Shown: positions 1 to 64,000 of the stretch, in pieces | Layout of the letters: the number at the start of each line of letters is the position of its first letter | Numbering within the stretch: the first letter of the stretch is position 1 | Notes under the pieces: generated by a model | Told to the model about the DNA's origin: nothing | Database searches by the model: none | What the model saw: only the letters and a program-made list of their open reading frames with translations | Virus record (IMG/VR): IMGVR_UViG_3300020474_000001 | Coordinates: 143,656 to 207,655 of that record | DNA length: 64,000 nucleotides | Reading direction: 5' to 3' (one strand) | Program-made: the position numbers and the translations under genes

Positions 1-50
1 TGATTGAGGAGAGGTGCCCACTTTTCCTGCAGATGCTCTGAATGGAACAT
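1..50 (-). CDS. gp23: Major capsid protein, N-terminal fragment (runs off the left edge)
   Basis: Reverse complement from ATG at 50 reads MFHSEHLQEKWAPLLN, the typical cyanomyovirus gp23 N-terminus, directly downstream of gp22. Confidence 0.9.
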   Translation of the reverse strand, partial: MFHSEHLQEKWAPLLN

Positions 51-99
51 TTGCGTTTACCTTTGTGTGACGTTTACGGTTTGATTTAATAAATCAGTT

Positions 100-1299
100 T
101 CAGTTTCTTACTGTACTTCCCAGTGCTCTGACATATGCATTCATCGAACCAGTATATTGCTGGTGATCGTTGCTTACACCTTCAGAAAGGGTTTCAGTTG
201 TTGTTGATGCAGACTGTTTCTTAGGGGCAAAATATGCTTCCTTTAAAGTCTCCAACTTTTCACGATATTGGGTTTCACTTTCAAACTCTACACTTTCGGC
301 AAGTGAGGCGAGCTTCTCTTTCTGTGTCTGTGCAAGACCTTCAGAGACTTGATCTACTATTCCATCAGCAACAGACTCGGAGAGACGTTGGTTGAGGGAA
401 ACATTTTTCTCAATCTGCTCGTTGAGTTTATTCTCCATTTCATCAAGTTTATTTACCATGCTATTGAGAACATCATATTTATCTTCAGGGATTTCTACAT
501 AATGTGCTTCAAAAAGATCCTTCATGCCTGAGAGGAAACTCTCAGTCATGTCAATCTTCAGACCTTTTTCGATGCTGATCATGTTCTCAGTGAACCACTC
601 ATCAGCAACATACTCAAGGTAAGAATCCACTCTTTCAGTGAGTGAACTCTTCATAACTGCAACTTCTTCTTCAAATGCTGCCTCATACTTCTGAGTCAGC
701 TTCTCGTTCAATTGATCGATCTTAGAATTGATTGCAGCTTCAAAAATTGTTTTTGCTTTATCTTGGAATTCTTCTGAGAGTTCCTCACCTTCAAACAATG
801 CATTGACATCTTCTTCAATGCTGTATTCAACAGTGATTTCTTCTTCAGAAACTTCTTCGCCTTCTTCTTCAGTTTCTTCGTAAGTAGCTTTCTTCTTCTT
901 TGGCTTGCTACCGCATGATCCTTCTTCAAGTTCATCTTCGGCAACTACTTCGCCTTCGACCTGAGTCTCTTCAGATTCCACTTCAGATTCTTCAGATTCT
1001 ACTTCTTCTGGAAGAGCGTTTTTCTTATCCAAGGTTGGCATTGGGTCAGCAGCCTTTGCTCCCTTTGTGATAATATCTTTGACTTGCTTAAGGGTTGCTG
1101 AAGCATCTTTGAACTTTGCAGAGTCATCGTCTGGCTTATAGTTCTCAGGTGTTGGACCACCAAGATCTTCAATAGCCCCCAGTTGTGTTCCGGGATCTGC
1201 CATTTTTGGCATTGGTTCAGCAGGTTTTGCACCAGCATTTACAGCAGTCTTGGACTGCTTTGTGCTTACTTCCATTTCTTGTAAATCTCCACTGGACAT
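100..1299 (-). CDS. gp22: Prohead core scaffolding protein
   Basis: Acidic coiled-coil protein with LFEGEELSEEFQDKAKTIFEAA and RVDSYLEYVADEW segments; lies between gp21 and gp23. Confidence 0.93.
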   Translation of the reverse strand: MSSGDLQEMEVSTKQSKTAVNAGAKPAEPMPKMADPGTQLGAIEDLGGPTPENYKPDDDSAKFKDASATLKQVKDIITKGAKAADPMPTLDKKNALPEEVESEESEVESEETQVEGEVVAEDELEEGSCGSKPKKKKATYEETEEEGEEVSEEEITVEYSIEEDVNALFEGEELSEEFQDKAKTIFEAAINSKIDQLNEKLTQKYEAAFEEEVAVMKSSLTERVDSYLEYVADEWFTENMISIEKGLKIDMTESFLSGMKDLFEAHYVEIPEDKYDVLNSMVNKLDEMENKLNEQIEKNVSLNQRLSESVADGIVDQVSEGLAQTQKEKLASLAESVEFESETQYREKLETLKEAYFAPKKQSASTTTETLSEGVSNDHQQYTGSMNAYVRALGSTVRN

Positions 1300-1348
1300 G
1301 TTTATTCTCCCAATTTAACCTTTGGATAATCTATATTTATTTAGTAAT

Positions 1349-1999
1349 TTAAAGTTTTGATATAAAATCTTCAAAGAGACCTAACTTATATTCGTCAAGC
1401 AATCTTTGATCAACTAATGTATTTATTTTCTTTTTAGTATTCTGTGCCAATTGTTCACGAAGAATACCACCATCCCAAACCCACTCTCTTCCTTCCATAA
1501 TTCCATTAACAAATGCATCTGGAGCAGATGGGTCTGCAACAATATCAGCAGCAGTTGCTAACTGAAAATCTTCACCAACCTCTTTATATCCATCTTTTGT
1601 CTCTCTTAATGAACCAATACCACGAGAAGAGACGCCAAGAGTTACACCCTCTTTTAACAGAGATTCTGCAATTTTACCCATAGGTGTTGAAAGAATTTGT
1701 GCCTTTCCAATAAAATTGTTACCCTCTCTATGAAGACCTACAATTTTATGAGAAACTCTATCAAGATTGATTGTTGGTCCATCTGGATGACCAAGCTCAC
1801 CTAGAGCACGACCTTTATTAATGTAAGATTCTGTGTAACGTCCTACCTCAGGTTCCATTACATTCATTCTATACATTCTTCCATTTCTATTCTTCATTTC
1901 TGTTTGAAGAAATGGTCCTTGAATAAAGAGTGTTTTTTTGCCATTTACATTTTCAGTAATGACTTCTATGTTCTCTATCTCTTCTCTAATTAGTTTCAT
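1349..1999 (-). CDS. gp21: Prohead protease
   Basis: Motifs NRNGRMY, RALGELGHP and GVSSRGIGSL (His/Ser catalytic motifs of T4 gp21). Confidence 0.96.
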   Translation of the reverse strand: MKLIREEIENIEVITENVNGKKTLFIQGPFLQTEMKNRNGRMYRMNVMEPEVGRYTESYINKGRALGELGHPDGPTINLDRVSHKIVGLHREGNNFIGKAQILSTPMGKIAESLLKEGVTLGVSSRGIGSLRETKDGYKEVGEDFQLATAADIVADPSAPDAFVNGIMEGREWVWDGGILREQLAQNTKKKINTLVDQRLLDEYKLGLFEDFISKL

Positions 2000-2003
2000 T
2001 TTT

Positions 2004-2264
2004 TTAGTTTGTAAATCCTACTTTTGCTCCTTTCAATGATGCACTGCACCAAATGGAGTATGTTGGTTTCTTTTCAATAAATTCAACTGAATTTGCCATT
2101 ATGGTAATAGATACAGATTCTGCATCATCATTAATCATGGTCAAAGTTTCTGAAGAAGATGTAGAATTTACTACTCTAACTACAGTTGCAGAATCAAAAG
2201 TGCTTGCAGAATTACTTGCTGTTGGGACTGTTATTTCGTCCCCAATCATCAATGTTCTATTCAT
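2004..2264 (-). CDS. Conserved hypothetical head-module protein (start probably MNRTL at 2264, not 2297)
   Basis: GGAG RBS precedes ATG 2264, which overlaps the stop of the upstream small ORF; located between gp20 and gp21. Confidence 0.7.
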   Translation of the reverse strand: MNRTLMIGDEITVPTASNSASTFDSATVVRVVNSTSSSETLTMINDDAESVSITIMANSVEFIEKKPTYSIWCSASLKGAKVGFTN

Positions 2265-2430
2265 CTCCAGTTTCCTCCTGTTCTGCTCCCACTTCAAAAG
2301 TAGTTTTTGCTACCATTGGTTGAAATGCATCAACCCTTTGAGTTGCTTTTTGGAATAAAAGCTCTTTAATAGAATCGCTCACTTGGGAGGGTGACTCATC
2401 CCGTGAAATCATATCTAATAGCTCATCCAT
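2257..2430 (-). CDS. Small acidic 57-aa protein (possible prohead core protein), absent from the ORF track
   Basis: Manual translation MDELLDMISRDESPSQVSDSIKELLFQKATQRVDAFQPMVAKTTFEVGAEQEETGDE; TATAAATA late promoter about 30 nt upstream. Confidence 0.7.
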   Translation of the reverse strand: MDELLDMISRDESPSQVSDSIKELLFQKATQRVDAFQPMVAKTTFEVGAEQEETGDE

Positions 2431-2460
2431 AGTTATAAAATATTAAAGTTTACTAACAGT

Positions 2461-2468
2461 TATTTATA
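2461..2468 (-). promoter_or_regulatory. T4-type late promoter TATAAATA
   Basis: Perfect TATAAATA on minus strand, 30 nt upstream of ATG 2430. Confidence 0.7.
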
Positions 2469-4170
2469 TCTCACCGCCCTTGGGCATTTCTGGTGCTTTT
2501 GTTGCTCTTGCTTGTTGTTCTAAATCTGGTTCTGCCGGGACTTCACCCAACTGCCCACCATCTCCGGCAGCTGCTGGATCTGCTGACATCGATGCATCTA
2601 AAGGCATTCCAGTTTCTGGATCTACTGGTTGATTTGGATCAGGAATAACACCATCTCTAATTTCTTTCTCGATAATCTTATCCTGCTCATAAATTTCCTC
2701 ATCAGTCTGACGAAGAATCTTTCTACGCACATAATCCTGAGAAAAATATTTCCCAACATATGGTTGAGCAGTTTCAAGAAGACCAAACCTATCTTGCATT
2801 AGTTCAGATTCTTTCAGTTCTGAGAAGTGATTATCATATAAGAAGTCAAATTGAATATGCTCCTTCATTCTTTCCCAGTCTTCTGGAGTAACTACATTTT
2901 TAAGAATTAACTGAGTTCTCAAAATGTCATGAAACATATTAGAGAATCTCTTTCTTAGACGACCAACAAATTTTGTAAATTTTAACTCATCCCTAAGGAT
3001 TTCAGATGATCTACCCAAATTAAATCCACCTTCTCCGTCCATACGCGACGGCGGAACATTAAGGGACCTGTAAAGTTTTTTCTTAAAGTACTCAATATCT
3101 GTGATTTCTCCGAGGTTTTGACCTCCAGGCAGAGTAGTAATTTCAGTTCCACGTCCTCCCTCTCTTCTAGGAAGCCAGAAGTCCTCAAGCATAGACATGA
3201 ACTTTTTATCATCTCTGATCTCTCCTGTTGATGCATCATATACTAATTTATTACGATATCTCATCATAACGTCGCGCAGATATTGTTCTGCTTTTACTTT
3301 AGGAAGATTGCCTACATCAATGTAAAAAATACGACGCTCTGGTGCTCTTGATAATCTGTAAATTACAAGACTATCTTCAATCATTCGAAGTTGATTGAGT
3401 GCCTTGATTGACTTATGAATATAAGATAATGTAGTTCCTTTATTTCTATCTACAAGACCTGATGTGCAATATGCAATAGAATCCTTTGCAATCCGTATGC
3501 CACGGGTTGTATTTGTTTGCATCGGATTTCCAGTTCCAGTTGTCTTTGGATTGTAGATGAAATATTCTTCAATCTCTGGAAAATTATATGCCATTGGATC
3601 TTCATCCATTAGCATATTTTTAGTTACTAATTGATCATACTTATCTTTTTCTTTCTTCTTTTGCTGCCTGACATATCGCATTTTCATTGGATCGATATAT
3701 CTAAGCTCTTGAATTCCTTCTTCTGGTTTCTTTAAATCGATGATTTTATGATAATAAAGTCTTCCATCGACGTACCAGTTTCTATAAATTTCATGAGATT
3801 TTTTTTGAAAATCAAGCATATCTAAAATGTGCTTGAACTCTTCTCTAATTGTCTTTTTTATGCCATCACTTACATTTAAATTTGATAGTTCAATTTCAAT
3901 TGGACTATTATTTTGGTCAGATACAATAGCTTCATTTACAATGTCTTCAATTGCAGTATCTACTTCTGGATGAAGAGACATCTCACGATATCTCTTAATT
4001 AGATCAAATTCGGTTTTATATACACCCTCAATATCAACATAAGATCCAAAAAATCCACTGCTCATATAGTGGTCAACCCCGTCCTCATTATTTGGAGGAA
4101 CGGGGGAAACCGCTGACTTACTCAGCTTGTCTTCATTATTATCAATTGAAAAACCAAAAAGCCTTGCCAT
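2464..4170 (-). CDS. gp20: Portal vertex protein
   Basis: Motifs YRLSRAPERRIFYIDVGNLPK and EDFWLPRREGGRGTEITTLPGGQNLG. Confidence 0.98.
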   Translation of the reverse strand: MARLFGFSIDNNEDKLSKSAVSPVPPNNEDGVDHYMSSGFFGSYVDIEGVYKTEFDLIKRYREMSLHPEVDTAIEDIVNEAIVSDQNNSPIEIELSNLNVSDGIKKTIREEFKHILDMLDFQKKSHEIYRNWYVDGRLYYHKIIDLKKPEEGIQELRYIDPMKMRYVRQQKKKEKDKYDQLVTKNMLMDEDPMAYNFPEIEEYFIYNPKTTGTGNPMQTNTTRGIRIAKDSIAYCTSGLVDRNKGTTLSYIHKSIKALNQLRMIEDSLVIYRLSRAPERRIFYIDVGNLPKVKAEQYLRDVMMRYRNKLVYDASTGEIRDDKKFMSMLEDFWLPRREGGRGTEITTLPGGQNLGEITDIEYFKKKLYRSLNVPPSRMDGEGGFNLGRSSEILRDELKFTKFVGRLRKRFSNMFHDILRTQLILKNVVTPEDWERMKEHIQFDFLYDNHFSELKESELMQDRFGLLETAQPYVGKYFSQDYVRRKILRQTDEEIYEQDKIIEKEIRDGVIPDPNQPVDPETGMPLDASMSADPAAAGDGGQLGEVPAEPDLEQQARATKAPEMPKGGEI

Positions 4171-4193
4171 TATTTAAATAATTTGTTTTCTAC

Positions 4194-4201
4194 TATTTAT
4201 A
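4194..4201 (-). promoter_or_regulatory. T4-type late promoter TATAAATA upstream of gp20
   Basis: Perfect TATAAATA 23 nt upstream of the gp20 ATG. Related nATAAATA boxes lie upstream of gp22, gp18, gp15, gp13, gp8, gp25 and the sulfotransferase. Confidence 0.75.
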
Positions 4202-4211
4202 GTATCAAAAA

Positions 4212-4787
4212 TCAGGTAGATTCAGCTTTTGTAACATCCTCTGGAGTCCAGTAGTTGACTTGCATCTCTACCTGGAATTCTTCGATCGCATTTGTGCTTT
4301 CATAATTTAACTGAATTGCACCCAGACTAATTGGGAATATATCATGGAAAGTATATGTTGCAAGAACTTTAAGACCTGATCCCTCTGCTGCAGTTTCTGT
4401 AGTTTCTTTTCTTCCAAGTTGCTTCACTTTTGCAGTTTCCATATAACTTCCTGGTTTTGATAGACCAGAAGCATCTGCATATTGTGCAATTCTCTGCATC
4501 CATCCTTCAAAATATTTTCTAATTTTATAATCCTCATCATTAATGACTGTTATAGTCCAAGTCTCAAATGTTCTGTCACCAGCAACTTTGAGAATTCTGC
4601 CTCTAAATGGAACATCGATAGATGCTACTGTAGATGCAGGGATTTGAGCAGCTTTGCACAAATATTGAAAATCTGCTTTGGTTTCCGCATCATCAATTGA
4701 AGTCATTTCTACTTGGAATAGATTGGGGCGAGCTCCCCCACCCTTTAATCTCGACTTAAAATCTACGATAGAATGTTTTGATGCCAT
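4212..4787 (-). CDS. gp19: Tail tube protein
   Basis: Motifs GGGARPNLF, FRGRILKVAGDRTFETWTITVINDED and IEEFQVEMQVNYW. Confidence 0.96.
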   Translation of the reverse strand: MASKHSIVDFKSRLKGGGARPNLFQVEMTSIDDAETKADFQYLCKAAQIPASTVASIDVPFRGRILKVAGDRTFETWTITVINDEDYKIRKYFEGWMQRIAQYADASGLSKPGSYMETAKVKQLGRKETTETAAEGSGLKVLATYTFHDIFPISLGAIQLNYESTNAIEEFQVEMQVNYWTPEDVTKAEST

Positions 4788-4822
4788 GGTTCTTTTCTCC
4801 TTTGTTAGTTTTTAATTTATGA

Positions 4823-6949
4823 TCAAGCTCTACCAGTCACTTCTTCAAAACTTACACCAGTTCGTGTAGCAACAAAGGTTAGAGTTATATAATTGATTGA
4901 TTTAAGTGGTTTCAGGAAAATGTCAGCTCTAAACTCATTATTATCAATTACATCTGGAGTATTGTTTGTAGAGTCACAAACAACTACGAAATCAGATAAT
5001 CCTCTATTTGATTGAACATCACGAAGATATGGTTCAACAATATTCAAGAATGAAGATCTTGTGAGTTCATCATTGAGTTCAAATAATTGAGCTTGTGCTG
5101 CACTTTCAAGTGCTTGCTCGATCGTTAAGAATAAACGGCGAACATTGATTCTGTCAAAGGCAGAGGGGTAAGAAAGGGCAGTCTTATCTCCAAATAAGAA
5201 TGTTCCTTTTCCAGATTGTGTTACAAAAGAATTAATTCTCTGTGGATAAAGTCTATCTCTCTGTGACTTAGATGGATTATATGCAAGTTTGATTGCATTG
5301 TTGAGAACACCTCTATTTTCTCCAGCAGGAGAGAACCATGGGAACGACTCTAAATTTGTGCGAGCCATAATACCAGCTACATCGGCATTACATGCAATAT
5401 AACGGAATTTATTATTAAATCTATCATAGGTGTACTTATATCCACTATCAAATACTGCATAAGATGATGATGCAATAGATCCAAAATATGAGATTAGATT
5501 ATCGGTTTGTACCTCTGGGTTTGATTGACCAACCAAATCGGAGTAGTGTGGTCCAACAACTGCCATACAATCTTTTCTTTGCTCAGCAATTGAAATTATA
5601 TAATTTGCTTTTGCCTGAGATTCAAATCTATCAATAAGACCTGGTCCCATGATGACAAAGTCTAGTGAGATTGCTTCATCGAGGAAAAGACTATATGAAT
5701 TCATCAAATCTGATAGTGTGGCATCCATACCACCATCTGATGAATAATCTTCTCCACCACTAAATGTGAATGTCAAATTACCTGCAGATTTAAATACACT
5801 ACCTTGTGCATTTTCTCCCCATTCTGCAGAAGTTGGAGTATATCCAGTAGAAAATGATGTGGCAACTTTATTGATACTCTTGCCACCACAGTAGATATTT
5901 TCTGAAAAATCAGCTAAGTATGTTTTAAAGTAATTTTTCTGAGGAGCATTTGAAGAAGAAGTAGAATCCTTTGCTTTAGAAAGACCGAGGTGCTTCTCCA
6001 AAATAGACCCACGAACACCAGTTACAGTTCCCAAATCATCAACAACTACGACGTGCATACTATCGCTCTTTCCTTGTCTGGAAAGAACATAGTTGTTTGA
6101 TGTTGGTTTTGGTGCTATTGATTTCCAGTATATTGTATTGTTAGTCAAACTTAAAGTTTGATTATCATACCAGTCAGAGACAGATTCTACACTTGAAGAA
6201 CCTGCAGTTGATCCAGAATTATCTACAAATGTTACATTTGCACTGGAGGAGAATGCTGCATAGTTGCTCATTGGAATATAATCCATGGCAGTTTCTTCTC
6301 CAGAGCTGGATACTCTAGATACAACTTTTACTGTGATCGTAGAATCAGATGATGCAGAATCATTCACCGAGGTAATAATACCTTTGATGTGACCACTAAA
6401 TGGTGTTGTTGATCCTGAACCAGGAATAACTGCATTGCTTATTGGTGCAGTAACTCCATATCCAACAGCAGCTCCAGCAGATCCAAGATCATCTGTATTG
6501 ATTCCAATGATTTGATCTGCAAAATCATCAACAACACAGACCTTCATTCCATTTGCCCAGGTTCCTGGATTTTTTGCAATGAAACTGTAATCACTAGCAT
6601 CTGTGTGATACAACTGATAATCATCATAGTTTTTAATAGTCGATGACACACCAGCATCATTTGCATTCTTAAGGTTGCTTCCTGATGTTCTAATAATCGA
6701 CATATTTCCCCCGTAAGAGAGATATGTTGATGCACTCATCCAATATTCAAATTGACTATCATTTTCACTTGGTTTTCCAAAAACTGAAATCAGATCTTTC
6801 TCACTTGAAATATTGATAGGTTCGTCTACTGGTCCAATTGAAAATGGTCCAGCAAATGCTCCTGTGATATCAACTACATTATCAACTCTACCAACCGTTA
6901 GATCAATTTCTCTTGAAACTAATCCTGGAGATAATTGTGGAGTTGCCAT
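4823..6949 (-). CDS. gp18: Tail sheath protein
   Basis: Motifs SPGLVSREIDLT, WFSPAGENRG and AFDRINVRRLF. Confidence 0.97.
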   Translation of the reverse strand: MATPQLSPGLVSREIDLTVGRVDNVVDITGAFAGPFSIGPVDEPINISSEKDLISVFGKPSENDSQFEYWMSASTYLSYGGNMSIIRTSGSNLKNANDAGVSSTIKNYDDYQLYHTDASDYSFIAKNPGTWANGMKVCVVDDFADQIIGINTDDLGSAGAAVGYGVTAPISNAVIPGSGSTTPFSGHIKGIITSVNDSASSDSTITVKVVSRVSSSGEETAMDYIPMSNYAAFSSSANVTFVDNSGSTAGSSSVESVSDWYDNQTLSLTNNTIYWKSIAPKPTSNNYVLSRQGKSDSMHVVVVDDLGTVTGVRGSILEKHLGLSKAKDSTSSSNAPQKNYFKTYLADFSENIYCGGKSINKVATSFSTGYTPTSAEWGENAQGSVFKSAGNLTFTFSGGEDYSSDGGMDATLSDLMNSYSLFLDEAISLDFVIMGPGLIDRFESQAKANYIISIAEQRKDCMAVVGPHYSDLVGQSNPEVQTDNLISYFGSIASSSYAVFDSGYKYTYDRFNNKFRYIACNADVAGIMARTNLESFPWFSPAGENRGVLNNAIKLAYNPSKSQRDRLYPQRINSFVTQSGKGTFLFGDKTALSYPSAFDRINVRRLFLTIEQALESAAQAQLFELNDELTRSSFLNIVEPYLRDVQSNRGLSDFVVVCDSTNNTPDVIDNNEFRADIFLKPLKSINYITLTFVATRTGVSFEEVTGRA

Positions 6950-7026
6950 TTGTTTCTCCGTTAACTATATTAAACTAAAAATTATTTATTAAAAGGACAA
7001 GTTTCAACGGGGAAACTAGACGTGAA

Positions 7027-7263
7027 CTACCAATCTGGATAGATATCTTCTGAGTATTCTTTACTTGATCTCCTTTTTATAACTCTTTTCTTAGTACATT
7101 CCTTACACTCATATGAATACGAAGATGCTGCTGGACCTCTATCTTTACGTGTTCTATAAAATCCATCTACTAGATCCTTTACCTCACCACACTTCCGACA
7201 CTTCCTATCGGTGAGTAATAAATGACCTAGTTTAATTTGATTGTCATCAAATCCTTCTATCAT
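7027..7263 (-). CDS. Small zinc-ribbon protein (CxxC...CxxC)
   Basis: CRKCGEVK...FY...YECKEC pattern in a 78-aa ORF. Confidence 0.7.
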   Translation of the reverse strand: MIEGFDDNQIKLGHLLLTDRKCRKCGEVKDLVDGFYRTRKDRGPAASSYSYECKECTKKRVIKRRSSKEYSEDIYPDW

Positions 7264-7481
7264 TTCTCTGCCGCATACAATGCAAATGTAGAGGTAGTTA
7301 TAACAGTCATCATATTAGCAATATGTTGTTTGTCCGCTTCTGCACATTTATTGGACTTAGCAATAAAGCAACCGAATATGGTTACTCCTACTATTATTAA
7401 TTGAACAAAAATAACAAAGCGTATTAGATCAATAACTTTTTCTTTGGTGGTTTTTCTGTTGATCATGACAGATAATCCCAC
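7260..7481 (-). CDS. Small membrane protein
   Basis: Two hydrophobic stretches; overlaps the neighbouring ORFs in operon fashion. Confidence 0.55.
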   Translation of the reverse strand: MGLSVMINRKTTKEKVIDLIRFVIFVQLIIVGVTIFGCFIAKSNKCAEADKQHIANMMTVITTSTFALYAAEK

Positions 7482-9112
7482 ATGTAAGCACTATCTCCAT
7501 ATTCATCAACATGCCAGCGATCACCATTTTTATCTACAAAACTTTCTGTATCTTCTAACCCATCAGACATAAATCCGAAAGGTGCCATATCTTGTTCAAT
7601 TTGATTTTTCTGTTCCTCATACAATCTCTTCCTTACATCCTGATCTGTTAGCTCCTTGAAATAATCCTGTGCAACTAACCAAGCGTAAATGACAAGACAC
7701 ATTGCTAGGTCATCATTACATCCATCTTCTGCTTCAAAGGAATTTTTTTTCGAAATGAAAGTTGTAAGTTCTGAAATAATTTCATAGTCAGAGAAAAGAA
7801 GCTTATCTTCTTCTATTAATGTCTTCAAGTTGAGAGACCCAACTTTTTTTACAGTCTTTGACATCTTTAGTCCAAGTTGAGTTTTCTTTCCAGAAAATCC
7901 TTGACCAACTATTTGACCAGCTCTACCTCTCATAGAGCACATAAGAAGATTTTGATACTCTAAATCATATTGAATAATTGAAGCTACTTGATCTCCAACA
8001 TCATTAACTTCGCATAAAATATATGCACTATTAAAACTTCTTGCGACCTCCCAAATAATATTGGGGAATAGCATTGGTTTTATCTCATTATTTCTATACT
8101 TTGCTACTACTTTGTGTGGGAATTCTGTAATATCTACAACTATGAACGCTGAATAATCTTCTCCAACTCCACGAGCAACATCAACTGTAATTACATAGTC
8201 ATGATTCTCTATGGGGTCCTGATATACATCAAGACCGGCATTCATAGTCTTTGGATTCTCATATATTAAAGACTTCAGTTTGCTGGGTGCGATTAAAGTA
8301 TCAACAGATCCTAAGAATTCACACTCAAACTCAACCTTGAACTGAGATTCAGATGTGTTTGAAATTGTTTGTTTTTTCCACTTATCGTCTCTGCCTGGAA
8401 CTTCTGACCAGTGAACTTCAGTTGGTACATATTCGCTAACTGATTTCTCAGCATCATGCCACATTCGGTAGAAATGATTCATACCATGTGGCGTAGAAAC
8501 AATAATTACTTTGGTGCTTTTACCAGAAGTAATAGTAGGATAAACAGATGCAAAGAATTGATCAGCAACGTGATTTGGGACGAACGCGAACTCGTCGAGA
8601 AAGAGGATGTTAAACGACATACCTCGCACAGCACTTGCAGACGTAGAAGCTGCCAATATTTTACTGCCATTTTCTAATTCAATATTACCCTTGTTCCAGT
8701 TTATCACACCTTGCTGCATCCACTTTGGAATGTTTTCATATGCAGTTGCAAGTCTACTTAAAAGTTCTCTAGATGTTGATGCTTTGTTTGCTAGAATACC
8801 AATACTTACATTTGCATTAAATAGCATGAAGTGTAGGAGATATGATATAACTGTTGTAGATTTGCCAGTTTGTCGTGGCATCTTACAAATATTAAATCTA
8901 TTCTCATGGAAGTTATTAATTAATTTCTCCTGAAAATCATATGGTCTAAATTGAGTTAAACCTTCGTCAAGTGAAACAATTTTAATATAATTATTAGCAA
9001 AGTAAACTGGATCATTCTGGGACTTTACTATTTCTATAATTTGTTCTTCTGTAAATTCATGTGTTGTCCCATACTTCTTAAGTAGGGGATTGCCAAGATA
9101 AGAATCAGTCAT
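7463..9112 (-). CDS. gp17: Terminase large subunit
   Basis: Walker A PRQTGKST, Walker B LFLDEFAFV, and nuclease motifs TVDVARG and NDDLAM. Confidence 0.98.
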   Translation of the reverse strand: MTDSYLGNPLLKKYGTTHEFTEEQIIEIVKSQNDPVYFANNYIKIVSLDEGLTQFRPYDFQEKLINNFHENRFNICKMPRQTGKSTTVISYLLHFMLFNANVSIGILANKASTSRELLSRLATAYENIPKWMQQGVINWNKGNIELENGSKILAASTSASAVRGMSFNILFLDEFAFVPNHVADQFFASVYPTITSGKSTKVIIVSTPHGMNHFYRMWHDAEKSVSEYVPTEVHWSEVPGRDDKWKKQTISNTSESQFKVEFECEFLGSVDTLIAPSKLKSLIYENPKTMNAGLDVYQDPIENHDYVITVDVARGVGEDYSAFIVVDITEFPHKVVAKYRNNEIKPMLFPNIIWEVARSFNSAYILCEVNDVGDQVASIIQYDLEYQNLLMCSMRGRAGQIVGQGFSGKKTQLGLKMSKTVKKVGSLNLKTLIEEDKLLFSDYEIISELTTFISKKNSFEAEDGCNDDLAMCLVIYAWLVAQDYFKELTDQDVRKRLYEEQKNQIEQDMAPFGFMSDGLEDTESFVDKNGDRWHVDEYGDSAYMWDYLS

Positions 9113-9121
9113 AATTTAAAT

Positions 9122-9457
9122 TCACTTCTGTTTATTTTTTCCTGCACAGTGTGCTTTTTGAGAAAACCCTTTTGGGTTGTTACAGTCAATAGATTTCTTA
9201 TATTTTTTGCTCCAAGATTCTGTGGCATAATTGCCTTCTCTTTTTGCTTGATCTCTGAGTGCTTTAATCAACTTACTATCACCAGGAGCGTCTCCAGGTT
9301 TTTTCTTTAAGTTCTCTCTTCTCTGCTTTTCAAATTCATGTCGCTTTGCAGCAGACATTTGTTTCTTAGGCACCAATTGTCCAGTATGAGCACCAATTTC
9401 GGTCTCATCCTTTGCCTCTATCATAAATTCTCTTAATGTTTTCATCAGCAATTCCAA
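9122..9457 (-). CDS. Basic hypothetical protein with C-terminal ESWSKKYKKSIDCNNPKGFSQKAHC motif
   Basis: Clean ORF in gene order between gp16 and gp17; Lys-rich. Confidence 0.7.
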   Translation of the reverse strand: MELLMKTLREFMIEAKDETEIGAHTGQLVPKKQMSAAKRHEFEKQRRENLKKKPGDAPGDSKLIKALRDQAKREGNYATESWSKKYKKSIDCNNPKGFSQKAHCAGKNKQK

Positions 9458-10146
9458 CGACGACGTGCTGCTCTACCTCTTTCACCATTCCAACTCTTCG
9501 AACGAGCACAGAAACTCTTTCTGCGTTTTGCTGCTTTAGATCCTGGATTTAGTTTAGATGGGGGTGTAGTCACGGCAGTCTTCAAATTGCCACCAGTGCG
9601 TCTATTATATTTTGCGACACCCTTTGCAGTCATACCTGCACCACTCTTAGTGCTTCTCTTGTCACCAGATCTCTGAGACATTCCTGACATATCTTCAACT
9701 TGCAGGAATGGTTGTCCGGGAACTACCTGTGATGCTTTGTAAGTTACAACACGAGCTCCTGGATATGCTTTTATGATTTCGTCTTGAATTTCTCCCTTAT
9801 TTGGCATTTTCAGATTTGGGAAAAACATTTTCATTGAAATATATTTTCCTCTCCAATTCAAATACACATCAACCATATGTCCAGTTTTTGCTGGAATTCT
9901 TACTGCTTCAGAGATATTATAGTAATCTCTTATATTCTTGCTTCTGATAATATCCACTACATTTGCAAATGCTTTTCCATTTGCATCATTTATAACAACA
10001 GATTCTCCTACTCCACCTGATTCTCCAGCATCTCCCTCATCTGGATCTTCTCCTGTAGTAAATCTATCCCAAGAAGAACCGCCATATCTGCAGTTAGATC
10101 TTAATTCTTTACGGTTGCATCTTCTACAATACTTTTCTTCTACCAT
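9445..10146 (-). CDS. Hypothetical protein with very basic C-terminal domain ending AARRRWNC
   Basis: 233-aa ORF with a late-promoter-like GATAAATA upstream. Confidence 0.75.
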   Translation of the reverse strand: MVEEKYCRRCNRKELRSNCRYGGSSWDRFTTGEDPDEGDAGESGGVGESVVINDANGKAFANVVDIIRSKNIRDYYNISEAVRIPAKTGHMVDVYLNWRGKYISMKMFFPNLKMPNKGEIQDEIIKAYPGARVVTYKASQVVPGQPFLQVEDMSGMSQRSGDKRSTKSGAGMTAKGVAKYNRRTGGNLKTAVTTPPSKLNPGSKAAKRRKSFCARSKSWNGERGRAARRRWNC

Positions 10147-10167
10147 TGAAAAAAATATATTCTTGTT

Positions 10168-10590
10168 TTATTTATCAAGATCCTTAAGACCATTCTTTAA
10201 CAACTTTGATAGTTCTGCAGTTGATCCAACAAATAATGCATTATTTACTGTTGATGGACCTTTTGTTTTTACACTTTCCTCTTCAACATCTTTTAATTTT
10301 TTCTGAAGCTCCATCAACTTGTCTGTAGTGTCTGAAACATTCTTGATCAACTGTCCTAGAACTTCGTATGCTCTTGGTTGTTCTGTTTCTTGTGCCAATT
10401 CAAGAACACTATCTATTGCTTCCTGACCTTTTTCTATAATTGAGTATAAGTTTCCACGAGTGTATTCATAATCTTTTTTAATATCTTCGACAGATGAGCT
10501 AATATCTTCTATCTTTTTTATCTTCTTACTTTCGACTTCCTTTGGTTCGATGTCGAAAGTTTCATTCAATTTATCAAATTTATCAGTCAT
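10168..10590 (-). CDS. gp16: Terminase small subunit
   Basis: DYEYTRGNL, PRAYEVLGQLIK and NNALFVGSTAEL motifs of cyanophage gp16; follows gp15. Confidence 0.9.
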   Translation of the reverse strand: MTDKFDKLNETFDIEPKEVESKKIKKIEDISSSVEDIKKDYEYTRGNLYSIIEKGQEAIDSVLELAQETEQPRAYEVLGQLIKNVSDTTDKLMELQKKLKDVEEESVKTKGPSTVNNALFVGSTAELSKLLKNGLKDLDK

Positions 10591-10592
10591 AT

Positions 10593-11594
10593 TCAGAATA
10601 TATCTCCATTAAATCCAAAATCATCACCTTCTTCAACCAATACATCATCCTGTTGATTGATGATCTTAACTGCTGCTCCTCTCAAGTGAGAAGTGACTAC
10701 AGTTTTGTCTCTACCACGATCTACCAAAACTTTTGAATCGGAAATTGTTTTAATATATATCTGCTCTCCCTCAATATCAATATAAGAATCTTCTGTCAAC
10801 ACACTAGAGTCATCAACTTCAATAATAGTGGTTGATGCGTCAATATCCTTAGATACTATTGTCACAACATCTCCATTATAATCTTTAATTGCTCTAGGAG
10901 ATACTGAATAACTAAGTCCTCTAACCGCTGAGGTGCTAGATCGACCTTCCAGATAATTGATAGTAGCTTTCTTGATAATATCTTTCGATGCCGATGTAAC
11001 TGGACCAAATAAGTATGTCTTTGCGTTAAATTTTAAAGTATAAAGTAATACTCTTCTACTGGTAAAATCTCCAGTGTAATCATCTTGCATTGTGATATTA
11101 TCAAGAACAATCGGAATATCTCTTTTTTCTTTTATCCCATCAACTAACTCAATGGAAATATTATACGCAGGTTGAAAGTATGGAAGTATTTGCTCAATTA
11201 TTTGGAGCATATCATCATTGACCTTAGCCATTATACTAAGCTCAAATTGCATAGTGTATGGAACAGGCATATATGTCTTTTTGCACTCAGACCCATCTTC
11301 AGAGTCTATTGATACAAACTGCTGTGTTGTAGTTACCTTTCTAGATGAATCGTATGTTAATCCATTGAATTCGAATGACATTCTTGGGAGAGTGATTGCA
11401 GTTGATTTGTTTAAATCTGGAGACTGCTCTAATCTTGCAAGAAATTTTTGTGTTGGTCCATACGCAAGAGGAACTTTTACAACATCAAGCACATTGTTAC
11501 TACTATCAAAGTGCTTGATAGAAATATTGTTAAACATCGTGCCAAAGGCGATGATGGTTTTTCTTAATATTTCGTTATAAAAATACTCAAACAT
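10593..11594 (-). CDS. gp15: Tail sheath stabiliser / terminator
   Basis: VPLAYGPTQKFLARL, LPRMSFE and QIIEQILPYFQP motifs. Confidence 0.94.
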   Translation of the reverse strand: MFEYFYNEILRKTIIAFGTMFNNISIKHFDSSNNVLDVVKVPLAYGPTQKFLARLEQSPDLNKSTAITLPRMSFEFNGLTYDSSRKVTTTQQFVSIDSEDGSECKKTYMPVPYTMQFELSIMAKVNDDMLQIIEQILPYFQPAYNISIELVDGIKEKRDIPIVLDNITMQDDYTGDFTSRRVLLYTLKFNAKTYLFGPVTSASKDIIKKATINYLEGRSSTSAVRGLSYSVSPRAIKDYNGDVVTIVSKDIDASTTIIEVDDSSVLTEDSYIDIEGEQIYIKTISDSKVLVDRGRDKTVVTSHLRGAAVKIINQQDDVLVEEGDDFGFNGDIF

Positions 11595-11618
11595 GACTAT
11601 TGCTTTTATATAAAATAT

Positions 11619-13046
11619 TTATGGGGTTCCAAATGGATTTATTTCAGAGAAATCAATGATATCATCTGACTCTGCTTCAATATTATAATTATCGGCAAAA
11701 CCATCATCAGTTGGAAATTTATCGACAAATAAAATCCTATGTGTTGCTTTTGATTCTGAACCAGTCAATATTTCTCCAATTTTGAACTCTCCAGATATAT
11801 GAGACAATTCTAGAACATTTGTATAATTCCAAGTTCTAACTCTTGCTGTAGTTCCACTCTCAGAACCAGTTACAGTTTCATTGAAAATGAAGTTTCCTTG
11901 AGATTCCAAATATGGATTGGATATGGTTATCGCAGGAGCCTCTGTATACCCAACACCAGCATTAATTAGGTTGATTGTGGTGATTTGTCCATCAACACCT
12001 ATTACAGCGGTTGCAGACGCTCCTACGGTCGAATTACCGGCAATGGTGATGGTAGGTTGATCTATATATCCAAGACCAGGATTTGTAATCTCAAATGAAC
12101 CAACAACACCATCTGCAATTTGAGTTACAGCTTCCGCTCCATCTCCGCTACCAAAGAACTTTATACCAGGCGCTTCTGTGTATCCTGCACCAGTATTAAC
12201 AATATCAACATTCTGAACCAACCTAGAACGAGTTCCAAGAGTTGCATTATGTACATTTATGCCACCAATTAATCTTGTGGTCGCTATACCAGTAACTCCA
12301 CCACTAGGTGCAGATGAAAAACCAACCGTTGGATTATCAAAGTATCCACTTCCTCTATTTGTTATAGTTACCAATTGAATTCCACCATCAGCAATTGTAG
12401 CTGTTGCAGTAGCAGTAATACCAATACCTGTAACAAGAAGTGTCTGAGTTGGTCCAAGAATAACTGGAGTTCCGTCAGCATTTCTACCATCAATTTCATT
12501 TCCGATTAAATTGTCATCAATTTCATGAATATCGGTATCTATAATTTCATTTTCGTAGCGGAACAACTCACATCTCAACTCATACACATAGTTCTTCTGG
12601 AGTTGATAGAATGGTTTTTCATGTTCGACATATTTAATTTCATACAATCTATCACCTAAAGGAAGATATACTAAATCCCCTTCTTTTGGTCTAGATGATA
12701 ACTTAATATTTGGTTTATCCTTTATCAGAGGTTCGATATAGTTTTCCCATCTTTCTTTGGATATTACAAATGTAATTTCCTGAGTTTGCTCGATACCAAA
12801 CTTTGAGAGTAATACTGGATTTTCGGCATACCCGTCATAGTTTTGAATATATGCTTCTATTGGATATGAGTTTGTAAATGCAGACTGAGTAACTTCTCTT
12901 ACTATATCATTTTCACTTACGAATGATCTTGGCATGTAGTGAACCTCTATGCCATACATTCTTAACTGTTCGTTAATGATATCTTGAATTAAATTCTGCT
13001 CACCGGATGTTCCTTGAGTAAAAAATGGATTTAGCATATCAACCAA
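11619..13046 (-). CDS. gp14: Neck / head completion protein with C-terminal repeat extension
   Basis: gp14-like N-terminal part (PKEGDLVYLPL, EHEKPFYQL) followed by GxGY-type beta repeats. Confidence 0.92.
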   Translation of the reverse strand: MVDMLNPFFTQGTSGEQNLIQDIINEQLRMYGIEVHYMPRSFVSENDIVREVTQSAFTNSYPIEAYIQNYDGYAENPVLLSKFGIEQTQEITFVISKERWENYIEPLIKDKPNIKLSSRPKEGDLVYLPLGDRLYEIKYVEHEKPFYQLQKNYVYELRCELFRYENEIIDTDIHEIDDNLIGNEIDGRNADGTPVILGPTQTLLVTGIGITATATATIADGGIQLVTITNRGSGYFDNPTVGFSSAPSGGVTGIATTRLIGGINVHNATLGTRSRLVQNVDIVNTGAGYTEAPGIKFFGSGDGAEAVTQIADGVVGSFEITNPGLGYIDQPTITIAGNSTVGASATAVIGVDGQITTINLINAGVGYTEAPAITISNPYLESQGNFIFNETVTGSESGTTARVRTWNYTNVLELSHISGEFKIGEILTGSESKATHRILFVDKFPTDDGFADNYNIEAESDDIIDFSEINPFGTP

Positions 13047-13887
13047 TCATATCTAGTGGTGGTAATTCGTATGTATTTGACATATCATCAAGGATGAATT
13101 CAATTTCTCTCTGCGCATCTTCATAGATCATTCTTCCATTTAACTCAACTCCTCCTGGGAGTTTTACTCCTTGGAATTTGATCAGATTCTGCCCCCACTG
13201 TCTCTTAACCAATGCTGTCAAATATCTCTTCAAGAAGGAATCGTTCCATACTCCAGTATATTCGTTTGGGTCTATGAGACGATAGCAATCAATAATCAAG
13301 TGCTCTCCTGCCTTTACAGCAGACCAATCGATATCAATATATAAGCGATCCATTCTCTGGTTAAATCTGATTTGCTTCTCAGTAGTTAACAAAAAGTTAA
13401 GATCTTCTAAGTATGTCTTAGTCATTGCATACTGAAGTATTTCCATAGAACCCCAGTAATACAAATCATTCAGGAACATTTGGTACTTCAAACTGAACAT
13501 ATTATTTGTAGTAGTATTTGCACCATCAAAGTGATATATCTTTGTGATTCCAATCACTGCTGGAGGAATTTGTAAATAGTTTCCTGCCTCATTATATGAG
13601 AATGTGACTGTACCTATACCAGAAACATTCGAGCTTGCAGTTGTAGTTGTTACACCAATATTCCCGTTTTCTTCTTTTGCTCTACCTCTATCAATATCGT
13701 CTTGAGTTACTTTATATTTCAAGAAAGTTTGCATTACACCGTCAAAGTGTCTTTCATGAAAATACTGCAAGGCATCATCGACCAAATCATCAAGTTGCTC
13801 ATCAGCGACATTAATTTCTAATACTGGAGCTCCTAGTTGCCTTTTACAATAGTTTATTAACTCAGACCTACTTGATGGTTGTGACAT
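13039..13887 (-). CDS. gp13: Neck protein
   Basis: LGAPVLEINV, FHERHFDG, KRQWGQNLIKF and LPGGVELNG motifs. Confidence 0.95.
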   Translation of the reverse strand: MSQPSSRSELINYCKRQLGAPVLEINVADEQLDDLVDDALQYFHERHFDGVMQTFLKYKVTQDDIDRGRAKEENGNIGVTTTTASSNVSGIGTVTFSYNEAGNYLQIPPAVIGITKIYHFDGANTTTNNMFSLKYQMFLNDLYYWGSMEILQYAMTKTYLEDLNFLLTTEKQIRFNQRMDRLYIDIDWSAVKAGEHLIIDCYRLIDPNEYTGVWNDSFLKRYLTALVKRQWGQNLIKFQGVKLPGGVELNGRMIYEDAQREIEFILDDMSNTYELPPLDMIG

Positions 13888-13925
13888 TTACTTAAAATAG
13901 ACCTATTAATAGTATTTATCATGAT

Positions 13926-14186
13926 TTATATATCGCAGTCACCCCAGATACCAGTCTCTTGATATTTCAGTTCTTCATACATTTCTCTTCTAGAATCTTC
14001 TTGATGAAATACAGACCAACACCAAGACAATGCCATTTTCCGCAATTCCTCAATGTCATCACATTCTTCAATCATTGGGATCATATGCTTAAATTGTGGA
14101 TGCCGAGGTGGATTTTTAAAACACTCTTCTTTTAATTGCTCAAAATTTAACATATTTCCATTTAAGATAAGTTCATCATAATCCAT
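13926..14186 (-). CDS. Hypothetical protein
   Basis: 86-aa ORF in operon context. Confidence 0.6.
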   Translation of the reverse strand: MDYDELILNGNMLNFEQLKEECFKNPPRHPQFKHMIPMIEECDDIEELRKMALSWCWSVFHQEDSRREMYEELKYQETGIWGDCDI

Positions 14187-14376
14187 CTGTCAACTTTTTT
14201 AACATCTCTTTAATATCGTTTATTTCTTCACGTATATTGTCAAGATCTATTTTGAATCTGTCTAATTTTTTGTCCTCTTTGATTTTGGAATTTCTTTTTG
14301 AAATGTATTCTTTATATTTTTCCGCATTTCTATTTGAAATAGAATTTGTTGCACCATCTCTTTCAAAATCGCTCAT
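14176..14376 (-). CDS. Small coiled-coil hypothetical protein
   Basis: 66 aa; abuts the stop of the large structural gene. Confidence 0.7.
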   Translation of the reverse strand: MSDFERDGATNSISNRNAEKYKEYISKRNSKIKEDKKLDRFKIDLDNIREEINDIKEMLKKLTDGL

Positions 14377-14377
14377 A

Positions 14378-17300
14378 TCATGCTAAAGCTATTACTTTTA
14401 AATTCTTAATTTTTGGAACTTGTACTTGATTCTTAGAAGTCATAATAATTTTTACTCTATATGAAATGAAAGAGGACAAACTGTCAGCAGTGAATGTATA
14501 TTCGGAATATTCCGATGACTTACTAATAATCTCATCAGATTTACCGCCATTCAAATCATCATATCCCGAGAATGGAACAAACGTTGGTTCAAATCCTTCA
14601 GAATCGCTGATTGCATAGAATGCTCTAATATCATTTTCTTCCATCAAGTCCGCATCTAGAATAATTTTTAATCCAGTGGCAGGATTATCAATATTCATCT
14701 CTTTCGAGATATATTGGCATGCAGTTGGATCTGTAAATATTTTATTAACTCTTCCATCCTCAGCATAATCTTCAATTATGTTATTAATACGGTTGGATGT
14801 AAGTATCATACTTACTCTTTCAGAATCAATGATTGGTGTAAGTTTTGAATTTGTTGTACTCAAGAATAATCTAAGGTTTGAAGACTTATTTCCTATATTT
14901 GCAGATAGTTTATTATCCTCATTTACTTTTGAACATATGATTCTTGGAGATTTGAGATAGTTTGGTTTATTGATTGAAATCTCTTCAAATCCAGTATTTA
15001 TAAATGGAACTTCATCTCCACTTTGTGACTGTCCGGTTGTAGTTCTCAATTGTGCTGATATGCTCGTTCCCTCAATGCTCAAATTATGAATGTTGGGAGT
15101 TACAATCTCGAATGGAATATTTTGAGTTGCTTTTGATAAATATCCTCCACATGTTTTTGTTTTATTTGCATGCAATTTCTGGAATCCAGCATCATTGCTT
15201 CTATCATCGTTATTTTGGTTGAAAACTTCTTCAGTATTCAACTTAATATGATATGAATCAAATGTTATTGGATCATCAACCTCAACATCTGAGAAGTTGT
15301 GAATTTTATTAACTCTTAGCAAGTTTACCCCATTAATCTCATACTTATAAACAGGTGTTCCCGATGGGTATGATTTGGAGAGAGTATTGTTAACACCTCT
15401 CAAGATTCCGCCAACTTGAGTGTCAGATACCTGATTATATTCAATGATTTCATCTTCAATCAACAGGAATCCTATATTTGTGGTTCCAACTCCAACGTTT
15501 TCAAAAGTTGAAAACTCTGAAGTATCATCTATTGATATTGGAGAAGTTGATTCTGAATCATATGCTAATGTCAGCTTGGTTGGTCTAACATCAGAAGAAA
15601 CTCCGAATATCTCTACCCTATTGTCACTTGAGTGCATACCGTGATTCTGGTGATTTATCTTGATGTGCAATCCATCAGAGTCAGTTACAATATTGTTGAT
15701 ATAAACTGGACCTTCACTATTATCTTTCATATCCGAAGACACTCCAGTGAGTCTCTTATATTGAAGTTTATTGTCTGATTGGTTGATTACGAAATCTCCT
15801 TGAACATTATCAAAAATCAACTCACTAGTCTCTCCAACAGTAGCAATAGTAAGTCTTGCACCAGATCCAGAACCAGTAGTAGTTATTCCCAACACATCAC
15901 CAACATTATATCCAGATCCACCGTCAGAAATTGTTGCACCAGTGATTTCTCCTGCAGAAAGTGTCACGTCTGCTTTTGCACCTCTACCATTACCAGTAAT
16001 TGTAGTCAAATTAATATCATCAAATGCAGTTGCACTTGCATCATACCCGGATCCAGCATCTGTTATACTCAATGTACCAGTAGCTGTTGCCGCCGTACCT
16101 ACTAGTGTTGCTGCTGCATTGGTTTTGTCTTGATAATAGACAACTCCAGGTGACAAAGCATAACTATCCATATCTGCAGAAGAACCCACTGCAGTTGACA
16201 ATCCAGCTCTTATTTTCTTTGCTTTGAATGATAAAGAATCTGGCATCAACTTAGCAATCTGACAATTTTGTGCAGAAAGTTGAGAATTGTAAAATTCAAC
16301 TGTCCCAGAATCTAAGAAATCTGCTCTATACATCGTAAACTTCAAATTCTCTGAAGAATTTGCTTCCCAGTCAGAAGTATTTTGTGATTTGAAAAGTGGT
16401 CCGAGATACGAATGATTTGATATATACGAATCTGAAATTATATCAAACTCACCAATTTTAGAAACAAATACACTATACTTTGTTGAATTTGATTTCAAAC
16501 AGATTGCATACTCAGAGTTTCCTCCTTCCAAATATACTGGAGATTTAAATTCAAATGAAGTTGCTATAGATCCATCTGCAGAAGTTTGAACATCTTCTGG
16601 ATTTATTGCAACTCTAGTTCCAGGTATAATCTTTTCTGATGGGACACCACTCTTCATGGGTCTTATTTGCATTTCAACAGGAATGCTATTTGCATCTTTT
16701 GTTCTAAAGAAAATATCGCATCGAGTTATAAAAATACCCGTTTCATCTTCCACTTTAAATGATTGTGCAAGTGGATCGTACCATGCAATAGTTTTTTCTT
16801 GAGATGAACTTGTTGATGATCCTGATACAAGTTCAGTATCAATAGCATCTCTAACAGAAGATAATTCAAATTCTGGTCTTTCTTGAACAAGTGGTGATCG
16901 AACAGATACTATGTTATCATTAACGGTTTCAATTATGCCAGAAGATGTAAATGTTCTCTCTGCTCTTGATATTACATCATTTGTATCGTTGCTTTCACTA
17001 CTGGTCAAAGTAAATGTTTTTTCTCCAGATTCAAAGTTTGGATTTGAAACTCTTGTAGAATCTGGAATATAAAAACTACCGAGTAAACAGGATGCTGAAT
17101 CTGATAATAATCTTATATTAGTTACAACTGCCTGTGCCCCACTATCCCTACCTGAAAGTGTCATTCCAACTTCCACTAATCCATAGTAAGAAGATTCAGA
17201 TTCACTTGACAGTGATAATGTATCTACATTTAATACTGTTGAAGTTGCTGAATATATTTCAGGTAGCTGTGTGTTATTGTATGGATTTTCATCATATACT

Positions 17301-20300
17301 TTTACTGGAGAGTTGTATGGACCTTCTTTATGGTTCAATTGCGCCAATCTGAAAATTATACATGAAGTTTCTCTAGTCTTTTGATCTAAACCATTGGCAA
17401 TCACTTTTCCTTCTACCGTTTCACCAGACTGAAAAACTCCTTCAATCATAGAAATTTCAAGTAACTTTGGTATGCAGTAATTTGTTACTTCTTTTCCATC
17501 AAAGAATGCATACATTCTTGTGTTTGGTTTTACATTTTTAGATTCAAAGTGAATATTTGTTGATTTTGATTTCAAATCAATCTTATTTAAAACCTTTCCT
17601 TGAATTGATATCCCATCAATATTGGAATTATCCATACCAATCCAATTCTTTTGCCATGAATTCCAAACAGTTGGCTCAAAACCAACCTGCATGTCCACTT
17701 CTTTATCTTTTCTAACATCAATCCAGTCATCAGATCTTGGTTTGAGATCCAACATGCCTTGCCAAAAACTAACAGTGAATGGAGTGACATTTTCAGTTCT
17801 TGTCGCAAAGGTTTGAGATAAACACTCGATTTCCGAATAATCTAGGGTTATCAAGTTATCACTTCTTTGTATATTCACACCTTCTGCATTTGAAAAGTAT
17901 AAATCATCTCCTGGAGCAATCTGATCCACTGGTCCTAGAATCATTCCTATAGACGTAGTATAGTGTTTTGGTCTCAATTCATTGTTTGACTCATCTATAC
18001 TATTATTGATATAGACAGAAGTATCTTGTGATTTTGTTGTTGCAAAATCATCTACAAAGAATCCAGATTTAAATCTATCACTAGAATTTTGATCTCCTAT
18101 AAACATATTTGCAGTAGATGTTTCAAGAAGTGATAACTTTGTTTCCTTCTCCAATTTTGACAATCTATCACTAATATGCTTAACATCTTTCATAGTATAT
18201 CTCTTATTTTCCGATGTTAAGATGCTTGCGTCTTTAGTATCGTAGAGATATGGTGGAAGATTAATAGTTGCTATTTCTAAAGTTCCATCTACTTGATCTG
18301 GTTTTTCAGGAATATCTGATGGAACACCATATTTAACTTGAAATCTTCCAGATTTAGTTAAGAATATGCTATCAATTCTTCCTCTGTGATAAGAAAAATC
18401 TAAATCTATTGGTTCACCTGAAGCCAAAATATTTTTAGATGTGTTTCCTTGCTGCAAAAATCTCCTTCCCATAAACTCTAGCGGAGAGCGATCTTCTACT
18501 TGAGTAAAATTGGAAACTCTTGGTCGGATATCGATAATATCAGTATTTCTGATTTCACCAATAGATGAAATCTCACTACTATAATCAAAATTTGAATATG
18601 AATTTACTGTTGTTATATCTCCACCATCAGTAGAATCATAAGATGCATGTGAAAAGTAAACTTTTAATTTTCTTGTCGGCTCTTCTACATCACTTTTTCT
18701 AGTTATTGTCGAATAATCATAAAATGTATTTTTTTGTCCACTAGAGAATGTATAATTTGACGTAATATCAAAACTTGGCGATTCTATTGAAATTATACTT
18801 GCTGAGTGCTCAGATTGCTCTAGTACAATAGATTCTCCAACCTTAAATTTATTCTCGTTTTTATATAAGATTGAGATTTCTTCTGCAGCATTTTTTTCAG
18901 ATAATATTGCAACAGCACCACTTATCTGTCCAACGATTCTTTCTCCAATAATAAACTCAGATGTTGTTGATGAACTAGAATTAATTGTAGATAGAAATAG
19001 TTTTGGTGAACTAGGATCTTCTACATCTGTCGATTCAAATATGCCATGAATAGAGATAACATCTGGTGTATTCAATGAAATGATTTCATCTTGAACTCTG
19101 GTTCCGAATGCATATCCATTAGTGCCGTAGTCCAATCCATCATTTAATGTTGTACTACCAACTCCAGATGATAATAACTTTGAATTGTTGATAATTATTG
19201 AACTTACTTTATTGTTTATTTTTTCTTTTGCTGATGGTGAAGATTTTTTCAGAGAAGCCATTAATGTGGCTCCAGTATCATCTGCACCTAAATTGACTAT
19301 GGTTAGTGATTTTGAATCAATAGCTAATTGAACTTTGCTAAAATCCAACTCTTCAATACTACCATCAGATCTAATTAATGAGTATCTTGATGGAGAAAAC
19401 TGCATAAACTCTTCCCCAATATCAGCATTCGGAGTAGTATTTGTTGTTATTCTATTATTTGCTATATTAACAATAAATTTCTTTCTAATAGAAATATTAG
19501 AATTATTTAAATTTATATTTGATATATTTGTTTTGGGTAGTTTTGTAAATAGAGATTTGTCAGATGATTTGTCTAGATTTGTCTTTAGAATAGATAAATC
19601 AACTACATCAATATTTGATGTCGGTAGAGATCCATCAAAAACTCCAGTTACAGATGTAATTGAAGAAATTTCAATTGAATTTTCTAATACTTGTGTAACT
19701 TTGGCTGCTCTCTTTTGAGAAGATATCGTATATTGAAGCAAATCATTTACGTATATATTTTTGGGGAATCCTTCCTCTGAACTAGTAATAGTGCTTGTTC
19801 CTGAAGATTCTGCTGTTATAGATGCTTTACCTATCACTTTGGGGGACTGAATTGTATCGCAACTGAAATCAACATCTCCATTCTCATCTGTTGAGAATAT
19901 TGACTTCACATTAGATACGCCAAAATTGTCGATAGATACTATTTCCCTACTAGATTCTAATCCATCAAATGACAGCGTCTCATTTTCTACAAAGGTTCCT
20001 TTTTTATCATAAACTGTAATAGAAGTACTATCTGTTACACTATTTTTTAGGAATGCTGTTGCCCCGCTATTTTTTCCCTTTATAAATGTTGGTGTACTTA
20101 AGGTTACTGCAGAATTAAGGGTAAGAGTGGAGAATATATTTAAATCATATAGTGATATTGACCACTCATTTATGTCTTTGTTAGAATTGTAGTTTGATTT
20201 TAGTTTAAAATCATAAACTCTGGCAACTCCGATCTCATCTCCAGATAAAGTTGTGGATGCTGCGCCAACCCTATCAGATCTAAGACTAACATAGTAAGAT

Positions 20301-21559
20301 GTTCCAATACCAATATTTGGTGCCCCATAAAGTCTATTTACTGATAGCGTACTACCGGTGTTAAATGATAAAGACTGATTTTCTAAACTTTTTGTTACCC
20401 TTGGTTTTTGCACATCAATCATTACTGGAGATGTTGTCTCCACTTCATACCCACGAACATATGCCTTTCCTGTGGATATCTTATATACAGATAAATTATC
20501 AGAAGGTATTCCTCCACTAGGAGTGAATTGTGATTCTGTGAATAGTCCTTTATTTCCTACTCTATCATTTAATGAATTTTCTAAAGAAACCTCAAATGGT
20601 TTTATATAATAACTTCCCGAATCAGAAAAACTTCTATCGGATAAACTATCAGATATATTCTTTTTTAAATTTGAGTTGGAAGAAGAACTTTTATTTGCCT
20701 TTAGAACTCCATCTTCAATTATTGCTAACTCAATAAAATTTGTATCGTCTAGATCACTTAATGGTTTCTTAAACAAACTTACAGATAATTTTAATCTATC
20801 TGCACCAGGTGCAGAATAGTTATTATATCCCTGAGAATTATCGTTTAGAGATTCGTCTATATCTGCCGTTATAACTTCCTCACTAATAAACAATCCAACT
20901 CTATAGTTTGGAGTGTTTGTATATTGGTCTAGAATTAAATATTCTTTTTCAACTTCAACAAAGTTTCCTCTTATAAAATATACTCCACTATCAATTTGAA
21001 ATACAGAACCAGTTGCAGCAGAATCCTCAGAAAAAGTTGTTGCAAATGGAGTTCCTTCTTGAATAAATGGATTGCCAATAAGAGTTGATGCAATCAGTTT
21101 ATTGCAAACCAATTCCTCACCATCTAAAAAGGTTTGCGTCGTATTGTTTTGAGTGCTTGAGCTGAGATAATTTATATAAAGAGTTATATTGCCCACCTCT
21201 GATTCTTCTTGAGGAAGAACAAAATCCACATAAGCAGATACTCCAGATGTTTGACCAGTAATTTTCGTACCAACAAGTTGGTCTGCATATGCAGAAACTG
21301 GTATCCCCAAGTGAGTATTATTTAATTGCACACAGTAATATAATTGAGAATATCCTGTATTCCCCGGAATTACTTTAGATCCCTCTTTGAAAAAATGTTG
21401 GCCAAATTTTTCAATCTGATCTTGAAGTATTGTTTGTAGAGTTGTTAACTCTCTAGCCTGTACCGGATAACCCGGTTTAAATAATACTCGATGATAATCA
21501 TTATTTGAATCAAAATCATCAAAGTACGGCTCTACGTTTAGATTAGTTTGCTGTGGCAT
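14378..21559 (-). CDS. Large virion structural protein (DUF4815/VrlC-like, tail or baseplate associated)
   Basis: N-terminus PYFDDFD...YHRVLFKPGYPVQARELT is typical of this cyanomyovirus family; downstream of gp8. Confidence 0.82.
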   Translation of the reverse strand: MPQQTNLNVEPYFDDFDSNNDYHRVLFKPGYPVQARELTTLQTILQDQIEKFGQHFFKEGSKVIPGNTGYSQLYYCVQLNNTHLGIPVSAYADQLVGTKITGQTSGVSAYVDFVLPQEESEVGNITLYINYLSSSTQNNTTQTFLDGEELVCNKLIASTLIGNPFIQEGTPFATTFSEDSAATGSVFQIDSGVYFIRGNFVEVEKEYLILDQYTNTPNYRVGLFISEEVITADIDESLNDNSQGYNNYSAPGADRLKLSVSLFKKPLSDLDDTNFIELAIIEDGVLKANKSSSSNSNLKKNISDSLSDRSFSDSGSYYIKPFEVSLENSLNDRVGNKGLFTESQFTPSGGIPSDNLSVYKISTGKAYVRGYEVETTSPVMIDVQKPRVTKSLENQSLSFNTGSTLSVNRLYGAPNIGIGTSYYVSLRSDRVGAASTTLSGDEIGVARVYDFKLKSNYNSNKDINEWSISLYDLNIFSTLTLNSAVTLSTPTFIKGKNSGATAFLKNSVTDSTSITVYDKKGTFVENETLSFDGLESSREIVSIDNFGVSNVKSIFSTDENGDVDFSCDTIQSPKVIGKASITAESSGTSTITSSEEGFPKNIYVNDLLQYTISSQKRAAKVTQVLENSIEISSITSVTGVFDGSLPTSNIDVVDLSILKTNLDKSSDKSLFTKLPKTNISNINLNNSNISIRKKFIVNIANNRITTNTTPNADIGEEFMQFSPSRYSLIRSDGSIEELDFSKVQLAIDSKSLTIVNLGADDTGATLMASLKKSSPSAKEKINNKVSSIIINNSKLLSSGVGSTTLNDGLDYGTNGYAFGTRVQDEIISLNTPDVISIHGIFESTDVEDPSSPKLFLSTINSSSSTTSEFIIGERIVGQISGAVAILSEKNAAEEISILYKNENKFKVGESIVLEQSEHSASIISIESPSFDITSNYTFSSGQKNTFYDYSTITRKSDVEEPTRKLKVYFSHASYDSTDGGDITTVNSYSNFDYSSEISSIGEIRNTDIIDIRPRVSNFTQVEDRSPLEFMGRRFLQQGNTSKNILASGEPIDLDFSYHRGRIDSIFLTKSGRFQVKYGVPSDIPEKPDQVDGTLEIATINLPPYLYDTKDASILTSENKRYTMKDVKHISDRLSKLEKETKLSLLETSTANMFIGDQNSSDRFKSGFFVDDFATTKSQDTSVYINNSIDESNNELRPKHYTTSIGMILGPVDQIAPGDDLYFSNAEGVNIQRSDNLITLDYSEIECLSQTFATRTENVTPFTVSFWQGMLDLKPRSDDWIDVRKDKEVDMQVGFEPTVWNSWQKNWIGMDNSNIDGISIQGKVLNKIDLKSKSTNIHFESKNVKPNTRMYAFFDGKEVTNYCIPKLLEISMIEGVFQSGETVEGKVIANGLDQKTRETSCIIFRLAQLNHKEGPYNSPVKVYDENPYNNTQLPEIYSATSTVLNVDTLSLSSESESSYYGLVEVGMTLSGRDSGAQAVVTNIRLLSDSASCLLGSFYIPDSTRVSNPNFESGEKTFTLTSSESNDTNDVISRAERTFTSSGIIETVNDNIVSVRSPLVQERPEFELSSVRDAIDTELVSGSSTSSSQEKTIAWYDPLAQSFKVEDETGIFITRCDIFFRTKDANSIPVEMQIRPMKSGVPSEKIIPGTRVAINPEDVQTSADGSIATSFEFKSPVYLEGGNSEYAICLKSNSTKYSVFVSKIGEFDIISDSYISNHSYLGPLFKSQNTSDWEANSSENLKFTMYRADFLDSGTVEFYNSQLSAQNCQIAKLMPDSLSFKAKKIRAGLSTAVGSSADMDSYALSPGVVYYQDKTNAAATLVGTAATATGTLSITDAGSGYDASATAFDDINLTTITGNGRGAKADVTLSAGEITGATISDGGSGYNVGDVLGITTTGSGSGARLTIATVGETSELIFDNVQGDFVINQSDNKLQYKRLTGVSSDMKDNSEGPVYINNIVTDSDGLHIKINHQNHGMHSSDNRVEIFGVSSDVRPTKLTLAYDSESTSPISIDDTSEFSTFENVGVGTTNIGFLLIEDEIIEYNQVSDTQVGGILRGVNNTLSKSYPSGTPVYKYEINGVNLLRVNKIHNFSDVEVDDPITFDSYHIKLNTEEVFNQNNDDRSNDAGFQKLHANKTKTCGGYLSKATQNIPFEIVTPNIHNLSIEGTSISAQLRTTTGQSQSGDEVPFINTGFEEISINKPNYLKSPRIICSKVNEDNKLSANIGNKSSNLRLFLSTTNSKLTPIIDSERVSMILTSNRINNIIEDYAEDGRVNKIFTDPTACQYISKEMNIDNPATGLKIILDADLMEENDIRAFYAISDSEGFEPTFVPFSGYDDLNGGKSDEIISKSSEYSEYTFTADSLSSFISYRVKIIMTSKNQVQVPKIKNLKVIALA

Positions 21560-21565
21560 AACTCT

Positions 21566-23119
21566 TTAGAATTGCAAAATTACCTTTATGTCTTCTTTTT
21601 GATTTTGTGATCTAGTAATAGATGGTCGATTATCTACATAGATGATATTTCCAGAATATTTTTTCACCTCTGGAGATGACAAACCATTAAAAAATTCTTG
21701 GCCAAGGTAATAGGTTCTATTATTTATTGACGTTGAAACACCGGAAAAACTGGGATCTATTTCCAAATTCTGACCAGAAGATGGAGTAATAGTTAAACTT
21801 CCACCAGACTCTGGAAGACTTGTGAACTCTAATGACTCAAACCCAAATTCTGGATTTACTACAGGATCTCCAGATGTAGTAAATCCAGAGGATGTTCTAT
21901 CCTGCCAATATTTTAAAACTCCAGTAACTTGATCATAATTAATTACTTTACCAACAGCGGTTAAACCAGTCCCAACTGTTTGAGTTACAATAGAATCTGA
22001 TGCAAAAGATGCAGAACTATAACCAATACCTGTAAGCTTAAGTGCATATACAGCACTTGCCTTATCCAAACTCAATATAGAATTATCAGTCTGCTTTGGA
22101 TTTTCTACAATTCCTACTCTAGCTATTTGATTTCCAGTTACAAAATCTGGGTTTGACGAATCATTATCAATTCTAGAATATAAGAGTACATTATACGCTC
22201 CAAGTTCTCTGTAAATATCTGCACCATGTCCTCCTTGTGGAGACATGATTACATCAAACTCTGGATTGACTGTTCCCTCAGGTACTAGTCCTGCAGTTAA
22301 ATCAACAGTTCCAAAAGTATAATTTGATCCCTGATTTGAAATAGTTATAGATTCTACCCTTCTATCATTATTTGTAATGATAGTACACTCAGCACCTTCT
22401 CCGTCACCTTTAATTGGAACTCTAGTATACTCCGTTCCACCTATAGGACCAACACCTTCTCCACGATTTAAAATAACAGATGTTTTTATTGAACCATCAA
22501 TGGCGTTATCTCTAACGGATGCATTATCTGTACTCGTACTCCAATCATCAGGAACTGGGATAAAATCTGTAGACTCGAATTTAATAATATCATTTGGTTT
22601 AATACTATAAAGATATTTCCAAATATAACCATCACCACTACTTCCAGCAGCTCTTGGTTCTAAATCCTTAAACAATGGTTCATCTAATGATGGTTTTCCA
22701 TTTAGATTGTCTGGACTTGTTCCATTTTGCAAACAAATATAAACACTATATTCACTGTTTATAATATAAAAAGATGATGTGTATAAGTTAGTTGCACCAG
22801 AAATTTTAGCAGTATTTGATCTACTATAATCATGCCTGTACATGTCATAAGTTGTTCCAGAATTCCACAGTCTTCTTATAACAACCTGCCTCACATCTGA
22901 AGAGTTTATTTTCTTCAAAGCAATCATAGTATCCCAATAATTGTTTTCTTCATCAAAACTATCTTTTGGTGAAGGTGGGCTTACATTCCAGTCTGACTGA
23001 AAATCAGTAGCATTTGGAAGACCAATAAATGAATAATATGAATTATCTGAAGACTTTACTTCGTTTACAAAATTCTTTGCATTTAAAATTCTAATTTGAT
23101 CTGTAATTATTGCAGCCAT
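21566..23119 (-). CDS. gp8: Baseplate wedge subunit
   Basis: WDTMIALKKI, GDGYIWKYLY and YSGNIIYVDNR...QKEDIKVILQF motifs. Confidence 0.92.
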   Translation of the reverse strand: MAAIITDQIRILNAKNFVNEVKSSDNSYYSFIGLPNATDFQSDWNVSPPSPKDSFDEENNYWDTMIALKKINSSDVRQVVIRRLWNSGTTYDMYRHDYSRSNTAKISGATNLYTSSFYIINSEYSVYICLQNGTSPDNLNGKPSLDEPLFKDLEPRAAGSSGDGYIWKYLYSIKPNDIIKFESTDFIPVPDDWSTSTDNASVRDNAIDGSIKTSVILNRGEGVGPIGGTEYTRVPIKGDGEGAECTIITNNDRRVESITISNQGSNYTFGTVDLTAGLVPEGTVNPEFDVIMSPQGGHGADIYRELGAYNVLLYSRIDNDSSNPDFVTGNQIARVGIVENPKQTDNSILSLDKASAVYALKLTGIGYSSASFASDSIVTQTVGTGLTAVGKVINYDQVTGVLKYWQDRTSSGFTTSGDPVVNPEFGFESLEFTSLPESGGSLTITPSSGQNLEIDPSFSGVSTSINNRTYYLGQEFFNGLSSPEVKKYSGNIIYVDNRPSITRSQNQKEDIKVILQF

Positions 23120-23165
23120 TAGACAAAGTTTTTTATTTATTTATTATACTAATCGACTGGTTTTT

Positions 23166-23864
23166 TTAGAAGGTATACTTAAAGTAGTCGATGTCTTTTT
23201 CAAAAAGTTTTGCCACAACTTTTTTATTGTAGTCAGAGTAAACTTCTTTGTATTTATCTGCCTTGTTTACTCTATTCAAATACTGGTTTTTAATACATAT
23301 CTTCCCGTCAGTCTCTTCCTTAATTCTGGTTATAGCCCTATCTATCTCTTCTACCTTATAAATGTAATCGGCAATTATATTGCCTTCACGATCCTCAAAC
23401 CAATCTAACTGACACTTTGTTTTCAATGGATGTATGCAAGTATCACTAGAAAAACTGAGTCTATCTATGAACATAGAAAATGTCATTTCATCCCGACAAC
23501 CTACTCCTTCTCTGCGAGTGTATAAAGAATATACTCTTGCCCAAGGATTTCTCACTGATCCAAATTTATACATCTCGTCGAATATTTTCTGCGAAGCTAT
23601 CCGAAGGTCTTCATCTGATGGGTGAAAATCTGATGTTGGGTGACTTGAATTTGTACCAAGATTGCATCTAAGGAGATATGGATATATTATATCCCTGAGT
23701 TGATTTAAAGTTAGATGTGGATTTGGTATAAAATTTTTGCCATTACTTGCCAATTGGTCTCTAATTGATGTTGTACCTGTTTTAGGGATCGCTACAAAAA
23801 TACAATTCAAGTGTATATTGATTGCTTCATTTATACTATTGAATTCTTTACAAAAAAACTTCAT
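23166..23864 (-). CDS. Sulfotransferase family protein (Sulfotransfer_2-like)
   Basis: 5'-PSB loop FVAIPKTGTTSIR and 3'-PB motif FGSVRNPWARVYSLY. Confidence 0.85.
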   Translation of the reverse strand: MKFFCKEFNSINEAINIHLNCIFVAIPKTGTTSIRDQLASNGKNFIPNPHLTLNQLRDIIYPYLLRCNLGTNSSHPTSDFHPSDEDLRIASQKIFDEMYKFGSVRNPWARVYSLYTRREGVGCRDEMTFSMFIDRLSFSSDTCIHPLKTKCQLDWFEDREGNIIADYIYKVEEIDRAITRIKEETDGKICIKNQYLNRVNKADKYKEVYSDYNKKVVAKLFEKDIDYFKYTF

Positions 23865-23884
23865 AATACAATATTTATTAATAT

Positions 23885-26800
23885 TTATTGCAAATAATTA
23901 ATATATTGTAGAGGGATAGATCTTCTTATTACTGTAGATGAAGATATGCCAACATATCCATTTAAGGATGATGGATCATATGTGTTCTGTTTTGTTCTTT
24001 CTTTCAAAATAATTTTACCCCAACTAAAAGACCCCAGATATCCTGAAGAAACTAAATCACCTGAATATACTGTTGGTGCCGTAGTACTATCAAAGCGATT
24101 TATTCTGCAAGAAACTCTTTTAAGTGTAGTTTGGACACCATCAATATTTCTAGAAATTATTTCAGCATCTTCTACAAAAAATGTAGAATCGATAAAGCTT
24201 GTAGTCATACCAACTATATTAAAGTTAGTATCATATGAGATCAAAGGAACTAAACTTGATTCTGGAGTTATTAATGATGAACTTATTGTAAAATAATCCC
24301 CCGAAGATAATTGACTGACAGTAACTGCTGTTCCAACTAAAGACTCATCTCTCATAATAGAATCATCCGGTATCTGTAAATCAAATATCATTCTATTATG
24401 GGGATCAGTTGTTACGGCGAACCCAACAACAACACCAAAATCTCCAGAATATTGTTCAACCTTACAATTCTCAGTTTTTACTTCAGTTTGTGACAGAAGA
24501 GTTATTTCATTTTGGAACGATGTGTCTTTATCATTCTCACTGACGTTGTCAAATGCAGGTCTCAGCGTATCAGCATAAATTATAGTTTGACCAACACCAA
24601 CAGGATTTATTAAATATGATACTGGGTTTATAGAAGGTTCATAAAGTTCTCTATCTTTACCAACCTCTTGATCATTAATTATTTTATCTTCAGTTTGTTT
24701 GGTCCATATTACTGGTCTTAATAAATCTTCATTACTGACGTTTCCTGGTCCAAAATATGCATTGGTGTTAATAATATTTGTTGACTCTACACTTTCAGCA
24801 ATTCTTGTATCTTCCTTTAGGTGAGAATTTTGACCAACAGATGGATCGTTTATTATTTGAATCTCATCTCCTCTTTTAACCGTTTCAATAATATTTCTCT
24901 TTATAACATCAATATTCCCACTTCCTCTGTAGAATAAAATCTCTACAGTATCTCCAAGTTCTAGAGGCTCTGTAAATGTTATGAGACTTCCTCCAGAGAA
25001 TATATATCCTTCTCCAGGTATTTGCAGGATATTATTTACAAATACAATCAATACATTCTGAACATCAACACTCGATCCTTCACCAGATATAATTGATTGT
25101 GATATATTGGATTTTGTTAATGGGAAAATTTTTCTAGTTCCGTCAATAAACTTTTCAATATTATCCAACAATACCAATTCCCCCAATGACCATGCACTAA
25201 ACTTATCTGTGACAGTTCTATCTACTGTTATGATAAATTCTTGGAATCCTGTTGTAGTAGGTATGCCAACAGAAGATCCAGATGGCAATGTCAATACTTC
25301 ACCAATTTCATATCCATATCCAGAATTTGTTAAAGTAAAATCAATTACCTTAGAATCATTTCCAACAATAATATCAGCAACTGCACCTGTCCCTATACCA
25401 GATCCAGAAGATGTTGAAGAGTATACTAATGGAATATTGTTATAACTCAATGGAGCATCTACAATAATTTTTGGTGGAGTTGTGGAAGTGTAACCACTAC
25501 CTGGATTAGTAACAACATAATCAGTTACATGTCCATCTAATACGTTTGCACTTCCAACTACTTCAATATCATTAAAGTCATTATATACAGATACATTGAC
25601 TGTTTGTATTCCAGATCTGTAACCAGATCCAGTATTTCCAACAGAAATAGATTCTATTGTTCCATCAGAAGCAATTCCAGCAGAACCTCCAGCAGTAACT
25701 AATGGTTGATAACCAAATCCCTGTGATGAACCAACAGAAATTATAGATCCACCTCTTGGAATTGATATCGTATTGTCTCCAGAATCGTCAAATGTGATCG
25801 TAGATATTCCCAAATTTTGATCGAGACTGTAGTTTACAGAATCTGGATATTGGAATATATCATTAATTAGAAGAATTGGATTGGGAATATCACTTACATT
25901 AGACGAATCATGTTTTAAAGTGAACTGGTTGTTTATAGTATTGAATTGATGTGAGATATCATCAAATACATAATTCTTATTATATGTTTCCTCAGAGGTA
26001 TTTGGAATTCCAGATCTTAAGAATACTCTACCATTGAAATTTGAACTTGTAGATATTCCTGTCCAATCTCTATCTTCTGGATCATTTGTTGGAGAACCTA
26101 TGGGAACTCTTCCATATGGAGCTTCGGCAAAGTTAATCTTATTATCAACAATATTATAATTTCCACCCACTTTCCTTATATCTGCACCAGATGTATGTGA
26201 ATAAATTCCAGTACCTAATTGAGATCTTCTAACGCGAATAGCATTTGTTGTTCCGACCCCAATACTGTCAACCAACATAACCTCATCATTTATTTGAATC
26301 AATTCTCCTCCAAATAATCCACTTACATCATTTACAAGGACTTTATCATCAGTTATAAGTATATCTCTTACACTAGTTTTATTCAATGTTGTTGAGAATA
26401 TTGGCGATTGAATAACGTTATCAATTGTAACTAAAACTTTAGAATTTTGGTTATTAGATGTTAATTTATGGTCAGAACCAATACCCACGTTTGCGAATCT
26501 AATAAACTCTGGAGTTCCTTTTAACGCATTCTCTGGGGTAGAAGCTAATTTTATAACATTATTTGTGACTTTAATTGCAAATACACTAGATGGCAATCTA
26601 TTAGTCACACCAATACCAACAAAATCTGTTGGTTCAATTTCTATAGACTCAAATACACTATTACTTTCTCCTGAAGCATTTGAATTATATGTTAGTGATT
26701 CTCCAGTAACAAAGAAATGATTTTGCAAGTTTATACTGTGATTAGATACATCGACTACAGATGAATCTTCCCCACTGAATATATTCTCAAAAATAGGAGA

Positions 26801-29800
26801 TCCTCCATTTGTCATATCAAATGATTTTTTGATGTCAGCGTGAGTTCCTTCATAAGATCCAGAAAAACTGCTAACCAATCCATCAATTGCATCCAAGTTA
26901 GTTTTGCTCTCATCTGAGATGTTTATCGCAGTCATGAAAACATTTGCATGAACATCAATATTTTGAATTGGTGTAAAAATTAATTGAGTTTTGTAAGAAG
27001 TGTCAAATATTATTCTAGAACTTATTGTCCCAACAGTTTCTCCATTAGATATGATTCCATATTGAGTTTGATATGTGTCATATGTTGGTACTTCCTCTTG
27101 ATAGGTATCAACTAGTATTATTTCGGAAAATTCTACAGTATTATTTGTAGTATCTGAAATCTGAACTATGAAATATGCCGCATCATATCCATCTGAAGAT
27201 TGATACTCAGCAATAACTTCTGGTTGTGGAGATGCAGATGCTGCTATTGATGTTGTTTTTGATTCTACTCTACCGAACTTCAAATCTGAAAATCCATTAT
27301 CAGTTGAGCTAAAATCTTTTAATGCAATTACAAGAGAATTGGCAACACCAGAATTTATAGTAATATTTTGATTTGGTGTAAAATCTATTTTTATTTTAGA
27401 ATCTTCAGTATACGCACGATATGTCCCAAATCCAACAGAACTAGTTACCTGAAGATCTGTTGATATCTTTGTGCTTTCTAAAATATGAATATCTGAACCT
27501 ATCTTGACGATATTCATTTCAGTAACTTCAAATTCTTGATTTTCGCTTGGATCTGGATCAATTTCCACAAGAATTTTAAATGAAGTATAGGTGTCATCTA
27601 TTTCAAAGATGGTAGTTGTTTCTTCTTCTTCAATACTCTCTGTAGAAGTCGTCAATAATGCTCCACCTATCTCACCAGTACCTGTTGATTGAAGTGTTTC
27701 ATCTAAATTGAAAGAAACTGCTGTTATATCGTAATTGTTTATCTCAGTTTTGTTTGGATAAAATAGCAAAAGTCCCCTATCACCGAAAACTGAATAATCA
27801 AAAGATCCCAAATCGTATGCGGTTTCAACTCTTGCATATTGATTCATATATGCATCGGAACCATCATGCAAAAGGTCTACGACCATCAATTGCCTCTGCT
27901 GTGTGAATCTTTTATCTTTTACATATGTTAAATATTTTCCAAATCTTCTTTCTGAAAATACAAATGGTGCTATCTCACTAAACTCATCTGCTCTTGGATT
28001 GCTATTAAATTCTTCAGATATATTGTCAATTTCTAATACTCTATTTCCAACTGATTCAAAATAATCTCCTAAGATTTTACTATTAAATACTATCTTCGTA
28101 GAAGCACCGTCTATATTATTTTCAGATGCCAAATCAAAGTCAAATACAGAATTCAAATTACATTTGCCAATTAAATTATTAATTTGCTCAAATGTTCCTG
28201 TAGATAGACCGACAATCATAGAGTTTGGGTTTTCTACAAAAGACTCCAATTGATAATCTGAGAATTTCTTAAATCCTGTCGTATGTGCTAGAGGAGATAC
28301 ATCATCATTCCAAGTATCATAATCTACTCTTGATCTAACAGAGTATGAAAACTTTTGGTAGTAGTCACTATCTTGAATTTTTTGCAGATTATTGTTTAAA
28401 AATCCAGATTCCGTTTTCGAGCTTGTTTTAACACTTAAAGAAGAGTTTAAAGGCAAATATGGACTTATTCTAATAGACTCTGTAACTATCCCTTCAGCTT
28501 TGGATGAAATTCCTTTAACTGAAGATCCAACCTCATAATCATCACTTGATGATATGTGCATAACACCAGTTTCCGAGTCCCAATACTCAATAGTTCCAGA
28601 GTGATCTTTTCCTCTTATATTTTCATGTAATTTATAGGTTTCTTTTGTTAAAAAATCACTTTTCCTAAGTGTAGTTGAAAATACTGGAAAATATGACTCT
28701 GGTATTAATTTTCCAAAAGATCTAGTATCATCAAATTGTCCAATAGTATCGCCAATTTCTATAAGATCGGATATATTGTATGTTACTGATCCGTATAAAC
28801 TAGATCCAATATTTTCTACTGTAGATATTGCTTCAAATAAAGTATAATTGTAATCTTTGGAATTGAATCCACGTCCAGAAGTTTTATTGATTACATTTTC
28901 TATTAAAAATCTATCTCCAACTTTTACTGGAAAAGATTCGGTGTCACTATACTGAACATTTAAAGAAACTGTAACATCATTAGTTGCTTCATTATATGAT
29001 ATTGTACTAATTCCGACTCCATTGCTATTTTGGGTGGGAATTATTATTGGTTCAGAATTGCTAAGTCTGGTTGTATTTTTTAATACCTCTATAGAAGAAT
29101 TTTCCAAGTCATAATTTAAATCTAAGTCATCAATAACTTCATTTCTGGTGGAATCTTTAACGATCAACTTAGGGGCAACTAAATAAGGTTTTCCATTTGA
29201 TGAAATTGATATTGAGTCGATAGTGTATAGTGGATCAACCTTTAATATTTGAGTTAAACATGCAGTTGGTCTAAGAGTCTCGTCAGAAGGATAACTTTTC
29301 TTTACACTTGAAATCCTTACACTATTAACTTTTCCTATAGAATTACTTAATGGTTCTAAAACAGCATTTTCACCAAGCTGACTATCTATTGATGAAATTT
29401 TAGGAAGTTTTCTATAATTTTTCCCTTTGTTAGATACAAAAATTTTAGAAATTGGTCCAGAAGCTGTTAATGACGTTGTCGCATAGTTTATATCAGAAAT
29501 ATCTGGATCATAACTTTCACTTTCTACAATTTTTTTAGTATTAAATTTAAATGATTTTTCTGACAATACCTCTATATTATAAACTCCATTATAATTACTA
29601 TCCTTAACAATTATCGAAGAAGAATCTAATAATTCGTCGTCTACAAAAAGTTCAAGTTTGGATTCTGGAGGAATATTCTCAATTATTGGGTCAAGTCTAT
29701 AATATAAAAATTTAGGTGTTTCATCGCTTATTGACAATGTCACTTTGGCATCAGAATCTATTCCTGGTCTTCCTACTCTATTTGCATTCAAAATAGATTC

Positions 29801-32800
29801 TTGCCAAATCATTTCATAATCCCTATCAAGATAGAAATTCAGTTCAAATGCAGAATATCTTACAGATTGTCTTAAATATGAAAGAGATGGATCTGACATA
29901 TCAAATATTAATGTAGAATCTTTGTAAATACTTAATTTTGGATTTACAGATCCAATCTCGCCAGAAGAAGATGTTAAAATACTTACGATTTTGTGAGATA
30001 GTGAATTGTTGTAAGTATCTGATAATTTTATAGTATCACTATCAACAAATACTACATAATAAATCTGGTTATTCAACAATCCATCAGAAGGATTTGATGA
30101 AGTGTATATGATCTTATCCCCTGTGAATAATCCATGATTTGAAATTGTAATCGAACTCATCTGAGTGTCTACATCTCCTTGATCGAATGACTTTTTATCT
30201 AAGATCATTCTTCTAGTATCATCATTATATGAAATAATATGTGTAAATGATTCTTTTGGATTTACAGAAAGAACAATCCCATCTTCTGCTGATAACTCGT
30301 GATTTTCTACAGTATTAATATAGATTTCATTTTTTGAGATATTTCCGATCAAATTATCATATGTTGTCTCAAAACTGTGGTAAATCCCAGTCCCAACATC
30401 ATTGAAAAATAGCGTTCTAGACGCTTCAGAATCGCTTGTAATGCCCACAAAAGAACCTTCAGATCCTATCCCTACCTTAACGGTAGATATGCCGATTAGA
30501 TCCTCAGAAATTCTAGCAACATAGAGATTTTGGTTGTTGCTTAAAGTAAATCCAATACCGACATTTTCTTCTGATACGATAATACCTGTACCAGAATTTA
30601 TTTTATACTTAACTAGATCTCCAGTTCTTAATCCATGATCTTTAAGATATATTGATTTAGTTGGGATATACAAAGAACCATCATCAGTGCTAATCGTCGT
30701 GCCGATTCCAATACCAGAAATAGTTCCAATTCCAATCGATTGAACTGGATTGAAATATATTTCTTTATTCTGCTGGCTTATATAATTTTCCTTAGATTTG
30801 ATTTTTAATCTTCTGGGAATTTCAGATAATCTGGAAAATATTGTATGGGAATCTCCAGATGTCCCATCAAATTCTCTTAAGACCCTAATATAAGATTGAG
30901 TCTTATTGATATTCAATACCTTTACTTTTTCCGAGTCAATTTGGTAAATATCATTTTCTTTCACTTCAGATAATGCATTGTTTCCCAATACTTTAAAGAT
31001 TGTGACAATACCAGTCTGACCAGAATCTTGAATAGATTCAGATATTCTTAAATTTATTGGATTTACACTTGCAATATATGTTCCTTCAAGATTAAAATTT
31101 GAAGAAATTCCAGAAATATTAATTATATCATTATTTCCCAAATCATGTGGTGTATTGGAAGTTATGAGGTATGTATCTTTTTGATTTAAAGATGATACTT
31201 CAACATTATCGGATTGAACTGTTTCAAATCTTATGGATTCTACAGATTTTCCTTTAACATGAGAAACTCTTCCTGATGCATTTGATCCACCACTATCAAC
31301 ATCATTAAATAATACTCTATCATTAACCTTATAATAGTCTCCAGGATTTTTTACAATAATAGAATCGAGTTCTCCCGGTTTAATAGATTCTATTACCAGT
31401 CTTTGTGAATTATCACTTGGTACATCAAGATAATCGTAATTCTTTCCAGAATTACTTAAATTGTACGGTTTTGTATTTCTAGCCCAACTCTTATTAAAAT
31501 TGAAATGGTTCTGATTTGAATTTCTTTCGAAGTTGAATTTTATTGGACTACTTTGATAGAAGTTTCCAATCAAATATGGGAATTCTGGTTTTTTGTATTT
31601 AATAAATGGTCCAGAAGATTCTACCGTAGTTGGATTTAGTGTTGCAAAGTAGGCATAAGTCCCATTTGGGAAATCTGGAGTTATACAAAATCTTCCATTA
31701 TTTGGATCTAGAATATCTTCGCTACTTGAGTTTACATAATCATAGTCTTCTACAAAAAATCCTTCTGGAAATATAGATGTTGGTGGTCTCCCCTGTTTTA
31801 TATTCAGTTTATATCCAGATTTCATTTGAGTGATACTACCTCTACCATCTTTTTTGGAATATGCATATGGTCCATAAATTGGATTGCCATCATATGCCCA
31901 ACCAATGATTGGAGAGTGATTTATTGAAGATACTTCAATATTATTTGATTTCCTTAAATCTTTTTTCCCATATAATTTTTCTCCGTTAGAATCTATAGAA
32001 TGTATAGTCTCCCTCAGACCTCTTGGAGCATATATGTAAGAAGATTGCAGACCTTTACTGGAATCAACTCCATTAGAAAGAACAGTATCGTCAAATTCTA
32101 CATTTGATATATTTTTTTCAAAAAGGTTGACACTCCAGGATTTTACTATTGGATTTAAATTTGCATCCTGTCCCGAAGGTTCAATATTTACAAAAGTTTC
32201 TTGAGTAAATCCAAATCCACCACTTATTACATTAATATCTCGTAAAAATCCGTTCTCAATTATAGGAGTTAAAACTGCACCTGTACCATTACCTATAATT
32301 ATCAAATCTGGTGGAGAGGTATACCCACTACCCTGATTCAATATGACTACATCTACAATTTCTCCGTTGTTTACTACTGTTTTTGCTTGAGCATTGACAC
32401 CAAAGTTAAATTCAACAATTGGATCTCTATTATAATTGATTATCTCAGAAGATCCATATCCAACACCTCCAGAAGATACATGTACTCCTGAAATTTCTCC
32501 TCTGAAAATAGGTTGAACAACAACTTCAAATGTTTCTCCACCAATAGAAGAAATACCAACTTTACTTATGATGTCTACTCTAATTTTTTGGTAATTAAAT
32601 ATGCTAATGCCACTGCCTTTTGAACTCAGATTTACATACTTTCCTTCAATGTAGTTTTTCTGTTCATCATCACTTTCACTAACTTCAGATAACTTAAACT
32701 CGTCATCATTTAACTTTTTCACGTAATATTCTTTACTTAATTCCAATCCACCAATAGTACTTCCAGTTGATGAAACATATTCTACTATTTCCCCAGATTC

Positions 32801-35635
32801 ATATCCATGATTTTGGAGGGTAATGCATTTTTTCTGTAAATTTACATTATTTTCTCTTATTGCTCTTCTCTTATTTTGGTAATTTTGACCCGAATTAAGA
32901 ATATTGAAAGATTCGACTGTAAATTTCTTCTCTATAGATTCGATAATGTGATCACCAACACCCAATGCAGTTAAATTTACTGGATTTGAACCTGAAATAG
33001 AGTCATCTCTTGTATTGTATAGAGAAATTGTATATTCATCTTTGGATTCCACAAAATAATTTGAACCATTAGATAATCCACCGACAGACTGCTGGTCATT
33101 TGTTATATAAACAACTTGTTCTCCTGTTTTAAATTTGTGATATCCGGAGAATATAATTTTATTGTCTGTAGTTGAAATTCCCACAGAATTGAATTTTTCA
33201 AAATGTCTAGATCTCACCATATTTGGAGATACTAATGCCCCAGAACCATTTCCACCAGTAATTGTTACGATTGGTGATTCTTGGTAATCAAATCCAGGAT
33301 TTATAATTCTAAGCTCACTTAAAGATCCTGATACATCTAAAAGTGCTTCAGCACCAGTTCCAAATTTATCAGAAATTGTCAAATCTGGCGGATTTATAAC
33401 ATCAAAGTCAAATCCAGGAGAAAGTACGTCAATTTTCTCAATTTCTCCAAATTTTATACAATCAAAAGATTTGTAATTTAAAATTTCTACACCATTTATC
33501 ATTATTCCAGTAAAACCTGGACTTGTTTCCACTTTTTTTGAAATTTTTTCTGGATTTTTTAATTTTCTAAGTAAATTTTGGTTATCTAAAGACTTTTCTC
33601 TTAATTCATATGGTTCAAGTGTATTATTATTAACAATTTTATCAGAATCTAAAGAAATAAATATAGAATTTTCAATATTTGAGAGACTGAGTGCAAATTT
33701 TACTTCAGTTGAAGAAATTCTTTTGATAAAATATTGCCCAGGATCAAATAAAGATGATAATGTTCTCTCAACAACAGTAAATCCATCTAAAGATGCATCA
33801 GAATCTTCAATTCTTTGCACTTCTACCTCTGGTTTATAGAAAACTGAGTCTCCAGTGTAAAATCCATGATCATTTATGTCTGAAATTGCGAAAATTTCTT
33901 CTCCTTCTTGAAAATTTCCAGAAAAATACAATTTTCTCTCGGCATTTTCTCTTAAATTTGAAGGAATTGATGATGATGCTATCAAATATTCCTCTTCTTC
34001 ATTATGTTTGTATAAATTTTGAACATTTGTGATATAATTATCATCATATTTAAGAATATTTCTCTTAATTTTTACATAATTTGCATCTAGTGAGGAATTG
34101 CAGCGTACTGAAATCACTTTTTCTGATATAATATCAGTTATTTTGCCCGAAACAATTTCTTGAGATGTGGAAATTACCTCAAATTGGTCATTCACTATGA
34201 AATCGTGAGAATTTTTTAGAATTATTTGGTAACTATTATCAAACTCAGCAATTAAATCAATATTTTTAATATCAAACGATGGAGAAGTGTTGTAAATCCA
34301 GTTATCATTCTTAAAATCTTCTTCATAATATCCCAAGTGCTTGAATTTGACTGAAAGATTTTTATGATAACCATAGGTATCATCAGGAAATTCTACTTTT
34401 TCTGGTATTGAGTGAATTCTTACCTTAATAGTATCGTCACCAGACTTTGCATATGCAAATGTATTGATACTAACTGGAGTCGCATCTAAAATTTTTGATG
34501 AAACATTTCTACAACCAAAGAATTGATTGAGAGATTTCATCTTATAAGACACCACACCGTTACTTAAATTGTCATAAGTTACATATATCTCACCCTTTTC
34601 TGGGAAACCTATAGTAGAATCTACAGTAATTGTTGTTGCGCCACTCTCTATATTGCCAATAACTCTTGTTTGTGGATGTACTTTAAAGTCTCCATAGATA
34701 GAACTCTTTAAACCACTATCTCTGTTAGAACCAAGACCAGAGTCTAACTTTGCTTTATAATATATTTCTCCAGTATTTGAGTCATCTATTTTTTCAACAC
34801 CTGTAATTGGTGCAAATGCTTCTCCTATTATATCTTTGTATGGATCTTGACATAGTGTAGATAGGCTTAGCTTATCGGGATTTCCAGAAATAACTTCCAA
34901 AATTATTTCATCGAATGTCTCATAGTTGGAATTTGATGGGGTAAGGAGAAAATCTTTAGGAGTTAGGATTTCAACTTTCTCTCCATATAATAGTTTGAAT
35001 AGTAATTCAAATCCAACTTCAGTTCCTTTTGATGAATAAAAATCTCTACTATTTTGAATAAAGATATTTTCATCAACTGAGTAGTCAAATTTTTTATTTT
35101 CTAGTCCAGGTAAAAGCTGATGTTTTAATTTAAGTAATAGTTCTTTTAAAAATAATGAACTGAGATTATGAATAGTTGCACCGGATGCATGCTTACTGAT
35201 ATTTGTAGATTCAAATGTAAGATCTCCCATCTTATCTTGATCTCTGTATCCAGAAATACCACTAAATCCTCTCACACATCCAGTAAACGAGAAACGAGTT
35301 TTTCCCGTATATGTGATAATTTCATCATCTATCTTGAGAAGTCCATAGGCATCTGGAAATCCATTTGTTCCAGTATAGGAAGTGGATGGATTGATTCTTA
35401 TCGTTCTGTCACCAAACCCAATATCTCCCTGTAAAATTGCAGATTCTGTGCAATTGGTCAGTTCGTCTAACTTTACATACTTGTCTATGTTCTGAATTAA
35501 ATCATATGGACCACCAGGATACTCTTGACCAGTGTAATACTGCTGCAAGAACTCTTCAAAAAGAGGATATTCTTCACGAACATATGTTGGAATCTGGCTC
35601 TTTAAAACCTGACTGATTTTAATTCTTTGAGACAT
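23885..35635 (-). CDS. gp7: Baseplate wedge initiator, 3916 aa
   Basis: Very large ORF between gp6 and gp8; FY.SKGT...F..LF..LYGE motif, IGWAYDGNPIYGPY segment, QDSDYYQKFSY motif and many GSGY repeats. Confidence 0.88.
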   Translation of the reverse strand: MSQRIKISQVLKSQIPTYVREEYPLFEEFLQQYYTGQEYPGGPYDLIQNIDKYVKLDELTNCTESAILQGDIGFGDRTIRINPSTSYTGTNGFPDAYGLLKIDDEIITYTGKTRFSFTGCVRGFSGISGYRDQDKMGDLTFESTNISKHASGATIHNLSSLFLKELLLKLKHQLLPGLENKKFDYSVDENIFIQNSRDFYSSKGTEVGFELLFKLLYGEKVEILTPKDFLLTPSNSNYETFDEIILEVISGNPDKLSLSTLCQDPYKDIIGEAFAPITGVEKIDDSNTGEIYYKAKLDSGLGSNRDSGLKSSIYGDFKVHPQTRVIGNIESGATTITVDSTIGFPEKGEIYVTYDNLSNGVVSYKMKSLNQFFGCRNVSSKILDATPVSINTFAYAKSGDDTIKVRIHSIPEKVEFPDDTYGYHKNLSVKFKHLGYYEEDFKNDNWIYNTSPSFDIKNIDLIAEFDNSYQIILKNSHDFIVNDQFEVISTSQEIVSGKITDIISEKVISVRCNSSLDANYVKIKRNILKYDDNYITNVQNLYKHNEEEEYLIASSSIPSNLRENAERKLYFSGNFQEGEEIFAISDINDHGFYTGDSVFYKPEVEVQRIEDSDASLDGFTVVERTLSSLFDPGQYFIKRISSTEVKFALSLSNIENSIFISLDSDKIVNNNTLEPYELREKSLDNQNLLRKLKNPEKISKKVETSPGFTGIMINGVEILNYKSFDCIKFGEIEKIDVLSPGFDFDVINPPDLTISDKFGTGAEALLDVSGSLSELRIINPGFDYQESPIVTITGGNGSGALVSPNMVRSRHFEKFNSVGISTTDNKIIFSGYHKFKTGEQVVYITNDQQSVGGLSNGSNYFVESKDEYTISLYNTRDDSISGSNPVNLTALGVGDHIIESIEKKFTVESFNILNSGQNYQNKRRAIRENNVNLQKKCITLQNHGYESGEIVEYVSSTGSTIGGLELSKEYYVKKLNDDEFKLSEVSESDDEQKNYIEGKYVNLSSKGSGISIFNYQKIRVDIISKVGISSIGGETFEVVVQPIFRGEISGVHVSSGGVGYGSSEIINYNRDPIVEFNFGVNAQAKTVVNNGEIVDVVILNQGSGYTSPPDLIIIGNGTGAVLTPIIENGFLRDINVISGGFGFTQETFVNIEPSGQDANLNPIVKSWSVNLFEKNISNVEFDDTVLSNGVDSSKGLQSSYIYAPRGLRETIHSIDSNGEKLYGKKDLRKSNNIEVSSINHSPIIGWAYDGNPIYGPYAYSKKDGRGSITQMKSGYKLNIKQGRPPTSIFPEGFFVEDYDYVNSSSEDILDPNNGRFCITPDFPNGTYAYFATLNPTTVESSGPFIKYKKPEFPYLIGNFYQSSPIKFNFERNSNQNHFNFNKSWARNTKPYNLSNSGKNYDYLDVPSDNSQRLVIESIKPGELDSIIVKNPGDYYKVNDRVLFNDVDSGGSNASGRVSHVKGKSVESIRFETVQSDNVEVSSLNQKDTYLITSNTPHDLGNNDIINISGISSNFNLEGTYIASVNPINLRISESIQDSGQTGIVTIFKVLGNNALSEVKENDIYQIDSEKVKVLNINKTQSYIRVLREFDGTSGDSHTIFSRLSEIPRRLKIKSKENYISQQNKEIYFNPVQSIGIGTISGIGIGTTISTDDGSLYIPTKSIYLKDHGLRTGDLVKYKINSGTGIIVSEENVGIGFTLSNNQNLYVARISEDLIGISTVKVGIGSEGSFVGITSDSEASRTLFFNDVGTGIYHSFETTYDNLIGNISKNEIYINTVENHELSAEDGIVLSVNPKESFTHIISYNDDTRRMILDKKSFDQGDVDTQMSSITISNHGLFTGDKIIYTSSNPSDGLLNNQIYYVVFVDSDTIKLSDTYNNSLSHKIVSILTSSSGEIGSVNPKLSIYKDSTLIFDMSDPSLSYLRQSVRYSAFELNFYLDRDYEMIWQESILNANRVGRPGIDSDAKVTLSISDETPKFLYYRLDPIIENIPPESKLELFVDDELLDSSSIIVKDSNYNGVYNIEVLSEKSFKFNTKKIVESESYDPDISDINYATTSLTASGPISKIFVSNKGKNYRKLPKISSIDSQLGENAVLEPLSNSIGKVNSVRISSVKKSYPSDETLRPTACLTQILKVDPLYTIDSISISSNGKPYLVAPKLIVKDSTRNEVIDDLDLNYDLENSSIEVLKNTTRLSNSEPIIIPTQNSNGVGISTISYNEATNDVTVSLNVQYSDTESFPVKVGDRFLIENVINKTSGRGFNSKDYNYTLFEAISTVENIGSSLYGSVTYNISDLIEIGDTIGQFDDTRSFGKLIPESYFPVFSTTLRKSDFLTKETYKLHENIRGKDHSGTIEYWDSETGVMHISSSDDYEVGSSVKGISSKAEGIVTESIRISPYLPLNSSLSVKTSSKTESGFLNNNLQKIQDSDYYQKFSYSVRSRVDYDTWNDDVSPLAHTTGFKKFSDYQLESFVENPNSMIVGLSTGTFEQINNLIGKCNLNSVFDFDLASENNIDGASTKIVFNSKILGDYFESVGNRVLEIDNISEEFNSNPRADEFSEIAPFVFSERRFGKYLTYVKDKRFTQQRQLMVVDLLHDGSDAYMNQYARVETAYDLGSFDYSVFGDRGLLLFYPNKTEINNYDITAVSFNLDETLQSTGTGEIGGALLTTSTESIEEEETTTIFEIDDTYTSFKILVEIDPDPSENQEFEVTEMNIVKIGSDIHILESTKISTDLQVTSSVGFGTYRAYTEDSKIKIDFTPNQNITINSGVANSLVIALKDFSSTDNGFSDLKFGRVESKTTSIAASASPQPEVIAEYQSSDGYDAAYFIVQISDTTNNTVEFSEIILVDTYQEEVPTYDTYQTQYGIISNGETVGTISSRIIFDTSYKTQLIFTPIQNIDVHANVFMTAINISDESKTNLDAIDGLVSSFSGSYEGTHADIKKSFDMTNGGSPIFENIFSGEDSSVVDVSNHSINLQNHFFVTGESLTYNSNASGESNSVFESIEIEPTDFVGIGVTNRLPSSVFAIKVTNNVIKLASTPENALKGTPEFIRFANVGIGSDHKLTSNNQNSKVLVTIDNVIQSPIFSTTLNKTSVRDILITDDKVLVNDVSGLFGGELIQINDEVMLVDSIGVGTTNAIRVRRSQLGTGIYSHTSGADIRKVGGNYNIVDNKINFAEAPYGRVPIGSPTNDPEDRDWTGISTSSNFNGRVFLRSGIPNTSEETYNKNYVFDDISHQFNTINNQFTLKHDSSNVSDIPNPILLINDIFQYPDSVNYSLDQNLGISTITFDDSGDNTISIPRGGSIISVGSSQGFGYQPLVTAGGSAGIASDGTIESISVGNTGSGYRSGIQTVNVSVYNDFNDIEVVGSANVLDGHVTDYVVTNPGSGYTSTTPPKIIVDAPLSYNNIPLVYSSTSSGSGIGTGAVADIIVGNDSKVIDFTLTNSGYGYEIGEVLTLPSGSSVGIPTTTGFQEFIITVDRTVTDKFSAWSLGELVLLDNIEKFIDGTRKIFPLTKSNISQSIISGEGSSVDVQNVLIVFVNNILQIPGEGYIFSGGSLITFTEPLELGDTVEILFYRGSGNIDVIKRNIIETVKRGDEIQIINDPSVGQNSHLKEDTRIAESVESTNIINTNAYFGPGNVSNEDLLRPVIWTKQTEDKIINDQEVGKDRELYEPSINPVSYLINPVGVGQTIIYADTLRPAFDNVSENDKDTSFQNEITLLSQTEVKTENCKVEQYSGDFGVVVGFAVTTDPHNRMIFDLQIPDDSIMRDESLVGTAVTVSQLSSGDYFTISSSLITPESSLVPLISYDTNFNIVGMTTSFIDSTFFVEDAEIISRNIDGVQTTLKRVSCRINRFDSTTAPTVYSGDLVSSGYLGSFSWGKIILKERTKQNTYDPSSLNGYVGISSSTVIRRSIPLQYINYLQ

Positions 35636-35643
35636 GTTTCTAA

Positions 35644-37575
35644 TTATACTCTACTTGGACGAACTAAAGAATATGAACCGTAGCTTGATGATACGATATA
35701 GTTTGATGCTGATGGATCTAATCCAGATGATATATTATCAATGATAGTTTCAAATATACTATTACTAGTATCTAGTTGCAAATAAAGATCTTGCAAACCA
35801 ATTACGTCGTTTGAGCTTGGGCACAGTGACATTTCAATTATAGATTGCCCATTCTTTAACATAGCTCCTGTTATATTGATCGGATTGAGAATAATAATTC
35901 CATTACCATAATTTATGGTACCAACATTCCTTTTTACAATTGTTGGTGTCAAAGAATTCTCTGATGGTAGTGTGAACAAAAATAGAGATCCTGTCTCTAA
36001 GTCAGCATTTGGTAAATCACTTAGGTATACATCTGAGTTTATACCATCAACTTTAAATGCTGTTGTTTTAAGATTATACCCATCAGTAGATTTTATATGA
36101 AAACTATTTCCAAATCCAATAGCATACTCTGCAAAACTATTTAAAACTGGTCTTAAATCTCTTCTAATAGAAATTGATGTAATATTAGATGTAATACCTT
36201 GATGACTATCGTCGATAATCTTTAGGAATTTACTATACTTAAATCTAGATCCATAACGATTCAATTCAGATGAATTTGCATACTTACTTGCATTATTTTG
36301 AACAATAGTAGATACATCTAAATCAGTTACTTGATTTGAGTTATAATAAATTTTTGAATCAACTTCAATGTAGAGATATTTGAGGTCAAGTATCTCAGGA
36401 ACAATTCCTGTGACAGCATATTTCTTTAACCTAAGCTTAATTTCTTGCTTTGCTAAGTTTGATAGGAAATCTCCAGTTTTTGGTTTAATGCTGATAAACA
36501 CCTTTCCATATTGTGGAGGAACTAACTCTTCTCCACCAAATACAGATATTGACTCAGTTTCTGGGTATATTTTACTTGGTATTAATACCTCATAATCTTG
36601 TGCAGTAACAGCTCTATTTTGTGTGCCGTATATTCTTGGCGCATACTTTCGAATTGACTCTACAGATTCGATAGATGTTCCACCATATGATGGGGAAATA
36701 GTTGATATTGCAGATATGCCTTGTGTAGCATTATATTCTGCACCATTTCGTATATAATACAAACTACCAGTAAATGCAAATCCACTTATACCATTTGCAG
36801 CTTCTCCATGAGATGTGATATACTCTGCGGTAATATAGTTACTATCATCTAATTTATCACCAAAAATTCCATCACCAAAGAAGATTTCATATCTCTCATC
36901 TGATGACTCTTGAATATAAAAAACCTTTGAGTTATTTTGTAAGTTTAGAATATCAGTATATAGATTATATGTTGTTGAAGTAGTTGATTGCTCACTATTC
37001 TTTACAGATACATTGATTAAATCAGTATCGATACCGACATTTGGTAATAGAAATTTCTGCCTTGGATTTCTTGTAGAAAATGTAAAAGAAGAACTTAAGA
37101 AAGTTCCTTCATATATTTTTATGCTATCAAATAATGCAATACCGTTTACGACAGGAACAGTGATATCATTTAATATTGAATACACATAAGATTGATTTCC
37201 AATACCAGCACTGGATATTGCAACAGGTCCTTTTCTTAAGGTGATCGTTGAAGGTGCAGGTACAATATTAGTTGCATCAACATTAAAACTTATATTTGCA
37301 GATGAAGCTTTTCTTGACTTTGGCAGATATCCAATATTCTTTGCCAATGATACTACATTCTCTCTTAATGTTGCACTATCAATAAAAACTTCATTTGTTA
37401 CCATATTTGCATTATACGATGTGATATACGTATTGTATGCAAGTAAATTAATGATAGTCGATAAGTTTGAACCTTCAAAATCATAATCCGTAAAGTCCGA
37501 ATTTGATTTTAAATAATCTTTTAATAATTCCTTAATTTGTTCAAAATCTAAACTTGTAAAATTGATAAGTGACAT
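35644..37575 (-). CDS. gp6: Baseplate wedge subunit
   Basis: FTDYDFEGSNLS, SATLRENVVSLAKNIGY and QNRAVTAQDY motifs. Confidence 0.95.
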   Translation of the reverse strand: MSLINFTSLDFEQIKELLKDYLKSNSDFTDYDFEGSNLSTIINLLAYNTYITSYNANMVTNEVFIDSATLRENVVSLAKNIGYLPKSRKASSANISFNVDATNIVPAPSTITLRKGPVAISSAGIGNQSYVYSILNDITVPVVNGIALFDSIKIYEGTFLSSSFTFSTRNPRQKFLLPNVGIDTDLINVSVKNSEQSTTSTTYNLYTDILNLQNNSKVFYIQESSDERYEIFFGDGIFGDKLDDSNYITAEYITSHGEAANGISGFAFTGSLYYIRNGAEYNATQGISAISTISPSYGGTSIESVESIRKYAPRIYGTQNRAVTAQDYEVLIPSKIYPETESISVFGGEELVPPQYGKVFISIKPKTGDFLSNLAKQEIKLRLKKYAVTGIVPEILDLKYLYIEVDSKIYYNSNQVTDLDVSTIVQNNASKYANSSELNRYGSRFKYSKFLKIIDDSHQGITSNITSISIRRDLRPVLNSFAEYAIGFGNSFHIKSTDGYNLKTTAFKVDGINSDVYLSDLPNADLETGSLFLFTLPSENSLTPTIVKRNVGTINYGNGIIILNPINITGAMLKNGQSIIEMSLCPSSNDVIGLQDLYLQLDTSNSIFETIIDNISSGLDPSASNYIVSSSYGSYSLVRPSRV

Positions 37576-37580
37576 CTTCT

Positions 37581-37988
37581 TTATCTAGTTGGCTGTAAAA
37601 CAAATTCTAACTGCTGGATTTGTGAATTAATATCAATCCCAATGATTTCATATACAATTGATACATTAAATTCACCATTGTCATAATCTGAACCTACATC
37701 AACTTCGATTAATTTCACTCTTGGTTCATAATTTATAATGGAATTCTCAATTTTATCTTTGAGGATGTTTGCACTAAAGGTATCTATGTTCTCAAACAAT
37801 GATGCGGTAACATCCGTACCAAAATCATAGTCAAAAAATTTCTCACCAAATTGGGTATACACAATATTCCGAACACTTCGGGCAATTGCAGTCTCATTCT
37901 TTACTGGAAATATATCATCAGTTAATGGGTTCTTCTTAAATGATAAACTAATATCCTTAAACCCCTTACTGACCCTTTCTAGTGGCAT
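37581..37988 (-). CDS. gp25: Baseplate wedge subunit
   Basis: FKDISLSF..NP, GEKFF...FG and IINYEPRV motifs. Confidence 0.93.
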   Translation of the reverse strand: MPLERVSKGFKDISLSFKKNPLTDDIFPVKNETAIARSVRNIVYTQFGEKFFDYDFGTDVTASLFENIDTFSANILKDKIENSIINYEPRVKLIEVDVGSDYDNGEFNVSIVYEIIGIDINSQIQQLEFVLQPTR

Positions 37989-37994
37989 TTAAAT

Positions 37995-38132
37995 TTATAA
38001 ATCTTCTTTTTTATTTATTCCCTTTTTTTCAGATTTTTTCTGCTTCAAGTACTTATCACTACTTACTTCCGTAATTAGTGTCATTCCTGATTCAATAAAA
38101 TTTTTGCTTTTGTCAACTGGTGAATTGCCCAT
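37995..38132 (-). CDS. Small 45-aa hypothetical protein (not in ORF track)
   Basis: Manual translation MGNSPVDKSKNFIESGMTLITEVSSDKYLKQKKSEKKGINKKEDL; GGAG RBS; GATAAATA late-type box upstream. Confidence 0.6.
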   Translation of the reverse strand: MGNSPVDKSKNFIESGMTLITEVSSDKYLKQKKSEKKGINKKEDL

Positions 38133-38237
38133 AATAGTCTCCGAGATACTACTGTAAGAACTTTTGTATGGGGTTTCTATCCCGCTGCTCAGATGTATTT
38201 ATCAAAGAGCTACGTCGCGCCGTATAAACCCCTATAT

Positions 38238-38272
38238 AAAAAAATGAGAGCGCCCCATTGAGACACTCTCAT
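38238..38272 (-). terminator. Intrinsic terminator
   Basis: ATGAGAG/CTCTCAT inverted repeat followed by a T-run on the minus strand, just after ORF 38279-38419. Confidence 0.6.
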
Positions 38273-38278
38273 AAACAC

Positions 38279-38419
38279 TTAACCTTTCCCTTGTCCTCGA
38301 TAACGCTTTCGAGCTTTGTTACGTGAACTGGCAGCATACTTTGTATGTTTCCCAGCACCTTGTCTTGTGTTCTTGGGAGTTGGTACAATTAAATCGCCAG
38401 TCTTACTTCGCATTGCCAT
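38279..38419 (-). CDS. Small highly basic 46-aa protein (not in ORF track)
   Basis: Manual translation MAMRSKTGDLIVPTPKNTRQGAGKHTKYAASSRNKARKRYRGQGKG. Confidence 0.7.
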   Translation of the reverse strand: MAMRSKTGDLIVPTPKNTRQGAGKHTKYAASSRNKARKRYRGQGKG

Positions 38420-38430
38420 AATTCTTTACC

Positions 38431-39210
38431 TCAAATAATACGAGTCTTTTCATGTCCGACACGAATGCGTGGATCACAGAGAATACTAAAACCAGCTTTC
38501 TTTGCATCTAAACAAAAACTGACATCCTCGCCACACATGTCCTGCACTTCACCACTCTCAAATACTTGCATCTTAGGTGCAAACCATGGATATGGTAATC
38601 CCTTATCCTCAAATACTCCCTTCCGAATTAACATCCACCCAAATCCTGCATAATCTACAGTGAATGGTTCGGTACGACCACTTAGACTTGTTAATGTCTC
38701 GTGATTCATTACCCCACCGTTATCCTTGAATCCATTCTCATCCATCCAATGTGCAACACTCGATGACTTGCCATCTTCTGTACAATACCATCCAGTCGTA
38801 ATTGCATTCTTCTTTCCTTCCTCAGGTTCTGCTAATGCACATAACTGCCAGAATTTCTCCGTGTTGAATACAATATCACTATCAATCCATAATTGATAAT
38901 CATACTCTAACTTACCGTCCCATGGCTCTTGGTCGGGTCCCCTCAATACATTGGCACCCAAACATTTGCAACGGGCGAAATTTACCATTGAACTGTAATC
39001 TTGACTAATCTGTATAGCCATTCCATTCTGTACTAAGTCAAAACATAATTGCACAAAATTTTTGAGAAATGTATACGATACTCCCCTGCCTGGAAGGCAA
39101 AATACAATCGTCTTCCCTCTCATACTCTCTTTGATACTCTCGTAATCCCACTCAGGCTCTGATACACTCACAGCAGCGGCATCCTCCTTGATACTGAATC
39201 CTTTAGACAT
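38431..39210 (-). CDS. GT-A fold glycosyltransferase-like protein
   Basis: YDYQLWIDSDIVF (DxD), GFGWMLI and GEDVSFC motifs typical of GT2-like proteins. Confidence 0.75.
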   Translation of the reverse strand: MSKGFSIKEDAAAVSVSEPEWDYESIKESMRGKTIVFCLPGRGVSYTFLKNFVQLCFDLVQNGMAIQISQDYSSMVNFARCKCLGANVLRGPDQEPWDGKLEYDYQLWIDSDIVFNTEKFWQLCALAEPEEGKKNAITTGWYCTEDGKSSSVAHWMDENGFKDNGGVMNHETLTSLSGRTEPFTVDYAGFGWMLIRKGVFEDKGLPYPWFAPKMQVFESGEVQDMCGEDVSFCLDAKKAGFSILCDPRIRVGHEKTRII

Positions 39211-39456
39211 AATCTTTCAATGACTACTCCGTAATTATAACAAATTTATATATACCTGTCAATATTGTTACCCTTGACCACCCTTTTATATCCCACGGAT
39301 TTTTTTCTGAAACCTTATACAAAAACCCTTTTTGGGTGGCAAAAATTTTTGGCGTTTTTTTATATACATCGCGTTTTGTCACCTCTGTAGGTTAGGGATG
39401 TTTGCTTTTTTTAATACGCGCAAATATAAACAATTAACAATAAATCGTAATTACTG

Positions 39457-39584
39457 TGTATTACTAATAGATAGTGATTTGCTATGTATTACTAATAGAT
39501 AGTGATTTGTTATTTGATAATTAGCAGATTACTATTTGATAATTAAGCGATTGCTATGTAATAAGAATAGATAGCAATCGCTTA
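39457..39584. repeat. AT-rich direct repeats plus a perfect 14-bp inverted repeat
   Basis: TGTATTACTAATAGATAGTGATTTG x2 (39457, 39485); TATTTGATAATTA x2 (39511, 39533); TAAGCGATTGCTAT-13nt-ATAGCAATCGCTTA (39544-39584). Confidence 0.85.
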
Positions 39585-39612
39585 TATATTACTATATTGT
39601 GGATAGTCAATA

Positions 39613-39855
39613 TTAATAGTCTGCCCATTCTGCTAGCATTTCATTCAATCGCGCAACGTCCAAATCAGCATGCTTCCAATACACACCATCAGGAGTAACT
39701 GCACCGTAAAGTTCAACTAATTGGTGCGAGAGTGACTTATAACCGTGCTCCGCAAACATACGAGCAAGGTTATACATTCCCTCATCATTACCCAACCAGA
39801 GAGCAACATTCCAGGTTTCGTAGTTTGCCCAACCGTTGCAAGTTTGAGTGCTCAT
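39613..39855 (-). CDS. Early hypothetical protein (NGWANYETWNVALW motif)
   Basis: Clean 80-aa ORF; motif recalled from cyanophage early proteins. Confidence 0.75.
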   Translation of the reverse strand: MSTQTCNGWANYETWNVALWLGNDEGMYNLARMFAEHGYKSLSHQLVELYGAVTPDGVYWKHADLDVARLNEMLAEWADY

Positions 39856-39892
39856 AATTCAGGGGGAAGATGTAAAGAATGGGGAGCGTTGC

Positions 39893-40084
39893 CTAGTCAA
39901 GGAGAACAGCAGCGTGATCGTTAGCGAAGCGGCGAGCGTTACAGGCAGCGATCTGCCATGCGGGACGCCCTGCTGAGGGTTCAGGGAACGCTGCGGAAAT
40001 GGCAGCATCGACGCCCTGGTGGATGGAGCGTTCAACCCATACGTGGGAACGATCAGAGAGGGAGCAAGCGGGAGAGAAGGGCAT
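39893..40084 (-). CDS. Early hypothetical protein
   Basis: 63-aa ORF with pyrimidine-rich leader, in series with its neighbours. Confidence 0.5.
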   Translation of the reverse strand: MPFSPACSLSDRSHVWVERSIHQGVDAAISAAFPEPSAGRPAWQIAACNARRFANDHAAVLLD

Positions 40085-40142
40085 TGGAAGAACGGGGGGA
40101 GAGATACATGGGGGCGACGATGCCCCCGCTGTGTTGTGGTGC

Positions 40143-40361
40143 TTAGGGGAACATCAAGTCGGTAAAGCGCTCGGAGTGCCATGCCCGCAACTCGCCTAGG
40201 TCGATTCGCTCGCCCATCAGGCGTCCGTAGTCGATGGCGAACTGCTGTAGAAGGCAAAGTTCAGGATTAACAGGGTCCCAGACATAGCGAACTGCCTCTG
40301 GAAAGGAGATGGTGCCATTGGCATCAGCGGTGGGCATTGGTTTCGTTTGAACTAAACCCAT
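40143..40361 (-). CDS. Early hypothetical protein
   Basis: 72-aa ORF downstream of the palindromic promoter at 40397. Confidence 0.6.
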   Translation of the reverse strand: MGLVQTKPMPTADANGTISFPEAVRYVWDPVNPELCLLQQFAIDYGRLMGERIDLGELRAWHSERFTDLMFP

Positions 40362-40396
40362 AATCGCCGAGATCTCAGGAGAAATCTATAGGCACT

Positions 40397-40418
40397 GTGC
40401 CAGTTTGCCAACTGGTTT
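40397..40418. promoter_or_regulatory. Early palindromic element (first of about 15 copies)
   Basis: GTGCCAGT-N6-ACTGGTTT. Other copies at 40598, 41415, 41587, 42708, 43142, 43293, 43316, 43459, 45375, 47043, 47446, 49875, 51635, 54335 and 59734. Confidence 0.75.
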
Positions 40419-40483
40419 TGACTGGTTTTGAAATGTTAAGAGTTGTGAAATATTCGCGATTCTGCCTCTCGGTGCGCTACACT

Positions 40484-40558
40484 ATGGGAGACAACCAAAG
40501 GAGGGGTGAGGTAGCCCTGATGACGCCAACGGTCGCCACTCCCCCTGCAATCAATTAA
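40484..40558 (+). ncRNA. Repeated module copy 1: hairpin RNA / mini-ORF MTPTVATPPAIN
   Basis: -10 TACACT at 40478; GA-GGGG-tgaggtag-CCCT-GA hairpin; ATG 40520 to TAA 40558. Confidence 0.5.
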
Positions 40559-40615
40559 GTATATCATTTTGTTACAAAATCCCTGTCAATGGGTTGTGTG
40601 CCACTATGGCGGGTG

Positions 40616-41356
40616 TCACACCCCGGCATGCTGTTGCTTATATGGTTTCAAAAATGCGGCGTTAAGTTTTACTTTAGCGTTAAGATTCGACTCCTTTGAC
40701 TGACCGCCGTGCAGCAACAGTGCAAAGGGACCATCCATGAAACAGCGTTCTTCGTGGCGGTACTCGACACCGTCAATTGGCAGATTCAGTTCTGCCGCTT
40801 CTGCAATATCCTGCACGACCTTTACATAGCGAGGGAACCTGCCAGCATCAATTAATGCATCATATCTGCCGCCATAAGATGCTGTCATATAGAAATTATC
40901 AGGCAAAATAACACTGCGGAACAAGTGCAACGACTTAGAGTAGCAATAGAATTTAAGACCTGGCATTCTCTTGGCGACCTTAATCCATGCTTTTAAATAC
41001 TCAATATTGAAAAAATCACCAGACTCATGTATACGAATGCGAGTATACTTACGGCGGCGCTTCTTTAACTCTACCTGAATCGATTGATAGATTAACTCCT
41101 CAATATTGTCACTAGCATTAATTAAATCAAAATTATGCTTTCGTGCATCATAAACTGCAGGATATTGTGCTTCAGCACGGGCAGCGAAACAAGTGAATTC
41201 AGTGTTATCACCACGCACTAGATTGCGCTTGCCGCTGTTAACAACTGCCCATGCCCTACACTTATCAGCACCGGGACAGGTTCTACCCGCAGGCAGGTTG
41301 AAAATCAAGGTGTCGGGGTGCAGTTTAGCGTTGCCAGCGGAGAACTTAAGAAGCAT
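40616..41356 (-). CDS. GP88-like Cys-rich (radical-SAM-related) protein; start probably MLLKFS at 41356
   Basis: FNLPAGRTCPGADKC, CFAARAEAQYP, RIRIHESGDF and FYCYSK motifs. Confidence 0.7.
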   Translation of the reverse strand: MLLKFSAGNAKLHPDTLIFNLPAGRTCPGADKCRAWAVVNSGKRNLVRGDNTEFTCFAARAEAQYPAVYDARKHNFDLINASDNIEELIYQSIQVELKKRRRKYTRIRIHESGDFFNIEYLKAWIKVAKRMPGLKFYCYSKSLHLFRSVILPDNFYMTASYGGRYDALIDAGRFPRYVKVVQDIAEAAELNLPIDGVEYRHEERCFMDGPFALLLHGGQSKESNLNAKVKLNAAFLKPYKQQHAGV

Positions 41357-41501
41357 GGATCTGAGGTCGATTGATACCAGTATTGCCGGGATTCGCATGC
41401 ATGCTGGGGTCATTGTGCCACTATGCCAACTGGTTTGAAACGTTACAAGATGTTAAAGGTTCGTGAATCTGCCGCACTTCCCCCATCCGATACGCTATGA
41501 T

Positions 41502-41575
41502 GTGGGAACAACAGAAGGAGGGGCAGGGCAGCCCTGATGACGAAAAAAGGCGACACTCACCCTGCAACGAAATAA
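41502..41575 (+). ncRNA. Repeated module copy 2: hairpin RNA / mini-ORF MTKKGDTHPATK
   Basis: -10 TATGAT at 41496; GA-GGGG-cagggcag-CCCT-GA hairpin; ATG 41537 to TAA 41575. Confidence 0.5.
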
Positions 41576-41644
41576 TCATAAGATATGTGACACTTTATGA
41601 ACTGTCACAGTGCCACTTTTATATGTGGTTTTATTACATAATTG

Positions 41645-41702
41645 TATTTTATGGCAGGGTAAGTGGCGATCGTTGTCGTCTTCGGTGCTACCTCACACCT
41701 CA
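41645..41702 (-). ncRNA. Repeated module copy 4 (inverted; AAG in place of ATG)
   Basis: Minus strand gaGGTGtgaggtagCACCgaagacgacaacgatcgccacttaccctgccataaaat; extended -10 TGCTAAGAT near 41750. Confidence 0.5.
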
Positions 41703-41834
41703 ATAAATTGTAACAATCAGAGCATAATGGTGTTTCCCAACTGATCGTATCTTAGCACAGCAGGAGCAGATCCGTGACCCACTCCGTAACATAATGAAAT
41801 ATTATCACTTTGCCAGCATAGAGTTTGAGTGATA

Positions 41835-42059
41835 TTATTCTTCCTCCTCCTCTACTTTTACGACCTTGAGTTTACCTGCGGCAATAAGATCCAACAGCAT
41901 ACCAGTCGATCCCTTCAAAATACCGTCTCCGTCAATACGCAGACACTGAAATTCTTTGGCAATGTCATCTACAATGTCCGGCGTTATTTCCCCACAACGG
42001 ATGGCATATACTCGTCTTGTATGCTCGTCGTTGATGTCAAGACCCAAATAGTTTCTCAT
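41835..42059 (-). CDS. Early hypothetical protein
   Basis: 74-aa ORF with a CATC-rich leader. Confidence 0.6.
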   Translation of the reverse strand: MRNYLGLDINDEHTRRVYAIRCGEITPDIVDDIAKEFQCLRIDGDGILKGSTGMLLDLIAAGKLKVVKVEEEEE

Positions 42060-42110
42060 GATGATGAAGATGAAGATGATGTTAGCGAAGGTGATGATTG
42101 TGAAGGTGAT

Positions 42111-42347
42111 TCAATACTGTGGATCAATGAACATAACAGTGCAGGATCCACGCGGACGAAGAATAATGGTTTCGCCACATTCTTCTCGGTCACATTTCAC
42201 TCCAGATAATCCTATTGCTTCCTTACATGCTAGGACAATCTGTCGATCAGTGGCACAATCTGAGAGACTAATTGTCTCCCGATCACACCAACTGTAGTTT
42301 GCTTCACCACCGAATGTGTCAGTGTACTCAACCTTAAAGTTCTGCAT
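42111..42347 (-). CDS. Early hypothetical protein (VEYTDTFGGEANYSW motif)
   Basis: Clean ORF; motif recalled from phage early proteins. Confidence 0.7.
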   Translation of the reverse strand: MQNFKVEYTDTFGGEANYSWCDRETISLSDCATDRQIVLACKEAIGLSGVKCDREECGETIILRPRGSCTVMFIDPQY

Positions 42348-42385
42348 GATTCAAAAAAAGAATAAAGTTTGCGGGTAAAATCTTA

Positions 42386-42649
42386 TCAGGTGTGAGTGCT
42401 ACCATCAGGTAACATGCAACCGTGAAGACCACAATTTGGCAAAATACCTTCGATGATGACACTGTAGGTGCCATTATGATGGTTTCCTTGCACATCTTCC
42501 TCCACCATTAACCCCTGCATAAGTTCAACAACACTCTTGCCTGTTTGTATGCTCCACATAGAAAACTTTGCGAGTTGCTGATAAGTCAGAACCTGGAAGT
42601 GATCACCCAGGGTTCCATCAGATTCGAGAAGTGGTGCTCTGTAACGCAT
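42386..42649 (-). CDS. Early hypothetical protein
   Basis: Downstream of palindrome 42708 and a TTGATA-17-CATACT promoter. Confidence 0.65.
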   Translation of the reverse strand: MRYRAPLLESDGTLGDHFQVLTYQQLAKFSMWSIQTGKSVVELMQGLMVEEDVQGNHHNGTYSVIIEGILPNCGLHGCMLPDGSTHT

Positions 42650-42738
42650 TTGGTTGGTTGCGATTGATATAAGTATGGGTCAGAGTGGACAACTTATCAA
42701 CCTCAGAGTGACAGTTTGCCAAGTGTCCACTAATGTTA

Positions 42739-43083
42739 TCAAGCGATTGCCCTTTCTATCATTTTAATAATAAGTTCACTTGGCGCTACAATATCATTAA
42801 CTACGCTTTCTTCCCCCGTTGCTTCTAAGGGAACACAAGTTAAGTGCATCTTCCAATCATATTTTCTATTGTTGAAGAACAACATAGAATAATCTACAGC
42901 ATCGACAATATCAGCACCGATAACAGCAAGGGATTTTGTATTCTTTTCTTTGCTAACTTTCCATTCTTTGACAGGTTCCATACCTTCGCCGTCGAGAACA
43001 TCAAACGCAACAAGATTCCAACCTGCATCATCAAGTTTGCGAATAATCTTCCGGGCGTTGCTGCATGTCTTGGAGATTGCCAT
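42739..43083 (-). CDS. Early hypothetical protein (start probably MAISK)
   Basis: ORF 42739-43104; leader and promoter geometry from palindrome 43142 favour the downstream ATG. Confidence 0.6.
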   Translation of the reverse strand: MAISKTCSNARKIIRKLDDAGWNLVAFDVLDGEGMEPVKEWKVSKEKNTKSLAVIGADIVDAVDYSMLFFNNRKYDWKMHLTCVPLEATGEESVVNDIVAPSELIIKMIERAIA

Positions 43084-43199
43084 GGGGTTGATGTAACTGA
43101 ACATATAATCATCGAGATCTCAGGACCAATCAATACCAGCTGTGACAGTTCACCAAGTGTCCACCGATGCCCTCAGAGGCACCTAGGAGGCGCTATAAT

Positions 43200-43272
43200 A
43201 TAAACAAATCAGAAGAGAGGTGGGGTAACCTCGATGACAACAAATATCGACACTACTCCTGCCATAAAATAA
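43200..43272 (+). ncRNA. Repeated module copy 3: hairpin RNA / mini-ORF MTTNIDTTPAIK
   Basis: TATAAT at 43194, 29 nt after palindrome 43142-43164; GA-GAGG-tggggtaa-CCTC-GA hairpin; ATG 43234 to TAA 43272. Confidence 0.55.
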
Positions 43273-43585
43273 TTATATCAAAATGTAACAATGTGCCAGT
43301 TTGCCAAGTGTCACAGTGCCAGTTCATAAACTGTCCACTCGGTCCTACTGCCTCCCTCCCGTGCTCCACCCTTCCACTGTAGGGGCTGCTGCCCGCTGCT
43401 GCTGTATAAACCACTACGATTTTATAAATTGTCACAAAGACACATAAAGCACTGGCACTGGACAGTTCTCGAAGTGTCCACTGTGTGAAAATCGCGACCT
43501 TATGAATTTTTATGGCGGGGGTGCTTGACAAAACGGCGATCGTGTGATAACATGCTGCCCAAGATCACAAGGTCTCAGAGGGTTT

Positions 43586-43626
43586 CATAAGACTTTACAT
43601 AAGACTTTACATAAGACTTTACATAA
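43586..43626. repeat. 12-bp tandem repeat CATAAGACTTTA x3.4
   Basis: Direct reading of the sequence. Confidence 0.9.
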
Positions 43627-43752
43627 CAATTCAAAATATAAACACTACTTATATTAGATATAAGAAAAACAAATACATCATCCCTTAGCAGACAAATACA
43701 TACATGTCAAGAGATAAGTTACAAAATTTAAGATAATTTTTGTTACATATTA

Positions 43753-43782
43753 TTTTCCACAATTCCACAGAGTTATTCCACA
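43753..43782 (+). repeat. Three TTCCACA (DnaA-box-like) 9-mers after an AT-rich tract
   Basis: TTTTCCACA 43753, AATTCCACA 43761 and TATTCCACA 43774. Confidence 0.6.
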
Positions 43783-44066
43783 AGATGATGATTATGAAGA
43801 TGATGATGATAATGAAGATGATATGTATGCCCGTGAAGATGATACTCTAGATGCTTCGTAGATACTCTGTAGCACCTTCCTAGACACTACTGAGTGCATT
43901 TGAATAAAAAACGAAAGTATATTTATTTAACCATTTTTTATATGTTTTTGCACTATTTTGTAGGTAATAATGCTCAAATATATGACTGAAGATGACATTT
44001 AGTCTTTTCTCCATCACGGGACTGTCATAAATGCCCTGGTGGTCATGCTGCTGCTGAAGATGACAT

Positions 44067-44094
44067 AAAAAAAGGAGAGTATTAACTACTCTCC
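44067..44094 (-). terminator. Intrinsic terminator
   Basis: GGAGAGTA-TTAAC-TACTCTCC with a minus-strand T7 tail, after the His-rich gene. Confidence 0.8.
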
Positions 44095-44112
44095 ATATAT
44101 TATGCTTAATCA

Positions 44113-44355
44113 TCAATGAAAGTGAGTTTTTATTGTATAGTGATAAGATCTAATACCATGATGTTTGTGACCATCTCCGTGCTTATGTTTGTGCTTATGA
44201 GTAATACCTGATTTGAAATGAGTATGCCAATGATTGTGCTTAATTACATGAACATGATAATGTTTATGATGTCCATGTCCATGATGTTTAGTATGAGCAA
44301 ATGCTGGGGCAGTTGTAATCAGCAGACCAGCAGTGAGAAAGAGAAAAGATTTCAT
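44113..44355 (-). CDS. Secreted His-rich peptide
   Basis: Signal peptide MKSFLFLTAGLLITTAPAFA followed by a 60-aa mature part with 23 His. Confidence 0.75.
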   Translation of the reverse strand: MKSFLFLTAGLLITTAPAFAHTKHHGHGHHKHYHVHVIKHNHWHTHFKSGITHKHKHKHGDGHKHHGIRSYHYTIKTHFH

Positions 44356-44360
44356 GAGAA

Positions 44361-44585
44361 TTAGTCGAGGTGAGAGGGATCAAAGTCTTTGAGATCTGGT
44401 GCTTGGAATTGTAACTTAAATCCAAGACTTTCAATTACACTAATATGGTGACGACATAAGATCTTTGTATTAGTTAAACAGCATAATTTTTCTGCTAATG
44501 TATTAGCTGGATATGCCATAGTTTTACCATAAAAAGTTTTAATGACATAGGATGCAATACCATTATCGGGAGATTGTGTGGTCAT
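44361..44585 (-). CDS. Early hypothetical protein (YGKTMAYPAN motif)
   Basis: GGAGGT RBS; clean ORF. Confidence 0.7.
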   Translation of the reverse strand: MTTQSPDNGIASYVIKTFYGKTMAYPANTLAEKLCCLTNTKILCRHHISVIESLGFKLQFQAPDLKDFDPSHLD

Positions 44586-44732
44586 GAGTTTACCTCCTGA
44601 TGAAAACGTGGAAGGTAGCGATAGTCAATAGATTTGATACACCAACCTTGCGAGAATGTTCATTCAACCTCCGCCAGTTCTTGTTGTTGTTGCATAAGTT
44701 GACTCGATCTTTAAGTTCTTTGAGTGTGTAAT

Positions 44733-44960
44733 TCATAATCCTTTACCATAAACAAGTTGAGCAACAGCATTAGAATTGGCATCAGGACGACACCATTTAA
44801 TTGGCATACTTTTCGGATTGTTTGGTATGCCCCAGATCATCATATCTGGTTCTGAACGACATAAACGATAGGCATGATTGATGTCCGTGCAATATACACA
44901 ACCGTGTTCATCAAATGTTGACCATGATGCCGGTTGAATTGCAAATGAATAAGTAGGCAT
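44733..44960 (-). CDS. Early hypothetical protein (start MPTYSF)
   Basis: GAGGT RBS before ATG at 44960. Confidence 0.65.
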   Translation of the reverse strand: MPTYSFAIQPASWSTFDEHGCVYCTDINHAYRLCRSEPDMMIWGIPNNPKSMPIKWCRPDANSNAVAQLVYGKGL

Positions 44961-44971
44961 GAGTTTACCTC

Positions 44972-45310
44972 TCAATTAAGATACAGGAATGAACCATAAG
45001 GATCAACCATCTCTGGATCCTTGAGCAATTCAGTTATCATATAACGAACAATCTTTGCAGGTGCTTTGAATGATGCTGGTTTGTAACATTCTCCAGTGTT
45101 CTTATCAACAAACATGAACACACCGTTATTGTTAAAACTATCATCAGCATAAACCCTGAATTGATTCAGTTTGATATATTTCTTACCTACACTATATTCT
45201 AACTTAGAATATGAACTATGTCCAGATTCAATAAAATTAACTTTCCATTGATTGTTTACAAGTTCAATCAGTTCTTGAACCTGTTGCTCGACTGTGACTG
45301 TTGTGGTCAT
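44972..45310 (-). CDS. Early protein, paralog family A (GKKYIKL...FVDKNTGECYKPAS)
   Basis: Strong palindrome-linked promoter and GGAGG leader. Confidence 0.75.
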   Translation of the reverse strand: MTTTVTVEQQVQELIELVNNQWKVNFIESGHSSYSKLEYSVGKKYIKLNQFRVYADDSFNNNGVFMFVDKNTGECYKPASFKAPAKIVRYMITELLKDPEMVDPYGSFLYLN

Positions 45311-45401
45311 GATCGGTGGTCCTCCGTTTGACTCCCTTATATTAAAGTGTTGTCAGACCAATTCTATAGTGGGTGTGACACTGCTGCAACTGGCACATGC
45401 C

Positions 45402-45842
45402 CTATCGTCTTCGTAGATAATTACCACGCCAATCTGCCCTTGCTAACATATCAATACGCTGTGCAATAATTGTCACATTAAATAAAATCTTTTTTGTCCG
45501 CCTTGGTTGCTGGTAGGGTGATACTGCATACACTGCCCCAGTAGTTTTATCAATAAAACAATGAATATAACTTTCTCCGGTACTTTTGTTCTTACACATA
45601 ATCAAATGATGCAATGTTTCACTCTGGCTATCAACAACAAACTCCAAATCTGCAAGATTTTCATTAGTAAACCTCTTAGATGTTTTCTGAGTATGTGCAA
45701 GCGCAGCATTAAGAACATCTTTATTCAGTGCATCAATCAATTCAAAACAACATGCTTTGATCTTCAAATAGATGGTATTCTTGGCATCCATTTGAATAGA
45801 CATTTGATCGAATGTAGCAGTAGTTGACATGACTAATAACAC
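45402..45842 (-). CDS. Early protein, paralog family A (IHCFIDKTTGAVY...ADWRGNYL)
   Basis: Shares the H/F-x-F-[IV]-D-K-x-T-G-x-x-Y motif with 44972-45310. Confidence 0.7.
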   Translation of the reverse strand: MLLVMSTTATFDQMSIQMDAKNTIYLKIKACCFELIDALNKDVLNAALAHTQKTSKRFTNENLADLEFVVDSQSETLHHLIMCKNKSTGESYIHCFIDKTTGAVYAVSPYQQPRRTKKILFNVTIIAQRIDMLARADWRGNYLRRR

Positions 45843-46984
45843 AAATAAGGGTGATCTTTATCTAGGACACAGTTGTCAGTTGCTGTCAAAAGTGTTTTGC
45901 ACGGATAATACTCATCCATGTCTGGATCGTATATCGTGGGAGTGCAATTTAGTTGTTCTGGTGTCATGCCCAGGAGCATCACCAGCAGATCCTGGTAGGT
46001 TGAACAAGCATAAGGAGTGCCACTCATGACTTATCTCCCATCACTTCCTGGTGTTTAACCGCATTGTATTTTTGGGTCAATTTACACATACAATCGTATG
46101 CAAGTTGTGCTCGTTTCTTATACTCATCGTGCTCATTCCTGAACTTGATGATCTCTTGTCGTAGCAATTCGGATTGGGACATGAACTTAAACTCCAATGA
46201 AGTGGGCAAAAAATGAAAACTAATCCTTGTCGTATTTCTTGAGATCTTGAATCACATGATGCAACATTCTCAAACCTCCTTTAGAATATCCTACACAAAA
46301 GTGTGGAGTTTTTTCAGAATCTTGAGAAGGATCATAAGGATCAACTGAATAGTCAATACTATTCAACACTGTTATCACCTCTTCGATCTTTTCCAGATAA
46401 AGATCGACTTCTTCCGATGACACTGAGATCATGATACTTTGCTCCCGTAATCAGCGTAGTGATGTTGATGTCCGTGAATATCGAAATACACAATTTCTGC
46501 GTATCCGTATTCTTCACTTAAACTGAGGCAAATGTCATAGGCACGATCTAAATCTTGCCGACAATTCTCATTTTCAAATGGTGCAGATGGGCATTTGACG
46601 ATGTAATCAATCATGAATCAATCCCTGTCAGAAATGTTGAAATGACCAGTCGTGATCTTCTCCTGGGCAGCAAGACGATTGGCACGCAGTTTCTTTAACT
46701 CATCCTGAATCGACTGTTTACAGATGTCGGCAAGGTCTGGATCACTTGCCCAGAACCCTTCTTCCTTATAGTATTTCATTTGCTCATGCTCCCTGATATT
46801 GATTGTGGTGCTCTTCAAAAACTTTCTCGACTTCATGCCATTGAACAGCAGAGATCTCCCCGTCGATCTGAGATTCAACGTAGTCCTTAGCAGACTCCCA
46901 GTCTGCGTCTGTATCATCCAAGAATGAGCGCAATCCTTGAAGTGCTTGCTCTAACTCTGAAAAAACGGGTATTGGTGTGGTCAT
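45833..46984 (-). CDS. Run of about six small early hypothetical ORFs (45833, 46024, 46220, 46429, 46618-46779, 46784)
   Basis: Tightly packed, stop/start-overlapping minus-strand ORFs downstream of the palindrome 47043 promoter. Confidence 0.6.
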
Positions 46985-47061
46985 TTGTTGCTCCGGTTGA
47001 CTTCTGAATAATAACGGATTTAAGGTCGAATCTACACTGCTTGTGACAGTGCTTCAAGTGG

Positions 47062-47380
47062 TCAATACCCTGCTAGTGCCCTCCCACCGCGTCCAGCAGC
47101 GCCTGCCTGACGGTTCAACGATGCAGACTGACCAGCAGCGCGACCATCCGCAGCAGCACTGCCGTGAGCAGCAGTGCCTCTGTAAGAAGAAAATTTTTGC
47201 GTTGCCAATACGATTGCAACTGCCTTAGCATCTGCCTCGCTGACAGGGTTATTTTCCTGCTTCATGTCACGCAAACGATTTCCGATTGTCTGTGCCATTG
47301 CTTTACGAAAGTTCTGCTTCCATCCATTTGATGATCTGGGCGCGGATCTTAGCGAGTTTGTCCTGAGTGGATGCAGTCAT
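47062..47380 (-). pseudogene. Internally deleted, frameshifted DUF2786-like gene
   Basis: ATG 47380 gives MTASTQDKLAKIRAQ...stop. The +1 frame continues ...SNGWKQNFRKAMAQTIGNRLRDMK...SLNRQAG...RALAGY, resembling the family's C-terminus as recalled. Confidence 0.5.
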
Positions 47381-47484
47381 GATCGGTGGTCCATCCGGTT
47401 GACATAATCAATATATTCAACCCTAAGATCAATACAAGTGTCGGTGTGACACTTATACATCTGGCACTAGCTAAGATTTAAGAC

Positions 47485-47551
47485 AAAAAAAGTGCGCCCA
47501 AATGCGCACTTAGAAGGTCAAACGGAAAGATCGGAGGGACCATCTCCGACT
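47485..47551 (-). ncRNA. Candidate trans-acting small RNA (about 67 nt) with its own terminator
   Basis: TGC-TATACT extended -10 at 47557-47562; 5' hairpin UCGGAG/CUCCGA; CU-rich linker; terminator AAGTGCGC/GCGCACTT plus U7. Confidence 0.6.
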
Positions 47552-47747
47552 CAGACAGTATAGCAGGACACGGGAATGGGCGAGTGACCTGGACTATCAC
47601 TTAGAGAGAAAATCATGTGGTAAGCATAGTTATCTTTGAGATTGTCAAGTTCTTCTTCAGTCATAGGTTTCAGCAGCGAAAGTGATTAGGATCAGAACAG
47701 ACATTAGCATTGCTGGTGATAACAACAATACCAAAAGTTTCAACTCT

Positions 47748-48976
47748 TCAAAAGTCATTCTCCTTCCAATAGATCTGCCAATGGTTTACCAAATAGTTTG
47801 GTTTCTTGTTGCATAAGACATACAATCTTTGCACGATGTCTCGGGTTGCAGAGATCCAAACCATGCTCTTTTGCCAGTTCAACTCGTCGTTCACGGAAAG
47901 ATTTTTCTCTGGACCCCATCGAAATAGAAAAGCAGTGTGTAAACTAAATGTCGAAAAAAGAGGGGAAGGTATCAACTTCCCCCCGATCTCTTCCGTGTAA
48001 CCTGTGTGACACCTGGGACTTACCGCAAGCGTGCCCAGGATTTAGAATTTCATTATTTAACCTCCTCGATGATCTTATTCAAACGCCGTTTCATACGAAT
48101 CTTTCCAAAATGATTACGACAAAATTCATTTAGTTTAGAAAGATCTGGATCTATTTTACTTGCTTGTGCGCCAACTTTCTGTGAAACTTTACGGAATCTA
48201 ACTCCGAAAAATTCTTCAATTTCACTGAGTCGCACATCATTACATTCACTCATAGCGAGAATGACTGCATGAATAGCATCACATTCATCGGGAGTGAGTT
48301 TGGTCTGGTCCTCGGTAGGGATGAACATAATCTGATAGGATTGCTCCTCGGTGTTGCACTAATTGTGCCAACTCATCATGTGGTGTGCAAGGGGTGTGTT
48401 TTGATAACCACACACTTCATTCTGAATCCTGTGTCTCATGATACTTTCCATCTGGACCCGGAACCATGCTGCCAGATCGAAGGTTAAGCACCTTTGTTGG
48501 TTCTTTCTGAATGATATATTTGCCGTCGCTCTTTTGGTTTTTCAAAAATTTTGCAACTTTATCACCATCAAAATGCACAAATACTGTCTCATATGCAGAT
48601 CCACCATGTTCAGCGGTGTATCTACGGTTCACAAATTGCATCCACGATTTTCCTTTCCGATATTTTCTTTTGCTAAAAACTAAAACATCAGAACGAATCT
48701 CAGGATCAATTTCCCAAGTAAGATGACTGGAAGCAGACATAAATTCAATCAGTCAGTCAACCCAGGTGCTAATTCATTGATTTCTTCTCTTTCGATGCGA
48801 TCGAATGGAATGATAGAGTGGAGACGAGACATTGCATCACCGTAGATTTTCTCATCTTCTGGTGATAATTCTTTACCATATTGAGTCATAGCATTCCACA
48901 CTAATGCCCAATATGCAGTTGGCATGTATTCTCGCACGATTCCCTGGGTAGAAATGGACTGGATGGACTCGATCAT
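47748..48976 (-). CDS. Small early hypothetical ORFs (47748, 48053, 48417, 48749)
   Basis: Consecutive minus-strand ORFs of 75-107 aa. Confidence 0.55.
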
Positions 48977-49030
48977 GATGAAAAAAACGAAAATAAAACT
49001 GCCCCAGAAAAATCTGGGGCATTTGTGTAA

Positions 49031-49807
49031 TCAAAACAGAGATTTCTTATTTTCTATCACATAATCAATGCCATGCTTATGAACACAATAAGCAAGTTTT
49101 TCTGCTTCTTCATAAGTTAAGAACGGATCGATGACATTTTCCTGACAAAGTTTCCAAATTTCAGGACCGTTCAAATTGATAGAATACCTCACAGCATTAT
49201 CAGTTTTAATGTTCTTGTGTGCATACTCACCGAAAATCCTGAAGAACGCATCACGATTGCAGGGGAGTTGGTCAATCATCACATTATTTTCATGTTTTTT
49301 AGTCATCATAAGATCCCACACCACAATCCCCATACGAGTAAAAGATTGAAGCAATACTTTATCTCTTCGACTATGCTGGCGATTCTTCAGCATCTTTAGG
49401 CAAATTTGACGATCATTATCATTTGTTACCGGGAAACCTTCCCAATACTTCCATGCTTCAAGCGACAAATCAATCATATTTAGAGAAATGTTTCTCCTAT
49501 GTGTTGTTGGGAAAAGAGAATTAGAACGGTCAATAGTGAATGGATATTTTTTCTCCCATTCACTGAACAAAGGCACACTTGAAATATAGTAGTCAATTTC
49601 TGGATCTTCGATCTCGTATGGCGAAAGATCTACTTTGTTATTGAAGAGGCACTCCTGAAGGGAGATTCCAGTTTGATTTGCAAGTTGACGATAAATGTCA
49701 AATGCTGTAACATTTTGTTTGACAAGATCCCAATCAATCTTGGTGAATGATTTTGGTGTGGTGTCGGGTGTGGGGGCGGTGATGCTAGATTGAGTGAAGA
49801 ATGTCAC
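49031..49807 (-). CDS. Hypothetical protein, 258 aa
   Basis: Long ORF downstream of palindrome 49875 and a TAAAAT -10 box 31 nt away. Confidence 0.7.
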   Translation of the reverse strand: MTFFTQSSITAPTPDTTPKSFTKIDWDLVKQNVTAFDIYRQLANQTGISLQECLFNNKVDLSPYEIEDPEIDYYISSVPLFSEWEKKYPFTIDRSNSLFPTTHRRNISLNMIDLSLEAWKYWEGFPVTNDNDRQICLKMLKNRQHSRRDKVLLQSFTRMGIVVWDLMMTKKHENNVMIDQLPCNRDAFFRIFGEYAHKNIKTDNAVRYSINLNGPEIWKLCQENVIDPFLTYEEAEKLAYCVHKHGIDYVIENKKSLF

Positions 49808-49869
49808 TTTGTGTAATAGAAAAACTCTTACATGTAAATTTTAAGGGGGGTTCTAATTGCAGTCGAGAG

Positions 49870-50947
49870 TCACTGTGACAGTGGATCAAGTGGTTTCTTG
49901 GTCAATCTGTTCAGGAGAAACTTTTCAAACCATTCACCGTAATTCTGTTCCAAATTGTTTCTCACTTTAGTATAATCAGTCGTATAATATACTTGTTCTG
50001 TCTCTGAGTAATCCACAATATAGATATTATCCTTCATTCTAAAAATTGTCGCATATTTCTCATATACACCACGAATCGGTGTATAAACAAAATACTCAAT
50101 TTCTTCGGCTAATGATGCCGAAGGTTGCACATATTGGAATGGGATCATGAGAACATCCGCTGCATGTTAGTCTGGTCACGGATCATAATCCGCAAAAGAT
50201 CTTGATCTCTTGGAGAAACAGTGTGAAAGTTCTGTTTCATCTGACTGACACTATTCTCTAGTGCGTGTTTAATATGAACACGCTGAATTGGAGACAAACT
50301 GAGAATGAATGTTTTCTTGGTCATTAGATCACATGCGATGGGTTGTTGCGTGAGATGTGCTATGAATGATGATCAAAATACTGATCAAAGAGATGATTGT
50401 ATGGGTCATTTGTTCCCCAAAATTGTGTCAATTCCGTCACCAATACGCTCTCCAAAAGACTCTGATTGGTCCTCTGGTGCAACAACTTCAGCAGCGGAGA
50501 ATAGTAGTTTGGATAAGTAGGATCTTGAGGGTTCATGATTCCAGATGACAAATCCAAAGAACAGAGCAACAGCGAAGCGCATGTAGAATTTGATCCAAAT
50601 TGAGCGGAGATGTGAGTATGAAAGTGACGATTTTCTGCTCATAGGAGAACCTTCAAACTTTGAATCGTCTTTAATAGGATACCTTGATTCTTTGAGTTGG
50701 TCTCCCTCAATTTCTTATATCTTTCTGAAGGAGTCATTTCAATATCTTCATGTTCAAATGTATTCGTAAGGGCAACATCAAGTTGCTTGACAACATTCTC
50801 TACAATCTTAATATACTTTTGTTGCTGCCCCATTTGACAGTTCAAATCCTGAAGACCATCAATGGTATGATCCCATTGTGAATCTTCTGGTGCAAATTGT
50901 TTGACTAATTCGATTGTCTTTTCAAGATCATCGATAGACAGTTTCAT
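49870..50947 (-). CDS. Small hypothetical ORFs (49870, 50406 with a membrane segment, 50639)
   Basis: Operon-like packing. Confidence 0.55.
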
Positions 50948-51641
50948 GACTTTTGATGGGTTGTTGATTAAATTGATTAGTTTTAGAGTGATTCAACCAT
51001 CGTTCGATCTCTTCGCGGTCTATGTATCTGCTAGAAGTCGTTTTCAAAAATTTGTTTAGTTTTTCAGTATCAACTTTGTCCTGTCTATACTTCATCCAAT
51101 TACTCAGTGATGCTTTCTCGATATTCTTATTTGTCACTTCTTTTGAAAACACGGACATTTTCAAATGCGGTGTCTTGCCTCTAAGGATGCTTCCTATACT
51201 GGTGTTTTGCTGCGTATAAGTCATTAAATAATCACCAGTAAATTCAATGCGGTTGAACATCTGCTCTCTTTGTTCATCGCAAGAGATATTGCCCCTTAGT
51301 TGGTGACTATGGGTGTAAACATCTCCAGTCTGATGATTTATCAAGCAATGCACTTCTTTATTGCCCTTTTCTCTAATTAGTGGATGATGCGCCATAATCT
51401 TGATATATTTCAGACTAGGAACTTCAGCATAGAATTTAAGGTCGTTCTTACCAGTTTTGTTGATGTAATCTTCGTTCAAGATTTCAGCATATTTGTTGGC
51501 ATAATTCCAACAAATTGTAGTATTGATGAACTTAGTTTGTTCATCTTGCATTTTACAATTTAATGACATAGGATTCACCAGATTGATACAATAGTCTATT
51601 CTGATTGAGTGTAGATACAAAGTCAAGGGTGAGTGTGACAA
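50928..51641 (-). CDS. Early protein, paralog family A with C-terminal extension
   Basis: LKYIKI...VHCLINHQTGDVY...IEFTGDYL matches family A motifs. Confidence 0.65.
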   Translation of the reverse strand: MSHSPLTLYLHSIRIDYCINLVNPMSLNCKMQDEQTKFINTTICWNYANKYAEILNEDYINKTGKNDLKFYAEVPSLKYIKIMAHHPLIREKGNKEVHCLINHQTGDVYTHSHQLRGNISCDEQREQMFNRIEFTGDYLMTYTQQNTSIGSILRGKTPHLKMSVFSKEVTNKNIEKASLSNWMKYRQDKVDTEKLNKFLKTTSSRYIDREEIERWLNHSKTNQFNQQPIKSHETVYR

Positions 51642-52384
51642 TCATCCAACCGTCACCCATGAGAATAACTCAACTTCTCGTTTCTTATTAAATGGTGCAA
51701 AGAGACGTTCACTAATTCTATCTTTAGTAATGAAAATAGAAGTATAGTTTTTGATTGGTTTCCCATCTGCATAAAGAACATAAGAATCTTTGATGTGATT
51801 ATTGCGCTTTTTTATTAACCTAATTTTATGGGGAGTAGTGAGATAGCAGGAACGAAGAAATACATCTAATCTTTTTAAGTTCTGATTGCGAATCAGTAAC
51901 CATCCATGATTGTTGCTTGAAAAGTGATCTGGAACACTGGTAGACCTAATTTCAATCATATTATTTCCCACACGGGCAAGAACCTGCCCGTGCGACGACC
52001 AAATCGAACAAGAATTGGAGTGATCATATTCTATTTTATATCTACCCCTATAATGTTGAGTAGATGTTTGCTCTTCGATAGCGTTGAATATGTCATCAAT
52101 ATCATGATCACCGAGATCTTCGCAATCGATTTTGTTCCAATCAATCAATCTATGCCTCATAGCAATTTACCTTGGTTGATAGGTTGGCAGGTATACGCAT
52201 CGCCCAGGAATGTGTCTGCGATGATCAGAGTGTGTGTTCCTGATTTCAATTTGCATTTATCGACCGCATTGGGATTGAAAAAGACAAACTGACCAGTAAT
52301 ACAAACTAATGCCATCGTAATTGCCCCAAATGAAAATGGAACAAGTGAATCAATCAAATCGTCGTCGGGTAGAAAATTTTTCAT
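51642..52384 (-). CDS. Hypothetical ORFs 51642-52160 and 52157-52384 (membrane protein)
   Basis: ATGA-overlapping ORFs. Confidence 0.6.
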
Positions 52385-52419
52385 TGTGTTGGGGAAGAAG
52401 AGAGAATTTGCTATTATGA

Positions 52420-53841
52420 TCAGGCAAGAGTTTCATACACTAACTCGCCAATTTGTTGCCCCATTTCTCTACCACGAAGGTCTCCATCTTGAATATGGAT
52501 TCCACCGGGAAGTCGAGACCATCCAGCATCATCAGCAGCATCTTGAAGAGTGTCCCAGCGAAGGGTGATTGGTTCACCATTATAATCCTCAAAGACCAGA
52601 TCTTGAGTTGTATATTCTCCTACCAAATGACGCTTGCCATCACCATAGTGATCGTAACCTTTTGACACACCATCATAATACTCATCGCTGCCATAAAATT
52701 TCGACAATACTTCAGCAGCAGCACCACTAAATGTGCTGTGTCCTGATACAAACTCGGGGAAGGATGGTGTGACAAATGTAGGAGATTGATACGGTTGCCA
52801 ATCAGAACCTGTGATAGTATCAATGCCCTTGTTTGGACCTTTCCATCCTTGAATTTCATCATCAGCAAACAGTTTACGAATTGCTGTTTGTGGACGAACA
52901 CCATAACCTTTTTCGCCCCAGTGATACTTACTATCCCATGCTGCAATGCCAGCATCCATCAATGCAGCATTAAGTAGGAAAGTTGACTTCACATCATCTT
53001 TCAAATCGTTGCCGTATTTGAGACAAAGGTCCATATTGATCTCATTCCAATGCCCAGGAGGTGTGCTTGACATAGGGCCATCCGCCCAGTATTCTGCGGT
53101 TGTTTTATCAAATGGAGTCATATTTGCCTGAACATCAACAACTTCCTGGAATTGCTTTACGAAAGCATTATGTTCCGTAGAAACATTTCCCAAAGCATCA
53201 ACATACATGTCGTCACTTCCATACCTAGGTGGTGCTGGAGCACGGAATTGATCACCACTTTCCATTACTGCGGGACGAACATACATGTGCCCAGGTGATA
53301 GAGCACCAGGAACGTAGTAGGATTCTTCATTTTCAGTTGCGATGGGCGTGCCAATGTCGTTCACCACAACTCCCGTGGGCACTTTTGGCGGTTGCCAGGC
53401 GTTAATATCACCCGAATCTGAAGGATAAAACTCTATACTGTTATCAATTCCATCATTTTTACGGGATCTATGTGCCATTTTCGCTACTTTGCGACCCAAC
53501 TTGTATTCTTTTCTGGTAAGATCGGGCGCAATTTCTTTTAATTGATCGTCCAGAAACTCCTTCTGATCAGGATACAAGCGCTTGAGCATGAAAATACCAG
53601 CAGCAGCAACGATGTCGCTCTGGTCATGTTTCTGAAACTTTCGTGCTCTGTAGGATCTTGCGAATCCTTCTTCCTTCTTATCGAACGCCGCCAAAGCGTC
53701 GTTCATTGCCATGCTGGTTAGGAACAGCGATCGAGAAATAGTCGTTGGTGCCGGGGGGTTCTTTCTGATTTGCTGGAGTTGCAAGTCAATGACTTGCATT
53801 GCGACAGATGGTTGTTGACCAGTGATTGGATCGATAGACAT
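52420..53841 (-). CDS. Vanadium-dependent haloperoxidase / PAP2-superfamily enzyme (start probably MSIDP at 53841)
   Basis: Active-site motifs WDSKY...VRP, PSFPEFVSGHSTFS and SRLPGGIH, plus TPPGHW. The GTG at 53982 leaves no room for the divergent promoter. Confidence 0.85.
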   Translation of the reverse strand: MSIDPITGQQPSVAMQVIDLQLQQIRKNPPAPTTISRSLFLTSMAMNDALAAFDKKEEGFARSYRARKFQKHDQSDIVAAAGIFMLKRLYPDQKEFLDDQLKEIAPDLTRKEYKLGRKVAKMAHRSRKNDGIDNSIEFYPSDSGDINAWQPPKVPTGVVVNDIGTPIATENEESYYVPGALSPGHMYVRPAVMESGDQFRAPAPPRYGSDDMYVDALGNVSTEHNAFVKQFQEVVDVQANMTPFDKTTAEYWADGPMSSTPPGHWNEINMDLCLKYGNDLKDDVKSTFLLNAALMDAGIAAWDSKYHWGEKGYGVRPQTAIRKLFADDEIQGWKGPNKGIDTITGSDWQPYQSPTFVTPSFPEFVSGHSTFSGAAAEVLSKFYGSDEYYDGVSKGYDHYGDGKRHLVGEYTTQDLVFEDYNGEPITLRWDTLQDAADDAGWSRLPGGIHIQDGDLRGREMGQQIGELVYETLA

Positions 53842-53997
53842 AACAAATGGTATAGAAAGGTCTGGGGAACTTGCCCCACCACAAGTATGCCTGTGTATAG
53901 ACCGATATGGATAATTGTGGTCCAGTTCATGAGCTGTCCACTGCACCTTGACACTCGATGCTTTCCGTCCCAAGATCGCCACATCACATTCTTTACA

Positions 53998-54156
53998 ATG
54001 AACGAACGAAAGCGCAGGATTTCAATAACACTAAGTCCAAAGGAGCATGATGCTGCTAAGCAATACTGTCGCGATAATTGCCTTACTTTTTCATCGATGA
54101 TTTCTCGTCTATTGTCTATGGTAGAAAAGGGACAAATAGAGATTTTTAAGCAATAA
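53998..54156 (+). CDS. Ribbon-helix-helix (CopG/Arc-like) DNA-binding protein, 52 aa
   Basis: MNERKRRISITLSPKEHDAAKQYCRDNCLTFSSMISRLL: alternating beta strand then two helices. TTGACA-17-CAAGAT promoter at about 53948-53976. Confidence 0.7.
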   Translation: MNERKRRISITLSPKEHDAAKQYCRDNCLTFSSMISRLLSMVEKGQIEIFKQ

Positions 54157-54190
54157 AAAACGAAGGGATGCTTGCAAACATACCTTCGTT
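54156..54190. terminator. Inverted-repeat terminator (U-tract on minus strand)
   Basis: AACGAAGG.ATG-loop-CAT.CCTTCGTT preceded by an A6 run on the plus strand. Confidence 0.7.
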
Positions 54191-54423
54191 AAGTGATCGA
54201 CCGATTCAGTGTGTCAGTGTGTCTGGTAATTTGTTTGTTCAAACTTCTCACTCACTATACACAACATAATTTTACTATGTGTAATTTTCAGCAACACCAG
54301 ACATAAGCATTAGAGGGTAGTTACTTATACCGATGTGCCGATTACTAAACTGTCTGGATGGGGTTCACTGTGGACCGTCAGTTGCTATTCTTAATTTGTA
54401 GAAGAGAGATACCTAAATTCAGA

Positions 54424-55427
54424 TCAAGCAGAATATCGATCTGGTGTAGACAGATCCTCGACATATTTACTAACGACCTTTTCGCTCCCTTCCAACTTAA
54501 ATGCTCTGGCAAAATCAATCTGATGTGGATTAAAATCGTCCAATGCTTCAATCTCTAATGTGATTCGATACTTACTTTTTTGTGAACGACGATAAGTAGA
54601 TGATGGCATAAGTGGCAAATGGTGGTTGTTACTTTTCTATTATAGAATGTGATTTAGAATTAGTCAATTCTGATGATATTTATTATCGAATTATGTCATC
54701 GAAGATAAACATAAAAACGGGAGACCAAGATGATCTCCCATATCTAAGATATTTACATTTGATCCATCATTTCTAAGTGAACATCTTTAGCACCTTGAAT
54801 GATATTTACGCACTTACTTAAGCAGTGCAATACAATTTTAGTTTGTGATTTGTCCCAAATGACAAATTCTGAAAATAAGATTTTTAGAATTTCTGTTGCT
54901 TCAATCGTGTAATCTTCGTCCGATTGCATACACCAGTTAATCACATCCTTTTGAGGAAGAGAAAATTTGAAACTATAAAAGTTGCGACTGTAAACTTTTG
55001 TTTCAGAAATGATTGGGAATGATTCTGGAGTCGCAGTGGTCATGGTCCGACCTTTATGATTGCTTTTGAAGGATAGGCAAAAATACTCCACAGCGCAACC
55101 CATTGTCTTCATGTCAAGGTTGATTTTTGTATCATCTGTAGCAAAGATAAAGAGAATCTAATCTAAATCTGTATCCCAGTATTCCATCCCAACAATATCC
55201 CGATAGATTTCTTCCACATTGTTTCCCTTCCAATTAACAATTTCATCACGTTGTTGTATGAGATACTCTAATGTCTGATCAATTTCTATAATTTGTGACT
55301 GCAATGTCTCTTTTCTAAGTTTTAATTCAAGAATTGATTTATCGTAGTCTAGTTGTGACAAAGGCGAACCTCCTTTGTTATTATCTCCTGACATACTATT
55401 TATGTCATTGTGCTCTTTGTTACTCAT
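54424..55427 (-). CDS. Small hypothetical ORFs (54424 KYRITLEIEALDDFNPHQID, 54753, 55158)
   Basis: Clean minus-strand ORFs. Confidence 0.6.
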
Positions 55428-55831
55428 TTTAGAAGTGATGATTGAAACTTACCAGAGGTATAATCATAGACACTGTGTGATACCCAACCGTGATTTGGAG
55501 TATAGATGTAAACATACTCTGCAAAACAGTTGTCACATTGCTTGAACAATTCGTCTGTGGTTGATGAAAATTGAGGAGGACAATCCTCACCACGCTCAGA
55601 ATAATAGAGAGGGCGATTTTTTGGTAGTTTCTTCATTGCCCAATCTGTATCTGACCAGCAAGATGACATATCTCCACCATCAATTAGGTCAGATGCTAAC
55701 TTACGAGAGTCAAAGTGTTGTCCGAGAGTCTTACCCAACCAGGAAGGATAACCATCCCAATGATGATAAACAGATAGATAATTTCCAGGTTCGTCTGAAA
55801 GTTGGATTGCGATGATTGCGGGTGTAGACAT
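55424..55831 (-). CDS. Hypothetical protein with YHHWDGYP motif
   Basis: 135-aa ORF; motif recalled from cyanophage conserved hypotheticals. Confidence 0.75.
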   Translation of the reverse strand: MSTPAIIAIQLSDEPGNYLSVYHHWDGYPSWLGKTLGQHFDSRKLASDLIDGGDMSSCWSDTDWAMKKLPKNRPLYYSERGEDCPPQFSSTTDELFKQCDNCFAEYVYIYTPNHGWVSHSVYDYTSGKFQSSLLK

Positions 55832-55870
55832 TGGGATGAAGAATAATTTTTGATTGAATGGACTAGTTGA

Positions 55871-56782
55871 TCATCTATAACCTCCTTTGAGAAAATTGCT
55901 TCTGGAAAATGATTCTCGATCAACGAGTTTAATTGACCCATGCTTCGATGTCAATACATAACCTTCATGAAATGAAAGTTCTCCATCTATGTAACAATCA
56001 GGATCTGATACATGCTCTGGTTCAGCAATAAACATGAACAGATCTATCTTCATTGATAATACCAGCTTCCACAATCTGATGAGGTTGATGTCAACATCCA
56101 AATCTTTAGCAGTTTCGTCGTCCTTCATGGTATTCAGTGCGCCCCCCCTGATCCTAGAATTGATGTATTTTCGGATCTTTGCTGCCCCCTTCGAGTCCTC
56201 AAACTTACATAAGGTGGACATTTGCCTCGCAAAGTTGCAAATAGGTTCAAAATCCTCCCGATATGAATGAATTGAGCACTCTGGTTGAATAAATCTACAT
56301 GAATTTGTATGATTTAACTTTGATTGCAGGGGTGATGCCACCGCCCCTCGAAGCGTCGTTTCGCTCTTATACTGTGTGTGGGGGGCGACAATAACATTCT
56401 CGTGTAATACCTGGGGGAATACATATTCAATCGTATTCGGTTGATAACGATTAGATCCACCAAATCCAATAAAATCTCCTTGAATGATACTATCAGTTCT
56501 CGGAAGATTATCAAACAATGAGTGGAGAATCGTAGCAACCTCTCCAGAGTGATTCAAATCAATGTCATCATGACTATGATTGATCTTGATTTTTACTTTA
56601 TTGAAAACAGATTTAGTGCCAACAAAGAATTTACCCGCAGCAGGATCTGTCCCCCAAACTATTGCTGGGGAACCATCAATCTTGCAACTAATAATAGCGT
56701 CAGGATCAGTGAAAATGTTGAGAGCACTAAGGTCTCCTTCGAGGACCAGATCCTCGGGATGATGCAGATGCTTATTTTGCAT
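55871..56782 (-). CDS. Covalent nucleotidyltransferase / RNA-ligase-like protein (DUF6267-like)
   Basis: Motif I KIDG, QGDF, motif IV HEGYV and motif V KLVDR. Confidence 0.6.
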   Translation of the reverse strand: MQNKHLHHPEDLVLEGDLSALNIFTDPDAIISCKIDGSPAIVWGTDPAAGKFFVGTKSVFNKVKIKINHSHDDIDLNHSGEVATILHSLFDNLPRTDSIIQGDFIGFGGSNRYQPNTIEYVFPQVLHENVIVAPHTQYKSETTLRGAVASPLQSKLNHTNSCRFIQPECSIHSYREDFEPICNFARQMSTLCKFEDSKGAAKIRKYINSRIRGGALNTMKDDETAKDLDVDINLIRLWKLVLSMKIDLFMFIAEPEHVSDPDCYIDGELSFHEGYVLTSKHGSIKLVDRESFSRSNFLKGGYR

Positions 56783-56920
56783 TGTTAAGACATACTACAA
56801 ATGGATGATGAATACTCAGAGTAAACACTTTGAATGTAGTATGCTTCCTCAATAAGAATCAGCAACCACGATGATGCAATCACTAAACGAAGTCCAGTGA
56901 AAACGAAAAGAATCGGCACT

Positions 56921-57196
56921 TCAATCTCCAACATACAGAAGCATGTTATCTGCTCCGAGTTTCTTACATCCAGATCCAGTGAATCCGATGCTTCTGACTG
57001 ATCGAAACTCCTCACCATTTGGCGTAGCAAAACTCACCCCATCACGAATGTATTGGTCTTCAATGCTTTTGTCGCAAATAATGACTGGTTTGTCCAAACA
57101 ATCATCTGGAATTTCATCCAGAATTGCTCTCAGTTCCCGATAAGTTCCCAGATCAAAATCTGTGTGGGGAACAATGAATCGCTCATTCATTGTCAT
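56921..57196 (-). CDS. Hypothetical protein
   Basis: ATGA-coupled to the helicase stop. Confidence 0.65.
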   Translation of the reverse strand: MTMNERFIVPHTDFDLGTYRELRAILDEIPDDCLDKPVIICDKSIEDQYIRDGVSFATPNGEEFRSVRSIGFTGSGCKKLGADNMLLYVGD

Positions 57197-58383
57197 TTTT
57201 GTCCGATTGTTCGAGTGAGAGATTGACCTTGGTTGATAGAATCAATCACTGAGGATAAATTCCTAGTGGTTTTGATTCCGACCGTATCGTAGGCACATAC
57301 GGAGATCGTGCCAGCAGATTTAAGAATCACATTATGATTATCAATTCGCAATACTCTACCGATAGATTGTGTCGCTGCTGTAACATTTGGCGAGCGTAGG
57401 AAGATTACTGATTCGAGCGAAGGTATATTGATCCCCTCAGTTAATATATTGTAATGAAGTATTATGAAGCGGCATGTCCCGTTGTCCCCCCATTCTTTTA
57501 ACACTTCAAAGAACTGATCTCGACTAACATGCACATCATTGACGATTGCACCATGTTTTGATGTAATCGAGCACCAATTAAATCCTCTGGATTTTAATTC
57601 CTGGCGGAGATTGGTATTATAAAGCATCTCCATCATCTGTTTTGTGCTCCTGGCACACACTAGAACCTTGGATTTGCCATCATTATCAATAGTTTTGACC
57701 AGATTTTCTGCTTCTATTTCACGATTAAGGTCACTCTTTTTGACCTTAGGGAATGAGCTGACAGACAATTCTGGTGGTAAAATATATCCAGAGTCAATAA
57801 GTTTTTTTGTAACAACTCTATACAAGACATTTCCATACACTTCAATGTCATTCATGCCAGGTAAGTGAGTAACATTAGAGTGGGTAGGAGTAGCAGTGAA
57901 GAAATAACAGCGGTCGCTATTATCAGCAGCAAAGTGCTCCGTGCTAGGGAAAAAGTTTCTCTTAATACTATGGTGTGCTTCATCAAAATAGATTGTATCT
58001 GCATGAATACCTGCCTCCCGAAGTTTCTTAAGAGAGTGATAGGTTGTAAAAAAGATTTGATGATGATATGCTTGATCTGACCACCTGCGAATGTAGTTTG
58101 CATTTGTAGAACTCATGTGGTTGATTTGACCACTATGCACATGCAGCACAGCAGCATTTATTTCATGTTCAATGAACTCTTCGCATAATTGTTGTGCAAG
58201 AAGAATTCTTGGTGCAACAACAATATGCTTACCTGGAGTATCACCAAGAGAAGCAAATCTGTCGATGCAATCTTGCACCATACAAATGGTCTTACCTGAA
58301 CCTGTAGGCATGATAATCTGCCCATGATGATGAGATTTCATTGCGTCACATGCTTGACGCTGATATGGACGTAGATCAATCAT
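57193..58383 (-). CDS. SF2 DEAH-box helicase (ResIII/UvsW-like)
   Basis: MPTGSGKT, FDEAHH, FTAT, LTEGINIP and QSIGRVLR motifs. Confidence 0.92.
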   Translation of the reverse strand: MIDLRPYQRQACDAMKSHHHGQIIMPTGSGKTICMVQDCIDRFASLGDTPGKHIVVAPRILLAQQLCEEFIEHEINAAVLHVHSGQINHMSSTNANYIRRWSDQAYHHQIFFTTYHSLKKLREAGIHADTIYFDEAHHSIKRNFFPSTEHFAADNSDRCYFFTATPTHSNVTHLPGMNDIEVYGNVLYRVVTKKLIDSGYILPPELSVSSFPKVKKSDLNREIEAENLVKTIDNDGKSKVLVCARSTKQMMEMLYNTNLRQELKSRGFNWCSITSKHGAIVNDVHVSRDQFFEVLKEWGDNGTCRFIILHYNILTEGINIPSLESVIFLRSPNVTAATQSIGRVLRIDNHNVILKSAGTISVCAYDTVGIKTTRNLSSVIDSINQGQSLTRTIGQK

Positions 58384-58494
58384 GCCGCTGAAGGTGACTT
58401 TGAAGGTAAATTATTTTGCTAATAATGACACCGAAGGTGACAATGAAGATTATTATGTGTCTGAAGATGACGCTGAAGGTGACTCAAAGATCAA
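58382..58494 (+). repeat. Three 42-43-bp-period units, each with paired GAAGGTGA-like boxes
   Basis: Boxes at 58390/58402, 58433/58445 and 58475/58487. Confidence 0.85.
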
Positions 58495-58735
58495 CACATG
58501 CACCCCGACGCATTTGTTGATAACTGCGACAATTACCAGGTCCACCGATAAAGCAATGCTTACCGTAGTAATAAGCAGCACAATTTCTTTCTCTCAACCC
58601 AAAGATTCGCGCCATTTCTTTCAGTGAAACTTCACCATTTGCACGGCGATACTCATTGAGTTGTTGAGTAATCTTTTTCGCAGCAGATGTGAAGCGAATG
58701 GAATTGCTAGAGTGAACCGTGATTTTACGAATCAT
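58484..58735 (-). CDS. Hypothetical protein with an HTH-like segment
   Basis: VSLKEMARIFGLRERNCAAYY resembles a helix-turn-helix. Confidence 0.55.
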   Translation of the reverse strand: MIRKITVHSSNSIRFTSAAKKITQQLNEYRRANGEVSLKEMARIFGLRERNCAAYYYGKHCFIGGPGNCRSYQQMRRGACVDL

Positions 58736-58842
58736 GATGAAGTTTGATTAACCTTTGTTCAGAGTGTAAATCTCGTGAACATGCAAAACATACTCACGAG
58801 ACAGTTGAGACGCAACGTGCGAAAGGTGAAGCAAATCAGGAA

Positions 58843-59198
58843 TTATTCTTCCTGCTCTACTTCTTTTTCCTTCACAATTCTCGGTCCTTTGAAAACTCGA
58901 TCGTTTTCATAGAAACTTGCCACTCTTTCTCTCCGTGCCTGCAAAAGCATTTCATACTGCTCTTTTTGCTCTTTGGTGTATCTGAAATCTTGATCTTTCC
59001 AGATTTTCCTCAGATCTTGCAGATGATGCAGGACATTTAATGTTTCTTCCATAGTCAGTAATCAAAGTCAGAGTGGATGTATTTTTGAAGATCAAATTTT
59101 TCTCCCTCTTCAATTAGGTCGAAAATTGTTTGATCTTCCATCATGTCGAAACTGATAAGTTCTTCGACTTGATCTTCTGTAAGAAAATTTCCGGACAT
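58843..59198 (-). CDS. Two small ORFs: 58843-59052 and a 47-aa acidic ORF 59055-59198 (not in track)
   Basis: The second reads MSGNFLTEDQVEELISFDMMEDQTIFDLIEEGEKFDLQKYIHSDFDY. Confidence 0.6.
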
Positions 59199-59204
59199 AA
59201 AATC

Positions 59205-59636
59205 TCAGAATGAACAACCAGTTTCTTGAGACAACTGAGCACAGAACTTAGCAGTCAATGGAGATTGAATGCTTTGAAGTTTCTTACGAAGATCATACAT
59301 CTTCACACGATTCTTAGTGAAGTGTGCCAGGCGATCAGAGATGGAGACAAGTTGAAGAAAATTGGAAATCTCGATTGAGTTGGAAGAACCGAGAAGAAAA
59401 TGCATAGCAACAAAAGAATGGTACTTGTTGCTAGAACGGCACTCTTTCAAGACAGAGACAATTTCTTTAGCAACCTCACCTGCTGTTGCAGGATAATAGG
59501 TTGAAAGAAAGTTTTTGGACTCTTGATAGATAAAACCGTCCCAATCAATTTGATATGACTGGGATTGTTGCTGTTCAAGCATGCTCTGGATCGAAGACAA
59601 AGTTGCTTGGATCTGGTCAAGGTCGATGGTTTGCAT
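59205..59636 (-). CDS. Hypothetical protein
   Basis: Downstream of the repeat array and palindrome 59734. Confidence 0.65.
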   Translation of the reverse strand: MQTIDLDQIQATLSSIQSMLEQQQSQSYQIDWDGFIYQESKNFLSTYYPATAGEVAKEIVSVLKECRSSNKYHSFVAMHFLLGSSNSIEISNFLQLVSISDRLAHFTKNRVKMYDLRKKLQSIQSPLTAKFCAQLSQETGCSF

Positions 59637-59649
59637 AACCAGTTGGTTG

Positions 59650-59795
59650 ATGATGACGCTGAAGGTGACTACGAAGGTGACCCCCTCGTGGACACAACAT
59701 ACACCATGATGACGCTGAAGGTGACGTAGGAAGGTGACACTTCATAAACTGTCCACCACTACATGATGACGCTGAAGGTGACGTGTGAAGGTGAC
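59650..59795 (+). repeat. Three 56-57-bp-period units ATGATGACGCTGAAGGTGAC-N3/4-GAAGGTGAC
   Basis: 20-nt core identical at 59650, 59706 and 59763. Confidence 0.92.
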
Positions 59796-62538
59796 CTACA
59801 CCACCTCTACTTCACTCAACGGTGCATCAGAGGTCTCTGTGAGGTCCTCTGAGGTGCCTTCACTCACCTCAGAGGTATCTGCATTACCTTCTGCCATAAT
59901 TTTTTCTTCCTGCCTCTTAAACTCTTCTGACTCCATATATTTCTTGACCATTTCATTGAAACGCTCTTGCTGTTCTCTTCGTTCTCGCATCACATTTTCA
60001 AATTGCCTTTCTCTTTTCTCAAGAATTAGAGAACGACGTGCTCTTTTTGCTTCTCTACGACTAGACATGATCCTCCGATTTTGTGTTTGGTCTTGATTTT
60101 AAAAATACTAATTCATGCCAATAATAATTCTGGCAAACAATTAGCACATGATTTTTTCTATGAAATGTTCCAGCATCAAGTTGATGCGGAAGCTTATTTG
60201 TGACTGCTATTTCAATAGTGAGATATTCATTCTCACTATCAACATAGTAAACCCACCCCTCTATGTCTCTAGTTTCCCACTTAACATAATCATTGACAAG
60301 TGGTTTATACATATGCTAACTCCAGTGGGGTCAATTTTAATTGCATAGCAGTATAAGGACGAGTATCTGAGATGTCTACCTTATTTCCACACTTGGTGGA
60401 GTTAATAGGCGCTGAATACTCTCTCTTTTTTGTATTGTAAAATCCCCAGATTGTTTTTGGTTTGTCATTAGTATAACTAAAATTACCGTGATTGACAAGC
60501 CATATACTAATAATATTCCGTTTAAAATCTTTGACCTCATAGGTGTAACCCTCCGGGGGTTGATGGGGGAAATCATCAGGAATACTCAAGTTCTGGTTGC
60601 ATTGGGCAGTCATCGACAGAGAGTGATTCATAATCAGGATACATTGTGGATACAATGTATGATGCAAGATCTCGTGTAGTAGCAATAACATGCACTTCTA
60701 CCCGATAATACTGGTAATCATCACCAGGAGTGTCTTGCATTGCCAATTCTATTTCAACTCGCCAGACATGACCACGCTTCAGATGGTCCTGATAGTCAAT
60801 AACAACATCAGGTTTCAATTCCCATCGATTCATAACATTTTCCTCGGGTTCAAAATTTCCAATCATGTTGTAAACTCCTCAACAATACCAGATTCAAGAT
60901 CTCCTGCAAGTTCATAGTTCATCGACTTCATGATATTTTCACGAAGCTGACCATAATATTGCTCATTATAGCTTTCATCTTGCTCAGCAATGAGATCAAA
61001 ACATTCTTCATCACTTTCTGCAATTACATTCCAAATACCTCCATATTCAGACGTAGGAAACGGTACAAAATGGTTGACAATGTAGAAAAACTTTGGTGCC
61101 ATTTGTTTCTGTAAATTACCTTTAGATTTTAGTTCAAGATTTAGATTTTGTCAATTGGTCTAATTGACTCTCCAATTCAACTTTAACACTCAATAGGCGA
61201 AAAAACAAAAAACCTCTACTTCTATTTGGAAGAAGTAGAGAGGTTAATTCGTCTATGAGATGAATTGAAGATCTGAGGCGATCCTCGTCCGTCATGATGT
61301 GTAAAACTCCATTAGATAGTAATCAACAGTAATTTCGTGTTCTTTACACTCTTCTTCAACCTGTTGCCAAAATTCAGTTGAAACGGATTGGTCTATCGAA
61401 TTTTTCCAATCGATATCCTTCTTTGAATGCCTGTCGAATGATTGTGTCATAAGAATGCGAAATAAGGGGGATACTTCTATGTAGCAGATAATCTTCACAA
61501 TCTTCTGCTAGTGCTTCTTTATGTTCGTGAGATAACAAATCTAAATCTGGCATCGACATATTTCCCTCTCCTTGATTATTGTAGCATATGGCGGTCATCC
61601 AAACAATGTGTTCGAATCGTTCTTTTTGAACTCCTTACGACACTTTTTTACTTCTCTAAGCTCATCTTTGATCATTTGATAAGCTTCCTCAGCAGAAAGT
61701 TTTCTTGCCATTTCCATGGCAGTAATAATTTCAACACGAGTTCCAAAGTGTTTAAGTGCCTCTTCAAAGCAATTTAATTCTTCATACATTGTCAGTTTTC
61801 CTTTGAATATTATATGTAACAGGATGTATCTGACTAATTTTAGTTTCTAATCGATTCTCCATATCATAGATAGATGACCTGAAATTAAGGTTATCTTCTT
61901 CTAATATTTCGATACGATCTTCAAGTTCTAAAATATAGTCCATAAGACTATCGTCATCATCCCATCTTGTAGTTGGTTCAAAAAATCTTTGAATAAATTT
62001 AATCATGGCAAATAACCTAATGTAATTTATCTGACCATTTTTGGATTCCCATCAAAGTAGAATAAGGAATCCATGCAGGTATCTCATCATCAAACTGTAC
62101 CTGAACTTCAGTTACAATAGTTTGGTGAAATCTATCGTATTTTTTTCTTGTATTTTTTACGAAAGACAAAGGATTCTCCATGTTTGTGTTCGATAACTGC
62201 ATTTTTAGGTTTGATATTATATCTATCAATGATCTTTCTAAGATGTGATTCATCTTGAAAGTGATAGACTACGTTGTTGTATTCCATTCTCCATGGAAAT
62301 GTCTCATATGGAAACTTGTTTACTTTTTTCATATGAGGTTTCAGTGCCAACGTTTAGTTGAAAGATATTCCAACACATCAGCACGAACATCCATCAACTC
62401 ATGGTAACATAGTTGATTATGAGCACACTGACGTAATGATGGATCTGGCTTCAGAACTGACTCTACAAACAGATCTAGTCCACGATTCCACTTATCTTTC
62501 TTTGATTCGTTGTCTTCGATTGTGTTCTGATCTTTCAT
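59796..62538 (-). CDS. Dense run of about 12 small hypothetical ORFs (59796, 60061, 60305, 60576, 60863, 61292, 61374, 61595, 61782, 62017, 62132, 62341)
   Basis: Contiguous or overlapping minus-strand ORFs of 64-128 aa, typical of cyanomyovirus accessory regions. Confidence 0.6.
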
Positions 62539-62598
62539 AGTGTTCTGAACATTGACATAGTTATTATAGCAGTATTTCAGAACTTGTCAAGAAATATC

Positions 62599-62630
62599 AA
62601 AAAACCCCCACCAAAACTGGCAGGGGTCTT
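62599..62630 (-). terminator. Intrinsic terminator after the tail-fibre-like gene
   Basis: ACCCC..CCA/TGG..GGGGT stem with a T6 tail on the minus strand. Confidence 0.65.
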
Positions 62631-62653
62631 GTATCTCACTTTTTGAGTGGTTT

Positions 62654-64000
62654 TTATGCAATCGCAAGGAACAGATAAGTGGCACCATCTTCATTAAGAC
62701 CACTGTTAGCAGATGCAGCTGAAGTCACTGTAAATCCTGCATTGAGTGGATCAATATAGTTATATGAAGTAGAATAAGCATTCTTGTCGTTTAAGGCAAA
62801 ATAATTATCATTACCACTGACAATGCCATGCATTGTGTCAAACACGTACCAATGAGTGTCAACACGGCCTGCGTCAATTCTTTTGATCATCACAAAACGA
62901 GCACCAGCAGTAAATCCACAGTCAACATTGATGTCGCTGCCTGTACCGCTGAAAGTGCCAATTTTACTTATGCCGTCTAGGCTGGCGAAGAGAAATGCAA
63001 TTAAGTTATCATTATATTTATTTACGTCATGATTACTACCTACACCAAACTGTGTGCTAGTAAAGGTGCTATTCGCTTGCCAAACGTTTGAATCATTCAT
63101 GTAGGAGCCGGTGGTAAAGGCTAAGAAATCGCTGTCATTAGACAAATAACTGCTCCATACCATCCAAGCTCTATCGGTGTCTCTGTTTTTAACAATTACC
63201 AATTCCGGAACAACACCGAGGTTGTGATTTATAGTCTTATTAGACCCCGTACCGACCCAAGTAGTTACATCAAAGAATCCTGGAGCACGTCTGAACATGT
63301 AATGATCATAACCAGTGAGACTAATATTACTTACTCCATTTGAGTAATCAAAATTAAAATTAGTTGTGCCTGCTTCAACATTAGTATTGTTTGTGTATAA
63401 GAAGTTCCCCGCCATCAGTCTTGCGCTAAGACTGCGCGTCTGCTCAGTGGTAACATCTGTTCTGATCGCCATATCAACAGGAAAACCACTAACAGCTGAA
63501 GGCTCAGCGTTGGCAACACTTTGAGCCATAGCAAACACATCAGTTCCAGCAGTCGGCGGTTTGTGTGGGCGACGAATTGCCATGTAGATGTAAGTGGCGT
63601 TTGTTTGCTGCTGAGTTGCTGATGCTCCTTTAAATCCCGTAGGCGTTAAATGCACAAAACCAAATGAATTGCTTGCTTCTTCGTTACTAAGATTTGGGTA
63701 CAGAAATTTAGACTCTCCCGCACCTAATCCACGCATATTGTCAAGCAATACCCAAGTTCCCGCTGTACTCGAGTCAGAACGCTTGATCAACAACCATTGA
63801 GGTTCAAACCCAAGATTTATCTCAGACCAATTGCCGCTACTATCTGTTGTAAAACTACCGCAGTTAATAATACTTTCATCACCACTCGTACCAAACGATT
63901 CATCGTCGTGGGCGAAGATGTAGGCAACATAGGTTGCTGATGAATCATTGCCATTAGTTTGGAACTGCATGGAAACACCAAATGCAGTATCGCTTACTGA
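62654..64000 (-). CDS. C-terminal part of a tail-fibre-like repeat protein (DUF7483-like); 5' end lies beyond the window
   Basis: Repeated units (G.F.G.G....I..GF.P.WLLIKR.D, HNLGVVPELVIVKNRD) ending YLFLAIA; frame open to the window edge. Confidence 0.8.
   Translation of the reverse strand, partial: SVSDTAFGVSMQFQTNGNDSSATYVAYIFAHDDESFGTSGDESIINCGSFTTDSSGNWSEINLGFEPQWLLIKRSDSSTAGTWVLLDNMRGLGAGESKFLYPNLSNEEASNSFGFVHLTPTGFKGASATQQQTNATYIYMAIRRPHKPPTAGTDVFAMAQSVANAEPSAVSGFPVDMAIRTDVTTEQTRSLSARLMAGNFLYTNNTNVEAGTTNFNFDYSNGVSNISLTGYDHYMFRRAPGFFDVTTWVGTGSNKTINHNLGVVPELVIVKNRDTDRAWMVWSSYLSNDSDFLAFTTGSYMNDSNVWQANSTFTSTQFGVGSNHDVNKYNDNLIAFLFASLDGISKIGTFSGTGSDINVDCGFTAGARFVMIKRIDAGRVDTHWYVFDTMHGIVSGNDNYFALNDKNAYSTSYNYIDPLNAGFTVTSAASANSGLNEDGATYLFLAIA

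What the first reader, a model, noticed from the sequence alone, without database searches (positions are those of the whole stretch)
40390..41702. Modules are bracketed by convergent promoters and flank the GP88 gene like a mobile regulatory cassette
Seen: on the opposite strand of copies 1-3 a -10 hexamer (TATACT, TATGAT, TATAAT) lies exactly 9 nt before the conserved GCAGG, so both strands may be transcribed across the unit. Copies 1 and 2 share extra upstream identity (TGCCAACTGGTTT..GAAA). The GP88-like gene is flanked by an exact 12-bp direct repeat, TGTGCCACTATG (40597-40608 and 41414-41425). Copies 2 and 4 sit as an inverted pair around palindrome 41587. Established: RB49-type T4 phages use repeated promoter-early-stem-loop (PeSL) cassettes to shuffle early genes. 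Inference: this is an analogous cyanophage cassette system, possibly with sense-antisense control.
Basis: partly seen in the sequence, partly recalled or inferred. Interest (0 to 1): 0.6.

Follow-up and report, generated by a model that had tools for sequence, protein, structure and literature searches.

The report
Cyanophage small-RNA promoter cassettes between swappable genes
The four repeats are copies of an uncatalogued small-RNA gene with its own promoter, and in three of the four copies that promoter shares a protein-binding site with the neighbouring gene's promoter; these conserved blocks mark the places where related cyanophages have exchanged whole genes.

Summary
The reading changes, though. 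The genome has exactly four copies of the module, all within 3 kb. About 98 distinct relatives occur in cyanophage isolates (DSL-LC03, B3/B23, S-SRM01) and in aquatic metagenomes. No Rfam family matches.

The conserved promoter lies on the strand opposite to the phage genes (TAnnnT at a fixed position in 92 of 98 copies). It drives a conserved transcript of about 70 nt with a 5-bp hairpin. That hairpin pairs in 100% of sequences, shows compensatory changes at three pairs, and has G-U pairs that fit this strand only.

A pseudo-palindrome of about 24 bp lies 9 nt upstream of the -35 position. On its other side, a divergent promoter, short leader and ATG drive the adjacent protein gene. The main layout is therefore divergent, not convergent.

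Gene content between the modules differs among close relatives, and the breakpoints fall at module edges. GP88 is also flanked by modules in two Kyanoviridae phages. The PeSL-like cassette idea is therefore supported as an analogy, not as membership. No RNA data exist, and the RNA's function is unknown.

The parts
40143..40337 (-). Gene A (64 aa, PHROG 25802, unknown function). The start is probably 40337, not the longest-ORF start at 40361.
   Evidence: The ORF list and the PHROG match covering residues 11-64 of the long form point to the shorter form. A conserved leader and ATG follow the divergent promoter.
40360..40388 (-). Divergent promoter of gene A: -35 TAGATT at 40388-40383, 17-nt spacer, -10 GATTAT at 40365-40360.
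   Evidence: The block is 75% identical to the promoter region of the gene at 43083 (repeat D6).
40398..40417 (.). Operator-like pseudo-palindrome O1 (20-nt core; about 24 bp with flanks).
   Evidence: Its half-sites are no more complementary than chance.
40478..40483 (+). -10 box (TACACT) of small-RNA gene 1. The predicted start is about 40490.
   Evidence: TAnnnT sits at this alignment position in 92/98 family members.
40490..40558 (+). Conserved core of small RNA 1. Hairpin P1 is 40503-40518 (5 bp plus a 6-nt loop).
   Evidence: nhmmer E 1e-29. P1 covariation is shown.
40558..40563 (-).
   Evidence: The best -35 (TTGACA) lies 20 nt away, a spacer too long for a sigma-70 promoter.
40599..40618 (.). 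Pseudo-palindrome O1', overlapping the GP88 stop.
   Evidence: A 525-nt insertion in relatives L074/L132 maps to 40603/40610.
40616..41356 (-). GP88-family gene (246 aa from the ATG at 41356; the longest ORF runs to 41413).
   Evidence: Pfam PF17338, E 2.7e-40. Leader and start are conserved in relatives. Homologues are listed.
41379..41407 (-). Weak candidate for the divergent promoter of GP88 (6 of 12 consensus positions): -10 AATACT at 41384-41379, -35 position at 41407-41402.
41416..41435 (.). Pseudo-palindrome O2. It contains the second copy of the 12-bp repeat.
41496..41576 (+). Small-RNA gene 2: -10 TATGAT at 41496-41501, core at 41508-41576, P1 at 41520-41535.
41588..41631 (.). Pseudo-palindrome at 41588-41607 and a terminator-like hairpin at 41612-41629, lying between the converging small-RNA genes 2 and 4.
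41645..41726 (-). Small-RNA gene 4 (inverted copy): -10 TATGCT at 41726-41721, core at 41711-41645, P1 at 41699-41684. No operator lies upstream.
42672..42728 (-). Operator (42709-42728) with promoter TTGATA-17-CATACT (42700..42672) for the 87-aa gene. The architecture is the same but without a small-RNA arm.
42739..43083 (-). 114-aa gene (family F6). The start is probably 43083, not 43104.
43105..43133 (-). Divergent promoter of the 114-aa gene: -35 TTGATT at 43133-43128, -10 GATTAT at 43110-43105.
43143..43162 (.). Pseudo-palindrome O5, lying 9 nt from the -35 position on both sides.
43194..43273 (+). Small-RNA gene 3: -10 TATAAT at 43194-43199, core at 43205-43273, P1 at 43217-43232.
   Evidence: It is 80% identical over 75 nt to phage DSL-LC03.
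43272..43299 (-). Opposite-strand promoter-like site CTGGCA-16-TGaTATAAT.
   Evidence: 10 of 12 positions, with an extended -10.
43294..43336 (.). Two adjacent pseudo-palindromes (43294-43313 and 43317-43336) downstream of small RNA 3.

Best explanation
Each module is a small non-coding RNA gene. A sigma-70-type promoter on the strand opposite to the phage's protein genes starts a transcript of about 70-130 nt. The conserved 69-nt core of that transcript holds a 5-bp hairpin with a purine-rich hexaloop, followed by conserved single-stranded stretches.

In three of the four window copies, and in most relatives, this promoter shares a pseudo-palindromic site of about 24 bp with a second, divergent promoter. 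The site is most likely bound by a dimeric regulator. The divergent promoter runs through a short conserved leader into the adjacent protein gene.

The block 'small RNA, operator, promoter, leader' is conserved, while the ORFs between blocks are not. The blocks therefore act as homology handles at which whole ORFs are replaced, inserted or lost. This resembles PeSL-mediated modular shuffling.

Shown here: repeat family, covarying hairpin and its strand, conserved -10, fixed operator position, mosaic breakpoints.

Inferred: transcription itself, protein binding at the operator, recombination as the cause of the mosaic.

Unknown: what the RNA does.
For: Repeat family:
- Four copies in the genome.
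- 190 matches in 128 loci, 98 distinct copies.
- Copies in isolates DSL-LC03, B3 and S-SRM01, none in S-SKS1.

Hairpin P1:
- 5 of 5 pairs are formed in 100% of 78 distinct sequences, and 3 pairs show compensatory changes (60 cells).
- 0 of 500 shuffles reach this; slid controls pair in 48-64%.
- 63 G-U pairs at 23-38 and 11 U-G pairs at 27-34 would be mismatches on the other strand, which keeps only 4 pairs.

Promoter:
- TAnnnT at a fixed position in 92/98 copies.
- Good -35 elements in relatives, for example TTGACG-16-TAGAAT in DSL-LC03.

Operator:
- It ends at a fixed distance (31-32 nt) from the -10 in most copies.
- A promoter, leader and ATG are placed symmetrically on the far side.
- The same operator-promoter unit occurs without the RNA at 42709, 45376, 47044 and 47447.
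- Half-sites are not complementary beyond chance: 56 observed against 94 expected at one variable pair.

Orientation: the copies lie opposite to both flanking CDS in annotated isolates.

Mosaic:
-.
- GP88 is flanked by modules in S-SRM01 and B3.

Not coding: stops, indels and missing starts occur in both candidate frames.
Against: - There is no expression evidence. Four metatranscriptome runs from the same samples hold no contig on this region, though that is uninformative for short RNAs.
- The window copies have poor -35 hexamers, and copies 1 and 3 lack a convincing intrinsic terminator.
- Only one 5-bp helix is supported. Single-sequence folds are no more stable than shuffles for most copies.
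- Swaps also occur at intergenic junctions that have no RNA module, so the RNA itself may be a passenger of the promoter block.
- No regulator for the operator was found among 47 ORFs scanned.
- Only 3 of 37 well-flanked copies have GP88 nearby.
Confidence: 0.6

Rival explanations
1. A promoter on the gene strand at the far end of each module reads back through it, so the downstream gene's mRNA carries the antisense of the module as a long leader. The + strand RNA is then a cis-antisense regulator, and the face-to-face promoters also interfere with each other.
For: - -10-like hexamers lie 9 nt before GCAGG in copies 1-3 and at the same position in most orthologues of the Llyrvirus-like subgroup (alignments).
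- Copy 3 has CTGGCA-16-TGaTATAAT, matching 10 of 12 positions.
- The nearly invariant A/T-rich 3' end of the core reads TATTTT on the gene strand.
Against: - Family-wide, the hexamer fits TAnnnT in only 31/98 copies, against 92/98 for the + strand promoter.
- Copy 1's best -35 lies 20 nt away.
- In many relatives a gene-strand terminator sits right there.
- The downstream genes already have their own promoter next to the operator.
- There are no RNA data.
Confidence: 0.2
2. The conserved core works on the gene strand, as part of the polycistronic mRNA (a processing, stability or termination signal between genes). The conserved 'promoter' would then be something else.
For: - The core always lies between genes, 30-60 nt after a stop codon.
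- The hairpin can form on either strand with 4 pairs.
Against: - 63 of 78 closing pairs and 11 of 78 loop-closing pairs are G-U on the + strand, which makes them C-A mismatches on the gene strand.
- A TAnnnT hexamer at a fixed distance, with TTG-type -35 elements 16-17 nt upstream in relatives, is hard to explain otherwise.
Confidence: 0.07
3. A DNA-level element. One version is a transcription-primed replication origin: a promoter, a G-rich transcript that forms an R-loop, then an A/T-rich unwinding stretch. The other version has the palindromes as sites of a site-specific recombinase that moves cassettes, as in integrons.
For: - A G-rich initial transcript is followed by an invariant A/T-rich stretch.
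- Several copies occur in both orientations.
- Breakpoints fall at or inside palindromes.
Against: - Compensatory changes in P1 argue for a folded strand, not an R-loop.
- No recombinase or integrase family was found among 47 neighbouring ORFs.
- Palindrome halves do not co-vary as attC-type hairpins would.
- The same palindromes sit at ordinary gene promoters.
Confidence: 0.08
4. The module encodes a micro-peptide: 12 aa on the + strand (MT..V/I-A-T-x-P-A-I-K) or about 20 aa on the gene strand (MAGG...).
For: Open frames exist in some copies, and some variable columns fall at third codon positions.
Against: - On the + strand, the start-codon position is TAG, CTG, GAG or AAG in many copies. 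One-nt insertions also shift the frame while the downstream nucleotides stay conserved.
- On the gene strand, codon 4 is a stop in at least 12 of 98 copies, and ATG is ATT in about a quarter.
Confidence: 0.02

Closest known systems
PeSL elements (promoter-early stem-loop) of T4-type phages (Arbiol et al. 2010; Comeau et al. 2014, PMC4122927)
   Same: - Short conserved intergenic regulatory blocks containing sigma-70-type promoters.
- Clustered in a hyperplastic region of small ORFs.
- Located at insertion, deletion and replacement breakpoints between close relatives.
- Plausibly serve as homology for ORF shuffling.
- Copies also occur in T4-like cyanophages (Kyanoviridae).
   Different: - A PeSL is a terminator stem-loop directly upstream of a promoter that leads through an SD into the next ORF, all on the gene strand.
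- Here the conserved promoter is on the other strand and drives a structured non-coding RNA of about 70 nt.
- The upstream element is a protein-site-like pseudo-palindrome shared with a divergent gene promoter.
- The block is about 250 bp, compared with the small composite promoter-terminator motif described for PeSLs (PMC4122927).
- The host genome is a relative of siphovirus S-SKS1.
- Mini-circles are untested.
Divergent promoter pairs sharing one operator (a general bacterial and phage arrangement; from established knowledge)
   Same: A dyad-like site is placed symmetrically, 9 nt from each -35 position in copy 3, between two back-to-back promoters.
   Different: - One arm is a conserved non-coding RNA rather than a regulator gene.
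- The binding protein is unidentified.
- The site is reused at many promoters of the region.
Known cyanophage RNAs in Rfam (CfrI, PhotoRC-II, wcaG, manA, glnA; listed in PMC9964418)
   Same: Conserved non-coding RNA elements carried by cyanophages and abundant in aquatic metagenomes.
   Different: - No sequence or structure match to any of the 4227 Rfam 15 models, even at E up to 10.
- It has its own promoter and no downstream gene on its strand, so it is not a cis-regulatory leader.
Face-to-face promoters with transcriptional interference (coliphage 186 pR/pL; recalled from memory, not checked here)
   Same: In the Llyrvirus-like subgroup, a second promoter-like site faces the small-RNA promoter across about 60-75 nt.
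   Different: - That second site is not conserved in the family.
- It is not tied to a lysis-lysogeny switch.
- It occurs four times in one region.

Membership tests
PeSL (promoter-early stem-loop cassette) | Contains a sigma-70-like early promoter (-35, about 17 nt, -10). | tested here: met
   The -10 TAnnnT is present in 92/98 copies. TTG-type -35 elements lie 16-17 nt upstream in many relatives, though they are weak in the window copies.
PeSL (promoter-early stem-loop cassette) | A stem-loop (terminator of the upstream gene) lies just upstream of that promoter. | tested here: not met
   The upstream element is a pseudo-palindrome whose halves are not complementary beyond chance: 80 against 87.7 and 56 against 94 expected, over 212 sites.
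PeSL (promoter-early stem-loop cassette) | The promoter leads through an SD into the start codon of the downstream ORF on the gene strand. | tested here: not met
   The conserved promoter is on the strand opposite to all flanking genes and is followed by a non-coding core. Only the partner promoter across the operator leads into an ORF.
PeSL (promoter-early stem-loop cassette) | Lies in hyperplastic regions at indel or replacement breakpoints between close relatives. | tested here: met
   Four different contents fill the c1-c2 slot in five genomes. Breakpoints fall at 40622/41407 and 40603/40610.
PeSL (promoter-early stem-loop cassette) | DNA between two tandem copies is excised as mini-circles. 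| not testable with these tools
This needs outward PCR or junction reads.
Any Rfam 15 RNA family | Reaches the family's gathering score, or any E <= 10 on the module. | tested here: not met
   No match on the modules in the window or in four related loci.
Kink-turn RNA motif | A canonical helix, a 3-nt bulge, then tandem G-A/A-G pairs, continued by a second helix. | tested here: inconclusive
   GA lies directly 5' of P1, and G-N-N-GA lies 3' of it with variable middle bases, in about 92/98 copies. No second helix is supported, and the S-SRM01 copies lack the 5' GA. Sequence signature only.
Cis-antisense pair from convergent promoters | Two facing promoters whose transcripts overlap. | tested here: inconclusive
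   The + promoter is conserved. The facing hexamer fits in 31/98 copies, is good only at copy 3, and has a 20-nt spacer at copy 1. There are no RNA data.
Integron-like cassettes (attC plus integrase) | A tyrosine recombinase nearby and attC hairpins with complementary arms. | tested here: not met
   No recombinase family was found among 47 ORFs at 37.5-64 kb; the rest of the genome was not scanned. The arms do not co-vary.

The most novel reading that the evidence does not exclude
This is a new family of cyanophage small RNAs. The gene, together with an operator-controlled bidirectional promoter, forms a portable junction that lets unrelated cyanophage families (Kyanoviridae myoviruses and S-SKS1-like siphoviruses) exchange ready-to-express accessory genes. 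The RNA itself, made in step with the cassette genes, acts in trans on the host or on a phage protein.
Probability: 0.35. Interest if true: 0.8.

Novelty: new variant of a known kind. Interest (0 to 1): 0.62.

Why it matters
- Accessory 'ORFan' regions drive host adaptation in cyanophages, which shape marine and freshwater primary production.
- A conserved, recognisable junction element would explain how such genes move between phage families already equipped with regulation. It would also give a handle for finding cassettes in metagenomes.
- The RNA is abundant in public aquatic data (128 loci), absent from Rfam, and present in cultured phages, so its expression and function can be tested directly.
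- The shared operator points to an unidentified regulator that controls many genes of this region.

Tried and rejected
- **Rfam.** Gathering and E<=10 scans of the window, and E<=1 scans of four relatives, found nothing on the modules.
- **tRNA/tmRNA.** None found.
- **Hammerhead reading of CUGAUGA.** Rejected by eye: the two middle bases vary freely, and there is no stem II or GAAA.
- **Peptide readings on both strands.** Rejected.
- **A second helix GAY...RUC.** All four Y/R combinations occur, so there is no covariation.
- **Two pseudoknot candidates** (loop with CCU of the tail; loop with RUC). They are nearly invariant and give no real covariation.
- **Alternative pairing or triplex** between the P1 5' arm and the tail. 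There is a partial association only (A-U in 8 of 12 cases), left unresolved.
- **Metatranscriptome contigs** from the same samples. No contig lies on the region, which gives no verdict.
- **Genome collection scan.** Four MAG hits: three are not confirmed by nhmmer and one is weak, so they are chance matches. No cyanobacterial host copy was seen with this strict pattern.
- **Regulator for the operator.** No DNA-binding family was found by Pfam among 47 ORFs.
- **GP88 function.** No NCBIfam match and no PDB sequence match. The AlphaFold model from 6 sequences had pLDDT 60, and Foldseek gave nothing below E 0.1.
- **Literature.** No paper describing this motif was found.
- **Not used.** No alternative genetic code and no large protein search.
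Full report
**Setting.** The window is the last 64 kb of a 207,655-bp single-contig virus genome, rated complete and linear. All ORFs of 130 aa or more run on the - strand. DNA similarity is weak and points to cyanophages: S-SKS1, S-SRM01 and DSL-LC03. A marine metagenome contig (L087) is identical over the region, and seven marine metagenome runs hold most of it.

**Observation check.** Every sequence fact in the finding is present at the stated coordinates.
- The three opposite-strand hexamers lie 9 nt before GCAGG.
- Copies 1 and 2 share upstream identity.
- The exact 12-mer is at 40597-40608 and 41414-41425.
- Copies 2 and 4 form an inverted pair around the palindrome at 41588.

A profile built from the four copies finds exactly these four places in the whole genome, with E values of 1e-24 to 1e-29 and nothing else below E 1. 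The 12-mer is not a target duplication. It is the left half of two members of a family of pseudo-palindromes of about 24 bp, with at least nine sites between 40.4 and 43.5 kb and others at 45376, 47044, 47447 and 59735.

**The module is a widespread element.** Two pattern scans of viral contigs, one of metagenome contigs and one of species genomes were run. After profile confirmation they gave 190 copies in 128 loci, of which 98 are distinct. The four hits in bacterial MAGs are chance matches.

A covariance model finds 1 copy in Synechococcus phage DSL-LC03, 2 in B3, 2 in S-SRM01 (all Kyanoviridae), 4 in the window's genome, and none in S-SKS1. No Rfam 15 family matches the modules in the window or in relatives. 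I found no description in the searchable literature. The known cyanophage RNAs listed in PMC9964418 are all Rfam families.

**Which strand, and what is conserved.** In the alignment of 98 copies, the order of elements is as follows:
- a TAnnnT hexamer;
- 6 nt, then ACAA;
- a 12-nt leader;
- a 5-bp hairpin with a RRGGYA hexaloop;
- two conserved stretches;
- CCTGCC;
- a nearly invariant A/T-rich end.

The hairpin is formed in 100% of 78 distinct sequences. Three of its pairs show compensatory changes (G-C/A-U; G-C/U-A/A-U; C-G/U-A/U-G/A-U). No shuffle out of 500 reaches the observed values, and slid controls pair in only 48-64% of cells. RNAalifold predicts the same helix and nothing more.

Sixty-three closing pairs are G-U and eleven loop-closing pairs are U-G. 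On the complementary strand these would be mismatches, leaving four pairs there. The folded strand is therefore the one downstream of the conserved hexamer.

Relatives show good -35 elements 16-17 nt upstream, for example TTGACG-16-TAGAAT in DSL-LC03. Many relatives also have a G+C hairpin flanked by an A-run and a T-run just after the core. This would be a bidirectional terminator shared with the converging gene.

Coding is excluded on both strands by stops, frame-shifting indels and missing start codons.

An invariant GA before the hairpin and G-N-N-GA after it look like a kink-turn signature. However, no second helix is supported, and the S-SRM01 copies lack it. I treat this as a lead only. 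Pseudoknot and alternative-helix candidates remain unresolved.

**Divergent, not convergent.** In most copies the pseudo-palindrome ends at a fixed distance from the -10: 31-32 nt, which puts it 7-9 nt from the -35 position. On its far side, at the mirror-image distance, lie a second -35/-10 pair, a short conserved leader and the ATG of a protein gene on the gene strand.

In the window this holds for three operators:
- O1 (40398-40417) with gene A;
- O2 (41416-41435) with GP88, although in copies 1 and 2 about 29 extra nt separate the operator from the RNA promoter, and the GP88-side promoter match is weak (6 of 12 positions);
- O5 (43143-43162) with the 114-aa gene.

The conserved leaders move the likely start codons to 40337, 41356 and 43083. 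The same operator-promoter-leader unit, without an RNA arm, precedes genes at 42709, 45376, 47044 and 47447.

Across 212 distinct sites, the two variable positions of the half-sites are no more complementary than chance: 80 against 87.7 expected, and 56 against 94. This argues against a hairpin and for a protein-binding site. No candidate regulator was recognised among 47 ORFs of the region.

In every annotated isolate the RNA gene lies between, and opposite to, both flanking CDS. In the wider set, the gene downstream of the RNA is convergent in 82 of 105 scorable cases, often 30-60 nt away.

Copy 4 is the exception. It is on the gene strand, has no operator, and converges on copy 2.

It is poor at copy 1, where the spacer is 20 nt.

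**Cassette behaviour.** Compared with three related contigs, homology is kept over the blocks (40364-40622 and 41407-41836) and lost over the ORFs between them. The slot between copies 1 and 2 holds:

| Genome | Content of the c1-c2 slot |
|---|---|
| Window | GP88 |
| L074, L132 | GP88 plus a 137-aa gene |
| L002 | 178-aa gene |
| L015 | 178-aa gene plus a Kyano_Gp96-family gene |

The slot between copies 4 and 3 has four different contents in four genomes. The extra 525 nt in L074/L132 is inserted at 40603/40610, inside the palindrome that overlaps the GP88 stop.

GP88 homologues (45-54% identity) again lie between two RNA genes in S-SRM01 and B3, and next to one in two further metagenomic lineages. 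However, only 3 of 37 well-flanked copies have GP88 within 1.5 kb. GP88 is therefore a recurrent cassette gene, not an obligate partner.

Swaps also occur at junctions without an RNA gene. The homology handle may therefore be the whole promoter block rather than the RNA.

**Comparison with PeSLs.** This comparison uses the definition read in PMC4122927. The elements share the location, the promoter content and the association with breakpoints. They fail two defining features: there is no terminator stem-loop upstream of the promoter, and the conserved promoter does not lead into an ORF. They work like PeSLs as shuffling junctions, by inference, but they are not PeSLs.

**Limits.**
- No RNA evidence could be obtained.
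- The RNA's function, the operator's binding protein and the recombination mechanism are inferred or unknown.
- GP88's function stays open.

Noticed in passing
window 39457-39564 and 39234-39262: The 400-nt gap after the 259-aa glycosyltransferase-like gene holds A/T-rich tandem repeats (28 nt x2, 22 nt x2.5). They lie beside a perfect TTGACA-17-TATAAT on the - strand.
   Followed up: no
window 43504-43626: A perfect 12-nt tandem repeat (x3.4) at 43586-43626 lies next to the only non-coding stretch with DNA similarity to S-SKS1 (77.5%, 43504-43592).
   Followed up: no
window 42058-42110 and 43784-43822: GAT/GAA-rich short repeats occur in spacers between small genes. The first is conserved in relatives and was flagged as a repeat by the read tool.
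   Followed up: no
window 40361/40337, 41413/41356, 43104/43083: The longest-ORF start codons of three genes fall inside their own promoters. Conserved leaders in relatives point to the downstream ATGs.
   Followed up: partly
L057, L013, L053, L092 (far side of the operator): In these relatives the second arm of the operator drives a more distant small-RNA-like sequence (starting ACAAGGGGAGG...) rather than a protein gene. A divergent subfamily with a different hairpin also exists (for example L018:2533-2622).
   Followed up: no
L148 (S-SRM01) 2040-2130 and 932-1369: A divergent promoter, conserved leader and ATG lie left of the operator with no CDS annotated there. An HNH endonuclease gene sits about 700 nt away on the other strand.
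   Followed up: no
window 23885-35635 and 14378-21559: Two giant ORFs (3916 and 2393 aa) lie on the - strand upstream of the small-gene region.
   Followed up: no
window 40616-41356 (GP88): Three invariant cysteines (C27, C33, C56), with the motifs RIHESGDFF and TASYGG, are conserved across 52-96% identical homologues. The predicted strand/helix alternation is of low confidence, and no fold match was found.
   Followed up: partly
window 40411-40431 and 40430-40465: Copies 1 and 2 carry about 29 extra nt between operator and RNA promoter. This includes a 10-nt tandem (ACTGGTTTTG x2) and TGAAAT-type direct repeats. It might be a second binding site.
   Followed up: no

What the first reader, a model, noticed from the sequence alone, without database searches (positions are those of the whole stretch)
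47485..47562. Candidate sRNA complementary to the shared 5' leader of three early genes
Seen: the minus-strand unit AGUCGGAGAUGGUCCCUCCGAUCUUUCCGUUUGACCUUCU plus terminator has its own extended -10 (TGC-TATACT), a 6-bp 5' hairpin, an unpaired CU-rich seed and a U7 terminator. The seed UCCGUUUGAC is a perfect 10-nt complement of GUCAAACGGA in the leader of ORF 45310 (GUCAAACGGAGGACCACCGAUC-AUG). It is a 9/10 complement of GUCAACCGGA in the leaders of ORFs 47380 and 46984. UGGUCC and GUCGG additionally pair, in antiparallel order, with GGACCA and CCGAU next to the AUG, and CCUCCG can pair with the SD. Inference: a phage trans-acting sRNA that shuts off translation of the strongest early transcripts.
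Basis: partly seen in the sequence, partly recalled or inferred. Interest (0 to 1): 0.75.

Follow-up and report, generated by a model that had tools for sequence, protein, structure and literature searches.

The report
Candidate anti-leader small RNA in cyanophage
An uncultured T4-like cyanophage carries a conserved, non-coding unit of about 67 bases (promoter, hairpin, open stretch, terminator) whose open stretch is an inverted copy of the start of neighbouring early-gene messages, so it is a credible but unproven antisense RNA regulator of the phage's own early genes.

Summary
On the minus strand, 47565 to 47485 reads TGC-TATACT, 5 nt, AGUC, a 7-bp hairpin, an open stretch containing UCCGUUUGAC, then an 8-bp GC-rich terminator and U7. 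GTCAAMCGGA occurs four times in 64 kb against 0.1 expected: three gene leaders plus this one inverted copy.

New evidence:
- The unit is present in four related metagenomic lineages. Hairpin plus seed show 0 of 37 variable columns, against 20 of 81 in the adjoining promoter. No reading frame is conserved across it.
- Its -10/start layout (TANNNT-N5-AGTC) matches that of 23 early-gene leaders in this phage, Bellamy, Sf-CH5 and metagenomic relatives. An own early-type promoter is therefore plausible.
- The complementarity exists because the unit is an inverted copy of the leader module.
- Only the 45310 leader is a strong predicted target (ddG -16.7, best of 91 starts). 46984 is moderate (-13.1) and 47380 weak (-8.2).

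There is no transcript evidence, no Rfam match and no homologue in cultured phages. Verdict: a plausible phage antisense sRNA of the 3'UTR-with-own-promoter type.

The parts
47557..47565 (-). Extended -10 element TG-C-TATACT of the candidate RNA
   Evidence: Sequence. TATACT is invariant and TGn is kept (TGC or TGT) in 4 lineages, while 11 of the 25 columns upstream vary. It lies exactly 5 nt before AGTC, the same spacing as in 23 early leaders. No -35 match.
47485..47551 (-). Predicted 67-nt RNA, from the A of AGUCGGAG to the end of the U7 run
   Evidence: Fold. 6 of 68 columns vary, against 20 of 81 in the adjacent promoter (p = 0.016). No conserved ORF: a 1-nt linker indel shifts the frame, and the stop codon of the upstream gene differs between lineages.
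47530..47550 (-). 5' hairpin GUCGGAG / AUGGUCC loop / CUCCGAU. The loop is complementary to GGACCA beside the AUG of leaders 45310 and 47380.
   Evidence: 0 of 22 columns vary in 4 lineages.
47512..47529 (-). Single-stranded linker plus seed (core UCCGUUUGAC at 47517-47526), an inverted copy of the leader module
   Evidence: Seed plus the following 5 nt: 0 of 15 columns vary. The 2-3 nt linker is the only variable spot (UUU, CU or GU).
47485..47511 (-). Intrinsic terminator (8-bp stem, 6-nt loop, U7), shared with the upstream operon
   Evidence: Changes between lineages fall only in the loop, in the closing A-U to G-U pair and in the U-run length.
45311..45344 (-). Leader of gene 45310 (DUF7717): -10 TAATAT, N5, AGUCAAACGGAGGACCACCGAUC-AUG. 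Best predicted mRNA target.
   Evidence: Perfect 10-nt seed match. Cofold ddG -16.7 kcal/mol, rank 1 of 91 starts, z about -4.3. Pfam DUF7717.
46985..47013 (-). Leader of gene 46984 (66 aa): TATTAT, N5, AGUCAACCGGAGCAACAA-AUG. Moderate predicted target.
   Evidence: 9/10 seed match, plus AGAAG:CUUCU after a 1-nt bulge. ddG -13.1.
47381..47415 (-). Leader of ORF 47380: TATATT, N5, UGUCAACCGGAUGGACCACCGAUC-AUG. Weak predicted trans target, possible cis partner in read-through RNA.
   Evidence: 9/10 seed match. ddG -8.2, rank 7 of 91. The read-through RNA folds with the anti-leader paired to this leader. The gene is a remnant of a 238-aa DUF2786 gene.
47979..48002 (-). IG1 leader-like element GGUUACACGGAAGAGAUCGGGGGG. 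It is the longest complement of the candidate RNA, and its G-run is the 5' arm of the IG1 terminator.
   Evidence: Best duplex on the whole minus strand: -27.9 kcal/mol against -22.8 for the next, background -7.3 +/- 3.4. 22 of 26 identity with the + strand of the unit. Present in L035, L036 and L041-L044.
47954..47984 (-). IG1 terminator (9-bp stem, U6), 40 nt upstream of the 54-aa gene, with no recognisable promoter in between
   Evidence: conserved in relatives.
47551..47919 (-). Upstream operon whose 3' UTR contains the unit: 54-aa gene (47755-47919), 33-aa hydrophobic peptide (47657-47758), and a 37-aa remnant of a DUF7326 gene (47551-47664)
   Evidence: ATGA-type overlaps between the ORFs. 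Homologues are in L035, L036, L037 and L041. The 65-aa DUF7326 gene is intact in L035 and cut down to 5 codons in L041-L044 and L113.
47426..47467 (-). Conserved upstream promoter-region motif (GTGCCAG..TGTCACAC..TTGTAT) of the 47380 unit. Together with the terminator it forms a PeSL-like terminator-promoter-SD cassette.
   Evidence: Repeat family D5, with copies at 45355-45396, 47023-47064 and 51615-51656. The same layout is seen upstream of the DUF7717 homologues in Bellamy and Sf-CH5.

Best explanation
The unit is a small non-coding antisense RNA gene that arose by inverted duplication of the early-gene leader module.

Transcription (inferred): it is transcribed on the gene strand in two ways. 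One is as the 3' UTR of the upstream 54-aa operon. The other, probably, is from its own -10-only early-type promoter (TGnTATACT, start at AGUC). Both end at the shared intrinsic terminator, giving an RNA of about 67 nt.

Action (inferred): the open stretch (UCCGUUUGAC plus flanks) and the hairpin loop (AUGGUCC) pair with RNAs that carry the leader module AGUCAAACGGAGG-ACCA. That module is the extreme 5' end plus the Shine-Dalgarno sequence. Pairing would block ribosome loading and/or create a double-stranded cleavage site.

Predicted partners in this genome, strongest first: the IG1 element at the head of its own operon, the 45310 (DUF7717) leader, then 46984 and, weakly, 47380.

Shown: the anatomy, conservation, non-coding nature, shared promoter layout, and the ranking of predicted partners. 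Inferred: the transcript itself, the pairing in vivo, and the direction of the effect.
For: - The anatomy and fold match a promoter-hairpin-seed-terminator unit.
- Four lineages carry it: the window, L035, L041-L044 and L113. Hairpin plus seed show 0 of 37 variable columns, against 20 of 81 in the adjacent promoter region (p = 3e-4). The -10 shows 0 of 6. Terminator changes fall only in the loop, the closing pair and the U-run length.
- Third-codon identity in the flanking genes is only 54-86% for most pairs. The block is therefore not simply young.
- Three different deletions of the upstream DUF7326 gene all spare the -10 and everything downstream of it.
- It is non-coding: the linker indel shifts the only internal AUG frame.
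- TANNNT lies exactly 5 nt before [A/T]GTCAA in 23 leader-type sites across this phage, Bellamy, Sf-CH5 and the metagenomic relatives. Other offsets occur only twice. The unit has TATACT-N5-AGTCGG.
- 45310 is rank 1 of 91 starts (ddG -16.7). The IG1 element is the best duplex on the whole strand.
Against: - There is no transcript evidence of any kind.
- The unit lies in the 3' UTR of an operon and would be conserved to some degree as a terminator module.
- No -35 element is present, and the region upstream of the -10 is not conserved.
- The complementarity is a by-product of common descent with the leaders, so it does not by itself argue for pairing.
- Leaders 47380 and 46984 keep a central C:U mismatch in all lineages, and no compensatory change was seen anywhere because the seed is invariant.
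- A perfect-match leader is documented only in the window's genome.
- In the L041 and L113 variants, the minimum-energy fold partly buries the seed.
- The RNA would be made from the same promoter class as its targets, so a temporal switch is not obvious.
- The sample is four closely related lineages.
Confidence: 0.45

Rival explanations
1. The unit is only a 3' UTR and terminator module with no trans function. Hairpin, spacer and terminator simply end and stabilise the upstream operon's mRNA. The stretch resembles leaders in reverse only because it is a scar of an inverted duplication in a region that shuffles by recombination between terminator-promoter-SD cassettes (PeSL-like).
For: - It sits directly after the upstream ORF and shares the only terminator of that operon.
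- The region is in flux. Both flanking genes are deletion remnants here, gene content between IG1 and IG2 differs among lineages, and synteny with L021, L039 and L040 breaks exactly at the leader GTCAA.
- The intergenic region has the PeSL layout of stem-loop, early promoter, SD and start codon, as described in PMC4122927.
Against: A scar or a mere terminator does not explain three things: 0 of 37 variable columns in hairpin plus open stretch beside variable flanks; an invariant TATACT at the exact early-promoter spacing; and three independent deletions that all stop short of it.
Confidence: 0.25
2. The unit acts in cis within long transcripts, in one of two ways. (a) The anti-leader in the 3' UTR folds back on the IG1 element in the 5' region of the same operon RNA, closing the message and affecting its stability or translation. 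This resembles the 5'-3' fold-back of hok mRNA. (b) In transcripts that read through the terminator, it sequesters the ribosome-binding site of 47380, so that only transcripts started at the gene's own promoter are translated. This resembles phage T4 genes e, soc, 49 and I-TevI.
For: - MFE and centroid folds of the 536-nt operon RNA pair IG1 with IG2.
- The read-through RNA 47553-47360 folds with the anti-leader paired to leader 47380: -64 kcal/mol, z = -3.7.
- IG1 and the unit co-occur in all lineages that carry the operon.
Against: - The terminator is strong (8-bp GC-rich stem, U7-8), so read-through for (b) should be rare.
- Long-range MFE pairings in 500-nt folds are unreliable (z only -1.75 for that RNA).
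- Co-occurrence is not independent evidence, because the whole module travels together.
- The conserved -10 at the promoter spacing is unexplained by a purely cis role.
Confidence: 0.17
3. The unit functions at the DNA level. The IG1 and IG2 inverted repeats (about 26 bp, 450 bp apart here) and the IG2/leader-47380 inverted repeats would be recombination or cassette-boundary sequences, or protein-binding sites, and not RNA signals.
For: The inverted repeats flank a gene cassette of variable content. Several other conserved DNA motifs (GTGCCAG..TGTCACAC) crowd these intergenic regions.
Against: No target-site duplication or empty site was found. The lineages lacking the cassette differ over the whole upstream region, not by a clean insertion. 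Conservation follows RNA features: stems are kept while loops and the linker are free to vary.
Confidence: 0.08

Closest known systems
P1/P7 c4 antisense RNA (immI operon), and P22 sar
   Same: A phage-encoded small RNA on the same strand and in the same gene cluster as its targets. It is complementary through short inverted repeats, not through overlap, and acts on a ribosome-binding region of the phage's own genes. Complementary bases are presented partly in a loop and partly in an open stretch. (c4 is described in review PMC12197685; further details are from my own knowledge.)
   Different: c4 is cut out of a precursor by RNase P and controls lysogenic immunity in a temperate phage. Here the phage is a lytic T4-like cyanophage, the RNA probably has its own promoter and ends at a terminator, and the targets are early-gene leaders. 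There is no sequence or structure similarity. sar is a true overlapping (cis) antisense RNA.
3'UTR sRNAs with their own promoter (type I, such as MicL and DapZ of enterobacteria)
   Same: The promoter lies at or inside the end of the upstream gene, the terminator is shared with that gene's mRNA, and a short seed blocks a target ribosome-binding site (my own knowledge).
   Different: Those are host sRNAs that depend on Hfq and on defined sigma or transcription factors. Here there is no evidence for a chaperone, and the seed derives from an inverted copy of the target leader.
PeSL cassettes of T4-type phages (promoter-early stem-loop; PMC2839356, PMC4122927)
   Same: The terminator at 47511-47490, the early promoter, the SD and the start codon of 47380 form the same composite layout. 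It lies in a hyperplastic region of small ORFs with indels at the cassettes.
   Different: PeSLs are described as recombination and expression cassettes. None is described with an inverted leader copy and a separate -10 upstream of the stem-loop. The promoters here are of the -10-only cyanobacterial kind with a fixed AGTCAA start.
RBS sequestration in long transcripts of phage T4 (genes e, soc, 49, I-TevI), and the fold-back (fbi) of hok mRNA
   Same: An upstream or distal complementary segment on the same RNA can hide a ribosome-binding site or a 5' end (my own knowledge). Folds allow this here.
   Different: In T4 the sequestering arm lies immediately upstream, with no terminator in between. 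Here a strong terminator separates the arms, or, for IG1, the arms are about 450 nt apart.
T4 RegA and RegB (protein-based shut-off of early mRNA translation)
   Same: The proposed outcome is the same: coordinated silencing of early messages through their initiation regions. RegB cuts within the GGAG of early SD sequences (my own knowledge).
   Different: Those are proteins; the agent here would be an RNA. No test was done here.

Membership tests
Trans-acting base-pairing sRNA | Discrete transcript with its own promoter and terminator | tested here: inconclusive
   The terminator is clear. The extended -10 is conserved and at the same spacing to AGTC as 23 early leaders. There is no -35 and there are no expression data.
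Trans-acting base-pairing sRNA | Non-coding | tested here: met
   No ORF is conserved. The internal AUG frame is shifted by the linker indel, and upstream ORFs end at different places in different lineages.
Trans-acting base-pairing sRNA | Accessible, conserved seed complementary to target initiation regions | tested here: met
   The seed is open in the MFE fold of the window and L035 variants. 0 of 15 columns vary. 45310 ranks 1 of 91. Caveat: the seed is partly paired in the L041 and L113 MFE fold.
Trans-acting base-pairing sRNA | Co-variation of seed and target, or demonstrated regulation | not testable with these tools
   The seed is invariant in all four lineages, so no compensatory change can be scored. 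Regulation needs experiments.
Any Rfam family (including the cyanophage motifs wcaG, manA, glnA, PhotoRC, Yfr) | Match to a curated covariance model | tested here: not met
   No hit at gathering score in the 64-kb window. No relevant hit at E <= 1 in 40000-49200.
PeSL cassette (T4-type phages) | Stem-loop followed by an early promoter, SD and start codon, repeated in a hyperplastic region and associated with indels | tested here: met
   Terminator 47511-47490, promoter motif 47467-47410, SD and ATG at 47380. Similar promoter-leader cassettes lie at 45396-45311 and 47064-46985. Indels and gene replacement occur at these cassettes among relatives. This describes the surroundings; it does not explain the inverted leader copy.
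P1/P7 c4-type antisense RNA | Processed from the operon precursor by RNase P; two loop-presented segments pairing with two sites before the target RBS | not tested
   Only the general logic (same strand, inverted-repeat complementarity) is shared. No tRNA-like or RNase P substrate structure was looked for, and there is no sequence similarity.
Cis-encoded (overlapping) antisense RNA | Transcribed from the strand opposite its target | tested here: not met
   The unit and all proposed targets are on the same (minus) strand. No promoter-like site on the + strand reads into the region.

The most novel reading that the evidence does not exclude
The RNA is the hub of an RNA-only early-gene circuit in a T4-like phage.

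- It would be made from an early promoter and also carried on the 3' end of its own operon.
- It would pair with the IG1 element, whose G-run is the 5' arm of the terminator guarding that operon. That pairing could allow read-through (trans-RNA antitermination at an intrinsic terminator, giving positive feedback) or mark the polycistronic RNA for cleavage.
- It would also pair with the 5' end and SD of early messages carrying the AGUCAAACGGAGG leader, shutting them off. This would be an RNA counterpart of RegA/RegB, and a documented case of an sRNA gene born by inverted duplication of its target's leader.
Probability: 0.1. Interest if true: 0.85.

Novelty: new member of a known kind. Interest (0 to 1): 0.5.

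Why it matters
- The 2025 review of phage small RNAs that I read (PMC12197685) lists no trans-acting small RNA from a marine T4-like cyanophage that targets the phage's own genes. The cyanophage RNAs it lists are a cis-antisense RNA (CfrI) and riboswitch-like motifs.
- If real, this unit would show that lytic cyanophages use base-pairing RNAs to tune their own early program.
- It would also give an unusually clear view of how an sRNA gene originates: an early promoter and start site, fused to an inverted copy of the leader it targets, ending at a pre-existing terminator.
- The side result may have wider use for annotating cyanophage transcription units. It is a fixed TANNNT-N5-(A/T)GTCAA layout shared by early leaders of distant cyanomyoviruses, which predicts that early mRNAs start at AGUCAA.
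- If the unit is only a conserved 3' UTR, it is of minor interest.

Tried and rejected
- **Rfam.** No hit at gathering score for the whole window. At E <= 1 for 40000-49200 there was nothing relevant.
- **Cultured phages.** Megablast and blastn of 44900-48400 matched only part of the DUF7717 gene. blastn of the 91-nt unit at E <= 10 gave only chance hits. tblastn of the 78-aa and 54-aa flanking proteins found nothing.
- **IMG/VR pattern scans for the unit.**
  - Exact 22-mers of the seed region and of the hairpin returned only the window's own contig.
  - A degenerate 16-base pattern returned 15 unrelated chance hits.
- **Protein-guided IMG/VR scans.** These gave only L021, whose contig ends at the leader.
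- **Metagenome scan.** It returned an identical Tara contig and a short fragment.
- **Contigs carrying the identical 54-aa protein.** Ten such contigs are 100% identical over 781 nt, so there is no microdiversity signal.
- **RNAduplex with full-length sequences.** This produced meaningless long-loop structures and was discarded. I replaced it with a seed-fragment scan and with cofold ddG values.
- **Generic TANNNT-N4-6-AGTCRR motif.** It is not enriched window-wide (15 found against 10 expected). Only the leader-restricted test is informative.
- **Plus-strand transcript.** Considered and rejected. There is no promoter-like site, no U-run after the hairpin on that strand, and no ORF.
- **Small peptide (MVPPIFPF...).** Considered and rejected, because the frame is not conserved.
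- **Syn9 transcriptome paper (PMC5029184).** It is not held in the library, so published cyanophage start sites could not be compared.

Full report
**Context.**
- The window is part of a 207-kb uncultured viral genome, IMGVR_UViG_3300020474_000001. An identical Tara Oceans contig, CEVS01108930, also exists.
- It is a T4-like cyanomyovirus. The only DNA matches are to Synechococcus and Prochlorococcus myoviruses. The window encodes a gp6-like baseplate protein and a UvsW-like helicase, and nearly all genes are on the minus strand.
- The finding lies in a stretch of small ORFs (about 38-52 kb) of the kind called hyperplastic in T4-type phages.

**Check of the observation.**
- The minus strand reads TG-C-TATACT (47565-47557), GTCTG, then AGUCGGAG-AUGGUCC-CUCCGAU (a 7-bp hairpin, 47550-47530). 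A short linker follows, then UCCGUUUGAC (47526-47517), CUUCU, and the terminator AAGUGCGC-AUUUGG-GCGCACUU with U7 (47511-47485).
- The RNA folds as hairpin, open stretch, terminator (-22.4 kcal/mol, z = -2.8).
- GTCAAMCGGA occurs four times in 64 kb against 0.10 expected. Three copies sit in front of ORFs 45310, 46984 and 47380, and one is inverted inside this unit.

**Nature of the complementarity.** The + strand of the unit (AGAAGGTCAAACGGAAAGATCGGAGGGACCATCTCCGAC) aligns with the leader module (TTAGAAGTCAAACGGAGGACCACCGATC-ATG) and carries an internal 10-nt duplication that creates the hairpin. The unit is thus an inverted copy of a leader, and complementarity to all leader copies follows from descent. 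Its closest relative in the window is not a gene leader. It is a leader-like element in the next intergenic region upstream (IG1, 48002-47979: GGUUACACGGAAGAGAUCGGGGGG). Identity is 22 of 26 with one gap, and the alignment score is 30 against 13 +/- 2 for shuffles. The G-run of that element forms the 5' arm of a second terminator (47984-47960), which stands 40 nt before the 54-aa gene with no recognisable promoter in between.

**Surroundings.**
- The unit follows a three-ORF operon with overlapping stop and start codons. The ORFs are a 54-aa protein, a 33-aa hydrophobic peptide and a 37-aa ORF.
- Relatives show that the 37-aa ORF is a deletion remnant of a 65-aa DUF7326 gene.
- The downstream pair, 47380 (25 aa) plus 47298 (78 aa), is a deleted and frameshifted remnant of a 238-aa DUF2786 gene.
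- The terminator, the following promoter, the SD and the ATG of 47380 form a composite like the PeSL cassettes of T4-type phages (PMC4122927).

**Relatives.**
- No cultured phage has the unit, and no other IMG/VR contig does.
- Through the flanking proteins I recovered metagenomic contigs from three further lineages that carry it: L035, L041-L044 and L113.
- Lineages L021, L039 and L040 have a different gene set upstream of the 238-aa gene and lack both the unit and IG1. Homology with the window breaks exactly at GTCAA of the leader.

**Conservation.**

| Segment (alignment of the four lineages) | Variable columns |
|---|---|
| -10 hexamer | 0 of 6 |
| Hairpin | 0 of 22 |
| Seed plus the following 5 nt | 0 of 15 |
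| 2-column linker | 2 of 2 |
| Terminator | 4 of 23 |
| 25 columns upstream of the -10 | 11 of 25 |
| Promoter region downstream of the terminator | 20 of 81 |
| Leader of 47380 | 1 of 26 |

- All four terminator changes fall in the loop, in the closing pair (A-U to G-U) or in the length of the U-run.
- Hairpin plus seed against the downstream region gives p = 3e-4.
- Third-codon identity in neighbouring genes is 54-86% for most pairs, so the block is not merely recent.
- Three different deletions of the DUF7326 gene all leave the -10 and everything downstream intact.
- No reading frame is conserved across the unit.
- This argues for selection on the sequence of the hairpin and the open stretch, as strong as that on a functional leader.

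**Promoter.**
- In this phage, in Bellamy, in Sf-CH5 and in the metagenomic relatives, every intergenic early leader of the AGTCAA type has a TANNNT hexamer exactly 5 nt upstream. That makes 23 cases, and other offsets occur only twice.
- This predicts -10-only promoters with transcription starting at A/G of AGUCAA, which would suit marine picocyanobacterial hosts (my own knowledge).
- The unit has TATACT-GTCTG-AGTCGG with a TGn extension, which is the same layout. An own early-type promoter is therefore plausible, and the RNA would start AGUCGGAG.
- There is no -35, and there is no transcript evidence.
- In any case the sequence is also present on the 3' end of the operon mRNA. The arrangement resembles 3'UTR sRNAs that have their own promoter and share the terminator.

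**Predicted partners.**
- A scan of the whole minus strand with the open stretch gives IG1 as the best site: -27.9 kcal/mol, against -22.8 for the next and a background of -7.3 +/- 3.4.
- With intramolecular structure included, the ddG is -16.7 for the 45310 leader, which ranks 1 of 91 translation starts (z about -4.3).
- The other ddG values are -14.5 for IG1, -13.1 for 46984 and -8.2 for 47380, the last ranking 7th.
- Leaders 46984 and 47380 keep a C opposite the central U of the seed in every lineage.
- Only two leaders of the GTCAAMCGGA(N)GGACC type exist in the whole 207-kb genome, and both are in this window.
- The possible regulon is therefore local and small, not 'the early genes' at large.

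**Cis alternatives.** The operon RNA 48020-47485 folds, in both the MFE and the centroid structure, with IG1 paired to the unit. A read-through RNA folds with the unit paired to the 47380 leader. Both are thermodynamic predictions only.

**Conclusion.** The feature is real, conserved and non-coding, and it looks like an early-promoter-driven antisense RNA born from an inverted leader copy. I consider a base-pairing role the most likely function (0.45), with 45310 and IG1 as the main partners. A conserved but passive 3' UTR or terminator scar (0.25), a cis fold-back role (0.17) and a DNA-level role (0.08) remain open.

Noticed in passing
window 40485-40563, 41502-41580, 43199-43277 (minus strand) and 41645-41715 (plus strand): Four copies of a ~70-nt repeat (70-81% identical). 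On its reading strand each copy is preceded by a -10-like hexamer (TATACT, GATTAT, TATAAT or CATAAT) and can form a GC-rich stem-loop (GCAGGGGGAGTGGCGACC...GGGCTACCTCACCCCTCC). This may be a second family of small structured RNAs or terminators. There is no Rfam match. The consensus fold is weak, with 3 pairs showing double changes.
   Followed up: partly
window 45339-45344, 47008-47013, 47410-47415; L002, L003, L021, L035, L039-L041, L045, L113: Early-gene leaders of distant cyanomyoviruses (including Bellamy and Sf-CH5) share a fixed layout: TANNNT, 5 nt, (A/T)GTCAA, then the SD. There are 23 cases at offset 5 and 2 at other offsets. This predicts that early mRNAs start at AGUCAA.
   Followed up: partly
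window 45355-45396, 47023-47064, 47426-47467, 51615-51656, and related copies at 40393-40418, 41411-41436, 42703-42731, 43137-43165, 43288-43339, 49870-49898: A repeated motif, GTG(C/A)CAG - TTGNNN - N3 - TGTCAC(AC), lies upstream of the leader-proximal -10. Some copies are palindromic. It could be a second promoter or a regulator-binding site. It is also present upstream of the DUF7717 homologues in Bellamy and Sf-CH5.
   Followed up: partly
window 47303-47380 and 47062-47298 (minus): The 25-aa and 78-aa ORFs are the two ends of a 238-aa DUF2786 (PF10979) gene that is intact in relatives. This genome has an internal deletion of about 135 codons with a frameshift.
   Followed up: yes
window 47551-47664 (minus): The 37-aa ORF is a remnant of a 65-aa DUF7326 gene that is intact in L035. 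Other lineages (L041-L044, L113) have independently deleted it down to 5 codons. As a result, gene callers there read a spurious 45-aa ORF through the RNA unit and its terminator.
   Followed up: yes
window 47954-47984 and 49000-49021 (minus): Strong terminator-like hairpins stand only 20-40 nt in front of the next start codon (47919 and 48976), with no room for a promoter. The downstream genes would therefore depend on read-through.
   Followed up: no
window 47657-47758 (minus): A 33-aa hydrophobic, single-helix peptide (MTFEELKLLVLLLSPAMLMSVLILITFAAETYD) overlaps both neighbouring ORFs, inside the operon that is flanked by the IG1 and IG2 inverted repeats. In L035 its ATG is replaced by TTG.
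   Followed up: no
window 44113-44355 (minus): An 80-aa protein with a signal-peptide-like N-terminus and a very histidine-rich body (HTKHHGHGHHKHYHVH...HKHKHKHGDGHKHHG). It may be a metal-binding secreted protein.
   Followed up: no
window 43583-43630: Four tandem copies of a 12-nt unit (TTACATAAGACT on the + strand) in the intergenic region upstream of ORF 43531.
   Followed up: no
window 52420-53982 (minus); 14378-21559 and 23885-35635 (minus): A 520-aa protein has a vanadium-chloroperoxidase-like second helical-bundle domain (PF22778, E = 8e-9). There are also two giant ORFs of 2393 and 3916 aa next to the baseplate genes.
   Followed up: no

What the first reader, a model, noticed from the sequence alone, without database searches (positions are those of the whole stretch)
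52420..53841. Phage-encoded vanadium haloperoxidase-like enzyme
Seen: a 473-aa protein with all three vanadate/phosphate-binding motifs (K...RP, PEFVSGH, SRLPGGIH) and TPPGHW, inside the early region. Established: vanadium haloperoxidases use H2O2 to make HOBr, HOI or HOCl, share their active site with PAP2 acid phosphatases, and occur in some marine Synechococcus. Inference: an unusual auxiliary gene that could drain photosynthetic H2O2, halogenate organics (volatile halocarbons, grazer or competitor deterrence), or act as a phosphatase. I do not know it as a standard cyanophage AMG.
Basis: partly seen in the sequence, partly recalled or inferred. Interest (0 to 1): 0.8.

Follow-up and report, generated by a model that had tools for sequence, protein, structure and literature searches.

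The report
Cyanophage-encoded vanadium haloperoxidase-like enzyme
An uncultured T4-like virus of marine Synechococcus carries an intact, selectively maintained gene of the vanadium haloperoxidase enzyme family, acquired from the picocyanobacterial gene pool; no such gene is in any sequenced phage isolate, and if active it would let infected cells turn hydrogen peroxide and sea-water halides into reactive halogen.

Summary
Window 52420-53841 (-) is an intact 473-aa ORF with every quoted motif. It has the two-helical-bundle fold of vanadium haloperoxidases (VHPOs): the 13 best PDB fold matches are all VHPOs, and PAP2 phosphatases match only half the protein. All seven vanadate-binding residues and the two halide-pocket residues are invariant in 30 viral variants. 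The window is a Kyanoviridae cyanomyovirus (portal 78% identical to S-SM2). The gene is absent from 50,697 GenBank phage records and rare in IMG/VR (6 loci), yet it recurs in at least 20 marine metagenome runs. A second cyanomyovirus lineage carries a 52%-identical copy inside the petE-PTOX-gnd-zwf metabolic-gene island. Both lineages are under purifying selection (dN/dS 0.13 and 0.05-0.10). The viral copies form a short-form clade sister to marine Synechococcus homologues. They lack the hosts' terminal extensions and any signal peptide. The enzyme has the His-type active site of non-selective, hypohalous-acid-releasing VHPOs, not the Lys-Ser dyad of selective ones. The window lineage uniquely has a 4-residue insertion in the first vanadate-binding motif. 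Catalysis is untested for this whole subfamily, and phosphatase activity remains a live rival. It is a new member of a known enzyme kind in a new, viral setting.

The parts
52420..53841 (-). VHPO-like CDS, 473 aa (ATG 53841, stop TGA 52420-52422)
   Evidence: Pfam VCPO_2nd 6e-9. AF2 model pLDDT 83, pTM 0.88. The top 13 PDB fold hits are all VHPOs. dN/dS is 0.13 against L002/L003.
53461..53811 (-). N-terminal helical bundle (residues ~11-127), equivalent to DUF6851 of the homologues; the most diverged part
   Evidence: Helices 13-27, 32-51, 71-89, 91-104 and 111-126 in the model. It aligns with the PF21167 region of homologues. 20 of the 21 changes at family-conserved positions fall in residues 17-275.
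52435..52971 (-). C-terminal catalytic helical bundle (Pfam VCPO_2nd match, residues 291-469)
   Evidence: Only one change at a family-conserved position (D405H) falls in this part.
53047..53064 (-). TPPGHW motif (residues 260-265), invariant in the family
52891..52938 (-). Vanadate-binding motif I: W302-x2-K305-x10-R316-P317 (W302 matches the halide-pocket Trp350 of Curvularia VCPO)
   Evidence: Residue equivalences follow the published CiVCPO numbering (own knowledge) and the ZgVIPO alignment.
52906..52917 (-). Lineage-specific 4-residue insertion GEKG (residues 309-312) inside motif I
   Evidence: Present in all 19 window-lineage sequences and in none of the other 359 homologues scored. Variable only at E/K310.
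52735..52767 (-). Motif II: PSFPEFVSGHS (F361 matches Phe397; S366-G367-H368 match Ser402-Gly403-His404 of CiVCPO)
   Evidence: SGH is found in all 247 homologues in which this motif was matched.
52486..52518 (-). Motif III: SRLPGGIHIQD (R443 matches Arg490; H449 matches the vanadate-ligating His496); Pro445 replaces the usual Tyr
53998..54156 (+). 52-aa CopG/ribbon-helix-helix-like ORF transcribed divergently from the VHPO gene; part of the conserved three-gene block
   Evidence: Conserved in L009 (3 conservative aa changes from 9 nt changes) and in L003. The protein atlas's named hits are all RHH/CopG families, score 0.92-0.93. Pfam gives only a weak DUF6364 match, E 0.11.
52157..52384 (-). 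75-aa single-pass membrane protein immediately downstream; co-conserved with the VHPO gene in the window lineage
   Evidence: hydrophobic stretch FSFGAITMALVCITGQFVFF. No family hit.

Best explanation
The gene encodes a functional, cytoplasmic, minimal-core member of the vanadium-dependent haloperoxidase (VHPO) superfamily. Cyanomyoviruses obtained it from the marine picocyanobacterial gene pool and keep it as an auxiliary metabolic gene. Proposed mechanism (inferred): vanadate, which is taken up like phosphate, binds covalently to His449 and is held by Lys305, Arg316, Ser366, Gly367 and Arg443. H2O2 forms a peroxo-vanadate, with His368 acting as acid/base. A halide (bromide or iodide, perhaps chloride) approaches at the Trp302/Phe361 pocket and is oxidised to hypohalous acid. 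The acid is released freely (non-selective type), because the enzyme has the SGH histidine and lacks the Lys-Ser dyad that retains HOX in selective bacterial VHPOs. In the infected cell this would consume the H2O2 produced by continuing photosynthesis. It would generate HOX, which either halogenates available organics or reacts with a second H2O2. What is shown: homology, fold, intact site, purifying selection, viral residence in two lineages, and origin near Synechococcus. What is inferred: vanadate dependence, halide oxidation, non-selectivity, cytoplasmic site of action and the physiological role.
For: Fold: AF2 model pLDDT 83.2, pTM 0.88. The 13 best PDB fold hits are all VHPOs (XhnO11 7.7e-18, NapH1, NapH3, ZgVIPO TMt 0.75, CiVCPO ~1e-10). 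PAP2 acid phosphatases reach only E 0.03 and TMq 0.25-0.30, covering one bundle. Profile: the family profile hits esVHPO 1e-56, NapH3 1e-48, XhnO11 9e-43, NapH1 2e-38, ZgVIPO 3e-24 and CiVCPO 2e-9, with no phosphatase at E<=0.01. Pfam VCPO_2nd is above its cut-off and PAP2 is below. Active site: K305, R316, P317, S366, G367, H368, R443, H449, W302 and F361 are invariant in 16 sequences of the window lineage and 15 of the other short-form sequences. Type: SGH is present, and Gly255-Pro256 sits where selective VHPOs have the dyad lysine (alignment read). Selection: dN/dS is 0.13 at dS 0.22 and 0.05-0.10 in the second lineage. The gene is more conserved than its neighbours (6% against 13-50% nt divergence). 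Viral residence: hallmark T4-like genes in the window; the same locus in independent assemblies L003 and L009; GC3 of 0.367 equals the regional mean of 0.373. Origin: the short-form clade (100/99) is sister to picocyanobacterial homologues (100/100). Redox context: the second lineage's copy lies in the petE-PTOX-gnd-zwf AMG island. No signal peptide or membrane segment.
Against: No member of this DUF6851+VCPO_2nd subfamily has been assayed; the literature search found nothing, and sources name homologues inconsistently as haloperoxidase, phosphoesterase or PAP2 phosphatase. VHPOs and PAP2 phosphatases share the same catalytic residues, so the motifs alone do not discriminate, and apo-VCPO is itself a phosphatase (PDB 3bb0 among the hits). 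The window lineage has a unique 4-residue insertion between the vanadate-binding Lys and Arg, plus a Tyr-to-Pro change in motif III. It differs at 21 of 114 family-conserved positions and sits on a 1.14 substitutions/site stem. Model confidence is only 76-80 around the insertion and below 50 at residues 357-360 next to motif II. Most cellular homologues appear to be exported (Sec signals, RTX tails), whereas this protein would make toxic HOX inside the cytoplasm. Expression evidence is a single 164-nt metatranscriptome contig.
Confidence: 0.55

Rival explanations
1. It works as a phosphatase or phosphoesterase. The conserved His/Lys/Arg site hydrolyses phosphomonoesters as in PAP2 acid phosphatases and apo-VCPO. 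This would add to the phosphate-acquisition repertoire of cyanophages in P-poor water.
For: The catalytic residues are identical in both enzyme classes. There is a weak PAP2 match (PF01569, E 0.12), and PAP2 is precomputed on several homologues. Sources name homologues 'phosphoesterase' and 'phosphatase PAP2 family protein'. PDB 3bb0 shows apo-VCPO with a trapped phosphate intermediate. The insertion in motif I and the long branch could mark a functional shift.
Against: The PAP2 score of 12.6 bits is far below the 27.2 cut-off. The family profile finds no phosphatase in the PDB. Phosphatases match only one of the two bundles. The halide-pocket residues W302 and F361 are invariant. The protein is cytoplasmic, so it cannot scavenge external organic phosphate. 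Neither the host locus (PsbP-RecR-VHPO-RTX) nor the viral loci sit next to phosphate-regulon genes.
Confidence: 0.2
2. It is a VHPO-fold enzyme with a non-halogenating activity, for example a vanadate-independent rearrangement like NapH3, or peroxidative oxidation of another substrate such as sulfides or thiols.
For: NapH3, a non-halogenating homologue, is among the best hits (1e-48 with the profile; fold 1.3e-16). The window lineage has diverged strongly in the N-terminal bundle and the connecting region.
Against: The complete vanadate site and the halide pocket are conserved under purifying selection in both viral lineages and in cellular relatives. No biosynthetic gene cluster is adjacent.
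Confidence: 0.12
3. It is a substrate-selective halogenase like NapH1 or esVHPO. It retains HOX on a lysine and halogenates one defined metabolite, such as a signalling molecule.
For: esVHPO and NapH1 are the closest solved structures by sequence and fold.
Against: The defining Lys-Ser dyad is absent. The Ser position is His368 (SGH), and the Lys position aligns with Gly255-Pro256. The anionic gate Glu aligns with Ala253 (alignment read).
Confidence: 0.06
4. It is a decaying passenger gene, or an assembly chimera that placed a cellular gene on a viral contig.
For: The gene is rare among viral catalogues (6 IMG/VR loci) and absent from isolates. The stem branch is long.
Against: The ORF is intact in at least 30 variants. 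dN/dS is 0.05-0.13. The same phage flanks appear in independent assemblies from different samples. Codon-third-position GC equals that of phage genes. Contigs of up to 69 kb carry it.
Confidence: 0.02

Closest known systems
Non-selective bacterial/fungal VHPOs: Zobellia galactanivorans iodoperoxidase (PDB 4cit/4usz) and Curvularia inaequalis chloroperoxidase (1vnc/1idq)
   Same: Two-helical-bundle fold (TMt 0.72-0.75 to ZgVIPO). Similar size (473 against 458 aa for ZgVIPO). Same Lys/Arg/Ser-Gly-His/Arg/His vanadate site, with a Trp at K-3 and a Phe at H-7. SGH histidine and no dyad lysine.
   Different: Only 15-22% identity. K-x10-RP instead of K-x6-RP. Pro instead of Tyr in SRxYGGIH. Phage-encoded and without a signal peptide. 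Never assayed.
Selective bacterial VHPOs: esVHPO of Enhygromyxa salina (9ptr/9pts), NapH1 (3w35/3w36), XhnO11 (9l8x)
   Same: These are the best sequence and fold matches (1e-21 with the single sequence, 1e-56 with the profile; Foldseek ~1e-17). They share the bundle architecture and vanadate ligands.
   Different: This protein lacks the Lys-Ser dyad and the anionic gate that define HOX retention and site selectivity. It is not in a biosynthetic cluster.
Uncharacterised DUF6851+VCPO_2nd proteins of marine Synechococcus (CC9616, MIT S1220, MED-G70) and Roseobacter-group bacteria
   Same: These are its true family: 40-50% identity over the full core, with all conserved motifs shared. The picocyanobacterial clade is the sister group.
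   Different: The cellular proteins are 600-820 aa. They carry long Pro/Asp/Glu-rich N-termini (Synechococcus) or C-terminal RTX repeats (Roseobacters), or Sec signals in other phyla. The viral forms are the bare 464-473 aa core.
Macroalgal-type bromoperoxidases, including the characterised cyanobacterial enzymes of Synechococcus CC9311 and Acaryochloris marina
   Same: Same superfamily chemistry and same host genus. CC9311 shows that marine Synechococcus can use a VHPO (Johnson et al. 2011, cited in PMC10427571).
   Different: A different clade. There is no significant sequence hit, and the fold matches are insignificant (E 0.03-0.7, TM 0.13-0.18).
VirX1, the flavin-dependent halogenase of cyanophage Syn10
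   Same: It is the only previously reported cyanophage halogenating enzyme, and so a precedent for halogen chemistry as a viral auxiliary function.
   Different: Unrelated fold and cofactor (FAD/NADH and O2 rather than vanadate and H2O2). It binds its substrate and is selective, rather than releasing HOX.
PAP2 acid phosphatases (e.g. PDB 7f17)
   Same: Shared catalytic motif set and homologous C-terminal bundle.
   Different: They are about 210-230 aa single-bundle proteins. The Pfam PAP2 score is below threshold and the fold match covers only TMq 0.25-0.30.

Membership tests
Vanadium-dependent haloperoxidase superfamily (VCPO/VIPO/bacterial VHPO branch) | Two consecutive helical-bundle domains (N-terminal bundle plus catalytic C-terminal bundle) | tested here: met
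   AF2 model pTM 0.88. The 13 best PDB matches are all VHPOs, with TM 0.55-0.75 over the whole chain.
Vanadium-dependent haloperoxidase superfamily (VCPO/VIPO/bacterial VHPO branch) | Vanadate ligands: Lys, Arg, Ser-Gly-His, Arg and the covalent His | tested here: met
   K305, R316, S366-G367-H368, R443 and H449 are invariant in 31 short-form sequences and in the 16-sequence family alignment.
Vanadium-dependent haloperoxidase superfamily (VCPO/VIPO/bacterial VHPO branch) | Canonical motif spacing K-x6-R-P | tested here: not met
   The spacing is K-x10-RP. 357 of 378 homologues have x6, and the x10 form is confined to the 19 window-lineage sequences.
Vanadium-dependent haloperoxidase superfamily (VCPO/VIPO/bacterial VHPO branch) | Curated HMM match above threshold | tested here: met
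   PF22778 VCPO_2nd: 36.5 bits against a cut-off of 27.
Vanadium-dependent haloperoxidase superfamily (VCPO/VIPO/bacterial VHPO branch) | Vanadate-dependent, H2O2-dependent halide oxidation | not testable with these tools
   Needs an enzyme assay. No member of the subfamily has been assayed, according to the searches.
Selective (HOX-retaining) bacterial VHPOs, NapH1/esVHPO type | Lys-Ser dyad (esVHPO K329/S429) and anionic gate Glu | tested here: not met
   In the alignment, with numbering, the dyad Ser position is His368, the dyad Lys aligns with Gly255 (followed by Pro256), and the gate Glu aligns with Ala253.
Macroalgal-type vanadium bromoperoxidases (Corallina, Ascophyllum, Acaryochloris, Synechococcus CC9311) | Significant sequence or fold similarity to solved members | tested here: not met
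   Absent from the phmmer hits at E<=1. Foldseek gives E 0.03-0.7 and TM 0.13-0.18 for 8vh0, 1qhb and 5aa6.
PAP2 acid phosphatase family (PF01569) | HMM match above threshold and single-bundle ~200-250 aa architecture | tested here: not met
   12.6 bits against a 27.2 cut-off. Phosphatase structures cover only part of the model, with TMq 0.25-0.30 and E 0.03-0.08.
DUF6851+VCPO_2nd subfamily (marine Synechococcus / Roseobacter proteins) | Full-length homology including the N-terminal DUF6851 bundle | tested here: met
   95-100% query coverage at 40-52% identity, and nested in the family tree. PF21167 itself does not reach threshold on the window protein, consistent with its diverged N-terminal half.
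Established cyanophage auxiliary metabolic genes | Presence in sequenced cyanophage isolates or prior description | tested here: not met
   No tblastn hit in 50,697 phage records. PHROGs has no family for it. BFVD has one giant-virus hit and no phage. No literature.

The most novel reading that the evidence does not exclude
The viral enzyme is an active, halide-dependent H2O2 sink working inside picocyanobacteria, which largely lack catalase. Infection would then make the virocell independent of 'helper' bacteria for peroxide removal. At the same time it would convert photosynthetic H2O2 into HOBr/HOI and volatile or dissolved organohalogens. Cyanophage infection would thereby become a previously unrecognised biological source of marine reactive halogen and halocarbons, possibly also deterring grazers or competing phages before lysis. 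The lineage-specific insertion at the vanadate site would tune halide access for the cytoplasmic milieu.
Probability: 0.2. Interest if true: 0.85.

Novelty: new member of a known kind. Interest (0 to 1): 0.6.

Why it matters
Vanadium haloperoxidases are the main biological route from H2O2 and sea-water halides to hypohalous acids and to halocarbons such as bromoform, which affect atmospheric ozone chemistry. Marine picocyanobacteria are among the most abundant phototrophs, are heavily infected, and are notably sensitive to H2O2. A haloperoxidase gene carried by their viruses is maintained by selection in two cyanomyovirus lineages, and in one of them it sits beside the plastocyanin, PTOX and pentose-phosphate genes. 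This would add a new class of auxiliary metabolic gene linking infection to peroxide management and halogen cycling. It also offers enzymologists a naturally minimised, soluble, tail-less VHPO core, with a natural insertion variant at the vanadate site, for biocatalysis studies. The only earlier viral halogenase, VirX1, is of an unrelated, flavin-dependent type.

Tried and rejected
1. NCBIfam gave no hit and PHROGs only a chance-level hit (E 0.32), so neither helps with naming.
2. PADLOC found nothing for the VHPO gene or its four neighbours, so a known defence-system role is not supported.
3. Structured RNA or riboswitch upstream: Rfam found nothing in the whole window. The 168-nt leader folds no better than shuffles (z -0.33). 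Its apparently high conservation against L003 is not seen against L009. This lead was dropped.
4. The promoter/terminator scan found 7 promoter-like sites against 7.3 expected, so it cannot support or refute the 'early gene' claim. There is no TATAAATA-type late-promoter sequence in the 156 nt upstream (by inspection).
5. The upstream GTG start (520-aa form used by some gene callers) was rejected as the likely start, because the extension is poorly conserved and has no counterpart in any homologue.
6. Expression: four metatranscriptome runs gave one 164-nt contig only, which is too little to claim transcription.
7. Host-locus context was checked for a phosphate-regulon or peroxide link. It showed only PsbP-RecR-VHPO-RTX-like, which is uninformative.
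8. Recent horizontal capture was rejected for the window lineage (GC3 equals the phage background). It remains possible for the second lineage (GC 0.50 against flanks of 0.39).
Full report
**Observation.** The window has an open reading frame at 52420..53982 on the minus strand. Every quoted motif is present at verified coordinates:
- TPPGHW: residues 260-265
- WDSK...RP: residues 302-317
- PSFPEFVSGHS: residues 359-369
- SRLPGGIHIQD: residues 442-452

I prefer the ATG to the upstream GTG that some gene callers used (520 aa). Homology to every relative starts near residue 11. The second viral lineage starts at the equivalent point. The 47 extra codons vary at about one position in five across variants, against about one in twenty in the core.

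**What kind of genome.** Nearly all genes are on the minus strand. PHROG scans identify head scaffold, portal, tail sheath, large terminase, sheath stabiliser, head closure and baseplate wedge proteins, and a UvsW-type helicase. This is a T4-like myovirus.
- The portal protein is 78% identical to Synechococcus phage S-SM2 (Kyanoviridae) and 75-77% identical to SynMITS9220M01, Bellamy and S-SCSM1.
- The window is part of IMG/VR contig 3300020474_000001, 207,655 bp.
- The target lies in a block of small ORFs between the baseplate module (up to about 38 kb) and the helicase at 57193-58383.
- Whether the block is 'early' was not shown: the promoter scan is at chance level.

**What the protein is.**
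- Pfam gives VCPO_2nd (PF22778) at 36.5 bits against a cut-off of 27, and PAP2 only at 12.6 bits against 27.2.
- Against PDB sequences the best hits are vanadium haloperoxidases: esVHPO 1.3e-21, XhnO11, the Zobellia iodoperoxidase, NapH3, NapH1 and the Curvularia chloroperoxidase.
- With a profile of the family these rise to 1e-56, 1e-48, 9e-43, 2e-38, 3e-24 and 2e-9, and no phosphatase appears.
- An AlphaFold2 model from a 16-sequence alignment has pLDDT 83 and pTM 0.88. Its 13 best Foldseek matches in the PDB are all VHPOs, with TM 0.55-0.75 across both helical bundles.
- PAP2 phosphatases match only one bundle (E 0.03, TMq 0.25-0.30). Macroalgal-type bromoperoxidases are not significant.

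**Active site.** In the family alignment the residues equivalent to the vanadate ligands of Curvularia VCPO are all invariant. The VCPO ligands are Lys353, Arg360, Ser402-Gly403-His404, Arg490 and His496 (numbering from my own knowledge of the literature). Here they are K305, R316(-P317), S366-G367-H368, R443 and H449.
- The Trp three residues before the Lys (W302) and the Phe seven before the His (F361) are also invariant. These are the VCPO halide-pocket positions.
- All of these are unchanged in 16 sequences of the window lineage and in 15 other short-form sequences.
- The preprint on esVHPO defines selective, HOX-retaining VHPOs by a Lys-Ser dyad and an anionic gate. It states that non-selective enzymes have proline in place of the dyad lysine.
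- Reading the alignment with that numbering, the dyad Ser position is His368, the dyad Lys aligns with Gly255 followed by Pro256, and the gate Glu aligns with Ala253.
- The phage protein therefore has the signature of non-selective, HOX-releasing enzymes such as ZgVIPO and CiVCPO. This is an inference from alignment, not an assay.

**Lineage-specific oddities.**
- The spacing between the Lys and Arg-Pro is 10 residues instead of 6. Of 378 homologues scored, 357 have x6. The x10 form, an insertion G(E/K)KG, is confined to the 19 sequences of the window lineage, as is Pro for Tyr in SRLYGGIH, with one exception.
- Of 114 positions conserved at 90% or more in 218 cellular homologues, the window protein differs at 21, against 13 and 5 for the other two short-form branches. 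Twenty of these changes lie in residues 17-275, and only D405H lies later in the C-terminal bundle.
- The lineage sits on a stem of 1.14 substitutions per site.
- I could not measure active-site distances because the model's coordinates were not exposed. Model confidence is 76-80 at the insertion and below 50 at residues 357-360.

**Is it a real, selected viral gene?**
- The same gene with the same phage flanks occurs in independent assemblies: L002 and L003 in IMG/VR, and the Tara scaffold L009. Its 90% cluster has 37 distinct sequences on contigs of up to 69 kb.
- dN/dS between the window and L002/L003 is 0.13 at dS 0.22.
- The gene is more conserved than its neighbours: 6.4% nt divergence, against 12.7% for the 75-aa ORF, 30% for the 172-aa ORF and unalignable sequence upstream.
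- GC3 is 0.367, equal to the regional mean of 0.373. The gene is therefore compositionally at home, not a recent capture or a chimera.
- The DNA is held by at least 20 marine, seawater or estuary metagenome runs from about 13 studies.
- Evidence of transcription is limited to one 164-nt, 100%-identical contig in one metatranscriptome.

**A second viral lineage and other viruses.**
- A 464-466-aa protein, 52% identical (P0002; 203 cluster members), lies on contigs whose flanks match S-SM2, Bellamy and S-SCSM1 on both sides, while the gene itself is absent from those isolates.
- On the 13.6-kb contig L092 it follows phage lysozyme, plastocyanin, PTOX, gnd and zwf. This is the classic cyanomyovirus metabolic-gene island.
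- It has canonical K-x6-RP spacing and dN/dS of 0.05-0.10. Its GC is 0.50 against 0.39 in its flanks, so it is less ameliorated than the window copy.
- Two further IMG/VR loci carry distant (32-34%) relatives. L007 is a T4-like contig with UvsW, gp47/gp46-like and Tet/JBP genes. Its copy has a Sec signal peptide and groups with a Myxococcota sequence (100/96), so it is an independent acquisition.
- The only hit in BFVD is a Klosneuvirus protein.
- There was no hit in 50,697 GenBank phage records.

**Origin.** A careful maximum-likelihood tree of 47 sequences (a 98-row quick tree agrees) gives these results:
- A short-form clade (100/99) contains the five viral rows, the metagenomic P0003, and a 3' fragment from Synechococcus single-cell genome AG-670-A05 (L017).
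- This clade is sister to long-form picocyanobacterial proteins (Synechococcus MIT S1220, CC9616, MED-G70 and others, plus one Jannaschia sequence). Their union has 100/100 support, and Roseobacter-group proteins lie outside it.
- The L017 fragment is 95% identical in DNA to P0003. It sits in mosaic-GC sequence beside what looks like the remnant of an integrase. That branch is therefore probably a cellular island gene, and the direction of exchange within the short-form clade is open.
- In Synechococcus chromosomes the long form occupies a conserved position: PsbP - RecR - VHPO-like - RTX-like protein.

**Architecture.** Cellular homologues are 600-820 aa. They carry Pro/Asp/Glu-rich N-termini (Synechococcus), C-terminal RTX repeats (Roseobacters) or Sec signals (Chloroflexota and others). 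The cyanophage forms are the bare two-bundle core. The window protein has no signal peptide or membrane segment (maximum Kyte-Doolittle 19-residue mean 1.06). It should therefore act in the cytoplasm, or after lysis.

**Mechanism and rivals.**
- Most likely (0.55): a vanadate-dependent, non-selective haloperoxidase that uses H2O2 to oxidise bromide or iodide (possibly chloride) to hypohalous acid in the infected cell. This would serve peroxide management and/or halogenation. The placement of the second lineage's copy beside PTOX and plastocyanin fits a redox role, though this is circumstantial.
- Phosphatase (0.20): it remains credible because the catalytic residues are shared and because the window lineage has changed the first motif. 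Against it are the fold and profile results, the conserved halide-pocket residues and the cytoplasmic location.
- Non-halogenating VHPO-fold activity (0.12).
- Selective halogenase (0.06).
- Pseudogene or artefact (0.02).

Halide specificity cannot be predicted: ZgVIPO and CiVCPO share the same Trp/Phe pair yet differ in specificity (own knowledge).

**Comparison with the known.**
- The protein is a member of the VHPO superfamily by fold, HMM and catalytic residues. It departs from the canonical motif spacing.
- It is not a member of the selective NapH1/esVHPO class, the macroalgal-type bromoperoxidases (which include the characterised Synechococcus CC9311 enzyme; and own knowledge) or the PAP2 phosphatase family.
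- Its own subfamily (DUF6851 + VCPO_2nd) has no assayed member that I could find.
- The only cyanophage halogenase in the searched literature is VirX1, a flavin enzyme.
- I found no report of a phage VHPO. That library does not cover most subscription journals.

**Verdict.** This is a new member of a known enzyme kind in a new biological setting. It recurs in ocean metagenomes and is selectively maintained, but its activity is unproven. Interest 0.6.

Noticed in passing
window 53998-54156 (+): A 52-aa ORF (MNERKRRISITLSPKEH...) is one of the few plus-strand genes and is transcribed divergently from the VHPO gene. It looks like a CopG/ribbon-helix-helix DNA-binding protein and is conserved with the VHPO gene across phage variants. 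It might regulate the cassette.
   Followed up: partly
window 52157-54156: Three genes stay 3-13% divergent between the window and L003 while both flanks are 30-50% divergent: the RHH-like ORF, the VHPO gene and a 75-aa single-pass membrane protein. The block behaves as a conserved cassette in a variable neighbourhood.
   Followed up: partly
window 54424-54667 (-): A 61-aa ORF (also called on L009) is preceded by the best sigma-70-like site of the region (TTGACT-17-TATAAT, 54667-54639). Transcription from there would run antisense through the RHH-like ORF into the VHPO gene.
   Followed up: no
window 39859-40361: Small minus-strand ORFs have GC 0.54-0.59 in a genome of GC 0.31-0.40. They have no Pfam family and may be recent acquisitions from a high-GC host.
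   Followed up: partly
window 45402-45830 and 50928-51569: Two paralogous DUF7717 proteins. The second has an extra C-terminal part with a weak U-box-like match.
   Followed up: no
window 14378-21559 and 23885-35635: Two giant minus-strand ORFs (2393 and 3916 aa) lie inside the baseplate/tail-fibre module.
   Followed up: no
L092 1-12014 (also L093, L094, L006, L004): The second cyanophage lineage carries its VHPO-like gene at the end of the petE - PTOX - gnd - zwf auxiliary-gene island, just before a PF00565 endonuclease. This is a different genome position from that in the window.
   Followed up: yes
L007 9935-11236: A T4-like, apparently non-cyanobacterial phage contig has an independently acquired VHPO-like gene with a Sec signal peptide. 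It lies between gp47/gp46-like recombination genes and a Tet/JBP dioxygenase.
   Followed up: partly
L017 1971-3521: Synechococcus single-cell genome AG-670-A05 holds only the 3' 270 codons of a P0003-type short-form gene. It sits next to an integrase-like remnant in mosaic-GC DNA, which suggests phage-host gene traffic at a genomic island.
   Followed up: partly
L013 (Jannaschia pagri): A 1482-aa Roseobacter-group protein has a VHPO core that groups with the picocyanobacterial clade rather than with other Roseobacters, hinting at transfer between these co-occurring groups.
   Followed up: no
BFVD A0A1V0SKZ4 (Klosneuvirus KNV1): It is the only viral predicted structure resembling the model (E 3e-14, TM 0.55-0.64), so a giant virus also encodes a VHPO-fold protein.
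   Followed up: no

What the first reader, a model, noticed from the sequence alone, without database searches (positions are those of the whole stretch)
58382..59795. Iteron-like GAAGGTGA direct-repeat arrays in two promoter regions (and a third degenerate site)
Seen: six units in two intergenic clusters (58382-58494, period 42-43; 59650-59795, period 56-57). Each unit has a pair of GAAGGTGA-like boxes 12-13 bp apart, and the 20-nt core ATGATGACGCTGAAGGTGAC is exact three times. A related pair lies at 42087 and 42102. All sit directly upstream of minus-strand genes (helicase, ORF 59636, ORF 42059), and the 59.7-kb array is interleaved with the early palindrome and -10 box. On the mRNA strand the box reads GUCACCUUC, close to the 16S anti-SD (AUCACCUCC). 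An HTH-like ORF (58484-58735) lies between the clusters. Inference: cooperative operator arrays, iterons, or RNA repeat elements in the 5' UTRs.
Basis: partly seen in the sequence, partly recalled or inferred. Interest (0 to 1): 0.62.

Follow-up and report, generated by a model that had tools for sequence, protein, structure and literature searches.

The report
Cyanophage intercistronic 9-nt box arrays
A small group of uncultured marine T4-like cyanophages carries conserved, non-coding arrays of a 9-base box (GTCACCTTC on the mRNA strand) that fill the gaps between certain early genes, including the gap before a UvsW-like helicase; they look like a new gene-expression control element, but the factor that reads them is unknown.

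Summary
The repeats are real. GAAGGTGAC occurs 9 times in the window against 0.3 expected. All but one of the 10 copies in the 207.6-kb phage genome lie in two gaps, 58384-58483 and 59637-59795. Two degenerate arrays lie at 42060-42110 and about 43780-43850. The phage is a T4-like cyanomyovirus. All boxes read GTCAYCTTC on the gene-sense (minus) strand, in a 12-nt register. Three of the four arrays start directly at the upstream stop codon, and three run up to the next ATG. The three units of the 59.7-kb array fall in three reading frames, so they do not code. Between lineages the boxes differ at 4-6% of positions and the spacers at 28-32% (p about 3e-4). Copy number varies from 3 to 4 units. 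The 58.4-kb array exists as two alleles of identical length and register that assort independently of the flanking genes. No sigma-70 promoter, terminator, Rfam family or significant RNA fold was found. The HTH-like 83-aa ORF also occurs elsewhere without boxes. I favour a single-stranded RNA element at Shine-Dalgarno-less start sites (0.38) over DNA operator arrays (0.28). An origin with iterons, a CRISPR-like array and a coding role are unlikely. I could obtain no read evidence.

The parts
59637..59795 (-). Cluster B. It has three 33-34-nt units (59795-59762, 59738-59705, 59681-59649). Each is box, N3-4, box, AGC, then GTCATCAT(G/C). The units are separated by two unrelated 23-nt spacers and followed by a 12-nt leader before ATG 59636. 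Exact boxes lie at 59795-59787, 59782-59774, 59738-59730, 59725-59717, 59681-59673 and 59669-59661.
58384..58483 (-). Cluster A. Seven 12-nt boxes in groups of 2+3+2 (58483-58475, 58471-58463, 58453-58445, 58441-58433, 58429-58421, 58410-58402, 58398-58390) fill the whole gap from the TGA of the 83-aa ORF to the helicase ATG. Start-to-start spacings are 12, 18, 12, 12, 19 and 12 nt.
42060..42110 (-). Third array, of the ATCACCTTC / ATCATCTTC type. It fills the 51-nt gap between the TGA of ORF 42111-42347 and ATG 42059. G content is 2% and the predicted fold energy is 0 kcal/mol.
43780..43850 (-). Fourth, degenerate array of the ATCATCTTC type. It starts about 30-36 nt after the stop of ORF 43880-44116, and no start codon abuts it. 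Copy number differs in L116.
59750..59756 (-). GTGGACA, the left arm of a conserved inverted repeat, in spacer 1 of cluster B.
59688..59694 (-). TGTCCAC, the right arm of the inverted repeat, in spacer 2. It is followed by a G-run that can pair with the next box.
59759..59764 (-). ATG-TAG start-stop at the end of unit 1. Unit 2 ends in ATG 59707-59705, which opens a 12-codon mini-ORF that stops at the TAG formed by the unit 3 linker in every lineage.
57193..58383 (-). SF2 helicase (ResIII/DEAD/Helicase_C; phrog_16). It is 44-46% identical to cyanophage helicase/UvsW genes and has no SD; the last box ends 6 nt before its ATG.
59205..59636 (-). 143-aa all-helical ORFan downstream of cluster B. 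It belongs to no family. Only near-identical relatives and four remote (28-33%) homologues exist.
58484..58735 (-). 83-aa ORF with a three-helix HTH-like core. Its stop codon abuts cluster A. It is widespread in marine cyanophage contigs, where it occurs without boxes.
59796..60068 (-). 90-aa ORF with an arginine-rich N-terminus and an acidic tail. Its TAG abuts cluster B. It is restricted to this clade.

Best explanation
The arrays are cis-acting, non-coding recognition elements built from a 9-nt box (GUCAYCUUC on the mRNA) in a 12-nt register. They sit in the intercistronic gaps of polycistronic early transcripts of a T4-like cyanomyovirus. I propose that they act on the RNA. They would form a G-poor, unstructured, multivalent landing or operator site at Shine-Dalgarno-less translation initiation regions. 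An unidentified sequence-specific factor would read them: the 30S subunit with S1, the phage RegA, or a clade-specific protein such as the 90-aa or 143-aa ORF. This would set how much of the downstream cistron is translated (the UvsW-like helicase, the 143-aa ORFan cassette, ORF 42059). In cluster B, the ATG-bearing unit tails would form a chain of start-stop and mini-ORFs between the upstream stop codon and the real start. Because the units are near-identical, they also serve as recombination points, so the arrays mark mosaic junctions. What is shown: the repeats are real, restricted to four gaps and one strand, non-coding, selectively conserved, and discordant with their flanks.
For: - **Strand and location.** All boxes in four arrays and in every relative are in sense orientation. 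The relaxed box occurs 17 times in sense and 2 times in antisense orientation in crude intergenic DNA, with all 17 sense copies in three of these arrays.
- **Gap filling.** Three of four arrays begin at the first base after the upstream stop codon. The last box or tail ends 0-12 nt before the ATG of the helicase, ORF 42059 and the 143-aa ORF.
- **Not coding.** The three units of cluster B fall in three reading frames, and the peptides are not conserved.
- **Selection.** Boxes differ at 2-3 of 54 positions between lineages and spacers at 19-22 of 69 (Fisher p = 2.5e-4 to 4.8e-4). The degenerate boxes in the window's cluster A are perfect boxes in the other allele.
- **ATGs in the unit tails.** In every lineage all units except the last carry an ATG at the tail, although the tail sequence changed. 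The unit 2 mini-ORF ends at the TAG of the unit 3 linker in most lineages (not in L219 or L257).
- **Same context at real starts.** Real starts share this context, including a different downstream gene in L116 and a gene in an unrelated cyanophage contig, L226.
- **Little predicted structure.** The fold energy is 0.0 kcal/mol for the 51-nt third array. Cluster A ranks 9th least structured of 89 gaps. Z-scores are +0.6 and +1.0.
- **No promoter or terminator.** No sigma-70 promoter lies on the gene strand in either cluster, and no terminator was found. The nearest strong promoter is upstream, at 61154-61126.
- **Flexible spacing.** Box spacing is 12 or 13 nt, and unit spacing is 55-57 nt.
- **Weak SD use.** Only 74 of 267 crude ORFs have a core SD 4-mer, and the phage encodes RegA.
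Against:
- The two alleles of cluster A keep exactly 100 nt and the same box register despite about 20% divergence. Its seven boxes fall within about 1.5 bp of one helical face. Both points fit a DNA-protein architecture better than a flexible RNA site.
- Cluster B is interleaved with a palindrome that recurs in other gaps and looks like a DNA site.
- The fourth array is not next to a start codon.
- Most genes of this phage do without any such array, so general S1 or 30S recruitment cannot be the whole story.
- No known RNA-binding fold (CSD, RRM) is encoded in the genome.
- The specificity of cyanophage RegA is unknown, and the known T4 RegA sites are AU-rich (from memory).
- The mini-ORFs may be meaningless by-products of CAT-rich tails.
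Confidence: 0.38

Rival explanations
1. DNA-level binding-site arrays. A phage (or host) DNA-binding protein polymerises on the 12-bp boxes. It acts either as an operator or as a roadblock that limits read-through transcription from upstream early promoters into the helicase and the ORFan cassette, which would time their expression.
For: - The arrangement is direct repeats in two main clusters flanking a 1.15-kb cassette that encodes an HTH-like 83-aa protein.
- Cluster A keeps exactly the same length and register in two alleles that are 77-81% identical, and its boxes lie roughly on one helical face.
- Cluster B is interleaved with the GTGGACA/TGTCCAC palindrome, which recurs in other intergenic gaps and upstream of remote homologues of the 143-aa ORF.
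- The clade-restricted 143-aa and 90-aa ORFs lie next to the arrays.
- Most known repeat arrays in phage intergenic DNA are protein-binding DNA sites (general knowledge).
Against: - No promoter to operate on was found inside the clusters.
- Homologues of the 83-aa ORF in other contexts lack boxes, and remote homologues of the 143-aa ORF lack arrays.
- Box spacing varies between 12 and 13 bp, and the units in cluster B are out of helical phase (57 bp is about 5.4 turns).
- Strict sense orientation, G depletion, abutment to stop and start codons and the conserved tail ATGs are all unexplained by this model.
- No RHH_1 (Pfam PF01402) match was found in the genome.
Confidence: 0.28
2. The arrays have no trans-acting reader. 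They are recombination linkers or minisatellites that arise by slippage and gene conversion and persist because they promote modular gene shuffling. They would be functionally analogous to the PeSL cassettes of T4-type phages, or simply tolerated filler.
For: - Copy number varies: cluster B has 3 or 4 units, and the fourth array has an extra unit in L116.
- L219 and L230 carry a perfect tandem 12-mer duplication.
- Unit linkers and tails evolve in concert within lineages.
- Every array with data sits at a mosaic junction. Third-position divergence is 47-50% in the 90-aa ORF and 10-13% in the 143-aa ORF. The gene downstream of the third array is replaced in L116. The cluster A alleles assort independently of the flanks.
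- PeSLs are a documented precedent (PMC4122927).
Against: - The 9-nt boxes are conserved between lineages far more than the spacers are.
- Boxes are re-created at several positions at once, and the strand polarity is strict.
- Unit spacers are unrelated to each other, so the units did not arise by simple tandem duplication of a 57-nt unit.
- Recombination needs only homology, not a fixed box word.
Confidence: 0.17
3. The arrays are iterons of a replication origin, by analogy with the 12-nt direct repeats at T4 oriE or with plasmid and lambda iterons. They lie beside the UvsW-like helicase gene.
For: The arrays are direct repeats in a 12-nt register. T4 oriE holds evenly spaced 12-nt repeats whose word, GTTGAAGGTAAT, resembles GCTGAAGGTGAC at 9 of 12 positions (PMC3016281). 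They are also close to a replication and recombination helicase.
Against: - The T4 repeats lie inside gene 5 at a 24-nt period and coincide with the V-E/K-G-N coding repeat of the gp5 beta-helix. Their role in origin function is itself unproven.
- Clusters A and B have no AT-rich unwinding element beside them.
- No initiator-like gene was found.
- GC skew is monotonic across the genome.
- Four dispersed arrays that abut stop and start codons are not expected of an origin.
Confidence: 0.07
4. The repeats are translated. They could be hydrophobic C-terminal extensions made by stop-codon read-through, mini-proteins, or acidic peptides encoded on the + strand.
For: The frame after the TGA of the 83-aa ORF stays open for 33 codons and reads as a hydrophobic segment. 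The 51-nt third array is in frame between its two flanking ORFs. Gene callers extended the 143-aa ORF into cluster B, giving 167-aa and 184-aa products.
Against: The units of cluster B fall in three different frames. Cluster A changes frame at its 7-nt linker. 15 of 41 residues of the + strand reading differ between alleles. Nothing points to a different genetic code; the only TGA=W call came from an outside gene caller.
Confidence: 0.04
5. Cluster B is a CRISPR-like mini-array or a solitary-repeat decoy: 34-nt repeats, 23-nt unique spacers, and a new unit added at one end.
For: Repeat and spacer sizes are constant. The extra unit in L030, L240 and L257 sits at the upstream end and carries a novel spacer.
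Against: - Spacer 1 carries GTGGACAGTTT, a word also found upstream of remote homologues of the 143-aa ORF, so it looks like inherited leader sequence rather than a captured protospacer.
- Cluster A is not built as repeats and spacers.
- The 20-nt core matches no array in 185,579 species genomes, only six single chance hits.
- Rfam gave no match.
Confidence: 0.02

Closest known systems
PeSL cassettes (promoter-early stem-loop) of T4-type phages (Arbiol 2010; Comeau 2014, PMC4122927)
   Same: Both are conserved short intergenic motifs in the hyperplastic early regions of T4-like myoviruses. Both lie next to ORFans that differ between close relatives and sit at recombination junctions. The cluster A alleles assort independently of their flanks, and the gene after the third array is swapped in L116.
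   Different: A PeSL is a near-consensus sigma-70 promoter plus a stem-loop. The arrays here have neither. They are direct 12-nt box repeats with strict strand polarity.
T4 oriE 12-nt direct repeats ('iterons')
   Same: Both occur in the T4-like lineage, have a 12-nt word and share a GAAGGT core (9 of 12 positions identical). The function is undefined in T4 as well.
   Different: The T4 repeats lie inside gene 5 at a 24-nt period and encode the gp5 beta-helix repeat. The arrays here are intergenic and non-coding, and they occur at four sites.
Translational operators and multivalent single-stranded RNA sites (T4 RegA and gp32 operators; TRAP and CsrA-type repeated motifs)
   Same: These are repeated short motifs in unstructured RNA that overlap or abut the start codon of the regulated cistron. 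The phage encodes RegA.
   Different: The motif is unrelated to known RegA, TRAP or CsrA sites (from memory). The 9-nt box in a 12-nt register is larger than those motifs. No binder has been identified.
Direct-repeat operator or centromere arrays bound by small HTH or RHH proteins (R1 ParR/parC, P2 Cox, 186 Apl, omega heptads)
   Same: These are two clusters of tandem direct repeats, with a small HTH-like gene between them here.
   Different: The period is 12-13 bp rather than 7 or 10-11 bp. There is no promoter core between the clusters, no RHH_1 (Pfam PF01402) match in the genome and no co-occurrence with the HTH-like ORF. The phage is lytic and T4-like.
Rho utilisation (rut) sites
   Same: Both are C-rich, G-poor, unstructured RNA with a periodicity of about 12 nt, placed right after a stop codon.
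   Different: No Rho RNA-binding domain was found in the phage or in the Synechococcus control genome. Cyanobacteria are reported to lack Rho (from memory).

Membership tests
Origin iterons (plasmid, lambda or T4 oriE type) | Several direct repeats of one word in regular spacing | tested here: met
   Seven boxes in cluster A and six boxes plus three tails in cluster B, in a 12-13-nt register
Origin iterons (plasmid, lambda or T4 oriE type) | Adjacent AT-rich unwinding element and a cognate initiator gene | tested here: not met
   Clusters A and B have no AT-rich block beside them. The neighbouring ORFs have no Rep or initiator family hit.
Origin iterons (plasmid, lambda or T4 oriE type) | Origin activity or a compositional skew switch | tested here: inconclusive
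   Cumulative GC skew is monotonic, but it is dominated by one-strand transcription. Replication itself cannot be tested here.
PeSL mobile regulatory cassette | Sigma-70-like early promoter within the motif | tested here: not met
   No promoter-like site lies on the gene strand within 58384-58483 or 59637-59795
PeSL mobile regulatory cassette | Stem-loop or terminator within the motif | tested here: not met
   No terminator was found in the clusters. Fold z-scores range from -1.5 to +1.0.
PeSL mobile regulatory cassette | Located at junctions of shuffled ORFs in hyperplastic regions | tested here: met
   Divergence jumps across clusters A and B, the gene after the third array is swapped, and the cluster A alleles are discordant with their flanks
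CRISPR array / solitary repeat unit | Identical repeats separated by unique spacers of constant length | tested here: inconclusive
   Cluster B fits (34-nt units, 23-nt spacers). Cluster A and the third and fourth arrays do not.
CRISPR array / solitary repeat unit | Repeat matches a CRISPR repeat of a host, or cas genes lie nearby; spacers are of foreign origin | tested here: not met
   The 20-nt core gave only 6 single chance hits in 185,579 species genomes. Spacer 1 shares a word with the upstream regions of remote homologues. No cas-like family was seen in the neighbouring ORFs.
Known structured RNA families (Rfam 15) | Match to a covariance model | tested here: not met
   No match at gathering score over the whole window, and none with E<=1 over 58000-60200
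Rho-dependent terminator (rut) | C-rich, G-poor, unstructured RNA about 80 nt long | tested here: met
   Cluster A has 13% G, the third array 2% G, and both are near-unstructured
Rho-dependent terminator (rut) | Rho factor available in the host or the phage | tested here: not met
   PF07497 is absent from the phage and from the Synechococcus elongatus control, but present in 9 other control genomes
Operator array with cognate HTH regulator | Regulator gene and its sites co-occur across relatives | tested here: not met
   Homologues of the 83-aa ORF in L222-L226 and L232-L237 have no box arrays. Remote homologues of the 143-aa ORF have none either.
Operator array with cognate HTH regulator | Specific protein-DNA binding | not testable with these tools
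   Needs EMSA or footprinting

The most novel reading that the evidence does not exclude
The units are self-contained, Shine-Dalgarno-independent translation initiation modules. Each has one to three copies of a word that mimics the 16S anti-SD tail (7-8 of 9 positions identical), followed by CAUC-AUG. Strung together, they would form a relay of start-stop and mini-ORFs that carries ribosomes across long intercistronic gaps. The same modules would be exchanged between phages as portable cassettes that combine a ribosome entry site with a recombination point. That would be a new kind of translational control element in cyanophages, whose hosts make little use of SD pairing.
Probability: 0.12. 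Interest if true: 0.75.

Novelty: new variant of a known kind. Interest (0 to 1): 0.42.

Why it matters
T4-like cyanophages lack the MotA/AsiA middle-mode system of T4 (from memory), and how they time replication and recombination genes is poorly understood. Here a clade-specific, selectively conserved element sits exactly at the start of a UvsW-like helicase gene and of an ORFan cassette. It offers a compact, mutable handle for testing post-transcriptional or roadblock control in these phages. The same element marks recombination junctions, so it may also show how regulatory words double as shuffling points in the hyperplastic regions of abundant marine viruses. Its reach is limited. It was found only in one narrow, uncultured lineage (at least 88% nucleotide identity), and no binder or transcript data exist.

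Tried and rejected
- **Near-identity search in cultured phages.** The 4-kb region gave nothing. The 143-aa and 90-aa ORFs also gave nothing by tblastn.
- **Pattern scans.** Scans of viral contigs returned about 200 loci. All but the true relatives were antisense strands of acidic coding repeats (GAA GGT GAC = E G D) and were rejected as chance.
- **Species genomes.** The scan gave six single chance hits in unrelated high-GC bacteria.
- **Rfam.** No match at gathering score or at E<=1.
- **RNA folding.** No fold was significant. A 7-bp hairpin between the G-run and the first box of unit 3 is kept in relatives but is weak (z = -1.5).
- **Structure models.** The models of the 143-aa ORF (pLDDT 50) and the 83-aa ORF (pLDDT 58) are poor. 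Foldseek on the 83-aa model gave only weak HTH or winged-helix hits (E >= 0.15), and the 143-aa model was not searched. The protein atlas gave no usable hit.
- **Co-occurrence tests.** Neither the 83-aa nor the 143-aa ORF co-occurs with box arrays.
- **Literature.** Searches for a described cyanophage motif of this kind found none. Doron 2016 and Vaiskunaite 1999 are not held.
- **16S rRNA resemblance.** From memory, parts of the unit resemble words in a conserved 16S rRNA segment. I did not test this and I give it no weight.
- **GC skew.** It was uninformative.


Full report
**Source of the window.** The window is the last 64 kb of a 207,655-bp IMG/VR virus record.
- Its portal protein is 78% identical to that of Synechococcus phage S-SM2 (Kyanoviridae).
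- Sheath, baseplate, terminase and scaffold genes are T4-like.
- The helicase at 57193-58383 is 44-46% identical to cyanophage helicase/UvsW genes.
- Nearly all genes run on the minus strand, so I describe the element on that strand.
- A Tara Oceans contig (L241) is 100% identical over 5.8 kb.

- GAAGGTGAC is exact 9 times in the window against 0.3 expected.
- It is exact 10 times in the whole genome, and 9 of those copies lie in two gaps.
- The 20-nt core is exact three times.
- A relaxed box occurs 17 times in sense orientation in crude intergenic DNA, always inside three of the arrays described here. It occurs twice in antisense orientation.

**Cluster B (59637-59795).** On the sense strand the box is GTCAYCTTC in a 12-nt register. 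The cluster has three units, each made of box, N3-4, box, AGC, then GTCATCAT(G/C). The units are separated by 23-nt spacers that are unrelated to each other.

**Cluster A (58384-58483).** An alignment of nine loci shows seven 12-nt boxes in groups of 2+3+2, joined by 6-7-nt linkers. They fill the whole gap from the TGA of the 83-aa ORF to the helicase ATG.

**Two weaker arrays.**
- The third array (42060-42110) fills a 51-nt gap up to ATG 42059.
- The fourth (about 43780-43850) follows the stop of ORF 43880-44116.

**The arrays do not code.** The three units of cluster B fall in three reading frames. Cluster A changes frame at its 7-nt linker. The peptides read from any frame are not conserved between lineages. 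Other database hits to the box pair are antisense strands of acidic coding repeats, because GAA GGT GAC encodes E-G-D. They are chance matches.

**The arrays are conserved in a narrow clade.** Relatives with the arrays all share at least 88% nucleotide identity: L030/L097/L240, L238, L087/L219, L220, L230/L231/L239 and L257.
- Between lineages the 9-nt boxes of cluster B differ at 2-3 of 54 positions, and the remaining positions at 19-22 of 69 (Fisher p = 2.5e-4 to 4.8e-4).
- Linkers and tails change in concert within a lineage. ACAC and CTAC both become AGC, and box spacing changes from 13 to 12 nt. So the boxes are under selection, and the rest is homogenised by conversion.
- Copy number varies. 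L030, L240 and L257 have four units, and L116 has an extra unit in the fourth array.

**Cluster A has two alleles.** They are 77-81% identical and keep the same 100-nt length and box register. The degenerate boxes of the window allele (ATAATCTTC, TTTACCTTC) are perfect boxes in the other allele.

**The arrays sit at mosaic junctions.**
- The window's cluster A is 97% identical to that of L219, although the adjacent 83-aa ORF is only 73% identical.
- Cluster A of L257 is 96% identical to that of L230, although its flanks are of the window type.
- Third-position divergence jumps from 47-50% in the 90-aa ORF to 10-13% in the 143-aa ORF across cluster B.
- The third array is identical in L116 and L250 up to 10-13 nt before the ATG, and a different gene follows it there.

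**What is absent.**
- No sigma-70-like promoter lies on the gene strand in either cluster, and no terminator. The nearest strong promoter is upstream, at 61154-61126.
- Rfam gave no match, and no RNA fold was significant.
- The third array folds at 0.0 kcal/mol with 2% G, and cluster A is the 9th least structured of 89 gaps.
- GC skew shows no sign of an origin.

**Candidate readers.**
- *The 83-aa ORF.* It has a three-helix core with weak HTH-type structural matches. It has 72 homologues, and those in other cyanophage contexts have no boxes.
- *The 143-aa ORF.* By word search it has only near-identical relatives. An exhaustive profile search adds four homologues at 28-33% identity. Their upstream regions lack arrays. 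They do share the GTGGACA palindrome and a word of the type GGGG-CATCATT 45-60 nt before the ATG, from which the boxes may have grown.
- *The 90-aa ORF.* It is arginine-rich at its N-terminus and restricted to this clade.
- *Elsewhere in the genome.* The phage encodes RegA. It has no CSD, RRM, Rho or RHH_1 domain.

**Mechanism.** Two readings remain close.
- *For RNA-level action:* strict sense polarity; arrays that run from stop codon to start codon; G depletion and lack of structure; flexible spacing; weak SD use in this phage (74 of 267 ORFs).
- *Also for RNA-level action:* the unit tails look like start sites. In cluster B all units except the last carry an ATG at the tail in every lineage, although the tail sequence changed. 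In the window lineage unit 1 is an ATG-TAG start-stop, and unit 2 opens a 12-codon mini-ORF. That mini-ORF ends at the TAG of the unit 3 linker in most lineages, but not in L219 or L257. Real starts share this context: the helicase, ORF 42059, the replaced gene in L116 and a gene in L226.
- *For DNA-level action:* the fixed length and register of cluster A, with its boxes roughly on one helical face; the interleaved palindrome in cluster B; and the general precedent of repeat operators.
- I therefore commit to an intercistronic RNA element that controls translation, with confidence 0.38. DNA operator or roadblock arrays get 0.28, and a passive recombination linker gets 0.17.

**Iterons.** The T4 oriE '12-nt iterons' (PMC3016281) turn out to be the coding repeat of the gp5 beta-helix at a 24-nt period. 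The arrays here have no unwinding element and no initiator gene.

**CRISPR-like reading.** It is rejected. Spacer 1 shares a word with the upstream regions of remote homologues, and no genome holds a matching array.

**Rho-type terminator.** The composition fits, but Rho is absent from the phage and from the cyanobacterial control genome.

**Limits.** All relatives are close, so the lineages compared are few and not independent. Gene calls used for genome-wide counts are crude longest-ORF calls. Statements about S1, RegA specificity, Rho distribution and MotA/AsiA rest on my own knowledge, not on tests made here.

Noticed in passing
window 42650-42738, 43105-43166, 43383-43500, and 59688-59756: A recurrent palindrome, GTGGACA(C) ... 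(C)TGTCAC, lies in several early intergenic gaps. 7 of the 25 genome copies of GTGGACA are intergenic. The same word lies upstream of remote homologues of the 143-aa ORF in L245 and L248.
   Followed up: partly
window 43383-43879: A 497-nt non-coding stretch holds a box array, an AT-rich block with TTGACA, and a perfect 12-nt tandem repeat (CATAAGACTTTA x3.4 at 43586-43626). In L116 and L250 that tandem repeat is replaced by a different 10-nt repeat, while the AT-rich block is highly conserved. This is a better origin or control-hub candidate than clusters A and B.
   Followed up: partly
window 39211-39612: A 402-nt non-coding stretch holds a direct repeat of about 27 nt and a long palindrome, followed by a strong TTGACA / TATAAT-like promoter region.
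   Followed up: no
window 44113-44355 (-): An 80-aa ORF with a signal-like N-terminus and an extremely His-rich body (runs of HxH, HKH). It may be a metal-binding secreted protein.
   Followed up: no
L099 3394-3430, 7233-7270, 7798-7835; L101 2280-2320, 3390-3430: Synechococcus phages S-SM2 and SynMITS9220M01 carry their own recurrent intergenic word (a G-run, TCGC, TAAAG.GTCCCTATAGTGT) upstream of several early genes, including the helicase. So different cyanomyovirus lineages have different intergenic cassettes.
   Followed up: no
L243 5427-5558 (T4 gene 5): The 12-nt 'iterons' of T4 oriE coincide with the V-E/K-G-N coding repeat of the gp5 C-terminal beta-helix, at a 24-nt period.
   Followed up: yes
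L226 2034-2080: An unrelated cyanophage contig has (TCACCT)x4 after GTCATC, right after a stop codon and ending in ATTATC-ATG. Box-like tracts before SD-less starts may therefore occur outside this clade.
   Followed up: partly
G000:C1:125044-125406 (-), outside the window: The phage encodes a RegA translational repressor homologue (PF01818, E = 4e-44).
   Followed up: partly
L227 1523-1864, L228, L229: An outside gene caller extended the 83-aa family by 30 residues by reading TGA as W. The extension runs through GGTGGGCAG / CTGCCCACC palindromes and is most likely a calling artefact, not a different genetic code.
   Followed up: partly
window 58425-58453 (+): The promoter scan finds an antisense sigma-70-like site (ATGACA, 17 nt, GATTAT) inside cluster A that points into the 83-aa ORF. 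It scores 9 of 12 and is not obviously conserved in the other allele.
   Followed up: no
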